A stretch of DNA of 52,566 nt, the filler included, from Porpidia crustulata (lineage: Eukaryota), in the NCBI GenBank assembly GCA_964255105.1. It is 4 parts of 4 records of this genome, joined end to end, with 100 filler letters (N's around TTAATTAATTAA, not from the genome) between each part and the next. Parts side by side here need not be neighbours in the genome. Positions count along the whole stretch, not along the records: positions 39,528 to 52,566 come from CAXUWE010000464.1; 3 more parts are not named here. One strand, written 5' to 3'. Each line of letters opens with the position of its first letter. Position 1 is the first letter of the stretch. The position numbers were made by a program, and so were the translations under genes. Positions 1 to 52,566 of the stretch are shown here, piece after piece. The notes under the pieces were generated by a model that saw nothing but the letters and a program-made list of their open reading frames with translations, searched no databases and was not told where the DNA came from.

Positions 1-267
1 ATAGGATAAAGTAGGGGATGATTAGGTTAGGTGGTATGATGAGGTTTGATGAGGTTTGATAAGGGAGTTGGAGGGCGGAGGGTGATGCGGGCGGGGGTGT
101 AGGTGTGGAGGATTTGTGTGAGAGATTGGTGTAGTGCTGGTTCGTGGAGACGCGCTGCGTGCTAGTGTTTTTTCTGAGGCGAGGACGGCTGAGCCAATTA
201 CGCAGGATTCTTGTTTGGAGATTTCATGCCAGCGGGGAAGTTTTTTGAAAGGCGCTGATAGTTCGGC

Positions 268-2813
268 TCATCGATAGACCCCTTTGTCAAAGTAGTTCCC
301 ATAGTAATCGAAAGTCCCACGACGGCGATCATCTCTACCCGTCCACCTCACCACCTTGACCTCGCCGGGCCAGTGCCCGTCTGCATGCTTCACCCCCCGC
401 GCCATCGCATCCTCGTACGCAGCCTTCCTCTCCCTCCGGAACCTGGCGAGTTCCAGGATGACGTCCGCGCCGGCATCCACGGTATTTGTCTTTTGTTGCA
501 CGTGTGGCTGGTTCGCGGACAACCGGCTGAGGGTGGGCAAGGTCATCTTTTCGGACGAGATGGCGAGTTGGATGTTGGTGTCGGTGGCGTAGACGCCGCA
601 CTCGTCGTCGTCGCCGAAGAAGGAGAAGTCTTGGTTGGACTCGTGCGCGTGCCACAAGGCCTCGCTGTCGGCGTCCTCGGTGGAGGATTTTGTTTTATTC
701 GGCAACCTTGGGGTGGGAGGCGTAAGAGGTGAAAGACCCCCGTCAAGACCTGAAATGGTATTTTGGGAGGGCGTGGGAGCCATCTCGAGGATGATGCGTT
801 GGAGAGCGAAGATTTCCCGGGCTCCCTTGCGCTTTTCTCTGAGGCGTGGCTGTTTGAGGGCTTGAGGAGAGTCTGCAGCATGATCGATTTGTAGACTTGC
901 GAGCTCTGCTTCTAAAGCGCAGTCGCGAATGAACTCAATCAGTGTGTCAATGACATGACTATCTTTATCGTAATAAGGAACCTCGGTCAAGACAAGTGTA
1001 CGTAGTTTAGGGAGCATTCCCGGAAAAAGACCATGTGGCTTGTCTCTAGAACGCGCACGTAGCTCGTTCCGCTGCCTCTGGATGAGTGCAATACTCATCT
1101 CCGTGCTCGCAGTGGTACCTTTGAAGCCGTCGGCATCCCCGCCTGGGTCTCGCGATTTATCGAAGCCACTGACACCGTTGATGGCTTGTGCCATGGTGCC
1201 TAAGCCGGTGGCTGAGAATACAGGCGATTCCTCTTCCTCATCGACTTCTTCATCGAGCGTTTCAGGCGCATATACTCCACCACGTTTAGTTTCCGATGGG
1301 TTTCGCGACAAAGAGGGTTTCTCACCCTGAGCAGGAGATACGAAGATCTGCATTGGGTCACCCGGCAGCTCGTAGCGCGGTGCAGCTACACTATCTGGTA
1401 ACTCATGGACAGCCGCGATAGAATCCAGCTCATATACCATTGCATCCATTTCATGGAGTGAGTCTTCTGCATTAAGTTCACATGCTTTTGCGGGAGACAT
1501 GGTTTCGTCTTTGCCAGGCGCAGCTCGGGTGACCACAGCATGGTTGAGTCGGAGGAAAGTAAGGCTGCTGGAACCATACTTCTCAAGCACGGGCGTGAGC
1601 TTTTCCATCCCCGGCAGCATTACAAGATGATCCTTGAATCTTGGGGGAGATGTGGATGAATGCGAACGAGGTCTGAGCAAAACTCTTCCACTGTCGACTG
1701 CTCCAGCATCCACGACGTGAAGGTTTTGCGACTTTACCAGACTTGATATGCCCTCCACCGTCAAGTGATTGTCCGCAATGTACAGATGGGTGATACCAGC
1801 TTGCTGCAGATCTTCAGAAGGTAATCTGCTGACGAGACCTTTGGTAAGTCGTCGAACAAAATGCTCATCAAAGCTTTCGTCACGGAATTCATCTAGTACA
1901 GCAGCATCGGGTTGCACAATTCCAGCTGGCCAATCTTCAACCAAAGTAGCCGATATAGTAGCTTCTGTGCTAGAATCTTCTCCATTAATACCGTTGTTAC
2001 CTCGAAAACAGAGACCCAAGAGAGTTCTAACGCTTCGATCCGTCAGATGGTTGCCCCGAAGGTCAAGGCTTCGAACTCGGATATCTATAGCATCCGCAAG
2101 GATTTCGACATCTTCATCTCTGAGATTTACGTTGCGCAATTTGAGTACTTGCAGATTATGCATACTCTTCAACTTGGATAATACGTTCTCATCTCTGGCA
2201 GCCGAAGTATTTGAAAGGTCCACGAAAACCAGACTTGGGAAGTGGCTGAGAGCCTCCGCCAAACCTATAGACGTAGTATTCATGCAATGGGTCGCGATCA
2301 GAAGCCTGAGCGCGAAGCTCGGAGGCGTATCTACAATTGATGGTCGACGACCGCTGCTATGGTGCCGGAGTGCGAGCAGAGACTGGTGGTCGAAGAATGG
2401 CAATTCTGATACGACAAGTGACTGTAGATTTGGGAGGTTCTCGAGGACATCTCGAAGCCACTCGGAATGGGGTCCATCGTAGATTTCTGATTGTGCAGGA
2501 GGTAGGTGGAGAGTATGCGTAAGCGCTCGAACGCTATAGCGCGCCCATCGAAGGGTTCTTTTGAATCTAGTCAGGGCCACTATCAAATCAGCGAGAGACG
2601 TTCAGATGCTTTTATGTTCCTACCGTAGACTGCGTCGTTCTCAGTCCCAAAATGGGAAGCTGGATTCCCCCATAGGTAGGGAGCAAATGTTTCATTCCAT
2701 CCTCTCGAAACCCGACAAGTTGCACATAAATCAGATGATGGGATGTATAGAGCTACGGTTTTCCAATAGTCTCTGGACACAGCACTCTCGTACGACGGTG
2801 GCACGTTCTCCAT
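268..2813 (-). CDS. F-box-like / leucine-rich repeat protein (2 exons; intron 2580-2623)
   Basis: Exon 1 MENVPPSYE...YWKTVALYIPSSDLCATCRVSRGWNETFAPYLW is F-box-like. A GTAGGA...GATAG intron joins it in frame to VALTRFKR. LRR motifs follow: LPNLQSLVVSEL, LQVLKLRNVNL, VRSLDLRGNHLTD, ITHLYIADNHLT. Confidence 0.8.
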
Positions 2814-3377
2814 AGCTGCTCAGAGGAGAAGCAATCCATTTGAAGCTTCCAGTGCCATATCGAGGACAGATTTTGGGAGACATGAAGTCTTCTGAACCAG
2901 CGCGGCTGTGTGTGACCCCTCGGGAGGCCTTGAACGAAATATAGGGCGTAGTCGATCTTGATTGGTCAACTTCTCTACTTACAGAAGTTGAGATGCAAAT
3001 GGGGGGCGCAGCTTCCGAAAATCAGCACTAGACGCACCTCTCGAATTTTTGCAATTTTCGAGATGTTGAGTAACTTTATCTTCTCTCGCTGAAATGAATT
3101 AACAACAGAATTCAATTAGACTACTAGGCTTTGTAGCTTCTAAACAACCACCATCCAGATTTGGATCGATACATCTCTTGCTTCTCCATTATTACTATTT
3201 TATGACTATATACATCGATATGTGCAGCATCTTGACATCGTTTCTCGTACAAATATTTTCCGAGAAGGATTATCCAAATTATGGTAGCCAACTCGTCGCT
3301 TTTTCATTCCTGTGCAGGCCACTGTACCCAAATACTAACGGCTAGCCTCCCATACCCAAGCGTCTCGCGGCAAATTC

Positions 3378-5131
3378 CTAATAGTAAAGCCCCTTTTGCC
3401 ACCATAAACACCGTGCGTTGGCAGTGTTGTCCATTATTTCGGTTATGCTCTTACCGTCCAGGTTCAATATCTCACTGTTGTTTCCATACAGAGGGAATTT
3501 GGGAATGCCGGAACCGGAGGGAACACTAGTCTCCGCGAAAGAAGTGATATACGCTTGAAGTGCCTTTGCCGTCGCGTCGCTCTTGACCGCCGTGTTGGGT
3601 CCGTTGAAGAAAGTATAAGGAATATCCTGTCCGTGAAGTGCAGGGGGTATACTGAATTGATAGGCATAGGTTTGGTTGCCGAACGCTCTATCAAGGTAAT
3701 TGGTAGTACAGGAAAAGCTGGATTCAGCAACCGTGAGAGCCTCACGACCAATCTGATCGGTGTATCCGTATTTTTCTGAGAAATCTGCAGGGTAGAGAAC
3801 GTTCTCAATATAGCTCACAACAGCCGGACTGATATCAGGATAGTTTGAGGTCAGAAGCTGAGCGTAAGCAGTCTCATTGGTAACGGCTGGACTTGAGAAA
3901 ACCAGGCCTTCATCAGCATTGTGTCCAAGCATTAACTTCAAATTCTTGTAGAAAGAGCCTTGTAGAAGGAGTTTCCCAGGAAGAGCTGGAGCGAATAATC
4001 CATCGACGACTGGGCCGTACGAGAATTGCCCATACGATGAGCCACCAACCTGGACTGAATTCGCAGCAATCAGTGCGTTGGATGGTAATTTTCTTGCCTC
4101 TTCGATTGTGCTAACATTCAACAGTGTCAAGAATTTCTGGGCTGTCAGTTCCTGTTGGTAATTCGAAGGGTTGTTTTGCCACGCAGGACTTTGAAGGACA
4201 GCTTGCTGGAAAGGTGCGGGTCCGTCAAGTCCACCGAAGGCTGTGATTTGATGAAAGATCGAACCACCTCCGGCCGACTCTCCAAAGACAGTGACCCGTT
4301 TGGGATCACCGCCGAAACGGTGGATGTTTTTTTGTACCCATTGCAAGGCGAGTCGCTGGTCGTACAAGGCGGCATTCGCTGTACCATCACTCTGTAGAGT
4401 CGGTCCCGAAATCCACCCAAAGGCCCCCAATCGATAATTAAGGGCGACATAGACAACTCCGTCAGAACCAGAAGCTTGGCTAGCTCTCAGAAGACCAGAG
4501 GGGTTGTATGTCCCAAATCCGGTCTTCTCTCCGGCGGTGTAACCTCCACCATATATCCATACCAGAACCGGTGCTCCCCCATTCGACTTCTTGTCATTAT
4601 CAGTGGAGCCATTCGTAGCTTTCTTGAAAATGGTCTGAGGTACGACTACGTCTAGGAACAAACAGTCTTCGGTTGTTCTGGGATCTGGAGGTGGGAGCTT
4701 GCCACTCAACCCGGCAAGCGCTCCTTCTGCCGCTGTGAGGTTGAAAGGCTGCCCAGTAAGGTAGGCTAAATCAAATTGTGCAGCAATAAGCTCCCAAGCA
4801 GGGTTTGCCTGAGGACATATACGCCCAACACTTCCGTCGTCTACTGTCGTACTCCTGCCTTCTGGAGCAAGGGGTGCACGGAAGCGTAACTCGCCAACCG
4901 GAGGCTGAGCGTATCTGATATTGGAAAAGTTGTAGTAACCACCAGTAGACTGGACGAGAATCAGCAACCAATTACTATACTTGTAATGTGTCCACGCACA
5001 TTGAAAGAGTTAGCCTGATGCAAGCTATAACCCAGATCAACTACTGGCAAGCCTGACGAGCTCGTGGGAGCTGCCAATGCAGCTCCGCAGAGAAAGAGAC
5101 CTACAGCGAATTTGGACAAGCTTCCTGACAT
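3378..5131 (-). CDS. Secreted carboxylesterase/lipase type B (alpha/beta hydrolase); intron 4950-4999
   Basis: Signal peptide MSGSLSKFAVGLFLCGAALA, then PVVDLGY, IRYAQPPVGELRF, EDCLFLDV, oxyanion motif WIYGGGY, nucleophile elbow GESAG, acid NADEG and histidine ALHGQD. Confidence 0.93.
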
Positions 5132-6284
5132 TTTAGTGACCAAGGAGTAGTGACGAGAAGAGCTCCATATTGGGAATCCGTGAGCTTTGTACCTCACGCT
5201 CAAGCCCAGCACAGATCCTTGTTATTAGTGCCGGAGTCTCTTCATCTCTAGGATGTCGGCACTCGTTAGGCCAGGCGTTCCGAGGTCATGATGGACCCTA
5301 TTCGAGCTGGAAAGTCGCCTGCGGCTGTATTTCTCCGTCATTGAAGCCATTAGCTCTGGTAAATCGAGAATCCCCGCAGAATGCAGTTGCTGGCGAACTG
5401 CTAGCCAATTATTAGTAGTGTGGGCTGGCGTCATTAATAATCGCTCCAATGTGTATTTGGAGGCTGGCACGCTGGTAATTTGCGCTTAGACTAACTCGAA
5501 TCGGCTTAAATCTGGACGAGGGGAAGCTCATTATCCACATCCTCGGCCCATGGACTCGATGTGGATATGTCGACAATTAGAATGCGGAGCGCAAGGCATT
5601 ACCACGTTTACCATAGTTCAGAAGTCGTTAAAGTGTTTGCGTGTTCTGAAGTGGGTAGGTCGACGAAGCGAACATCAATTCCAATTGCTGTTAATCGCCG
5701 ACAGGTACTTGAAATGACTCGCTTAGGTTTATACCCTAGACTTCAAGGGTGTTTTGTCGGAGGGCTTTCTTTGAAATCCCCGAAATTTTCCTGTCTCATT
5801 TCCATTTTTCTATCAGAACTCAGGAGGATTCTTACTGGATCAGTATTCGACAAGTGGAAAGCTTACAAGTCGAATGGCTGTCTTAGAAATCTATCAACAT
5901 CCTTAAAAAATAATCAAATTGAACCTATCTCTCATCCTCGCTTTCTAAGCCTTGAGCATCAAACTCGCAACTGAGGAGACCTTTTACTGAGGGTCTATAT
6001 GACAGACTTGCTCTTGTCAGTCCGTGACAATAGGTAGCAATGCCGCGTTAAAATCATGAGGGCATCGGTCGCCCAGCTTGCCGACCGGTTTCTTACTTTC
6101 TCCTAACGGTTGATCGGAGAATCAACCGCTTGGTTAAATCTGCCAGGTACCCCTCAAATCATTAAGCCCTGGCTTCGCGATGGTCGCTTCAGAAGACCCA
6201 TGCAATGCCGTACATAAATACGTCTGGTTGCTCAGTTCCTGACCATCTGCTGTACTGATATCCTTTGCTACTTTCGAGTCCAGA

Positions 6285-7062
6285 ATGCATCCCTTAAAAC
6301 TTCTCTCCATATTGTTGCTGGTAGTCAGTGTTTCCGCCCAAGACCCCTTTCAGATCTACAACCAAACCAAACGCCTTCCTGCTGGCTGCGTGGGTGGTTA
6401 TAAAGCTGGAACGGACACCGTCCTGTACAGTGTTCCTTATACGTATACCCAAGTGCTGTCGATCATTGGATCTTTTAAGAACCTGACTTGGAGTGGGAAC
6501 CCTGATAACACGGTGAATAGTCATACAATCTCCAATGCTCAAGTAAAAGCTGATGTTGGTGCAGGTCACACTCAACGGCACCGATAACCAGCTTGGTACG
6601 GCTAGAACATACGACACTGCCGGAGCACACGTGGTCGAGACCATCATGGTCTACGAGAAACCAGCCGCAGGGCCATACAATGAAGTCCACACCTTGGCAC
6701 CCCTATCGATCCCCAAGGTCAATCTTAGCTTCTACGGCGACTACGATGGTACCGTCGTGACACCGATATGCGGCGGGTCTGCCAGCCAGTTCAACTTCAC
6801 CATCAACTTCTGCGCAACCAACGCCACGGCGGCAGCGTCAATCCTCCATATGCTCCATCTGGCCGACGCGACTACCGTTGGTGTTTTCTTGGGCAACCAG
6901 AACTTCACTTCCTGTGCGGCTCTCAACTCTACTTCTTCTGGAAACACGAACACAACCGTGGGATCGGCTCCGATGCCGTCGGCTTTTACTGGGGATTCGA
7001 ACGTACCGCGCGCGAGTTTTGCACTGCTCGGATTTGGTGCTCTTGCTGCATTGTTACTCTGA
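6285..7062 (+). CDS. Secreted, probably GPI-anchored protein (~241 aa) with an SRPBCC/polyketide-cyclase-like segment; intron 6513-6564
   Basis: Signal peptide MHPLKLLSILLLVVSVSA. A GTGAAT...GCTGAT...GCAG intron joins the two ORFs in phase 0. Ser/Thr/Asn-rich linker and hydrophobic C-terminus ASFALLGFGALAALLL. The core VLSIIGSFKNLTWSG...LGTARTY...VVETI resembles SRPBCC proteins. Confidence 0.8.
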
Positions 7063-9497
7063 AAATCTCCGGCACATTCTTGTACAAACTCCAAAATTAG
7101 AAGTATATAAAAAGGTAGCCATATTGCACATATTGTTTATGTTGTCTTACAAGTAATGGAAGGTGTCCAATAGCCTATGTAAGAAATAGGAACAACCATG
7201 TATTCGCTTGAGTTCTTCAGCTGAGCTTCGATGCTAAAAGCCAAGTACTTCCGATCGAACGGGTCTGCCTCAACGAGAGAGATTGCTATCGATCTATATC
7301 GAAGACCAAGTTTTCTCCAGACGGTGCATATAATTCCCCTTGTATTCGTTACGGATCTCCCCAATAGCTTTGTTCTGCGCTCGGTGTTTTGATCCGACCT
7401 CGCATCTGAGGCTCCATCCATCGGTTTCATGTATGTCAGTAACGAAGGGGCAAATACGTTGCACTTGGTAACAGTCGATTACATTTCGAAAACACAATCT
7501 CTATTCGGCGGTGCTGCTCACAAACTTATCGGGTCATGGCACCAAGTATACGGGTGCATCTGACGTGCATGGCGGCCGTCTCTCCATTGATCCATTCAAT
7601 TGCTCCAGACCAATAATGATTTGTCGATGACGTTTATCAATAGCCAGAAAACCCTTGTTGCGCATTAGTGTTTTGCAAATCCATAAGGTTGTCATACATA
7701 CTGTCACAACGCAACTTGATCATGCTCTTTCCCAAGGATATCATAAGTTGGCATCTTCAATGTTGTTCATAGTGCCAGGATTGAGAGGAAAGCCGTTGTA
7801 TTTCTGTTGCGCAATGCAGTTTAGCACGAACGGCATTATTAGCAGGATGAAGACTCTTTATCTGTGCCATTTCCTTCGGCCTCGATCAGCGCTTTTGAAT
7901 TTCATCAAGAATGGTCCAGGTAAGACAATCCACGCGAATTTGTAGCAAGGAAATGCAAAAATACAAACATCGGGATTCTTTGCAAAAATACCAATGTGGG
8001 GTCCCGCTGATGTCGAAGCTGAAGCACATCGCCGGAATCTCTACAAAAGGGAATCGGCAGCTTCTTCTAATCAGTCAGCGTTGCGAGATAGGTCCGAGGT
8101 CATTCACTCGATGGATTTTGATTATCTTTCGGCACACCCGGCTCGTTCGACCTGTGACCACCGTGCCACCATCCAAATATGGTGGTGCTTGGATCGTGTG
8201 CCACATCAGTCAACCACGGTTTTGTTCCGTTGTAATAGATATATACCTCACCAGACTGTCGGATTTGACAACCGTGAGCGATTTATTTCTTTGCCCTAAT
8301 GTCGATCATATTTATGGATTTCCCTCAAGCCAACAAGCCGGCAATTATCTCTTCTATCTATCCGGATTCTCATGATCCAACGCCCTGTAGCAAAATTCAC
8401 GATTCGTGATCATGGATCACCCTACTCACTCGCGAGGTCGGTCCGTTTCATGCATCTCTACGACCAAGAGGGTTTAGCCTTCCCGTCGTTAGTAGATGAT
8501 CTGAAGCTTTGACTGGCATCGTTGGCTCGCCGCTTGGAGGTCTTTCCCACCGGACCCCCCCTGCTTCCTTCGGTCATCCAAAACTCCACAAGCCGAGACG
8601 AATAATCTCTCATTCTCCGTATTATTGAAACCACTTTCCGGACCCGCGAATTCACCAATTGAAATCACCAAGACACCTAATCTATTAATCTAAATATCGA
8701 ATTAGCTGGAGCACTGCGGTAGCTCTTCTACAGAACTGAAGATCAATCGAGGAGAGACATTGTTGTGCTTCAGATCATAATTGGGGTACCTAATCAGCAC
8801 AAAAGCAAAGCTCGTAATTATGACGTGGGATTGCAGGATTCCTTTCCCGCGGCGTTGCGGGGAGCGACGAATTGGTGAATTTGGGCGGCCAGGGAGCTCG
8901 TAAGCTAAGAAAACAGTACGGTTGAAAGTGATTCGTCCTCCTGTTGATTTGGGGTAATTAAAGAATAATACCACGGCCAACGTCGTTAGTGGGCGGTTGA
9001 TAAGGCGTATTTGCTCTCGTCAAGACCTACCCAATTCGTCCATATTGTAAGAAACACCAGATAACAGCCACCAAACAGTAATTTATAGATAGTGCCCGTG
9101 AATGCAATGCAGTGTAACATCTAGAGTTGATATCATTTGGTATCCATGGTATGTCGATAAAGTTCGTTCGTGGGAAATATTCACTGTGCATCCTGCCTTG
9201 CAATGCTTCCGACCATTCCGGGTGCCAATTCCCACTCAGCTATGGTTATCCAGAGACAGTAGTAAAAGTGAGAGTGGGTGAGAGGAATAAACAGAAGAAA
9301 CAGCGCACTAGCAACAAATCCCGCAAAGCAAATCTCATTCTTACCACGTATCGAGCTAACCATAACAAAATAAATAATAACGCTTAGTAGCTTCTGTACT
9401 TAAACACCTTGAGAGCCGGCCCTTCTAACTTTCCCCTCTTATCCCTCTCCACTCTACTGTTCGGACGTCGTCAATTTCGAGTTGTCGATAATTCAAG

Positions 9498-12400
9498 ATG
9501 GCTCCAGATCACTTGTGAGTACTGCCTGAGCTCAATTGGCTGCCCTTCACGAGTTGCAGCCACTAACTGTGTAGAAAATTCGATCTCAATGGCGACGATC
9601 CCGACAGAAAGAAGTCGGCAGATGGGAGAGGCCAATCCATCTACGACGCCAAACGCGATGTCACTGGAGATGAATACGCCGACTTGGTTCGCTACATAAG
9701 TACTCACTATGAAGGACCTCGAAGAAAGTCGGTCGTGTCGCTCGGCGATGATAAGGCAAAGAAGAGACCCTGGTATGCGTTCTGGAAAAGCCGTGGTAAG
9801 ACCGGAGCTGGCGAAGATGGTTTCGAGATGCCCGACGATTGGGTCACGACAACCATTCGCCAGGGTCTCAGCAGCAACGACGTGGAGAGCAGACGGCGGC
9901 ATACGTATGATCATCCATTGCCCAGTCTCATTAATTGAACGCTGACCTTTTAATAGCGGCTTCAACGAGCTTGTACGTTGTGTTTCAATGTGGTTCGCAA
10001 CGAAAGCAATACTAACTATTGAATAGACAACGGAAAAGGAAAACATGTTTCTCAAGGTAATTTAAATAGTAACAGGGTTTTGATGCTGAATGCTCATATT
10101 GCTTTTAGTTCTTGTCCTACTTTACTGGTCCTATTCTCTACGGTAGGCGCTGTTTAGATACCCGCAATGGGCACTCTTTATAACACGTGATCTAGTCATG
10201 GAACTTGCTGTACTCCTTGCAGCCGGTCTGCGCGACTGGATCGATTTCGGTGTCATCATTGCTATCCTTCTCCTCAACGCTACTGTCGGATGGTATCAAG
10301 AAAAGCAGGCTGCCGACGTTGTCGCAAGTTTGAAAGGTGACATCGCAATGAGAGCCACCGTGGTTCGTGACGGTGCAGAACACGACATCAAGGCCAGGGA
10401 GCTCGTCCCTGGAGACATAGTAAGGATGTTGCCTTCCAGGTCAACTAGCTACATCAACTTACAACTGATAGGTCATCATCGAAGAAGGTCAAGTTGTTCC
10501 TGCTGATGCTCGTTTGATATGCGCCTACGATAACCCCGAGGCCTTCCCCGAGTACGAAGAATTAATGCGTCAAGAAAACAACGAACCGTCGGAGAAAAAA
10601 GATGAAGAAGACGACGACGAGGATGACAAACACCACGGAACGTCGTTGGTGGCGTGCGACCAGTCTGCCATTACCGGAGAATCTCTCGCTGTGGACAAGT
10701 TTATGGGTGATACTGTGTACTACACCACTGGATGCAAGCGTGGAAAGGCTTTCGGCGTCGTTATCGCACCAGCTAAAACATCTTTCGTTGGTCGCACCGC
10801 TTCTTTGGTCCAGGGCGCAAAGGACCAAGGTCACTTCAAGGCGATCATGAACTCTATCGGTACCGCGTTGCTCGTCGTCGTTGTGGCCTGGATTCTCATT
10901 TCTTGGATCGGCGGCTTTTACCACCACCTCAAACTTGCTACTCCACAGGACAGCTCGACTAACCTGCTCCATTACGCTCTTATTCTTTTGATTGTTGGTG
11001 TTCCTGTCGGTCTGCCAGTTGTTACCACGACCACTTTGGCTGTCGGAGCTGCCTATTTGGCAAAGGAGAAGGCTATCGTTCAAAAGCTTACGGCCATCGA
11101 ATCTCTTGCTGGTGTCGACGTACTTTGCTCTGACAAGACCGGTACGCTTACCGCCAATCAATTGAGTATACGTGACCCGTACGTTGCAGAAGGCGTGGAC
11201 GTTAATTGGATGATGGCCGTTGCTGCTCTCGCCTCTTCGCATAACATCAAATCATTGGACCCTATCGACAAGGTCACAATCCTCACCCTGAAGCGATTTC
11301 CCAAGGCACGCGAAATATTGGAGCAAGGCTGGAAGACTGAGAGCTTCACCCCATTCGACCCTGTTTCCAAACGTATTACGGCTGTCGCTACTTGTGACGG
11401 AGTTCGGTATACCTGCGCCAAGGGTGCTCCCAAGGCTATTCTTCAGCTTTCAAATTGCAGCGTAGAAACGTCGGACCTGTTCAAGACTAAAGCGGCCGAA
11501 TTCGCTCGCCGTGGTTTCCGCTCGCTTGGTGTTGCCGTCAAGAAGAACAATGAGGATTGGGAACTGCTCGGAATGCTGTCCATGTTCGACCCTCCTCGCG
11601 AAGATACGGCGCAAACTATTGCCGAGGCTCAATTCCTCGGTCTCCAGGTTAAGATGCTTACGGGTGATGCCATTGCCATTGCCAAGGAGACCTGTAAGAT
11701 GTTGGCGTTGGGTACCAAGGTTTACAACTCGGACAGACTGATCCATGGAGGCCTCAGCGGTGTAACGCAACATGACTTGGTTGAACGCGCCGATGGTTTC
11801 GCCGAAGTTTTTCCCGAACACAAGTATCAAGTCGTCGAGATGATTCAACAAAGAGGTCATTTGACCGCCATGACTGGCGATGGTGTCAACGATGCGCCTT
11901 CTCTCAAGAAATCTGACTGTGGTATTGCCGTCGAGGGTGCCTCGGAAGCTGCTCAAGCTGCTGCAGATATTGTTTTCCTCGCGCCTGGTTTGAGTACCAT
12001 TGTCAGTGCCATCAAGATTGCCCGACAAATTTTCCAACGTATGAAGGCGTATATTCAATACCGTATTGCCCTCTGTTTCCATTTGGAAATTTACTTGGTC
12101 ACATCCATGGTCATTATCAATGAAACCCTCCGTGTCGATCTCGTCGTCTTCCTCGCCTTGTTTGCTGATTTGGCGACAATTGCCGTTGCATATGACAATG
12201 CTCACTACGAGGCACGTCCCGTCGAATGGCAACTTCCTAAGATCTGGATCATCTCTGTCACTCTGGGTATACTACTCGCTCTTGCGACTTGGATCATGCG
12301 TGGTGCACTCTTCCTTCCCAACGGTGGTATCCTCCAAAACTTCGGTAACGTGCAGGAAATGCTATTCTTGGAAATCTCGTTGACTGAGAATTGGCTCATC

Positions 12401-12876
12401 TTCGTCACTCGTGGTGGTAAGACCTGGCCTTCATGGCAATTGGTATTTGCCATTTTCGGTGTTGATGTGTTGGCCACCTTGTTCTGTGTCTTTGGATGGA
12501 TCTCGGGTCCCAGCTACCTGACCAACCCTCGTGACCGTGCTCAAGTCATCGACAATAACGGACGTACCAGCGTTGTCACCGCTGTCGTCATCTGGGCTTA
12601 CTCCATTGGCGTGACTATTGTCATTGCGATTGTCTACTTCCTCCTCAATAAGATCGAATGGCTCGACAACCTCGGCCGCAAGACCCGCAGCCGTAGCGAC
12701 ACCAAGATCGGTAAGCATCAATTCTTGTATCAACTCTTGATTTTCACTAATATGATTACCCAGAAAACATCCTCGGCCACCTCTCCAAGATCGCTGTCCA
12801 ACACGAGACAGACAAGGAGGGCAACTCCCGCTGGCACCTTGCCCCCAAGGCCACCGAGGCCGAGATGGACGATTAA
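9498..12876 (+). CDS. PMA1: Plasma membrane H+-ATPase (P3A type), 8 exons
   Basis: Motifs DQSAITGES, CSDKTGTLT (phosphorylated Asp), KGAP, DPPR, MLTGD and TGDGVNDAPSLKK. Exons 9498-9514, 9575-9904, 9957-9972, 10027-10056, 10109-10142, 10196-10419, 10472-12710 and 12764-12876 splice in frame with GT-AG introns. Confidence 0.97.
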
Positions 12877-13105
12877 GGAAGCCGGTTGGGATTTCCTTGC
12901 TGTTTCTGGATAAAAGGATTTTATCAATGGGGGGAGGGAGAAGGGGTATGTGCGGGCAGATTTCCATCGAGTTCGGACGTGTAATTCCCTAGTATTTCTA
13001 CTACAAAACTTCGGGTACATAGATGTTTGCAATACATGCACGTAGCTGACTGAATTTTTCCTTGTTCCTATCAATTCTGATCCGATAATTATTGAGTATC
13101 GCTCC

Positions 13106-13205
13106 NNNNNNNNNNNNNNNNNNNNNNNNNNNNNNNNNNNNNNNNNNNNTTAATTAATTAANNNNNNNNNNNNNNNNNNNNNNNNNNNNNNNNNNNNNNN
13201 NNNNN
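13106..13205. other. Artificial contig spacer (N44-TTAATTAATTAA-N44)
   Basis: Exactly 100 nt, with a central palindrome giving stops in all six frames; identical to the other two spacers. Confidence 0.98.
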
Positions 13206-13930
13206 TGAGTTGAGCACGAAGCTCCTATCTAAGGAAATGACCATCATTATATAGACATAGTAAATTCGTGCTAAAAGCCCATGCTCGGTATGCTATGGAT
13301 GCTATGTCCCATAGCATAGCTAGCATCCCTAGCATAATAAGATATACGCTTCTTCCGGGTATATTTGAAACTGCCTAGTGAGCCGTGCTAACAACTTAGT
13401 GCTACGAAGCAAAATTAAAAAATGAAGTTCGGTAACGTGAAATAAAATGCTTGATAGCAAACGACAGTCAATCAACCTTAAACGTTAACGTATTATATAA
13501 ATGAGGTGCTCGATGAGATGTTTAATGAAGTGCTTAATGTTACGATCAGACCTTCCCCAACATCCCCAGCAGCCCACCGGATCAAGGTGGTGCCGAGCCT
13601 AATGAGGCCTAGCGTCGCTCTAGCATTGCCAATTTCCCATCGCCCCAAATACCGCTCTGTATCCGGATTTCCTTTCTTCCTTAGCATTTATTTCTTCGTT
13701 GATTTACCCCCATAGCTAGGTAGTTAGGAGGCCCCTAACACTTAATGAGATATATTAACGAAATAAACGAGACGTACAAAGGAATAGAGTGTAAAATAAA
13801 TGTATCGTAAAATATTAATATACGTAAATCAGTTTTTACTGCATATATACGATCTTTTCATAATAACAGTATTTTTAAGAATACAGTTTCAGCTTTAATA
13901 CGAAAACTACGTTTTAATACGATATTCATG
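13206..13930. repeat. AT-rich, TpA-rich degenerate repeat or transposon relic (RIP-like)
   Basis: Visibly more AT-rich than its flanks, with abundant TA dinucleotides (e.g. aaaatattaatatacgtaaat, tagcatagctagcat), no credible ORF, and located at a contig end. Element family not recognisable. Confidence 0.55.
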
Positions 13931-14436
13931 ATGTTACCGCCTAAAGACGATACGCGCAGGTGATACCGTCATGCTACCGTAATTCAGACTGGTAGCACTC
14001 CACTAAGGTACCTATCCACTCACCGCATCACTCCTTCACCGGCCCAAAGAAGTGTACAGATGGTCAATCGTGTCTATTATCTGTTCAGGCATGACACTAC
14101 GGGCTTGGGACATATTTCTTAAATGTCTGCTGGGGTTATTTCCGCACGACTGCGGTAATAGGCACCTCTCCTTCCATGTAACGCCAACGTCGTCGCCTAA
14201 AATTTGCACTAGTCTTGAGGGAATTTCCAGAGCGGGCTTAGATACAATGGTCTTCTTCCTGCATCATGAAGGCACGAAAGTCTACTCGGGTCGCCTACCA
14301 AGCTTTTCTCTAGCTCGTGCCCGCCTGCTCGAAGAGTAGCAGATGCAACGATATTACAAATAGCAGCTAGCGTTTTGACAAACCCGCTGCCTTCCTTAGC
14401 TGAGCTAGATATGCCGGTGAGCACCATCTACTGAAC

Positions 14437-16642
14437 CTATCGACTACCATGTTCGCATTCCACCCAAGACTTCAGCAATTCTTCGTCATCCTCGAACCTG
14501 CTGGCCGATTTAGGATCGCATCGTTGCAGTGGGTAGAGGCTCGTGATTAAAACCCTCAAGCGACCTTTCGGTCCACCAACGAGATTTTCGAGTAATTTAG
14601 CAAAGTCATATAGCTTCGGAGCTCCTTGACGATGGCTGAATGCGTAAACGTCAATTCGGTCGATAACCTAGAATATTGGTTGCATTGAATCATCGATCTG
14701 GCCCGTGGGAGTGACAAGGGCTGTTAGTGGATCTCTGATATCAGAGCTGCCTGATGGAAAATTGTCCAAAAGACAGCGCATGAGGGAGCCCAGTCCTTCG
14801 AGACTCCATTTCGGTGTTCCGGGCGCGGTACCTGCCAATGACTTAAGAGCTTTATGCTTCAGTACTGGCAGAGGATGACGAACGAGGAGTTGATATATCG
14901 CCTCTTTCAGATGAGTGATGGTGGTGCGCTGGGTATCTGTACCAGCGACATGTGGAAGACCAGTCTGATGCATGGAGTGAAGAATTACGGGGGCCCTTTC
15001 ACTGAGTGGTAACTCTTGGGGGGCTTGGCCATATTTACAAAGAGTGTTGACGATTTCAAGCGCTATGTTTGAGATACCTAGGTCTCTAGGATTGACAGAG
15101 TTGATCCAGATTAGCTTCTTGAGCTTGCTCCTTGGTAAGGGGGCAGAAGAAAGCCAGTCGATCAGAGGGGGCTTTTCCATCCTTGCTCGGCGTTCTTGGC
15201 TCTGCGCTGTCGTTTGACATAATGCATAGCTGATCTGAGTCGATGCAAAGGACCAAAGTGCATCTGAATCATATTCCATGTGGACTAAATGATTCTGGAT
15301 GCGGCTGAGAGCTTTCTGACGCTTCGCATTTTCGCTATCTGATATCGAGAAAATTGTGCATTAGCTGAAGCCGCCTCACAATCTAAGAAGGGCATAATCA
15401 TGAAGTGTAGCTCACCTTCAACTTTGAGAGATGTCTTTTGTAGCTGCTTTGCAACAGAGTCCAACTCCTGGCTCAGTTTGTCCGTTTTCCCTTGGAGCTC
15501 CCCGTTTGTCTCTTGAAGCTTGTCCGTTTTCTATCCATTCTTTTGTGTTACAAGCCGAGTCATTCGGATCTCGGAGGCCATTCCGATCGCGCCTTGGTCG
15601 CGGATGTCTCTGGATTTCTGGTCTACATTTCCCAGAAATTTGCTGAACTCGGAATCAGATGCTGAAGAGAGTAGCCGTTCTAAGATTTAGAAATTATCCA
15701 CGTTAGGCACCCAAATCTACATCATAGGAAGTGTCAAGGTGCTTTAGATACCTAAGGAGCCCCTCCATCCAGAATGACGGTAATACAGGAAAACTTTTGG
15801 CAGAAAATTCATCACTTCGGCATAGAGCTCTGCGATGAGACTCATCATTTGGTCAGTTGGATAGAGTTCACCATATCCATCCAGCTTGGGGAGCGACTTC
15901 TCAAGAGCGATAAGAGACTGTCATGTAGACTCATGGTCAGCAACCACTTCTCGCCAACTGAAAGATATGAAGGGTAGACCTTATGGATCAGTTCATCCGT
16001 GAGCTGCTTCTTGGCAATGATCTGTCCATCCAAGTCAGATACATACTGTCTCACTTTTCTAAATTTCAAGCCCTTGTCACACCTCGAAACATGTGCTTGG
16101 AGCGAATGGTCGGGCTTACAGTAACAGCTACGGAACATACCCCCCAAATCACGCCGGCCGATCCATGAGGATCTGCTCCTGTGACCGCACCGACAATAGG
16201 GGAGTAGGTTCTAGTGAAACTTTCGAAGCTCACCAGATTCTTCAGGACTTTGTTTCTGGTCCGCGTCCTTCGCTTTTCTTCGTGCTTGCCTTCCAACTTC
16301 TTGACGTATTCGATAAATTCTGGAGGTGATTTTATACTTCTTTGAACTTGTATCTCTTCGGCTTCAAGCTTCAACTCAGAGAGGGTTCGTTCCCACTGAT
16401 CCCGAGCGTTCGTGATACGCTGAGCTAGTCTATCACCAACGACATCAGAACATCATATCTTACAATGAGGTATAGGAAGGAAGAGAGGAGGCCTTAGCTC
16501 ACCGCTCAATATTTTCAGAACTCTGTCTCTCATACCAACGGCTCAACGAAGTGCTTGTGAGTTCTGCGGGGGTTCGATTCTTCGATTCTCTTTCTTCTTG
16601 GCCGTTGATTGCGGTGACGATCGTGCTTGATGTAGTCTCCAT
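14437..16642 (-). pseudogene. DUF7708-like N-terminal helical domain + coiled coil + degenerate NACHT-like domain (~607 codons, 6 exons) with two in-frame TAG codons
   Basis: Exons 16642-16503, 16429-16120, 16021-15980, 15917-15752, 15679-15416 and 15338-14437 are phase-consistent (1824 nt). N-terminal motifs DPHGSAGVIWG and LPKLDGYGELYPTDQMMSLIAELYAEVMNFL; NACHT-like IDWLSS..LIWINS, IYQLL, IF*VIDRID and LRVLITS. Stops at 15531-15533 and 14668-14670. The exon 3 donor (GTCTAC) is weak. Confidence 0.72.
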
Positions 16643-17784
16643 TATAATTGAGTAAGATCAGAGCCCAAGTTACATATGAAGTTGTAAGAAATCCATTAAA
16701 AACGTATTTTTCTAAGATCTGACTGGACTGCCATTGAGGCTGAGCGAGACACAACAGAATTCGGCGCTTAGGCGCTGCATATCTCCAACGACGGTAGTCA
16801 GAATTAGTGATATCAGTAAGTTTATTGTATTCGGACTCAAGGTGAATGCGAGTCTGGCGTCTGCTGGGAACTGCGGACGCCAAAACAGCTTCTTGCCTGT
16901 TGCGCGTCCGTTTTTTGGGTTACACCACCTTCGGCAACACCGCAAACTTTACTACCGACCTCAAAGAGCCTAGAATTCGCGAAGGAGGATTTTGAATGGC
17001 GCCTGTTATTTCCTCGATGTCACCAATCGCTCTCTGGAGAGTTGAACATTTGCGACACTGGGATGTTTGATTACTGATGAAACCCTGGCCACCTAGTCAA
17101 TAGGTCGACCTGTCAAACATCCATTGAGCTGTCAATTAATAGCCTGTGTGCCGGAGTATTTCCTATAATAAAACTCACCGAGGATTGGAAGATAATCATA
17201 TCATAGTGGTGCCCCCCCTTTCAGAAGTCATCTCTATCGATACCACCGTAGTTTTGGGGACCAAAAGTGCTGCATGCATGTACGACTTGCCAACCAGAAT
17301 CGACACACCTTACTCTGCATCGCTGATGTACTGGCAATTTCAAGACAAGGGAACACTTAGCCGAAGGTAACCTTTCAGCTCGATTGTGTATTACGACTGT
17401 TTTACACCGCTTTACCATTGGAGCTACGTTGACGTCGAAGGACAGGTCGCGACGTAGATGCGCGTGCTACAATTACGGCGAAGGCGATGCGCGGTCAAAA
17501 GAACCATATCTAGCCAATAATACCCATGTATCATCGAGAAGCTGTTATTCTTAGGATATAGCTTGCTTTCAATCGTTTCACTCCTTGGGAGAGAGTAGGG
17601 TGTATTCAATTTGGATGTCAATGAGGCTCTCATGTTGCCTAATTTAGCCGCAAGGCCCGATATTTAAAGAAGGTCCAAGTTCATCAATTGATATCCAGTT
17701 CTTACCCACCGATTCCACCTATCTTCTCGAAGCTGCTCTTAGAAACACGATCGGCTCAACAGATCGAGCACCGAAGACTAACCC

Positions 17785-20617
17785 ATGGCAAACGAGCGCT
17801 CCGTCAGCAAAGTAGGGGCAACTGGAACGGAGGCCGATGTTGGTGAACCCATGGATGTAGAAGCCAAAAGAATTTCAACCAAAAAAAAAGAAACAATGTC
17901 CTCCGAAGTGCACGACAGCGCATTGGATTGTAAGACCGAAGTCTTGGGGACTTCTGTTAGCACTGCACTGGACAGAGCAGGTATCATGAGGCCTCTAATA
18001 CCAAGCCAAGAAATTGCTCTTCTCGAAATGCAATATATTGAGCTACTCGAAAAAAAGGTTGCGCGGCTGAAGGCAGAGGAACATGGAGATGAATTATTGG
18101 ATAGTGGTACGGAGAATTACGAAGAGGAACACAAAGTAAGTCTTCATATGGCCCAAATAGTGTTTAATTGATATACTATTTCAAAATAGTCAAGAATCAA
18201 GTACAGGCAGGAGAGTCGCCGAAAGCTGGCTATCAGACTTACTATATCTAGGGTACCGCCAAATACCCTGAACCAGAAGATCCGCCAAACAAAGATTCGG
18301 AAGACCAATCTGCAAGCCAGCCAGAGCAAAAGCCAGAGCCAACAATCGACGAAGGACGGGTACGCTATTGTGAGCTAAAACAGGATAGTTACGGTCAATA
18401 CTCCGACCATACAGTTGAAAAGCCGAATAGCACGAACACATCCGCAGAAGCCCAGAGTGGAGAATACGCTATCTCTTGGCGTTTACCAAAGGGGGTGCAA
18501 AACGAGAAAAACGAAAACCCGTGCTACTGATCGAGTCTCATGCTCTGAGAGAAGCCTTAAAAGAAGTTGCAGTTGGTAACCCAAGCGTGATCTTTGACAC
18601 TAAGGTTGTAGCAATGCCTTGGCCATATGATCTCATATATCACAAAGAACAAAGACTTCGCGAACTTGCGGAGGCCGATGCATCAAAGAGGGAAGACATC
18701 GAGATACTTCTCAGAGAAGTTGAACAGCGGCAAGCTACTGAGCGCAAAGACGCCGAGGAGTTGAGCAAGAACGGGCAAGTTACATACGACTTGCTCTGGA
18801 CCCTTTTCTACCAGGGGGACTTGGTCGTCCAGAAGGACATAATGCGAAAAGAGCAGGCCTCAATTATTGGTCCTCAACTTGGCCTGATTTCGGATGATTC
18901 TGAGCAATATACCATAGATCTCTGCAGTGTGGATTATGATGGAACGGATTTCACCTACCTCGATAATCAGGTTACTATAGAATGGTTTAAAGGAGCAAAG
19001 GCTATTACTGATCTGGCAGTTATACCCTTCCAAAAATGGAAAGGCCTTGATGGTGAGTTTTCCAAGTCAATAGGCATTCATTCCCAAAGTAATAATTATC
19101 GACGCGTAGGATCTGCACCGGAAGCGTTGAGAGAGCGCCTGATTAGAAGAGGTCGCAAATTTGAGGACTTGTGTAACGATCAATATGGAGGAAGCTTCCG
19201 ACAGTATGGGGGCCTTATTGTGGATGAGGGTGCGGACGAGATGCTTCGCGACGATGACGACGATACAGTAGGTGGAGAACTACATAGATTGCATGGGCAT
19301 AGAGCTTACCAAACTCGGTACATCAGACACACGGATCGGCAAAAATCAAGTCGACAACCGTCAGGCTCTCCGAACCCAGGACTAAAGACGGGGCGGTGAG
19401 TTTCCTTCCAAAACTTTCGCAACTCGATGTTTCTGGAAGCTTATTGGCTAGGGAAAACTCGAATCTGGATCACTCGTCATTGTCGGTACGTTAGCAGCTT
19501 TTCTCACAACTATCACATCAAAATCATTAAGCTCCGTCTCTCAGATCACGAGGCCTACTTCAACTATGCCAAGAAACCCCTGAAGCTCGGTAGCCAATCT
19601 CCCCTGTCTGAGCCTTGCGATTGCTCGTCATGTGTTGAAGTCCGAAATGAATTTATACATGACCTTCCAGATGCGCTTGACGAAAGAAAGAAACGCTCGA
19701 AACTGACCGATACGCAATGCTTACTGTGTCCTCCACGCGTTTTTGGTTTTGCGATCAGGAGCAAAATGTGGATGCAGTTATTAGTCGACAATGTCGATAT
19801 TGTTGACCAGAAGTCAAAAGAAAAACCATACGAAAAGCTCGAACTGGACATGAAGAGTAAAGAAATGCTCAAGACGCTGGTTATTCAACACTCGAAAGGT
19901 ACGGGCCCTATCGACGATATCATTCCTGGTAAAGGTGATGGTCTTATCGTGCTACTTCACGGACCTCCTGGCGTTGGTAAAACCTTGACGGCCGAAAGTC
20001 TAGCTAAGCTGTCAGGCAAACCCCTATACACTATCAGCATGACGGACGTTGGCACTTCACCTCTAGTCGTGGGAAAAAACCTTGTTCGCGTGTTCGAATT
20101 AGCGACTCACTGGAACGCTTTACTGCTATTTGATGAAGCCGATATATTCTTGGAAACTCGATCTCTTATGGATCTCCGCAGGAACAGCTTGGTTTCAGTC
20201 CTTCTCCGGATTCTGGAATACTTCCGGGGCATTCTATTCCTAACTTCAAATCGAGTCAAGACCTTTGACGAGGCTTTCCAATCTCGTATCAACGTGGCCG
20301 TGCAATACCGAGAACTTACAGAGCCTCAGCGCAAGAAAATTTGGTATTTATGGCTAGAAAAGGCCAAGGATGAGATAGATGACCGCAGTGAATTTGATGA
20401 TGCGCTCGAAGAAGGAGGTGACTTATCCAGAACCGAGTTGAATGGAAGGCAGATTCGGAACGTTTTCAGAGGTGCAATGTCACTGGCCCACGCACGGCCT
20501 TTAGGGGAGCGGAAGCTGACGATCAAGGACGTCGAGACGGTGCTCAAGCGAACAGTCGAATTTCAAACGTACATGCTGCAAAACCAAGAGGTAGCAAGGA
20601 GACAGGGTATTCGTTAG
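17785..20617 (+). CDS. Fungal AAA+ ATPase with DUF7025-like N-terminal region; probable 1-nt frameshift near 18490-18520
   Basis: VTYDLLWTLF, LRERLIRRGRKF, LLCPPRVFGF, DDIIPGKGDGLIVLLHGPPGVGKTLTAE (Walker A), LLFDEADIFL (Walker B), LRILEYFRGILFLTSNRV..FDEAFQSRI and lid LNGRQIRN. Likely introns 18136-18251, 19053-19109, 19268-19326, 19396-19451 and 19486-19544. Confidence 0.88.
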
Positions 20618-22120
20618 ATCTGTCGAGGTTGGGGGCAAAATGTCGGATTTTTGTGGATGGAATCCAGGGCTTTTTCATGCAGAAAATTTGCTTCTTTGTT
20701 ATCGTGATAGCAGTGGTATGTATCTATAGACTAGTTGTACTCTTATTTGTTCGCTTTGCCACCGCTGCATTCGATGTCTCGACTAGCAGTCAAGTCGAGC
20801 TTATAACCAGCTTGGCAGTAGAAAGCACAAGACCGAATTTTGCTCTCCCCTGCAGTCATAAAAGTTCTGAGGATCAATGCCATCCCCTCTTGCTTCAACT
20901 TTCAATCCATTGTATGATCGCTAAAAACAAGAATAGCAGCAGTAGCACGTTGCCTCAAGATCTCCCAAAATTGAGAGAGTGGGGTTGAAGCTTCATAGAA
21001 GCAGAGCCTATTACGATAACAACAAGACCGCGGCAAACAGGTAGGCGTATATATTGAGGATCGAAGGCAGCAGAAAGGGTCCTTTATAGGGAGAACATTG
21101 ATGCGGGCACAGCATTGGCTCTACGGTGACGAGGCTTCAGGTTTGGAGTCAAGGGAGCCAAGTCCCGGTCCCCGCCGGAGTCATTGCTTGAATCGGACGA
21201 AATCGACATTGTATGAGCGGCTCATGGGCAAGAGAGCATGAATGCAAAAGCGGACGATAGTTGAGTTGAGTGAGCAGCGCCGTAGCAGATTTTGAGCAGC
21301 GAGTGAGATGGGAGAAAGGCGCCAGAGTAGAGCAGTGGGAGCTTGTTGAACTGACTGGGGAGGGCAAGCAGATTTTGACAGGCAGGCAGCCCCAAAGTAG
21401 ATACGTGCCTACTCGGATTATCGATTCAGTGATTTCTGTTCCAGGAAGAATATTGTGAGATGTTTAGTATAGACTGACACCGCACGCGCTTTTCTTTTTC
21501 CATTAGGATTCCACAAAGAACAGGATGGTACGGTCGACATCGCCTGGACTTCTTAGTACATCTTCGTAAATCAATAGCAACTCACTAAATCGCCATCGAC
21601 TGTCAAGTGACCACCAGTCCAATAGATAATCCTGTAGTAGATAGGTAATTAATTGTTAGGGAGCTGTTGTGACGTTCGGGGCGCACCAAAACCAAGAGAT
21701 CGGCAGAACTGTCGTGTCTAGGCCTAGAACTTGCCCGCTGTCTGTATTAATTGTCTGTCCGCTTTCTTGCCGCTGCAACGTGAAACCCCGTCAGACTTAT
21801 CAAAACTTTCAACATCAGCCCCAGTTGTGCGCTGAGCCACATCTTGTTTACACGTTTCGCGCTGACATTGTTCCAACGATCGTATTCATAAGTCACTCGT
21901 CTCAGACTTCCAGAAGATGGTTGCTTTGTTTCAACGTCATTGGCGGTAGCTACATTTCTTTTGATTGGACCAACTAAGCTCGTTTCCGCGTCAGAATCTC
22001 TTCCTTGATGCCACCGCGCAAGAACATCCAGCCATAATAGCGGGACGGTCAGCAGGGGATATACACAAGAAGCCTTGACTGTGGGACTATTTGAGGCTCC
22101 ACCTCGACCTTAGGCGCAAC

Positions 22121-25100
22121 ATGTTCCATCGCAAGAGAGCGCAGTCGAACCCGGTAAGTTTTCATGCTCTGCTACATACATCTCCTTGCCCATCAAGCAA
22201 TCCACTCACAGCTATCCTACAGCCTTTAAAAACCCCTCCAACTGCGGCAGCGTCAACAGCAGCTGTACAGGCTTTTCTTGCAAGCCGTGCCTCCAATGCA
22301 AGTCTTTCGAACGCAGCTGCAGCTGCAGCTCTCCGGTCCCACACTACAACCCCAACACCAGTCGGAGATATACAAACAAAACGTATGCAGCGGAGGGGAT
22401 CTACATCTTCTAATGGGAGCGCAAGCCCCATTGTACGTGGGGGACTACAGCGGCAAAACAGTTCTGGGTCGATGACAGAGCGGTCCTTCAGGGATCCCTC
22501 ACCAAATCGAAAGACTTCAGCAAGTGTACATACCGAGGATCCTCCGCCAGTACCTGCCCTTCCCAGAAGTTACATGTCTCCACCACCACCACCAGTGCCG
22601 GCAAAATCAGGTCGAAGGGCAGCAAGTGTTGAGCCCCCCGAAAGAGTTGTCTCACCTCCGCCTAGACCTAATGGGCGAGGTGTAAGTTTAGACAGAGGGC
22701 CTGGTGTGATGCCAGGTAAAGGAGACATCCGAAGCTTTTTCAAGCCGACTGTTGCGAAGCTAGATGAGGAACGCTCTCAGAGCAGGGAATCAGTGAATTT
22801 CTCGCGGCCCATGAGTCCGCGAAATTCGCCGCCTACTTCACCATTGGTTAACAAACCACCGCAATCGCCCTTGAGCCAACCCTTAACTACTGCGCAGGCT
22901 TCAGCAATGAAGAGTGAAACGCAGAAATTGCCAGAAGGCGAAGCGCAGAATATGGCATACCGGATACAAGAGACTGCAACCCGTCCCGTAAAGAAGAAGA
23001 AGAAAGCGATCACCCAAGATTTGAGAGAAGGTAGCCACTTGACGGCTGGTGGAAGTGGTATAAGGACCACAGGATCTGCGTTGGAGACCACTCCCAAACG
23101 GCAACCCCTAAGCGCCACATCAACTCCCTCACCTACAGCTACCATATCTCAGCCAGCTGGGCTCAATGACGCAGTGAATACTGCTCCAAGAAGAAAGAAG
23201 AAGAAGGCAATTTCTGCAGCAGGAGCTCAAACAGCGTACCCATCTGATACAGATTCTATTGTTTCCGATGTTAGCAGCTCGGCCGACCGACCTCGAAACT
23301 ACAATACCAGGGCAGGAAGACTATTGGCGAAACAGCCTTCAATTGTAAGGGAAGATCGAGAAGCTGAGGAGAAAGAGGATCGACCTGTTCTAAGTAAGAA
23401 GACGCTGAACAGTGTAACGCAAGGTGGCAATGTTGGCACAGGGACAGCTCCTAATACGTCAAAGCCACTTACAAATGGTCAACAGCACAAGAAATCTGTA
23501 AGCCAACCAGAAACTTTAGTACCGCCGGCCAAGGCCATCTCGCTAGATACAGGATCTACAAATCGACATCAATCACTAAGCCCAGCACGAGCTGCTCACT
23601 TTTCCTCTCAACCAATACTCAATACCCCAGACGAGAAAAAACACCAACCGCCAGCTCGCTCAGTGTCACCTGCAAAGTCTGCTCTGAAACCTTCTCTGTC
23701 ATCACGTGGTGCTTCGCCAGTAGGCTTTATGCCTGGAAGCTGGAATCGCTCTCATGGGAAAGCGGCAAGCGAGGCATCAGACACAACATCCGTCATCTCA
23801 GATGATGGGCTAAAGCCTGCCTCTAGGAAGAAAAGTGTACGTGTCAGCTTCGATGATGAGCCAATCGCTGTTGGCCGTGCCGCTAGCCCACCTACAAGCC
23901 CTGATTCCCCCCTAATCTTGAGCCCACAGAATAACCACAATTCGAACAAAGCGTGGTATACCTCTGGACGTGAACGAAAGACCGGGGCTGGGGGATCTGA
24001 TTCAGATCAAGAAAGTATCATGAAACCGATCCCTGTACTCCCCTCCTTTGGTAGTGTTCGCGGACGGAATGATCAGGCTAGGCTAGATGTCGATCAGGCC
24101 CACCCGGGACAGGGACTTGGTGAGACGCATGCCTCTACTGATCAAGTAGTTGGAAATGTGCTTCAACAGGATTTCCAAAGTAAAGGCAGTGGCCCCGGTA
24201 TCGATGCACCTCCGCACGCATCAAACGACCCATTACCCCCCGAGGTCACGTCCGTTGAAGGCAGTGGTTACCACTCAGACACTGATGATAGTGCGTATAG
24301 CGACAACGGGGGTGAATCGCACAACTCGCCAGCTACCTTGGCCTCCTCGCTGTCAAGCAATGGGACCGCCCTAGGTCAGAAATTTGCACCCATCGACAGT
24401 ACCGTTGAGGAAGAGTCAATGCAAGTAGATAATACCTTGGTGCCGTTAATAGCCGTCCAGCCAGCCACTCCAGGCACAGAGGGTCCCGAAGTGGATCAAG
24501 AAGACTGGTTCGGGATGCCAGGTGGTTTCCCTGCCTCGGGAGAGATCTCGCATCCCCAAGACCAATCTCCAGGGCCAATTGTGGAGCATCATGCAACCGA
24601 ACCAACTCCCGCGAATATAGGAATTGCAGAGCCTGAGCCAGAAACCGCACATCATGAACATAAATCTCCAGTTGTAGGGGAAGTCGCTGAAGGCTTACGG
24701 ATTCAAATTGAGCATCATCGAGATGACGAATCAGAAGATTCAGGTAGCAGTATCTACAGCGATGCTGCAGAGGACCTGTCAGATGTTGAAGGCGACGGAT
24801 TTGGATCTATCAATGCTATTGTTGAGAGCCCTGTCATTAAGCCAACTGTACCCGCCACAAATCCACCCCAAAGCCCCAGCACGCGAGCGGTGGCTGCTAG
24901 ATCTAATCGACCTAGTCCTCTGGCTAGGAATGATAGCGAGCAATCTGAGCCTGCACAAGAGGAAGGCTGGGATCGAGCGCAGCAATATTGGTCTGGGCTC
25001 AGTCAGAGTCGTAAGCAGCAGGCGGAGAACGCAGCTGCTCCAGGGGCAGATATTTCGACTGAACCCAAACCGAAACCAAAGAAGAAGAAAAAGACTATGA

Positions 25101-26287
25101 CACAAAAACCTCAAACTTCGCAAGACTCGAACCGAGAAGTCCCATTCCCACCTTGGCCTGATAAGCAGTATCGAGATGAAATGGCAAAGCCCAACCCGTC
25201 AATCGTACCTGCACCTGCAATGAAAAAGTCAATGCGAGCTGTCCCACCTGAGCCTGCCCAGGAGACGCACATGCGCTCATCAATGCGAAACAGTGCACCT
25301 CCTTTGAAATCGTCTATGCGGGCATCGCAGCCGTCGGCCTCTCCTGAGCCCAGGGGTGCGCTGCAGAAGAAACATCGTCCAATTTCCGCAGTAGCCATGG
25401 TTGACTACAATAAGCAACAGAACAAGTCAACGCCAAACCATGATCGTGCTGCGTCAATGGGTATTCAGCCATCTTCTCTCACGCCTGTGCTTGCTCAGCC
25501 GAAAAAGAAGAAGACGACAATGCGCCGTGTCGTTTCCAATGGAAGCGACTCGTCAAGCAGCTTCAAAAAAGCACGACCTTCGGCAACTTCTGACAGCAAC
25601 CACTATTCCATGAAGCGATCAATGCGGCCTGGATCCGTAGATTCTCGACCGCAGTCAGACCATTTCCGTTCTTTCAGCGCTCGCTCGCCATCGCCAAGTG
25701 GCCCTGCCAGGAGACCTTTTAGCTCCGTGGGGCCCAGCACAGCTGGCCCGAGCATGCGAACATCCATGCGAGGGTCGATGGACTCGGGAAAACAGAACCG
25801 CACAAAGTCACCGATCCGCTCCCTTGGGTTTGGCAAGGGTTCCAAACCGACGCCGGCAGCATCGAAACCCAAATCACGCTTCTCCAGCCGCTTCGGCGAC
25901 TCCAGTGATGAGGACGACGGACCCCGAATGATCCGCAGCCGTTTCGCCGATTCCAGCGACGAAGATGAACCCATTGGCCTTACACCTGTGCGCGGCATTC
26001 CCCGCCGCATTGATGAAGGCGACTCCACCGACCTTGACGATAGCTCCGCCGAGAATTCTCCCAGAACTCCGCGACCGAAATCCACAAACGCTGCTCCCCC
26101 TTCCAAACTTGAAGGCGCTGCCCTCGCTACCGGCTCCCTCCGCAGCGGCGCCCCTCCAGAACTACGCGCAGAAAACGAGAAGAAGAAACGTTCCTTCTTC
26201 GGCGGCCTCGGCAGCAAACGCCGCGACGACAGCAAAGTGCGCACGACAGACATCGACATCGCCACCCGCAGGGACCCACCCCTCGAC
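22121..26287 (+). CDS. Large intrinsically disordered Ser/Pro/Lys-rich hypothetical protein, 3'-truncated by the contig end; intron 22154-22222
   Basis: ORF of about 1.37k codons. Start MFHRKRAQSNP, GTAAGT...CTCAC...CAG intron, then LSNAAAAAALRS, poly-Lys patches, KSVRVSF and repeated MRxSMR motifs. Confidence 0.8.
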
Positions 26288-26387
26288 NNNNNNNNNNNNN
26301 NNNNNNNNNNNNNNNNNNNNNNNNNNNNNNNTTAATTAATTAANNNNNNNNNNNNNNNNNNNNNNNNNNNNNNNNNNNNNNNNNNNN
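26288..26387. other. Artificial contig spacer (N44-TTAATTAATTAA-N44)
   Basis: Same 100-nt construct as 13106-13205. Confidence 0.98.
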
Positions 26388-27673
26388 GACGCCGAACGCC
26401 GCCGCGGCCTGCAGGTGGCGGTCCGGGTTCGACGCCGCGGTGAAGCGGAAGACGGCGGGCGCGGTAACGGCTACGGAGACGCCGTGCGGGATCAGCGGCG
26501 TGGACGTCACGTAGCCCGGATGTGTGTAGGCGCCGGGGTTCTGGCCGCTGACGGGGTACGACATGCCGTGGCAGAGGTGGACGCCGGCGTTGCCGAAGCC
26601 GACGCCGGCGAGGGTGGCGGCGAGCAGCATTTCGGACTGGGCTTCGTGGTCATCCGGGTCGCGGACGGCGCGCGGCAGGTACTTGACTGTTTGGCGCAGG
26701 GCTTGCAGGCTGAAGATATCGGAGATGGGGTTGGCGCCTTGGTAGGCGGGGCGGTTGATAGGGTTGGTCGGGCGCGGGACGCGCTCGTGGTAGGGGATCG
26801 CGGTCCAGGATTCGAGGGAGTGGCAGAGGACGTCAAGGCCGGAGGAGGCGTGGACGGCCGAGGGCATGCTGCGGGTGTTCAGGGGGTCGCAGATGCCGAG
26901 GGTGGGTTTGAGCGCGCGGTGGGCGATACCGGTTTTGGCTTTTTGAGCGACAAGGTCGAAGATGGCTGTGCCGGTTGTTTCGGAGCCGGTGCCGGCCGTG
27001 GTGGGGACGGCGACGAGAGGCAGCAGGGCTTTTGTGATGGGGAGGCCGCGGCCAAGAGGGGCGTTGACGAAATCGAGAAAGTCGTTATCAGGGAAGCAGG
27101 TATAGAGATTCATAAGTTTGGCGGTGTCGATGACGCTGCCGCCTCCGACGGCGAGAAAGGCATTTGGTTGGTAATTCTTGGCAAAGGCAATCGCTTCCAT
27201 GATTCTGGAATTTGACCTCAGTACCTAGAGAGCGTGAGACGGGAAGTTTCCACCACTTACGAGCTATCCTTTGGTTCCACCCTCGTCTGATCATATATGG
27301 TAAACTCAATGCCTTCCGTTGTCAGTGCTTTAATAACCTGCCTCATGGCGTCCAACTTCGAAACATTGACGTCCGTCACCACGCACACTTTCTTGGCTCC
27401 CATGTTCTTAAAGTCCATACCCACCTCTTTCGTACATCCTGGGCCAAACCTTATGCTCGAGGCCGCCGTCTCGAACGCATATTCTTTCTTTCTGGACAAG
27501 TCCACAGGCGTGGCGAGTGATCGCTTCGCATGACTGAGAAGGGATGGTGTATGGCTCTGATGGCCTGGACTTGAATGGCAAGGGCAGCTCGGAGGATGTG
27601 AGTACTGGACGGTCCGAAGGAGATTGAGAGCTCGTTTGGCCGCGGTGGGAGGTACTCTGACGCCCAATGTCAT
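26388..27673 (-). CDS. ADHFE1: Hydroxyacid-oxoacid transhydrogenase (iron-containing alcohol dehydrogenase family), mitochondrial; 3'-truncated; intron 27205-27260
   Basis: Basic presequence with SCPCH, then EYAFETAASSIRFGPG, GGGSVIDTAK, VPTTAGTGSE, SGLDVLCHSLES, GNAGVHLCHGMSYP and IPHGVSV. Confidence 0.93.
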
Positions 27674-28137
27674 AATGAAACAAATGGAAGTTTGCACGGA
27701 AGTAGTAATTGGAAGGGAAAGACTGCTCAGGACATGAAATACAGTGCGCGACGGTGACTTGAGGCGACTGCAATAAATATCAGAGCTCGTAAACAGATTT
27801 GTGCGGGGAAAGCAGGTTGGTTTGTCACTCGGTAGCCCCAGAGCGTCATTGCGTCGGTCCTTATATCCGATAGAGTAGAGTAGTTATCTCCGCCTCAGAC
27901 GTCGCTAATTGCACAGGCCGCTCAAATAAGTATGCACGTATATTGATATTGACTGACCTGACCTCCATCGAATCTCCTAATGTCCTGATCAGGATATTTG
28001 TACATTGACTTTAGATCCCACCATTACGAATACATCAGTCTGACAACTTTTCCCCACAGATATTCTCCACCTTGATCGCCAGACATCCCAGTATTATAGA
28101 TGCCAGCATAGTCCACGCAAAATGGTGCCAGTTCAAT

Positions 28138-31100
28138 CTACTCCCGTCTATTTCCATTTCCGCCATTCTGTATGATATCCAGGATGATATCTTTTGCCTG
28201 CTCCACTCCATCCTGGGACCCCACAATCTCAATGGCTGCACCTTTAGTCTGATCTCGGGGCACCATGATCTTACAGCCTGTTTGCTTCCTGATTGAATTG
28301 ATCTGGGACCCGCCTTGGCCAACAACAAAGCGGTAGGTGCGTGGATCAGGGAGAACGAGGTAACCAATTGAAGAGTCCTGTTGCGTCTTTGCTTGCTCAA
28401 TGGCCTTTTCAAGCATAATCCGAGCCTTGGCTAGATTCTCGGATGAACCACGTAGAATCCATGGGATCTCGCCCTCTTCATGATTCGAACCGCTTTTATC
28501 GATGACCTCCCAAGAATGGTTGGCCATCGAGTCTGGGTTGTCAGTGATCAGCGGCAGAGCTGCACCACCATTGACCTGCGATCTTGGGGCCGCTGTAGAC
28601 TTTGGAGGTGGTTGCTGGCCTGCGTGATCTACAGTGACTCGGTGATCGTTACGCAGACGACGGAAGAATTGCCCGTTATCGGAGATGCTGTGATGTAAGC
28701 AGCGAGGCACCTGAAAGGTCTCACCCTCTTGGTCTTTGACTAGTACTAGGACATGGTCTCGTGCTTTTTCAACATCTTCAGGTTGGCCGGATATTTTGAT
28801 CTGAGTTCGCATCGGCCCTTCTTGTGTTAGCTTCGGCACGTCGATATTGACTTTGAATTGAGATTCCATAGATCTTCGCGTTTCGCCGCCACGACCGATA
28901 ATCAAACGGTGTTTCTCGGGTGCTACCTCAACAATCTCCGTGGTCTCTGTGTCCCGCTGGCTAACGAAAGATTCGATCGAGGAGACAATGCTCTCAACCA
29001 ATGCTTTGTTACCTTCCACGCGAATGGTAGTCTCCTTCGAGTCTTGACGTGGGAAGCGAACTGTGCGTGCAAGATCTCGTCGATCGTCAGAGCCTCCAGC
29101 ATTGATCACAATCTGACGAATCTGTGCGCCTTCAAAGTGTGTTAGCAGCCTGATTGTTGTGTTATAGTTGAGAATTCACTTACCTCCCGTGCCAATAAGC
29201 GCCTTGTGATGCTTTTTATCAACGTCTATGGATCTTGCAACACTATCATCAAACACCTTCGCCCTTTGCTCCAGGAGCTTCTTAGCCTCTTCAACCGACT
29301 TCTTGGTACCTTTGACCTGGACTTGTACCCGGCCGGAAGGGTCCGCACTTTCGCGATTTCCTGGAACATCGATTTGGGCTCCAGTAGCAAGCCTAATATT
29401 CTCCATCTCACGACCACCTTGACCAATCAACGACGGCAATTGGCTCTGCGCGACAGAGACGGTGGAGGTGTGAGAATTATCAATCGTCCATTGCAGGAGA
29501 TTCAGTAATTCGTCTCTCGCATCATCGACCCCTTTCTTTGGTCCTCGAATAATGACCTCATCTGAGGCCTGGTTAGCCCTGCTGCTTCGGCGACCTCCTG
29601 CATCGCTTGCGCCATCTGCTACAGATCTGTCGTCGCCAGCCGCTGTGGCAGTTCGGGGGAATTGCACACGAACATTGTATCTATCTTGCAGTCGGTTCAC
29701 TTGGCTCCCTTTAGCCCCTATCATGTCGCGATGATATTGAGGTTTGATCTTGAGCACGTGAGTGGCCTCATCCTCAAGTTTCTTTCCTAGCATTTGGATC
29801 TTGGATTTTGCGAGCGCAGCTTTAGCTTTCGGCCCTTTGATTTCGACCTTGCCGTCATTGACTTGGATATCGACGTCGAATTCTTCGCGGTACTTGTTGA
29901 TATTTTCGCCTCCTTTACCGATGAGGACATTTGCGAACTTTTGCGGGAAGTCAAAGCTAGTGATATGACCTCGCTCCTTTTCGTCCTGTTTTTCCGACTC
30001 AACAAATGCGACAATCTTTTCTGCAAGATTCTCAACTGCGACACTTGGCCCTCGCAGTAATACTTCTTGGTCTGATTCAGCGGTATCTTGCTTGACTCCG
30101 TTGCTCGACCCAAAGTTAACTCGCACTGGAATATCTGTGGATGGGAGCTGGCTTTGTTCAATACGGATAAACTTTCGAACCTTGTCGTGGAAACTGCATT
30201 TATCAGCCTAGACCTTCGAAGGATTGAAAGGATAAGTGGAGACTTACTTTAGCGGTACCTCAACGCTAGCAGCACCAATCTCCTGCTGCTCTTGGATTAA
30301 GCTTAAGATATGCTCTTGAGCTTGTTGTAGAGCCTTTTCGAATCCAGTAACCTCCAACGGCGAAGGCCGCTGTGAAGACGGTTGGTACTGTCCGGCCTTG
30401 GAGGGGCCTTCATACACTAGGACCACGTGTTGAGTGGTATCTGCTGGATCGGGGAGGAGAAGATGCACTCCAAAACCATCGCGGATATGTTGGGAGCCTT
30501 GCTGTTGGACGTGCTGATGAAAAAACGGATCCACTTCTACATGCCTAAATCTCGCTGGAGGGTGTGCGTTAATCAGATTCATGATATCGGAACGGGCTCG
30601 GATCGTGTTCTTCCCATCCTTTGAGTAAATTTCCCAATTCATCGGGCTGTCTTCATTGCTCGGCAAGACAATGCGGGCATCATGTTGTCTTTCAAGCTGC
30701 TTGATGGCTTCGCGGTCATCGAGGTATCGTGTCAATGCACGGGCATGAGCTTGGCCACCCATGGGTGCGTTCGCGTGTTGACGTGCGACATCCACGCTCG
30801 ACATCTGCATGCTACTAGCAAGGTTCATGACCTTCTCGATTCCAGATTCGATCTTGTCATGAGGCCCAGTAATCGTCAACATTTCTGTGTCATCTGAAGC
30901 TGGTGGTAGAATAACAGTACAGCCAGTCTCCTGAAGTAGCTCATGCAATGATTTACCGTTATCCCCGAGGATGAATTGGTGCCTTCCTCGATCGATAGCT
31001 AGCTGTGACAAGGATATCTGGCGACGAAGCTGCTCTACCCGCCGTTCGATTGAAGCTCGAACGTCCTGAACCGCGAGTCTATCTCCGGATATCCTAATAT

Positions 31101-32382
31101 GTTCCGTTGGGTGAGGGATGAAGAGAGGGGCCAAACCCAAGGCCGGCGCCTGAGGAGGTGGCTGTGATGACCATGTGTGATACTGGGGTACCTGTACCTG
31201 AATATTCCTTCCGTTTGCAAGCGCATTGATACTTGCATTGTGAGGCCCAGCAATGAAGGGGAAGAACTCAGCCGGGATATCCCGTAGTCGCATATTCACG
31301 GTCGAGGTACGCTCGTTGACAATGGCCTCAATCTCACGTCTGGCCATTTCTGCAGCGACTGCATCACCCTCAATGGATACATCAATGGTTTTGCTATCGT
31401 CATCATCGACCTCAGGAGCAGACGATTCTTCAGCCTTCGGGACCTGTACCCGAGCGCCTGTTCTCTTTTGTATGGCTTGTACCACGGTCCCCTGGCGACC
31501 GATGATGTGCGGTCGTACGCTCAATGGTATTGGGATCTTGACGGTTTGCTATGTTTTACTTAGTCATCGCATCGAATGCTTAGTGGAAAAACTGACCTTT
31601 GATCCAATTTCTTTCGCAACATCTTTCAATGCTTGCCGCACTGCATCCACAGGACCAACTCCTTCGAATATTTTTGCACCGTTTGGCCCAGCCTTCATCT
31701 CCACGGTCGCTTTCGATCTCTTATTGATACCGCGGATAACGTCCGGTAAGGGTTTCTTTAATTGCTCCCTCGGCAATAATTGGGATGACGCAAACTGAAT
31801 CCTTTCACTATGTCTACCAGGCATAGGCATATGTTGAGGCATAGATAATCCACGAGGCTGCGGCGCGGCGGATAAAGGGGTCGTGTTACCAGACGGTAGG
31901 GCCGACGCTCGTGAAGATGTTGTACTAGACAATGGAGCATTACCATTGACACCATTGGGGACTGTGTGCCCGGCTTGGGCTGGCTTCTTTGCGCCCCAAG
32001 CCCTGAGTACAGGTGTTTGGGTTTGTGGTTTCGGTCCACCGCCTAATGCAGGGAAAGCCTCTTCAGATCTGGTATCGAGTGTAGTCTGTGCATCAACCTT
32101 CTTCGATCCAGTCAGACCATTGGTCTCAGCCATTGCCTTCTGCTTGCCAAGAGCTTTCTCAGACATGCCCTCGTCGGCAGGCGCAAGAACGGGGGCAGGA
32201 ACTCCTTCGATGACTGCATGCATTGAAGGTGGGGGATGAAGAATGTCTTCTTCGTCAACGGCGTCTTCTATAGTCGAACGATGGGCTTCTTCGGCCGCAT
32301 GTTTTTCCTGCAATCTCTGGGCTGGAGAAAGGTGGTCCGAAGCTGCCGAAATGCTACCGTTGATTGGAGCCTCAATCGCCAT
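28138..32382 (-). CDS. SCP160: Vigilin/Scp160 multi-KH-domain RNA-binding protein (4 exons)
   Basis: Four consecutive minus-strand ORFs separated by short introns, with repeated KH GxxG loops: HIIGRQG, FIAGPHN, VLIGKGG, MIGAKGS, LIGQGG, ALIGTGG, LIIGRGG and FVVGQGG. N-terminal SEEAFPALGG. Confidence 0.93.
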
Positions 32383-33781
32383 AGTGATGTAGACTAGCCG
32401 GCTTGCAGAGAAACGTCGAATAGAGTCAGTTGAAGGAACGGGATAGGAATAAATCTACCTGAAATATCACTGCATAATGTGGGGAAAGGTCGAGAGGAGC
32501 TCCTCGGTAAACCTGTCCAAACGTAAGAGCACTCGGAAATCAAATGTTCAAGTATTAAGGACCACAAAAGATACTGGAATTGGTCTGGAAGTGGAGATTA
32601 CTGTGAGAAAACTCTGGCGAGGAACAAGGAATGAATCAAGCGCGAGGGTGTCGAGATATATATGAGCTTTAAGATCTTTTGGATGAGCATTTTCCGGAGC
32701 CGAAAAGTACCTCGACTGCTACCATGGCGCCCAACGCTCGCTTCGTGAATTAGCGGGACCTTCCCGGCAACTAAGCCTGATCTGTGAGCAGCCCTATTGG
32801 AGGATATGGGCCAAGGTCATCATTCTTTCGATTTCTTGCATTTCATTGATCACATTATCGTCGCAATAGGTACGGTTGCGTTCTCATGTTACCATGGTCG
32901 GAAACCACGCATTACCGCTCAAAAGTACGTGATGGTGGAATATGATCCATTTTGGAAATGGAGACTAGAAGCAACAGAGCAAAGTCCCAACTCCCAGTGC
33001 TAGACAGACCACACTGAGATAATCCGCCCACCCTCCAAACATCTTCAGGATGGCTATCAGTGTATTTACTGCTTCGTAGGATATATAGATTGACTCAAGA
33101 CATTGTATCCTACGTCATCGCAAAGTGTCAAATTGCTAGATCGAATTGCCCATGAAAGTGTTTGTGATCATCAGGTGTCGTTAGGCAGAATGAACGAAAA
33201 ATCCGATACATTCAGATTAACATTAGGATCACGAGAGCAGGATGGCCACCACGTTCCTTCTCATATAATGCCTGACATAGATTCAAGTCTGTTGGAATTC
33301 ATCAAGTGACCCTTTTCCCCCTTGAGCCGAGAAATTCGCCATTTGGGCGAGAAGTGACGAGTCAGATCTCCTCTCTCCTGCGATCGGAATAGTCCTCATA
33401 TACCTCAAGATGGCTGTCTATAAATGCAAAGCCGACCGGAAGGAACTTGAGGTTTAGAAGAGCCGTCTGTAATGCAGTAGATGGGGCGATCCACATCCCT
33501 GCCCGATAGCTCCAGCAACGCTTAGAGGTCCCGCCGTTCAAAGATCATCCTCCAGAACACCCCTCCAGGCGTTGGCAGTCGCTTTTCTTTGGCACCAAAA
33601 TAGAAACCCACGAGGTTCTTCCATCTTCAAGCTTCGATCCAAGAAGTATCTCACGAAGCGGCAGTCTGGGCAAGTGCGGCCGAAAGTGCAACTTTGCGAG
33701 TGCGAGCGCAAGCCAGCCTCGCTACATTCCCATTGGCTTGATCCAGTATACAATCTTCCGCGCGCGCTAATTTCGACCAAG

Positions 33782-36597
<2,816 letters not shown>

Positions 36598-37442
36598 CCT
36601 GACCATCCGTGCCTTGCCTTTATTCCGCCATCGCGACATACAGCAACCTTCTCCTACTACTGTCTTACTCAACAGAAATTTAGCGTTACAAATATAGGGA
36701 TTTCGCTGTGATTGTCAGGGCATGTTTTTCACATGTCATGGAGATTAAGCGCCAGAGCTTTCTAGGATACAACAGAGCTGTATATTGTTGTATCGCATAG
36801 CTTCTCCAACCACCTCGACGTTTGCTGCACGAGCTTGACCCTGACAACAAGTGACTGACGGCCGACGCCTATGGTCTTGGTTCATTGGGGCCAGTGACCC
36901 CACTTGAACAGGGCTTACGATAGACTCGAGCTTCTACAACTCTTTGCTACTTTCATTCGTCGAGTGCGACCCTGTAATTTCTTCATGTGGAGGAGTTGAT
37001 GGAGATACAAGGTAAACGATTGAGGTCCTCAATTTTCGAGATCATGGATCATGAAAGCTTACACAGGCAGACCTGTTGTTTGCTACGGTGCAGTCTTAGA
37101 TAGGACTTGTTCCACAAAAGAATTCAATTCCCAAAATTGCGTGAAAATCAATTGATTACCTTCCAGTCTCATTAAGGGACTTCTGCTGGTTAATGTGTCA
37201 ATGTACTCCAAGTCTTCCACGGAAAGAGACTGTGGCTCAAGCGGTTAAGTGGCTGTGCTAGAGGTTCACATGGGATGACGCAAGCTCAGCCTTGCTGTGG
37301 ATAAGGTGCACGCGGCTCTGAGCTTCATATTCGAGAGTCCCTGACATTTCTCCATCATTATCATTGCCGCGACAGAGGTCAACACCGCATAATCCTTCCA
37401 GACTTCGAGCAAATCAAACGACCCTTCGACCTTGCAGCGATT

Positions 37443-39427
<1,985 letters not shown>

Positions 39428-39527
39428 NNNNNNNNNNNNNNNNNNNNNNNNNNNNNNNNNNNNNNNNNNNNTTAATTAATTAANNNNNNNNNNNNNNNNN
39501 NNNNNNNNNNNNNNNNNNNNNNNNNNN
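39428..39527. other. Artificial contig spacer (N44-TTAATTAATTAA-N44)
   Basis: Same 100-nt construct as the other two spacers. Confidence 0.98.
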
Positions 39528-42410
39528 GGGTTGGGATCGGTGAGGGGATAGGTGGTGGTGGCGGTGTTGTAGATTTCGTTGGGCGGGGGCATGATGCTGA
39601 TATTTTGGTCTTCGAGGTTGACGTGGTTGGTCGGGATGCCGGCTAAGGGGTCGTTTGGTGCCATGTGAGTGCTGTTGATGGCTGGATATCCGGCGTTGGG
39701 GTTGGCGCTGGTGTGGGCAACACCCATCTCCGGGTGCTTCGCTCGGCGCTTTCTTGAAAATGCGGTTGCTTGCCTGCCGGAGCGGGGAGCCAATCTGACG
39801 AATTTGTTCCGGATGCTGGAGATTAGACCCTCGAGGAAATCGGCAATGCGCAGGCATAAGTGAACGTCGTCGACGACGCTGGTGCGCAAAGCTTTGACCG
39901 TGTGGTCGAGGAGTTGTAGCGATATTGCGACTTCATCTTCTTTGGCTCCGAGGGCAAAGGTCTGGTCAATGGGGTCAGTCATGGCGTGCTGATTCTACTC
40001 GGATAACTTTACCTTGAGGAGAAACATCGCGCCAGACAAGATCCTAAAATAGGTTCTTGTCGGAGCATGCTTTAGAGAATCGTCTGGAAGGAGCCCGTTC
40101 ACTAAATGTCGTAGAAGCGTCCTTGAAGCGTCGACGCATTCTTTGATGTAATACTCATTCTGTCGGTACAAAGTAGCGAGTGAGGAAGATTTCAGTGGCT
40201 TTGAAGGATGATTGGTCCCGGTGTTGCTGATCCACTGCTCAAGCACTGCTTGGAGCGCAAGAGAATTGGCGTAAACCCTTGTGTATTCATATTCCATTGA
40301 TAGTATCACTTTGTGTAGTCTTTCCACTGTGAATAATTAACCAATATTAAGAAATGTATCATGTTCACCACGATTCTCACCTTCCAGATTGTCGAAACCT
40401 TTCTTCCATAATTTAAGCATGGGCTGGTGCTGCTCTAGGGCGGATAAATACTCCCCACTTTTGATCAAATCTCGTGTCTTTTCTTTTGACGGAAACAGTT
40501 TGGAATTGGTAGACTTCATGATCATGGTAATCTCCGCCCAGCATTGTTGTATCGTCTCAATAGGGCTCTGAGGTGTTCGATGCTGATATTGAAGAAACTT
40601 CAAGTCTGCGCCTGAGTAATCACGCTCTTGAAGATGATCAGGGAACATGCTTGGAAACCCAAGTCTGCCGCTGGTCTGCGTTACATAGATGGAGAGTAGT
40701 CGCTTGACACGGCTTGCTCTGAGACCTTCTGGTGGCGAACCATTACTTACATTTGTGGTGGTTGAAGTGCCGTCAGCGAAATTGCCAAAAAGCCCAAGCT
40801 CGTACGCCAGAGCGTAAGCTGTGGATATCAAACTCCAGCACATTCGGTCAGAACGCAAGGCCGGCTCGGTCCATCCAGATATCGTGTTCTCTCCTGTAGA
40901 AGATAAGCCTCGTACATCACTGATATCTGTTGCACGGCCTTCTTCTAAAGGTACAAGAATCTCGTTATCATTATCTCCTGGTGGAAAATGCATAGAGCGG
41001 GGATGGAATTCGCTCAAAAGTAGGAGACTAAGAAGGTACTGTCAGTCCGAAAGAACCATCCGTAACAGATGCTCAAATGTGTCGACATACCTCTCGATAG
41101 TTCCCAGGGAGCGAAGGCCACCTCTGTCTGATGTTTTCTGACCGAGTTTATGCAACCCCCCGCCGCAAAATCCGCCACCAAACTGCTCTTGACCCCAAAA
41201 CATGCGTGTAATCATATTTTGTAGGTAAATCCAGAGCTTTTCGTGTATCATGAAAGATCGGGATTGCCCGCCAGGACCTGCGAGCCTCTTGTAGCGACTA
41301 GCAATCGTGAGTATGGTAACTGTAAGCATGGGCTCTTCGTTCAGAAGCGTCGAATGAGTGTCCAATGAGCGGAAATTTGGCGAGCTTATAGGGGTGAGAA
41401 GCGCGAGGTGTTTATAATAGCTAATAAATCTTAGCCGCGTTTGTTGAAGGGCTTAGAGGCAATGGTATGTACTAATCGATATAGGACATTGCTTCAGTTG
41501 CAGTGAGCCACCCAGCACGCACAAATCGTAATCGAGACCAAACGTTGATTGCCTCATGGTAGTCGGCAGTATTTGTATCTAAAGCAGGCAAATGACCAGT
41601 GATAATTGCTGGATCTATATTTCCGGGTTGACTTTGAATCACTCGAGCCAGGCCGTCATGCGCTCTCTGGTCACTGTAGGTAATTGGGGTTGCTCCAAAC
41701 TCATTGGCCAGTGAGTGTCTCTGATTATTCTGAAGTCGATTCTGGTGGCGGTTAATATCCTCACTTCGGCCAGACGCCTCTAGGAGCAGATGTAGGGCAT
41801 CACCAGGGCCGTTGATAGGAGACTGGAACAGCGCTGCAGCCGTCTCATTGGTGACCTCCCGATCTTGCGAAGTTTCCTTGCTGTCGTCCCCCATATCTCC
41901 AAAATATGGATTCGAGGCCGGAGGTGGTTCATGATTGTTCAGGTTGTACTCAGCTGTAGGCGATGTGATCAACTGAGATTCGGAGTACAATGGCCGGTGA
42001 GAATTTGGCAGGGACGCCTCACGACTTATCGGCGGAAGTTGGCTGATAGACAGCTTTCTTCTGCTATTATGCTCGGCATAGTCATCTTCACGGTCATCTT
42101 CTCTTTCCATCAAGCCATCCGCATCCCCCACCTTCCGCTTTCTTCTTGTGGCAGAGAAGTAGCAGTCTTTGCTCTCTCGTCTGCATCTCACACATGGTGG
42201 ATCGTGGGGATCATCGACAGGACCAAGATCGCAGCGCACCTTTCGGCGTCGACAAGGTATCTAGAGCACTATTGAGTCACAGATACGTCGCGGAGTAGAC
42301 ATTGCACATACGCATGCTTGATATGTGCGCTTGTGAATTTTTGTCAAATTTCTATCCGAGGTGTCTGAGCTCGCAGTATGGCTTGTAAGGTGAGTCGCAG
42401 TAGAAGCCAT
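39528..42410 (-). CDS. ARO80: Zn(II)2Cys6 transcription factor, Aro80-like; multi-exon, 3'-truncated
   Basis: Spliced cluster [43 protein letters not shown]. Aro80-family blocks [50 protein letters not shown] and VVDDVHL. Confidence 0.85.
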
Positions 42411-43036
42411 TAAGATGTCAAAGCATCGAGACTCGTTGAGGTTGGAGTCGGCTACTATCGGCAACATTGTCTCCAAGGCGCAACGCTTGCTCACAGACAA
42501 CTTAGCAATTCATACACATGAACAGTTCCTTTGGAAGGCTACTTCAGTACCCTATGGACCTTCTACTATATTCACAAAGAGATATTCGCAACACCGTGAG
42601 ACTTCGTGCGTTGGCATAGCTTATTTGAGCCGAAAAGCTCTGGTATAGAAGCTACTAATCTACGCGAATGCACTCTCCGCTCGTAGGGGGATTATATGAA
42701 TTAGAGGCATGCCATGACCTGCCAACGTGTACTTTCACATTTCTAGGCCATAGCATTGGTGCTCTGAACCGAGCTCCTGGCGCCCTTTGCTGGCCCGGAC
42801 GACACTGAACCATCGTAGGTAAAGGAAAGAGTATCAAGCTCGAGGCAAGAAGCAAGATCATCATGGTATAGGACAGGATTGGTATTGCAGACCCACACGT
42901 ACGCCATTTCCATTGATGAGTACCTAGCCAAGCGAAACCCATGCTGCATTGAAAACTCCAAGCCGCCCCTAAAACCCATGGTATACCCCGCATGGAAAAC
43001 AATCAGGTAACGTTGATTATGCGCCTCGATAGTGTA

Positions 43037-46000
43037 TTATGGCTGTTTGTTTTGAGGCATCCTCGACTTTCTGTCCAATAAGTCTCCCAGTAAGCCATCA
43101 AGTTGTGTGGAAAGCTCTCCAAGCTTCCGGTTCTCTTCCTTGAATAGGTCCTTCACTAAAGGGTGGTCTGCTCCAGCTGGCTTGACATCTGACTTGTCAT
43201 GAACGACGATTAGTAGATCTCGGATATCGGTGTCATCTTCAAGGTACGCTCGCAAGCTAGCATCGCTCCAGGTTGGAGTGCCTCTGGATGATTGAGCAGT
43301 TGAGGCGGGAGTCGCCTCCCTTGCACTCCCTGCCCGCGGTGCTTCAAGAAGCTCAGGTGATGAAGGAAGCGAGACTGGCGAAACGGACGGATCTTCTTGA
43401 GAGGATGTGTCGATCATTAGTGGCGGTGGTGTCTTCGAATGCGGTAGGTCTTGTGAAACGACCTGCACAGGCGATTCTGATAAGCGCTCTCGGGGACCTT
43501 GGCTACCAACATCCGCTGGACCTGACATCTTATGATTCGTTAGCGTTGTAGGAATTTCTTCGGTATCTGATGAAGAAGCGGAGTCATCCATGGGCATGCG
43601 GTGAGTTGCCGCGTGGACCTGCTCCACTCCAGACTCGGATGACGGTGCTGATGGTGAGAGTTCCGTGCGCGATGTGAAAGTTCCGTGGTTAGTGTCCTGC
43701 AGTGATTCTGGCGAAACTCGTTCTTGGCGTGCCTGCTCAGTATGTTGGAAATGTAGAGGTGCTGGCGCATCATCACTCCACTGCCTTTGCTCATATTGAA
43801 CCGCACGCACCGATGCGTTGGGTTCTGCGGCAAGTGGTACAGCGGGGTTGGCTTCGGGGCTGATCGCTTTCTGTTGCTCTATAACCATGGCACCTGTAGC
43901 TGGTGGTTCATCCCGTGGAGCCAATGGCTTCATGGTTTGCAAACGATTGGAAGGATTAGCACGATTCGCTGAGGCGGATCGACTGACTGGTGGAGACTTT
44001 TGTAATTTACTGGTTTGTCTCTGAGGTTGAGATTGAGCATTGGCTTTGGGTGGTTGTACGTCTTGAGTAAAAGACTCTGACGACTCTTTCGGCTGCGGCG
44101 AATGACTTGGTTCTTCCAGTGATTTCTTACCATCTTCCATCTCATCATCTTGTCCCTTACTCCTCTTATCTTTCCGTTTGAAGAGGCTGTTGAGCATGCC
44201 CTTCTTCTCCTTGCGCTTTTTGTCCTCTTTGGCTTTCTCCTGGGAAGATGTAGTCTTTTCGAGAGATTCAAGGCTTGGCCTTGGCTTGAGCTACAGAGAA
44301 GTCTAAGCAGATATAAAGAAGCAACAGCGACATCGATGCAACTAACCTCTTTCACCTCGTTCGATTTTACCGTCGATCCACTAGAGTCATCCCGTAGAAG
44401 ACTCGGGGTTAGGTTAATCTTCCGTGTCTCCATTGTATCATCCTTGAAGAACGAGTCTGTGTTGCGAACGGTGCGCCTCCCTGATCTGCCTGCGCCACCG
44501 TCATCTGTGGTTTGTCAGTCATGATTATCCATAGCCTTCTGCGCAGAAGATTCTACCTTGCTGTTCGAAAATCTCGTTGCTTGTCCGCGGCTTCTCTGCT
44601 AAAACGGACTGGTCTGCATCGCTGTCTCGAGGGTCGGACTCTGATATAGAGACACTAGCTGGCTCTTTGGGCTCGATTCTAGCTTTCAAAGGCTCGACAA
44701 CGGCAGTGTCGTCGACATCTCGTTCCTGATCTTGCGTCTCAGCCTGTTCCATCTGTGGCAGGTACTCCCCTTCTTCCTGCTCTTCTTCATCTGTAGAGTA
44801 TTCCACGTCAGAGGGATCAAAGTATTGGGGGGCCGCAAATTGGACAGTCTTTGCATTGCGACGACGCATGGCTTTTTTTAGGGGATTTTTAGACTTTTCA
44901 GGGTTATCCCCAAGCATTGTTTGTGATAACTAGGAAAAGAACATTAGTAAGCTGAACTGTGCGAATCTTACATTTTGAGTCTTACATCTATATTTCTGTG
45001 TTTATTTAATCTGGCTAGTCGTTCTGTGGGGGTCTCAATATGCTCTGCTGGCAAATAGCCTACTCGGGCCCATCAATAGACATTCCATATTCGACAACGA
45101 AAGAATATTACCAATACTGCTGTCTTTGACAACTCTCACTAGCCACCAATAGCTGTTACTATCATCGAGAAGTACCATAGTGTCTCCTTTCGTGGCATTC
45201 GCTTGGCCTTCGACTGTGGCAACAAAGGTGTGCAACGCATATACGAACTCGAAATCGATGTCTTCTATTTCGCGTAAGCATTCTCCCCCCCATCCCGAGT
45301 CGGTGAAGCGCGAATCATCAGAAAAGGAAATATCCTCGGTATCATCATCATTCCGTTCTGGGAGCTGATCTTCCAATCCAAGGGAGGACGATATGGATGA
45401 GGAAGGTGAGAGAGGTGCGTCATCAAAGCTGTTATCCAATAGGGGATCATCTGCAGGGAGTAGTAGATGGTGAAAATCATTGATATCAAAATCCCCGTCA
45501 TACGAATCCTGCAAGTCATCGATGTCTTCATGAAAATGGCCTACCCTTCGCTGAGCCATCAAAGGGTCATCCTGATCGAGGAGCTCCGATATGTGATCAT
45601 TCTCCCGTGAAGTTTGGCCATCCTCGGCGGAAGTTTGGCTTCCGTCGTCCACGGCATACCCACCCTCATGATGATGATCCTCGGATGGTGGCTGGTTCCG
45701 CTCTTTCTGCTGATAGATAAGAGGAAAGTGTATGGGAGACGAAAGGAAAGGTGAAGAGGAAAGCTCGTCATGTTCACGTGGAAGGGGTGGCATGTCTTCT
45801 TGTGTAGGTATCGAAAGCAAAACGTCGCGTCGAAGGGTCCTAGGAAACGGCAAGGGGTACCCACCATCGTCTATTGAAGGGGAACTGGATATCTTGTCCA
45901 TCAGGTCATCGTCCATGCCATCGTCTCCATCGACGTCCCCCGTATCTCCTTCCCCTCCATTCATGCCCATAGAATCTCCATTTCGCTGTAAAGTATGGAG

Positions 46001-46341
46001 CTCTTGATTTGACCCAATCCTATCATCTGAGCCATAGGAGCCTGCATCTTCGTGGAGCAATTGCAATTCTTTATCTGACAAGTCCTTGGAATGTCGCGGA
46101 CTGCGAGTGTGCATGTCGTGCGCTGCTCCTTGTTCGACATTTTTAAGAGTCTCAGCTTGATGAGGAGCAGGAGGGCCATCGCCTAATGGCGCAGGTCGAG
46201 CCGGCTGTCGGGTATGATCTTTGGCAGATGGAGAATCTTGGTCTTGAAGATCGATCGTATCTGTAAATACCCATATCAGCGAGTACTCTTGACCAGACTT
46301 CTACGTATCCTACCAGCCCGAATAATTTGAGGTCGTGTCAT
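43037..46341 (-). CDS. TEA4: SH3-domain cell-end marker / PP1 regulator (Tea4/TeaC/Bud14 family), multi-exon
   Basis: Start MTRPQIIRA/DTIDLQD; SH3 DIDFEFVYALHTFVATVEGQANATKGDTMVLLDDSNSYWWLVRVVKD/YLPAEHIETPTERLARLNKHRN; RVxF-type KTVQF; C-terminal WSDASLRAYL and coiled coil. Confidence 0.9.
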
Positions 46342-47166
46342 TGCAACCGTAGGCTCGCCGGATTCGTAACTTGATTGCTAAGTTCCGCGGTAGTTCTAGG
46401 GAGCCTCGATTGGCAGCGATAGACAGAGTACAAATTTCACCGTACGAGCTTAGATTTAAGAGTACAAGCTTTCTGTTGCGGATTGTGGTGTCTTTGTAGA
46501 CTGATGTACCGCACTCTTTGGACTTGGCTATGGCGACAAAGAGTTCTTGGTTGTCGCAACAGCTGAGCGCCAGCTTTCGTTTCGCTGATAATCATCTATA
46601 CACTTACCAGACTTCTTAAGCCCTTAGCATTGAAGTTATTTCTGGCGATCTCGGATTTCAAGAGTGATTGCCGGGTGAGCAACATTTTGACTGGGAATTT
46701 GAATGGGGTAACAAATTCTTAGGTTCCTGTTTCACGACCCGATTTGCACAACAGGGATCACTGTCAAAATAAATGGTATCGAAGCCATATGTCCAACACG
46801 AACCTCGATGGGCATACAGAATCCACTCTGATCGAGAGGATTGAAATATGCAAGTTGCATTTCTATTTCACCGGCGCGATAAAGACATTTACATAACAGC
46901 GACCAGCTCAAAAAATATCTCTACTTTACCTCTTTTTTGTCCTCGCCTCGACGATTAGTCTAGCGCGTAGGGGTTCCTAATAAAGATATTCAACTCTGTG
47001 CTATGCCCCTTTTGAGTAAAGACAAGGCGTCTAGAGCTTGCTCTGTTGATTTGATACATATGTACACGATAAACAATCGGTATCTCCGATAATACATTAC
47101 TGCGTGATGAGGTAGTGTATACCAATCCTCCAACGACTCCAACGCCTGGTCTTTTCGCCTAGACTG

Positions 47167-49174
47167 TCAATCATGAGCGAGACGTTGCAGCCACCACGAC
47201 TTGCCATCGGACTTGTCAAGCTCGCTCCCATCGCCAGAGTAGCCGATGCGGTTCCGGTTGTCATCAATTATGCGAGCATACTCGATCAGGAGCCGGAACA
47301 TATATACCTGCTGGATCGTTAGCATCTGGAAAGAACTTTCGTGGCAACATGAATCCGGGCATTACCTCCATATCGTCTCTCCGTAGAACCTTTTTCGCCC
47401 ATTCTCGACCTTGACTCGCGACCCTTTTTCCTTCCATGTCGTGCTTTGCTACATATGCATTGCCGTAGGTGGTAGCGGAGGCGATCCCTAGCGCTCCAAC
47501 AGGGGTACCAGTACCGAGGAAGTAAGTTAGTAAAGTGTATAAATCATCAAATCTGTTGTCCATGGGCACAAAGTGCCGCCACGCAAATAGCCTTGAATCG
47601 TGCCATTCGCGGAATATTGTAGCCTTGATACCGAGAGACTTGCTCTCAAGGAATGCCCGCCATCGGCCAGAGAACGACATTCCATCCACGTCGACCAAGA
47701 ATTTGTATTTGAATTGTTCTGCTGGTTGTATCGAAGGCTTAAATGTCCAGACGCCCTCGTAAAAAGGACAGCCGTCTGGATGGCATCCATTGGCTTCGGT
47801 AAATCCAATATCTGTGTGATCTTTCGCAAATTGTGATGGCTCGAATCTCCTGAAGTTCTCATATTCACCCCTTTTTTCTGGTTGCTCTGCTAAAATCCTA
47901 AACTCTCTTCCTTGTAATAACGTACTATTAGTGTCCATTACAAGACGCTGGCGATGCATCCTTCGCCAGTTTTCCTCGTTTTGAACACCTCCGGAAGTCA
48001 CACCGCGCCATATCATCGTGTCCTTCTTCTCAGCCCAGTCCAGATCATGCTTGCCATTGTATTCATACCGCTCGTCATTCTTCCAATACATATTTGCAGG
48101 AAAGATAATATCACTATTCACATTGACCTTGCATTCCCCAAAGATAGGCACAAGACGCTTAGTTGCAATAATCGTAGAAGCGGTGAAAAGAAAGCCATGT
48201 TTATCGTGGATCTCTGGACCAACTGTGCACAAGTCCGACGAACGGTTAAAGTCGGTCACGATGCCCCCGAGGCGGTTTTTATAGAGATTTTCAGCATCCA
48301 CCTTGGTCGAGTCGTTCTTCCGAGCGCGAGATTCAGGAGGGCAAGCGGTACTAGCAATATCCATGTATGGCTTCCCATGTGCAGGAAACCACTCGGGATC
48401 CTCACGCTTTACATCAATGTCTTCCACAATCAAATCAGCGAGACCCTCCATGTTTTGTGTAAATTCATCAGCGGCGTCTGGAGGTGTTTGACGTGTCTTC
48501 GATTCTGTAGCGAGCATAGATTGCATGTCGTCCCACGGGACTACCACTCGAGGTTGATCCAAATTGTTCATCGCAATGTCCATATCCGGAATGTATTTGA
48601 TGACTTGCTCGATGAGGGTAACCATAACCTCGGTTCTCCAGTTCGGGTTGGTTTGGTTCACCACCTTGTGGTTTCGAATGTGTATACCCGAAACTCCTTG
48701 CTCCTTATCCCTCCACATGTTGGCTGTCAAATTCCGCAGAACATGTGGCTCGACAGCCCAAAAGGGACGCATGTCGCCCATGATGTGTTCAAAGTCATCG
48801 ATATTATGGACGTTCTTCTTTCTGGCGAATTGGTACCATTCTTTGAACCCCGGTGGTGGATGGCGCCCATACTTCCTCCTATACTTGCTCACGGTCTCTT
48901 TGAAAGTCTTTGATAAGTTGTCATTGTATTTTCGCCACGCCTTATCAGCGTCTGCCATTAATAGAGAGATTGGATGTGTATCGATGGGTTCCACAGACTC
49001 ATCGACCATTTCGTCTGATTGCCATGGTTTCTTGGGCCTACCTGGGATTCGAAACTTGTCAATTTTGGACTTGACATCTGTTTCTGAAAGCGTAAGGTAA
49101 TTTCCAACAACGAGCAGAAGAGCGAGTGCTACAATGGCCAAGAACAGACGCTGTCTAGATCGAAAGGAAATCAT
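47167..49174 (-). CDS. Glycosyltransferase family 90 (CAP10 / beta-1,2-xylosyltransferase-like), type II membrane protein, one 3' intron
   Basis: N-terminal TM segment LFLAIVALALLLVVGNYL, then HPISLLM, YRRKYGRHPPPGFKEWY, NNLDQPRV, WRGVTSGG, HRQRLV, YKFLVDVDGMSFSGR, FREWHDSRL and spliced LRRDDME/VYMFRLLIEYAR. Confidence 0.93.
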
Positions 49175-49457
49175 TCTTGATTCATGGGTAGGTAACGAGA
49201 CATGCGCCGTCTTGGACAAACATCAAACAAGCGCCTAGATCTGATATTGAGTATATTAACATTAGCCATGACCATTCCAGACGTCCAGGGCGTGGGCATA
49301 TACGATGATTGCCATGTCGCCTTCATCCAGATGAAACGTAGATAGCTAAATTGTTGCGGGAAGACTTGCGCCAATCCGCGTGCCGCCGAAAGCCAAGACA
49401 TTCCGTCCCAGGCTCAAGAAGACATTGATATATTTCTCCACCACGCATTGCTACACC

Positions 49458-50400
49458 ATGTCATCACATCTTCGTAATGTGCTGTGCGTCTCGAATCAGG
49501 CCTCGACTAAGTTTATGAATATATCGCCCTTCCTACTCCCTTGCTTACAGACACAGCGGCGCGCCGCCTCAATCCTCTCCAGTTTGTCCGACAACCCAGG
49601 CGCATACAATAAGAAGATCAGGAGAGGACGAGGGCCATCATCGGGTAAAGGTAAAACTGCAGGAAGAGGTTATGGAGGCCAAAAAGCTCGCGGAAAAGTA
49701 CCGTTCGGGTTTAACGGCGGGCAGACTAAGTTGGAAGTTGTGCATGGTATCAGAGGCTTTGTGAATGTGTACGTTTCTGCGTCTTGTCATTGTCCTCGAT
49801 CACTAAGTTGACTAAAATATCTACTTTAGCTTCTCTGTGGACATGCAACTTGTCAACCTCGATCGCATTCAACTATGGGTTGATCAAGGGCGACTCGACC
49901 CCACAAAGCCTATAACTATGAAAGAGCTGCGCGACTCTCGATGCGTCACAAACATCAAAGACGGTGTGAAGTTATTGGCGCGAGGTTCCGAGCAGCTGAA
50001 AACCCCTCTAGACGTGGTTGTCTCACGAGCTTCTTCCGCCGCCATATCGGCCATTGAAGGGGCTGGGGGATCAGTGACCACCAGATATTATACCCCATTC
50101 GCGGTTCGACGAGTCCTCCATGGACAGAGTGATCCTATCTACTCATTGGGTTCTCGATCTATCGAGGAGGAGCACTCTGTGGAATCAGGGAGGCCCTCTT
50201 TCCTCAATCGCCTACCCGATCCTACAAGCAGAAAAGCCATTGAATATTATAGGGACCCGGCGCACAGGGGTTACCTTAGCCACACAGTCGGAGAAGGGCA
50301 AGGTCCTAGTTTATTTTTCAAGACGCCAGGAGATGGAAAGCCTATGACGCGGAAAACCACAGCAGGGAGGCCTACTGCAGGGGAGAATCGCATGTGGTGA
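49458..50400 (+). CDS. MRPL10: Mitochondrial ribosomal protein uL15m (54S L10); intron 49769-49829
   Basis: ASILSSLSDNPGAY, RRGRGPSSGKGKTAGRG, GFNGGQT, VNLDRIQLWVDQGRLD, DGVKLLARG and YYRDPAHRGYL. Confidence 0.95.
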
Positions 50401-51955
50401 GGATGATCACCAATCATGCAATAAGCTCATCACAGACGCTTTAAATGTCTAGTAGGACATAACATACGTTACGAGCTCGCCGACTATGACGTGCCATGTC
50501 TCCTGTAACAATGAAGCATATCAATTCAAGCATGGTCTATCACTACTTTTCCGAACCGATTCGATTACCAAGCTTTTGGTTCCTGCTTTCGCTCAAAACA
50601 TCCTTGAATTAATCTATTCCCAGACAAAACATTCCAATCGTGGCGTTGTGAGTCTCCTACGCTCCGAGGCCAGAGACGGGAATCATAGTTAACATCGAGC
50701 CCTATTTGCCACAGCGAAGTGCTACCTTGGAGGAATTCTAGCGTTATCAATCTCGTAGGCTCATAAAGTGATTACCCGTGGATTAGACCTGCTTTTTGCT
50801 ATGCTTCTTAATCTCGATGCTTTTTCGAATCAGAATATGAAAACCCACTGTCGGCATCTACAGAGATCAACGCTCTGCTCGTCGCCTAGTTTCTCGAAGA
50901 TGTGCATGTGCGAAGAGAGACTTAATGGATCACTATTAAACTTACCAATATGAGGTCATCCTCATGAGAATTAAGAAGTACTGAAAACGCCTTGTGCACA
51001 TGGCACTCAAAATTCTTGATCTTAGGCTTCAGCGGTTGTCGCCAATGGTAAGGCTCCCGTCCAGTCTCAATCACACTATTCCCGAGACAATGAAGCCAAA
51101 TAAAGCTCAGCACTGCGATCAGTACGTAATAGTCCGTCGCACTGGGAAATGTGTAACCGTTGAGGCCTGAGCATGGAGACGTCACATACGTTACCATTGA
51201 CGAGTTTGGCATCCTCATTAACCCATGCACGTGAGACCATACGCATTGAAAATTGCCATACAGCAGGTAGAACTACGAGATTTTGACAGGGAGCCAGGGA
51301 CCCGGAATAGCAGAAGGCTATAGACGTGCTGGAAATCTGTGAGCATACATATCACCTTTTGTGAACAGGATCAATCTTAGGAAACATCGCTTCCACACTG
51401 ATGGCCTGTCAGTTGCGGCTCGGCGGACACTCGAGGATCTGCAACGACCGTTTCTAAGTCAGCCCCATATGCTAGCAGAAGGGTCGATCATAGACATTGA
51501 AACGCTCGACCTTGCTAGCATCATGCCAGTGATAGAAAGGAACATCCGCACGGAGCTTATCCTAGTGGAGAATGCCTCATCAGTGAACGCATCGCCAATT
51601 GCATCTGGTCCCGTCGATGAGCATGGAGATTTTGTAAGACCTTGAAAGTAGATTGACGGCTGTGCTCATGTTCATTTTCACTGGTTCGCTTTTGTGGCCT
51701 CGGCTTTACTTTCAGAGCTGTGTCGGATTGCTTGCTATGATTTCTATTCCGAGCCAGCTTCGATGGCCGTCTTAGAACGAGTATAAAGAAGAGATGCCTT
51801 TTTCTTCCTACTGTCATTCGAGCCTTAGCTATCTTGATCGACGAACACATTTGTTACTGTCTACCCTTCATTCAGTCTTCTCCATCAATTCCAGATAGAG
51901 AATTCAAGACGTCTTGCTTGATATCTCTACTTCTATTCAAACCGAACGTCCAACC

Positions 51956-52566
51956 ATGTTCATCAAATCCTTCACTGCTCTTGCATTCTCCTATCTCACC
52001 ATACCCCTTATATCATCTATGCCGACATCACGCGATAGCGTTGGCACCACATTATGGCTCGGCAAAAGAGACACGAATTTACTCGTTGCTCGCGGTCCGA
52101 TCCAAGGCCTACCTACTTGTGATCAAGACCCCAGCTATGCCGTAGGCCCATCCCGCTGGACGGATGGCGAGGGGACATACCTAGGATCCGACTGCCAAGC
52201 TGACGAACACAACGGCGACTGGCACTGCTGGTAAGAACTTCCACTCAACCACGACGAGACAAAACGATCTAACCAGTCTCCAGGACGGACTACTTCAGCA
52301 CCGGAAGCCAAGGTCGCTACGATGGCTGGGCGCCGAGTGGCAACCAAGTAGACTGCAAGACCACGCAAACCTGCAACGACGTCAAAGCCAGCGAATCCCA
52401 AACCTGCAAGACCATCGGCTGGTCCGTCGGCGTCACCGTGACGCAAAACCTCGAATACTCCATCGGCATCATCTCCGGCAGCACCAGCATCGCCGTGAGC
52501 ACCGAAGTCAGCGGCAGTAAGCAAGTTTGCAGCTCCAACACTGACTCCACCACCTGTACCTGGAAC
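51956..52566 (+). CDS. Secreted cysteine-rich protein, 3'-truncated; intron 52231-52283; possible aerolysin-like beta-hairpin
   Basis: Signal peptide MFIKSFTALAFSYLTIPLISS and Kex2-type LGKR. A GTAAGA...CTAAC...CAG intron gives HCW/TDYF. Eight Cys in the visible part; the frame is open to the window end. Confidence 0.8.

Follow-up and report, generated by a model that had tools for sequence, protein, structure and literature searches.

Organization of the locus

The window, a 52,566-nt stretch of DNA from Porpidia crustulata, consists of four pieces joined by N-linkers, and only the piece from 13206 to 26287 carries the locus. It contains two divergently transcribed genes (Table 1) whose start codons are separated by 1142 nt, in line with the 1.14 kb estimated in the initial annotation. 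The interval marked there, 14437-20617, is bounded precisely by the stop codons of the two genes. The spliced model of the left gene keeps one frame, with GT..AG introns of 62-98 nt, and in tblastn its product aligns colinearly, over all parts, with P0003, a homolog of 614 aa. The repeat relic already noted beside the pair was recovered at the end of the piece: the summed contig depth is 1128-5721 at 13206-13800 versus 12.9 for the gene pair, and the region 13606-14005 has a GC content of 0.37 and RIP-like dinucleotide indices (TpA/ApT 1.21, (CpA+TpG)/(ApC+GpT) 0.71). On the same piece, the gene next to the pair has an intact open frame of 1418 codons. An independently built contig (run X1, 8352 nt, depth 12.9) revealed 0 differences over positions 13897-22000; all sequence evidence, including this contig, probably represents one sample.

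Table 1. Features of the gene pair and its surroundings (positions in the window).
Feature	Position	Strand	Details and basis
High-copy AT-rich repeat relic, end of assembly piece	13206..14005	.	depth, GC, RIP-like indices; linker N-run ends at 13205
Left gene, pseudogene here	14437..16642	-	Goodbye/DUF7708-type helical domain, coiled coil and P-loop-less NPHP3_N/NACHT-like domain; 607 codons; ATG 16642-16640, stop 14437-14439; tblastn, spliced model
Left gene exons (six)	16642-16503, 16429-16120, 16021-15980, 15917-15752, 15679-15416, 15338-14437	-	spliced model
Walker-B-like to sensor-1-like strand	14533..14667	-	VIDRID (14667-14650) to LRVLITSLY (14559-14533); part matching Pfam NPHP3_N; profile match, alignment
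In-frame TAG, codon 531	14668..14670	-	directly before Walker-B-like IDRID; alignment A1, tblastn
Degenerate P-loop position	15058..15114	-	family motif IIW-x-x-S-x4-D-x-T-I-S-H-I, no Gly-rich loop, no Lys; alignment, P0003 model
In-frame TAG, codon 269	15531..15533	-	coiled-coil exon; spliced model, tblastn; base same in independent contig
Divergent intergenic region, presumed shared promoter	16643..17784	.	1142 nt; start codon positions
Right gene, DUF7025-type AAA+ ATPase	17785..20617	+	ATG 17785-17787, stop 20615-20617; tblastn with P0027, DNA, translations, Pfam
Right gene coding segments	17785-18135, 18252-18491, (frame break), 18500-19267, 19327-19395, 19452-19485, 19545-20617	+	
Frame break, 8 nt	18492..18499	+	tblastn, translations; independent contig identical
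DUF7025 domain	18752..19036	+	Pfam PF22942, E 5.1e-19, 68.9 bits, residues 108-202 of ORF 18431-19399
AAA domain and AAA_lid_13	19949..20581	+	AAA 19949-20302 (Pfam 61.9 bits), AAA_lid_13 20315-20581 (40.3 bits)
Walker A	19961-19984	+	GPPGVGKT
Walker B	20123-20143	+	ends DEAD

A P-loop-less family with a NACHT-like fold

From its sequence, the left product had been described as a helical N-terminal domain, a coiled coil and a NACHT-like fold with neither sensor repeats nor GxxxxGK[ST], and a comparison with its homologs bears this description out. The window's own left-gene pieces gave no Pfam match above threshold, and the read-through reached 13.4 bits against NPHP3_N (profile positions 96-163). 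Three left homologs (P0002, P0005 and P0011) pass the gathering threshold of this profile with 28.6-30.5 bits, the matches running only from profile position 57, 90 or 118 to 164, and DUF7708 was detected in P0003 (E 9.4e-15) and P0021 (E 4.7e-14). The Atlas look-alikes were NPHP3_N clusters for the C-terminal part (score 0.96) and DUF7708/Goodbye/NACHT_N clusters for the N-terminal part (score 0.95). In the AlphaFold2 model of P0003, two long helices (195-252, 258-307) follow a helical N-terminal region, and the C-terminal domain is of the alpha/beta type, with a pLDDT of about 90; about 110 residues between the N-terminal domain and the nucleotide-binding domain (NBD) form a coiled coil. The C-terminal domain matches the Cdc6/Orc1 fold (Z 12.4, rmsd 3.4, 172 residues aligned) and further AAA+/STAND folds, namely Avs3 (Z 11.7), CED-4 (Z 9.3) and Apaf-1 (Z 9.2), which together with the profile matches confirms the STAND/NACHT similarity. 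For the N-terminal domain, the match to MLKL (Z 8.4 over 99 residues) comes from a low-pLDDT region and lies below the caution level of the tool for helical bundles; the model gives a weak hint of a four-helix-bundle-like domain.

At the P-loop position the P0003 model has a strand (368-373), a loop and a helix (381-407), and none of the 14 aligned members of the left family contains GxxxxGK[ST], while S97, D234, R235 and D237 are invariant across the same 14. Judged from this alignment, the whole family has lost the P-loop and carries a conserved motif in its place. The sensor-1 Arg, read by eye, is retained in two of the 14 rows (P0011 and P0023). The left product lacks a winged helix and an ARC part; WD40, ANK and TPR repeats are absent as well, since the protein ends about 35 residues past the sensor-1 strand. 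With Walker A, winged-helix/ARC and sensor repeats absent and the sensor-1 Arg mostly lost, the left protein should not be a nucleotide switch on its own. The family is tiny: a search of 1.84 billion representative proteins gave 23 matches at E<=1e-3. As intact homologs (614 and 685 aa) share the identical truncated architecture, the C-terminal end and the conserved replacement motifs, we regard the short P-loop-less form as a maintained protein family and not as debris. Most likely, the left gene derives from a fungal NLR and retained the N-terminal helical domain, the coiled coil and the core NPHP3_N/NACHT-type nucleotide-binding fold, and the family appears to have swapped the Walker A loop for another conserved motif.

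The AAA+ partner and its subclade

As stated in the initial annotation, both Walker motifs of the right product are intact, and sensor-1 Asn and SRH Arg are also present. PDB sequence and fold matches to Afg2, Msp1 and p97 (Z 14.8 for p97 D1; Foldseek E 7e-9 for Msp1) assign it to the classic-clade AAA proteins. DUF7025 AAA proteins are numerous (2144 at E<=1e-20 among 8000 candidates scored), and a search with the right gene resulted in five top matches of 851-449 bits followed by the next at 334 bits. In the tree, the right gene groups with five others in one clade (SH-aLRT 99, stem 0.44). This six-member subclade is marked by an N-terminal RVRY...AISWR segment of its own and by G-[IL]-R at the end of its C-terminal tail; a CxCxxC motif is common to this subclade and its sister clade. 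Read by eye from alignment A5, the AAA family lacks the pore-loop-1 aromatic, at whose position D-[VIL]-G-[TS] stands, and the missing aromatic means that a threading mechanism is not assured. In the literature we found no member of the DUF7025/AAA_lid_13 family with a tested function.

Lesions in both genes

Three lesions, which the initial annotation did not mention, interrupt the pair (Table 1). The TAG at codon 531 of the left gene falls on a near-invariant Trp (W231, kept in at least 90% of the rows of alignment A1). In the right gene, the frame break separates the conserved ...YAISWRLPK (frame +3) from the conserved ...KPVLLIESHALREAL (frame +2); the 8-nt gap is too small for an intron, and the flanking segments share one frame in all four orthologs (P0027, P0028, P0029 and P0031).

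Linkage in other fungi

A full-length left homolog is present in two named genomes, and in both of them the adjacent gene ranks first of more than 2000 AAA matches, so that the expected neighborhood of homologs was indeed found. In the Pycnora praestabilis MAG, the left homolog P0003 (KAI9814173.1, M1827_003339) and the AAA protein P0027 (KAI9814172.1, M1827_003338) are encoded on a 338,334-bp contig, and in Rasamsonia byssochlamydoides P0021 (KAL1967135.1, VTN77DRAFT_3426) and P0028 (KAL1967134.1, VTN77DRAFT_3425) on a 344,163-bp contig; adjacency is defined here by consecutive locus tags and accessions, not by orientation or spacing. Pycnora and Rasamsonia belong to different fungal classes. 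A third co-location is likely, since the ENA contigs recorded for P0172 (left family) and P0030 (AAA subclade) have the same length, 34,743 bp. Both the left and the AAA tree group the window with Pycnora and ENA with Rasamsonia in the sole quartet testable, and to this extent the predicted congruence holds. Two named genomes and one contig-length match are too few to separate common descent from selection for linkage.

No left-family partner was identified for the AAA-subclade member P0031/P0181 (Exophiala xenobiotica / Lithohypha guttulata records), and none of 19 metagenome loci has a subclade-type AAA gene beside the left-family sequence. Fourteen of these loci represent one orthologous locus with a 5'-truncated left-gene relic, in-frame stops (L001) or frame breaks and at most 10 kb of flank, and two (L017 and L018) contain only the last exon. 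Two others (L015 and L016) have N-terminal exons and at most 748 bp upstream, and thus carry no information on an AAA neighbor either way.

Discussion

At least two distant fungi also have direct neighbors of this kind, an indication that the two genes work together. We lean towards a two-gene module, conserved but patchy in its distribution among filamentous ascomycetes and recently inactivated here, in which the AAA+ partner would act in trans. That the left and right genes form a conserved linked unit is very probable, and a functional coupling of their products has slightly better than an even chance. An output in cell death or immunity is a tentative suggestion that we consider rather doubtful. 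We found no published description of a pairing of a pseudo-NLR with a DUF7025 AAA+ protein. The initial annotation had proposed a unit in which an AAA+ motor is combined with an inactive STAND-like scaffold; the conserved linkage supports the unit, but with disabling lesions in both of its genes the pair in the window is itself no active module.

Mechanistically, the AAA+ partner might supply in trans the ATP-dependent control that is missing from the left protein. Most likely it would remodel or restrain oligomers of the left protein, in which clustering would bring the four-helix-bundle-like N-terminal domain into action, comparable to the control that the NOD of an NLR exerts on its own N-terminal executioner domain. 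The genes would have stayed linked, probably via a shared divergent promoter, and seem to have decayed together in this genome.

Mere proximity has to be weighed against this model. It is possible, but on the whole unlikely, that linkage reflects a shared ancestral neighborhood or an accessory or mobile block, perhaps with a bidirectional promoter, and that the products do not interact. The high-copy RIP-like repeat at the contig end, the patchy left family that leaves relics, some of them without an AAA neighbor, the mere two to three further instances and the missing common motif (BLASTP of left and AAA proteins, best E 0.81) would fit this scenario. However, immediate adjacency is retained in the Pycnora and Rasamsonia records, both families are rare and restricted (23 left representatives and six AAA-subclade members), and both partners are damaged whereas the adjacent long ORF is intact; such joint decay would be expected if one partner were useless without the other. 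A chance encounter of a decayed NLR fragment with one AAA gene out of a very large family is extremely improbable. The size of the DUF7025 AAA family, the pseudogene state of the left gene and the lack of above-threshold Pfam matches in its own pieces would be compatible with it, but the intact 614- and 685-aa homologs speak against a fragment, and the adjacency in both named genomes, with a chance of roughly 2 in 10,000 per genome (an uncomputed estimate), already contradicts this explanation.

There is also a small chance that the pair is still functional and that the lesions are sequence errors or are bypassed. A GT..AG interval (18360-18430) would join the two right-gene frames, both genes are otherwise colinear with their orthologs at 44-73% identity without other breaks, and the sequence evidence probably stems from a single sample. 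Nevertheless, the independently built contig has the same letters at all three lesions, and the escape splice would drop a 48-residue segment conserved in four of four orthologs. Neither TAG in the left gene can be removed by an in-frame intron, one of them replaces the near-invariant Trp, and as the terminal stop of the left gene is also TAG, this codon is read as stop here. On balance, we assume a recent inactivation of the module in this genome.

Several known systems resemble parts of this arrangement. Fungal NLRs of the NWD/HET-E-type STAND group share the N-terminal family (DUF7708/Goodbye/NACHT_N), NPHP3_N over the second half of the NOD and the AAA+/STAND fold. The left family differs in its lack of Walker A, winged-helix/ARC and WD40/ANK/TPR, in the sensor-1 Arg, in the coiled coil before the NBD and in ending right past the NBD core. 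Plants possess head-to-head sensor/helper NLR pairs such as RGA4/RGA5 and RRS1/RPS4. These are likewise divergent with a short shared intergenic region, functions are split, and one partner is independent of its own P-loop; here, the second partner is a classic-clade AAA+ protein with a DUF7025 N-domain instead of an NLR, and sensor repeats or integrated decoys are not recognisable in either partner. The concept of such plant pairs is taken up in PMC12258605, where head-to-head NLR-NLR pairs are given as rare in Sordariales (13 of 225 two-NLR clusters). Adjacent genes that encode an executioner-type helical domain and its controller apart are also found in the NWD2/HET-S type, in which a fungal NLR and the neighboring effector gene are connected by amyloid signaling, as outlined in PMC9815663. 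Here, in contrast, the partners have no common motif, the executioner-like domain is on the NOD-like protein itself, and the controller would be an AAA+ ATPase and not an NLR.

In bacterial CBASS, the AAA+ remodeller Trip13 holds a HORMA signaling scaffold off. This may serve as a working analogy only, with a dedicated AAA+ ATPase encoded beside a non-enzymatic scaffold that would determine the output through its state of assembly; there is no homology past the general AAA+ fold (6p8v is a generic AAA match), and organisms, partner folds and output differ. The right product itself shares Pfam domains, ATPase motifs and fold with the DUF7025/AAA_lid_13 family and with Msp1/ATAD1, Afg2/SPATA5, p97/Cdc48 and Rix7/NVL, and is set apart from its DUF7025/AAA_lid_13 relatives by the segment and tail of its six-member subclade.

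Conservation of the gene pair

The initial annotation described two divergent genes, a left one for a pseudo-NACHT protein with a helical N-terminal domain, a coiled coil and a NACHT-like fold, but without repeats and without GxxxxGK[ST], and a right one for a DUF7025-type AAA+ ATPase with intact Walker A and B motifs. At the level of predicted products this pair is confirmed by the gene models, the Pfam matches and the fold matches of P0003 (M1827_003339, KAI9814173.1), the left homolog from Pycnora praestabilis. The layout of the left product agrees with the Pfam matches of its homologs, the P0003 model and VIA-align, the missing P-loop turned out to be a feature of the whole family, and both Walker motifs of the right product were located in the sequence (see table).

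A read-through search with the right gene scored 8000 candidates, of which 2144 belong to the family at E ≤ 1e-20. The five highest matches reached 851, 631, 547, 491 and 449 bits, followed by 334 bits for the next, and in a 34-row tree these five form a single clade with the window gene (SH-aLRT 99, stem 0.44), referred to here as the AAA subclade. The best two matches are M1827_003338 from a P. praestabilis MAG and VTN77DRAFT_3425 from Rasamsonia byssochlamydoides, and the sole two named full-length proteins of the left family are M1827_003339 and VTN77DRAFT_3426. In both fungi the locus tags and accessions are consecutive (KAI9814172/KAI9814173, KAL1967134/KAL1967135) and each pair lies on equally long contig records, which bears out the idea that left and AAA homologs are neighbours. 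Immediate adjacency is thus established in three genomes (window, Pycnora and Rasamsonia), and we estimate that such a neighbour would turn up by chance at about 2 in 10,000 per genome. A further co-location is probable, as an ENA contig of 34,743 bp is listed for the left-family protein P0172 as well as for P0030 of the AAA subclade; in the ENA records P0030 is found on three contigs, the longest of 34,743 bp, and the cluster of the left protein P0017 on contigs of 34,660, 34,743 and 31,321 bp.

Conserved adjacency more likely than not reflects a common function, but an ancestral gene order that was retained, or a transfer of both genes together, is a real alternative. The gene-tree comparison proposed in the initial annotation recovered the same quartet (window and Pycnora versus the ENA member and Rasamsonia) in the left and in the AAA tree, which is a weak test with four taxa. 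An AAA-subclade member is also present in records of Exophiala xenobiotica and Lithohypha guttulata, with no identifiable left partner. BLASTP of P0003 against its AAA neighbour P0027 gave a best E of 0.81, confined to low-complexity stretches and without a common motif, and a complex prediction for P0027 215-881 and P0003 290-614, run with alignments unused, without controls and on constructs omitting the left coiled coil and the conserved AAA N-terminal helix, had a score of 0.00, which speaks neither for nor against a complex. The suggestion that an inactive scaffold and an AAA+ motor act as one unit is partly upheld: the adjacency is conserved, but both window copies are damaged.

Metagenome loci with left-family sequence

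A metagenome scan with a 7-row left-family alignment as query detected 19 loci with left-family sequence. None of them carries an AAA gene of the subclade type when searched at E ≤ 1e-5, and relaxing the threshold to E ≤ 10 yields only short matches (20-44 residues), which weighs against the pairing. The fourteen loci L001-L014 have a mutual identity of 94-100% and represent one relic locus that matches the window over 14421-15531 only; stop codons interrupt the frame of the L001 relic, and a change of frame splits the match in the eight loci L007-L014. The relic neighbourhood is unrelated and includes genes for a glycosyltransferase and a sideroflexin as well as a fragment of a Tc5-type transposase. 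Only the last exon is present in L017 and L018. L015 contains an intact full-length left gene and L016 the N-terminal exons; both are uninformative on an AAA neighbour because they extend at most 748 bp upstream. In L001 the match lies at about 9826-10937 (L001 coordinates), and the relic homology stops at window position 15531, the last base of the first in-frame TAG of the left gene; the two positions may agree by chance or mark a breakpoint common to both.

Gene models and lesions of the window copies

The left gene was modeled by tblastn with the 614-aa homolog P0003 as guide, and the right gene, which is colinear with its orthologs, with P0027 (881 aa). Positions of all features are compiled in the table.

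Features of the window in the order of their position
Feature	Position	Strand	Remarks
P-type ATPase ORF (Pfam E1-E2_ATPase)	10472-12913		on another piece, so no neighbour of the pair
Three identical linkers, N44-TTAATTAATTAA-N44	13106-13205, 26288-26387, 39428-39527		window sequence
AT-rich stretch, ~0.8 kb	from 13206		start of piece
Left gene	16642-14437	-	six exons, five GT..AG introns of 62-98 nt, single frame, 607 codons; same end residue as P0003
In-frame TAG, codon 531	14670-14668	-	replaces Trp conserved in at least 90% of the family, directly before Walker-B-like IDRID
In-frame TAG, codon 269	15533-15531	-	coiled-coil exon; spliced model
Right gene	17785-20617	+	P0027 guide
Short introns of right gene	18136-18251, 19268-19326, 19396-19451, 19486-19544	+	P0027 guide
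Frame break, 8 nt	18492-18499	+	between ...YAISWRLPK (to 18491) and ...KPVLLIESHALREAL (from 18500), different frames
CxCxxC	19616-19633	+	between DUF7025 and AAA domain
LLCPPRV	19721-19741	+	between DUF7025 and AAA domain
Walker A GPPGxGKT	19961-19984	+	located in sequence
Walker B DEAD	20123-20143	+	located in sequence
Sensor-1 Asn	20240-20254	+	located in sequence
SRH Arg	20276-20290	+	located in sequence
1418-codon open frame	22079-26287	+	Ser/Pro-rich, intact, reaching linker; unlike both damaged genes

Removal of either in-frame TAG of the left gene by an intron is ruled out by phase and length, as there is no in-frame splice; the terminal stop of this gene is a TAG as well. In the right gene, the segments on both sides of the frame break lie in a single frame in all four orthologs. 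A GT..AG interval at 18360-18430 was considered as a rescue of the frame, but this splice would remove a conserved 48-residue segment and therefore the break is read as a frameshift. A contig of 8352 nt (depth 12.9) from a separate assembly is identical to the window over 13897-22000. It probably originates from the same sample as the window assembly, so that this identity makes an assembly error less likely but leaves room for a real polymorphism. RIP as origin of the lesions was rejected, as dinucleotide indices are normal throughout the gene bodies and RIP-like values are restricted to 13606-14005. A G-to-A transition accounts for the change of TGG into TAG, but this is insufficient alone to show RIP.

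With lesions in both genes beside an intact 1418-codon frame, the window pair is a recent double pseudogene. Since two lesions lie in the left gene and a single one in the right gene, the left gene may have been the first to decay.

Domain organization and fold of the left protein

The Pfam scan of the left gene in the window covered its separate exon ORFs and gave zero matches; a read-through of the last exon reached 13.4 bits (E 0.09) for NPHP3_N (PF24883), under the cutoff of 24.8. This cutoff is exceeded by the left-family proteins P0002 (28.6 bits), P0005 (30.0 bits) and P0011 (30.5 bits), in which the match is partial and confined to the latter half of the profile, beginning at position 118, 90 and 57, respectively, and ending at 164. 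P0003 stays below the cutoff with 18.8 bits, P0015 and the Rasamsonia homolog P0021 have no NPHP3_N row, and no left-family protein scanned has a match to NACHT (PF05729). At the N-terminus, DUF7708 (PF24809; cutoff 25) is clearly recognized in P0003 (55.2 bits, E 9.4e-15) and P0021 (52.9 bits, E 4.7e-14), and Goodbye (PF17109) matches weakly in P0021 only (E 0.044). We tentatively place the window gene in this Goodbye/DUF7708 family because tblastn aligns it in colinear order with residues 20-116 and 130-267 of P0003.

The AlphaFold2 model of P0003 has a mean pLDDT of 71.9, with about 90 over residues 290-614, and consists of a helical N-terminal region, long helices at 195-252 and 258-307 and a strand-loop-helix alpha/beta domain. 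Look-alikes in the ESM Atlas are NPHP3_N clusters for residues 290-614 (score 0.96) and DUF7708/Goodbye/NACHT_N clusters for residues 1-235 (0.95). With VIA-align, residues ~313-614 of the model were matched to Cdc6/Orc1 (Z 12.4, rmsd 3.4, 172 aligned), Avs3 (Z 11.7), the TPR-STAND protein 6mfv (Z 9.8), MalT (9.6), CED-4 (9.3) and Apaf-1 (9.2), and the model has the alpha/beta nucleotide-binding fold of AAA+/STAND proteins. Foldseek gave no match to the P0003 model at E ≤ 0.001 (best E ≥ 0.03), though it listed similar kinds of proteins, and in view of these weak values the fold assignment rests on VIA-align. The N-terminal region was aligned over 99 residues to the four-helix bundle of MLKL (Z 8.4) and also to the CC-R domain of NRG1.1 (Z 7.9); this likeness is a lead only, because for helical bundles the tool advises caution at values this low, and this part of the model is of low confidence. 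According to PMC9815663, Goodbye-like domains have a four-helix-bundle core in common with HeLo/MLKL and their function is open. The MLKL-like alignment of the modeled region would be consistent with this published view.

Helical and winged-helix (ARC) modules and C-terminal sensor repeats are absent: the last residue is the same in P0003 and in the window gene, some 35 residues past the sensor-1-like strand, P0021 is longer at this end by a few dozen residues, and Pfam scans of the left family revealed no repeat families.

Loss of the P-loop in the left family

The Walker A motif GxxxxGK[ST] is found in none of the 14 aligned left-family members, the window gene included. At the P-loop position, this 14-row alignment contains a conserved IIW-x-x-S-x4-D-x-T-I-S-H-I with an invariant Ser. 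The Walker-B-like motif W-[IV]-[IV]-D-R-[ILMV]-D, which forms a strand in the P0003 model (residues 535-539), has D234, R235 and D237 invariant in 14/14 rows. It is accompanied by a sensor-1-like strand LRVL-x-T-S-x-Y, in which, as judged by eye, an Arg follows T-S in just 2 of the 14 rows (P0011 and P0023). The other members end shortly past the same conserved W-x-E, some of them after an acidic insert. Because the members have a conserved replacement motif and similar ends, we regard the short nucleotide-blind form as a maintained family and not as debris. The family is tiny: of 1.84 billion representatives, 23 proteins reach E ≤ 1e-3, and the majority of these 23 are single-exon ORFs called on metagenome contigs. 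Word-indexed homolog searches with the whole of P0003 and with its residues 20-232 returned P0003 itself only.

The right protein and its relatives

Pfam recognizes DUF7025 (68.9 bits), AAA (61.9 bits) and AAA_lid_13 (40.3 bits) in this order and above all cutoffs in the right gene, and the orthologs P0027, P0028 (the AAA neighbour in Rasamsonia) and P0031 have the same order of domains. The columns of the ATPase motifs are nearly invariant in the AAA alignment (A5). Sequence matches in the PDB are Afg2/SPATA5, Msp1/ATAD1, NVL and p97, and by fold there is agreement with p97 D1 (Z 14.8) and, using Foldseek, with Msp1 (E 7e-9). Judged by these sequence and model comparisons, the right ATPase belongs to the classic AAA clade.

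Between the DUF7025 and AAA domains, CxCxxC followed by LLCPPRV occurs in the AAA subclade and its sister clade only, and the other clades in A5 are without these cysteines; the motif may be a metal site. A different feature was observed in other DUF7025 AAA+ clades, as P0046, P0093, P0049, P0125, P0085, P0084 and P0038 start with M-A-R-T-K-Q-T-A-R-K-S-T-G-G or close variants, resembling the N-terminal tail of histone H3, and one source name reads 'Putative histone H3/CENP-A, AAA+ ATPase'. Such a start points to a role linked to chromatin, or to mimicry of the H3 tail, in the clades that have it; the AAA subclade is without it. In P0132 (957 aa, from a Dothideomycetes sp. record) DUF7025 (184-275) and AAA (457-570) are followed by a WD40 beta-propeller (~656-950) where the lid would be expected. 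The three-part layout is NLR-like but built on an AAA domain, and it could also stem from a fused gene model.

Comparison with known systems and a possible mechanism

Fungal NLR-like proteins are numerous, and the mode of action is known for very few of them. The pair most resembles an NLR with the switch moved to a second gene, and its layout is like that of plant head-to-head NLR pairs. In plant sensor/helper pairs, however, both partners are NLRs, whereas here the right partner is a classic AAA and not a STAND protein, its NACHT and nSTAND rows being nothing more than sub-threshold P-loop matches, and neither partner has repeats. As the left protein lacks Walker A as well as ARC modules and repeats and the right one is not STAND, the pair falls in neither the NLR nor the paired-NLR class. 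It also differs from NLR/effector pairs of the NWD2/HET-S type, in which the partners have a terminal motif in common, because no shared signalling motif was detected by BLASTP. We found no description of a pseudo-NOD/AAA+ pairing in the literature, including the portions consulted of PMC9815663 and PMC12258605, supplements aside, and no full-text literature on DUF7025, DUF7708, PF24809, PF22942, PF23232 or AAA_lid_13.

As a speculation that we consider rather unlikely, the pair may be a 'split NLR' in which the nucleotide switch and the oligomerising scaffold-plus-executioner are encoded by two genes. The DUF7025 AAA+ protein would be an ATP-driven switch in trans, and possibly the sensor via its DUF7025 N-domain, and the P-loop-less NOD would be its target, executing via the four-helix-bundle-like Goodbye/DUF7708 domain. 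In the main and more probable reading, the AAA+ partner would supply in trans the ATP-dependent control absent from the pseudo-NOD, either by holding its oligomers apart or by driving their assembly, with the Goodbye/DUF7708 domain responsible for the output. The joint decay in the window is compatible with partners that are useless alone, and the double pseudogene also fits an easily lost accessory module. The few instances and the dead copy in the window temper the weight of the pair, and a functional link between its products is proposed as somewhat more likely than not.

A two-gene unit conserved across distant fungi nevertheless links three unknowns, the pseudo-NOD, the Goodbye-type domain and the AAA+ subclade, in a compact and testable form, and Rasamsonia byssochlamydoides, which gives at least one record its name, is a species kept in culture. 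The pair would exemplify a nucleotide-blind NOD kept under selection with a conserved replacement motif, which bears on the regulation of STAND proteins in trans, and a 'split NLR', if true, would be the first functional handle on the large and uncharacterised DUF7025 AAA+ family and on the Goodbye-like domain.

Surroundings of the pair

Genes on the two sides of a linker are not neighbours, since the 52.6-kb window concatenates four pieces of about 13 kb; the pair is located on the piece spanning 13206-26287. On this piece, the 1418-codon frame has no Pfam family at E ≤ 0.001 and an Rfam scan of 13206-22000 gave no match. A position beside a repeat relic, as stated in the initial annotation, is confirmed by the RIP-like indices at 13606-14005 and by the summed contig depth in X1, the one public sequencing run containing this locus, which is 1100-5700 for 13206-13800 versus 12.9 for both genes and the flanking single-copy DNA. 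The stretch 13206-13800 is a very high-copy element or a sequence common to another abundant organism in the sample, and in the same run it is represented by many short contigs with loose ends.

Follow-up and report, generated by a model that had tools for sequence, protein, structure and literature searches.

Tea4 is a well-studied regulator of fungal polarity and septation. In published reports, Tea4 recruits PP1 at the cell ends of S. pombe (PMC8108516), M. oryzae Tea4 governs branching, septation and appressorium remodelling, and A. nidulans TeaC is found at septa (PMC10881174). The Tea4-type gene of Porpidia crustulata contains, directly before its SH3 domain, 600 nucleotides that begin and end like an intron and yet read as an open frame throughout. 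Is this segment an exon, an intron, or both in turn? The window, meaning the whole stretch of DNA analysed here (52,566 nucleotides, assembly GCA_964255105.1), consists of four pieces of about 13 kb from different contigs, separated by N runs at 13106-13205, 26288-26387 and 39428-39527, and the gene lies entirely inside the last piece. The gene and its parts, in window positions, are as follows.

43037..46341, minus strand: Tea4/TeaC/Bud14-type SH3 gene model; its joined exons (46341-46314, 46260-45112, which contains the segment, 45059-44986, 44929-44557, 44504-44347 and 44290-43037) translate through to the stop
45265..45864, minus strand: the segment, an in-frame coding intron, phase 1, 200 codons, GT...AG, 600 nt
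45131..45238, minus strand: SH3 domain (PF00018), first part, the rest being in the next exon
44837..44851, minus strand: KTVQF motif, present in the open reading frame and in the alignment consensus

Homologs of the product are named 'Tip elongation aberrant protein Tea4', 'Bcbud14' or 'protein phosphatase regulator', the nearest ones come from lichen fungi (Letharia, 62%), and a genome search returned a single match, as for a single-copy gene. By these names, the homology and its N-terminal SH3 domain, the gene is placed with Tea4/TeaC/Bud14. The PF00018 match on protein P0001 (residues 341-376, E 3e-4) falls under the cut-off as a fragment and over it in full-length homologs. We take the KTVQF motif to be a candidate RVxF-like docking motif for PP1. 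A PDB search returned generic SH3 domains only, a Pfam search found no domain inside the segment, and two AlphaFold2 models were of low confidence (mean pLDDT 53 and 47.5), with even the SH3 domain unfolded. Upstream, the neighbouring gene encodes a glycosyltransferase of family 90 (47264-49222, minus strand), with a ribosomal L15/L27A-family gene (49816-50400, plus strand) on the same side; the downstream neighbour encodes a Zn2Cys6 transcription factor (41472-42260, minus strand). PF05686 occurs in the same protein as Tea4 in several lichen-fungus models (P0029, P0035, P0044), which are probably merged gene models that reflect a conserved Tea4-GT90 gene order.

A sequence-only reading of the window had described the segment as a stop-free exitron with splice signals, and its coordinates proved exact: on the minus strand, the donor GATG|GTGGGT lies at 45864, GCTTAC at 45279-45274 and ATAG| at 45265. 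The coding frame is open over all 600 nt and the other two sense frames have stops. Removal gives the seamless join that had been predicted, ISSSPSIDD-EDIDFEFVYAL, and a product of 811 aa; retention gives 1011 aa (not counting the stop and one trailing codon). The segment is about 11 times as long as the other introns of the gene (52-56 nt), close to the tenfold excess first estimated, and has the GC content of the exons (0.50, against 0.36-0.44 in the five other introns of the gene model). The suspicion that so long an open frame is improbable by chance was well founded, as shuffling the bases of the segment left 3 of 20000 copies without a stop. The label Asp/Glu-rich fits the segment as a whole (Asp plus Glu, 24%) but hides an uneven distribution, with 10 such residues among the first 66 and 37 among the last 133.

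Ortholog loci were taken from a metagenome scan as the best 80 of 361, ranked by score against the long form, a ranking that favours open frames. Seven of the 80 lacked the upstream motif and were dropped; the other 73 and the window make up 74 loci with both segment ends, of which 45 are non-redundant at <90% identity. These 45 are related by descent and so do not represent 45 independent events, and their neighbouring silent sites are well mixed. Within the best 80 of 361 plus the window, the segment length is a multiple of three in 74/74 loci (420-882 nt) and the segment is stop-free in 72/74; in the non-redundant, equally score-biased set the figures are 45/45 and 43/45, so that the multiple-of-three length and open frame to be looked for in orthologs were both found, as in a PTC7-type intron kept across species. 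The two alternative frames are stop-free in 1 and 0 of the 45 loci. As a control, the next ordinary intron (located in all but one of the 45 loci) measures 45-59 nt, is a multiple of three in 17/44 loci and is both that and stop-free in 8/44.

The encoded peptide is constrained as well. Of 19 hand-picked pairs, 18 have a segment dN/dS of 0.14-0.61 and the other is saturated; among the window and its close relatives L002 and L009 the values are 0.14-0.29. Of the longer homologs, the best 120 of 1036 (from a search biased toward the long form) nearly all carry a segment of 150-330 aa ending in a near-invariant DSGWGGECL, which corresponds to the following feature.

45275..45310, minus strand: RFTDSGWGGECL, codons of the best-conserved peptide in the segment (GWGxECL in 45/45 loci, R[FL]xDSGW in 42/45)

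The GWGGECL ending that the first reading had singled out is therefore kept, as GWGxECL, in every locus. Other motifs recur in the 45 loci as PxRxxS (37), SSP[FY] (37), Px[HY][FL]P (34) and [DN]P[LF]L (28). Silent positions vary among loci at R, D, S, G, G, G and E of the RFTDSGWGGECL peptide, and also in the WPxR, SSPF, LPxxDPLL and RFxDSGWGG motifs; because they vary, selection on the segment appears to act at the level of the protein. The comparison supports the reading of the segment as a spliceable intron under protein-coding selection.

A different pattern is seen at the ends of the segment, where silent positions are fixed.

45859..45864, minus strand: donor D1, GTGGGT, within the Gly codon GGT after SSSPSIDD (GGT after an Asp codon in 45/45 loci)
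45274..45279, minus strand: branch-like GCTTAC over the Cys-Leu codons TGC TTA (TGCTTAC in 45/45 loci)
45265..45267, minus strand: acceptor TAG (preceding codon N[CT]A in 45/45 loci)

The rule for locating the donor was to take the first xGT codon lying no more than five codons from the motif Ile, which makes its GT a product of the rule; the independent part of the donor test is the presence of an xGT codon at the aligned place in 74/74 loci. The whole D1 hexamer GTGGGT occurs in 31/45 loci. With this reservation for the GT, the terminal GT and AG proposed for checking are fixed in 45/45 loci, and the segment has the canonical donor, branch and acceptor expected of an exitron (GT, TGCTTAC and YAG, 45/45); one class of locus pairs has GTAG and still ends in TAG. 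The earlier suggestion that the last codons of the segment double as branch site and acceptor gains from these alignments, in which Cys-Leu is written TGC-TTA and the acceptor codon is fixed as NYA. Across the 45 loci, the N[CT]A codon before the acceptor encodes six different residues (T, I, S, A, V and L). In the neighbouring SH3 part, TTA makes up 20/180 Leu codons; within the segments its share is 8%. Between -15 and +51 of the acceptor, 24 columns have an invariant residue from a four- or six-codon family, and only two of these use a single codon: TTA for the Leu of the branch, and GGT for the Gly at the next known donor. A canonical branch, CTAAC or CTGAC, would read as a stop in the register of the segment, and for this reason TTA looks like a stop-free compromise. 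As a branch in the control intron, CTTAC is rare (2 of the last matches listed in 44). Donor strength was scored as complementarity to U1, out of 11; D1 seems no weaker than an ordinary donor, because it reaches 6.69 and the neighbouring control donor 6.44.

Both forms are on record in relatives, as the first reading had proposed, both as isoform pairs from the same locus and as transcript-like proteins of each form. In Exophiala xenobiotica (PV05_00612), KIW60395.1 (965 aa) and the 'variant' KIW60396.1 (778 aa) differ by exactly the segment (187 aa), as do KIW33816.1 and KIW33817.1 (953 and 770 aa) in Cladophialophora immunda (PV07_00637). The 'variant' records of these black-yeast pairs presumably rest on RNA-seq. 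Both lengths are also recorded for E. dermatitidis and Xanthoria, and the lichen-fungus short forms include a Xanthoria calcicola model (P0186) and a transcript-like protein (P0101). Transcript-like here means a protein found only in Logan, JGI or ENA and crossing exon junctions on contigs of 2-7 kb; such proteins are most simply explained as transcripts, since the open reading frames on long contigs from the same clusters go exon by exon. There are 29 short and 4 long transcript-like proteins, counts that come from searches of opposite bias with entries that are not independent, 23 of the 29 short ones being from one 120-row homolog listing. The four long-form proteins, found only in Logan, span the other exon junctions on contigs of 3.7-4.9 kb. 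Two transcript-like long forms of one cluster, P0004 and P0136, are 8 aa apart (1105 and 1113 aa), which hints at another small splice difference in a different part of the gene. For Porpidia crustulata itself, the one run that came up, X1, consists of one near-identical contig lacking joints; it may be the source of this DNA and carries no information on splicing.

RNA-seq from P. oryzae bears on the same question. In the published report, TEA4 (MGG_06439) has a second intron of 579 bp, a multiple of three; the normal spliced transcript encodes 812 aa, and the transcript that retains the second intron is less abundant, encodes a truncated product of 263 aa and is classed as aberrant (PMC8475275). 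From its rank, its size and the protein length, we infer that this is the same intron as the segment. The supplements of that report, searched for TEA4 intron retention, gave no match. Taken with the 29 short and 4 long proteins, the P. oryzae data hint that the spliced form is the main mRNA.

Besides D1, the segment contains a second in-phase donor candidate, D2 at 45663, which is new here.

45656..45663, minus strand: internal donor D2, GTGGGTAT, phase 1, 201 nt after D1, found by a GTRRGTAY scan
45668..45677, minus strand: TCATCATCAT repeat (His codons) directly upstream of D2, with a bias to CAT

Splicing from D2 to the acceptor would remove 399 nt in frame and give a predicted product of 878 aa. 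In a scan blind to the protein, GTRRGTAY occurs in phase 1 in 36/45 loci, at 0.29-0.44 of the segment length, against a mean of 4.2 and a maximum of 9 in 500 rounds of synonymous-codon randomisation; 37 matches are in phase 1 and 1 is in another phase. The peptide pattern 'HHxGEY/GGY', which encodes G|GTRRGTAT, finds D2 in 39/45 loci, and in these 39 the GT, the G at +5 and the T at +6 are invariant while the residues change (G/S, then E/G/R/K/V). On this pattern of conservation, the 'HHxGEY/GGY' motif is to be read as an RNA signal. The U1 match of D2 is 7.95. His codons up to 6 codons from D2 are CAT rather than CAC by 75 to 4, compared with 133 to 116 elsewhere in the segments, which suggests that the TCATCATCAT repeat is a candidate splicing-regulatory element. 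A plain D2-spliced protein was found neither by two homolog searches nor in a scan of 501 proteins, although clustering at 90% could hide one; among the 501, P0153 is the only gene model with an exon that ends at D2. D2 may serve as a genuine alternative donor, or it may be a decoy.

Further observations concern the surroundings of D2. The model P0153 suggests a cassette micro-exon that would start at an inner acceptor and finish at D2. As a conserved feature this was rejected: YAG sites ahead of D2 differ from locus to locus in position and phase, all three of the window's nearest ones are out of frame, and in the orthologs neither an inner acceptor nor a phase is conserved upstream of D2. 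In the 39 loci, the part between D1 and D2 is rich in pyrimidine (0.60, compared with 0.48 between D2 and the acceptor and 0.41 in the upstream exon). An extra GTAAGC in phase 0 lies at segment offset 303 in L002 and 300 in L009, both close relatives of the window, and is not general.

The long frame is widespread, not universal. A second sample, the best 150 of 378, was drawn with a profile limited to the sequence that precedes D1; it is blind to the segment, the profile itself being built from long-form-biased loci. It contains 10 spliced proteins, 78 that read through (56 raw open reading frames and 22 models), 59 that end before SH3 and 3 without the motif. Among the 59, 20 end at most 40 residues from D1, 34 run for at least 65 and 14 pass a recognisable D2; some of these early ends may be contig ends. 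The open frame is lost or interrupted in Paecilomyces, where an open reading frame of the cluster stops 18 residues past D1, in Hypoxylon fragiforme, which ends early, in P. oryzae, and in Trichoderma and Annulohypoxylon, whose frames pass D2, then stop and keep an RFxDxGW-like tail. Histoplasma models have a tail without GWGGECL, and Alternaria models use an inner acceptor. Two loci of the main set, L056 and L061, share an in-frame TAG at segment codons 81-82, upstream of D2, with a dN/dS of 0.27; their stop could reflect an inner intron, readthrough or an internal start.

The reading that we consider probable from these sequence comparisons is an old, alternatively retained, protein-coding intron in the Tea4 gene, which would account for the dual constraint in the orthologs and for both forms in relatives' records. 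Against full retention stand L056 and L061, whose constraint despite the TAG it does not explain; against coding retention stand the truncated 263-aa product of P. oryzae and the 59 of the segment-blind best 150 of 378 that end before SH3. An explanation that we regard as unlikely traces the coding constraint to use of a part of the segment and not mainly to full retention; such use could come about by splicing at D2, through inner acceptors or nested introns peculiar to certain lineages, or from an internal start that precedes GWGGECL. The Trichoderma and Annulohypoxylon frames with their kept tail, the 14/59 early-ending proteins that pass D2, the constrained L056 and L061 and the inner acceptor of Alternaria models all agree with it. 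Against it, the frame is intact across the whole segment in 43/45 loci, and transcript-like full-retention proteins are on record; nor is an inner acceptor or phase conserved upstream of D2, or a D2-spliced protein present among the 501.

A retained intron that serves regulation would lower Tea4 output by nuclear detention or decay, the long protein being rare or irrelevant today. The less abundant, prematurely stopped retained form of P. oryzae, the excess of short over long transcript-like proteins and the loss of the frame in many lineages fit such a role, which we nevertheless judge improbable, somewhat more so than use of a part, as the dN/dS of 0.14-0.29 among the window, L002 and L009 and the motifs with free silent positions need ongoing translation. 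That the segment is a plain exon in Porpidia crustulata, never removed and with splice-like codons as leftovers, agrees with the mostly long annotation of the best-scoring lichen homologs but is very improbable, given that the splice signals of the window are all intact and show no silent-site variation among the closest loci, and that short forms are recorded for lichen fungi (Xanthoria calcicola P0186, P0101).

If the segment is indeed an alternatively retained coding intron, its length and a branch one base off consensus, to avoid a stop, may make its removal incomplete or regulated. Splicing from D1 to the acceptor would give the main Tea4 of 811 aa, with SSSPSIDD joined to SH3, and retention would give a minor form of 1011 aa with a probably disordered insert of 200 aa directly before SH3. 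The insert carries the motifs P-x-R-x-x-S, SSPF-x-x-x-P, LP-x-x-DPLL and RF-x-DSGWGGECL, some of which we take to resemble kinase sites. Its likeliest effect would be to add docking or phosphorylation sites and thereby to alter partners or access to SH3, because S. pombe Tea4 acts as a scaffold at cell ends and recruits PP1 to the cortex, and because the insert directly precedes SH3 and carries short conserved motifs. D2, with its better U1 match, may compete with D1 and yield the 878-aa third form, or act as a decoy that favours retention. The gene thus probably has two protein products, one short and one long, and perhaps a third. The two isoforms proposed at the outset find a counterpart in relatives, but an acidic spacer is too simple a description of their difference, which includes several conserved short motifs and D2. 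A broader scheme can be offered as speculation: Pezizomycotina Tea4 would carry an ancient three-way splicing switch, built from a dual-coded intron with a pair of conserved donors in competition, a control element of CAU repeats and a branch that avoids a stop. The switch would produce short, medium and long scaffolds that differ around SH3, and the long form would have been kept in some lineages and truncated or lost in others.

Retention or removal of the segment explains the two database lengths of the Tea4-type gene, and Tea4/TeaC studies based on cDNA or on a single model may have covered one form only. The best-studied species appear to have lost or broken the long frame, as published for P. 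oryzae and as Paecilomyces and short-only records suggest for Eurotiales. The segment is also a clean natural case of splice signals and a protein motif sharing the same bases. In the literature searched, neither conserved coding retention nor a second donor is described for Tea4; most subscription papers lie outside this coverage, and supplements of isoform surveys may list the event. The accessible part of the P. oryzae report describes no conservation, coding constraint or second donor (PMC8475275).

According to Marshall et al. (2013; PMC3597508), fungi rarely show alternative splicing that diversifies proteins and has persisted over long spans. Fungal SKI7/HBS1, treated in the same text, resembles the Tea4 case as ancient alternative splicing that yields two proteins and was lost in some lineages, but uses alternative 3' splice sites and has experimental proof, whereas Tea4 combines retention with a candidate alternative 5' site and the evidence is comparative. 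Exitrons of Arabidopsis and human, as described in the main text of Marquez et al. (2015; PMC4484396), in which the word 'fungi' does not occur, are internal parts of coding exons that lack a stop, have canonical signals, resemble exons in size and GC content and show a synonymous substitution pattern. The Tea4 segment is likewise an internal, stop-free part of a coding exon with dN/dS below 1, so that the term exitron suits it as a spliceable and coding stretch; it suits less well in that the retained form is the major one for exitrons and the spliced form appears to be the major one for Tea4. PTC7 of the Saccharomycetaceae also has a stop-free intron with a length that is a multiple of three and is kept across species, with spliced and retained mRNAs that both code, and is a phosphatase-related gene; its intron, restricted to a single yeast family, codes for a transmembrane helix (Marshall et al., 2013; PMC3597508). 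By contrast, the Tea4 segment is 420-882 nt long, bears motifs, has the second donor D2 and occurs in several filamentous ascomycete classes, and the role of long Tea4 is putative. With its spliced form apparently dominant, the Tea4 segment looks closer to a coding retained intron of the PTC7 type than to a classic exitron.
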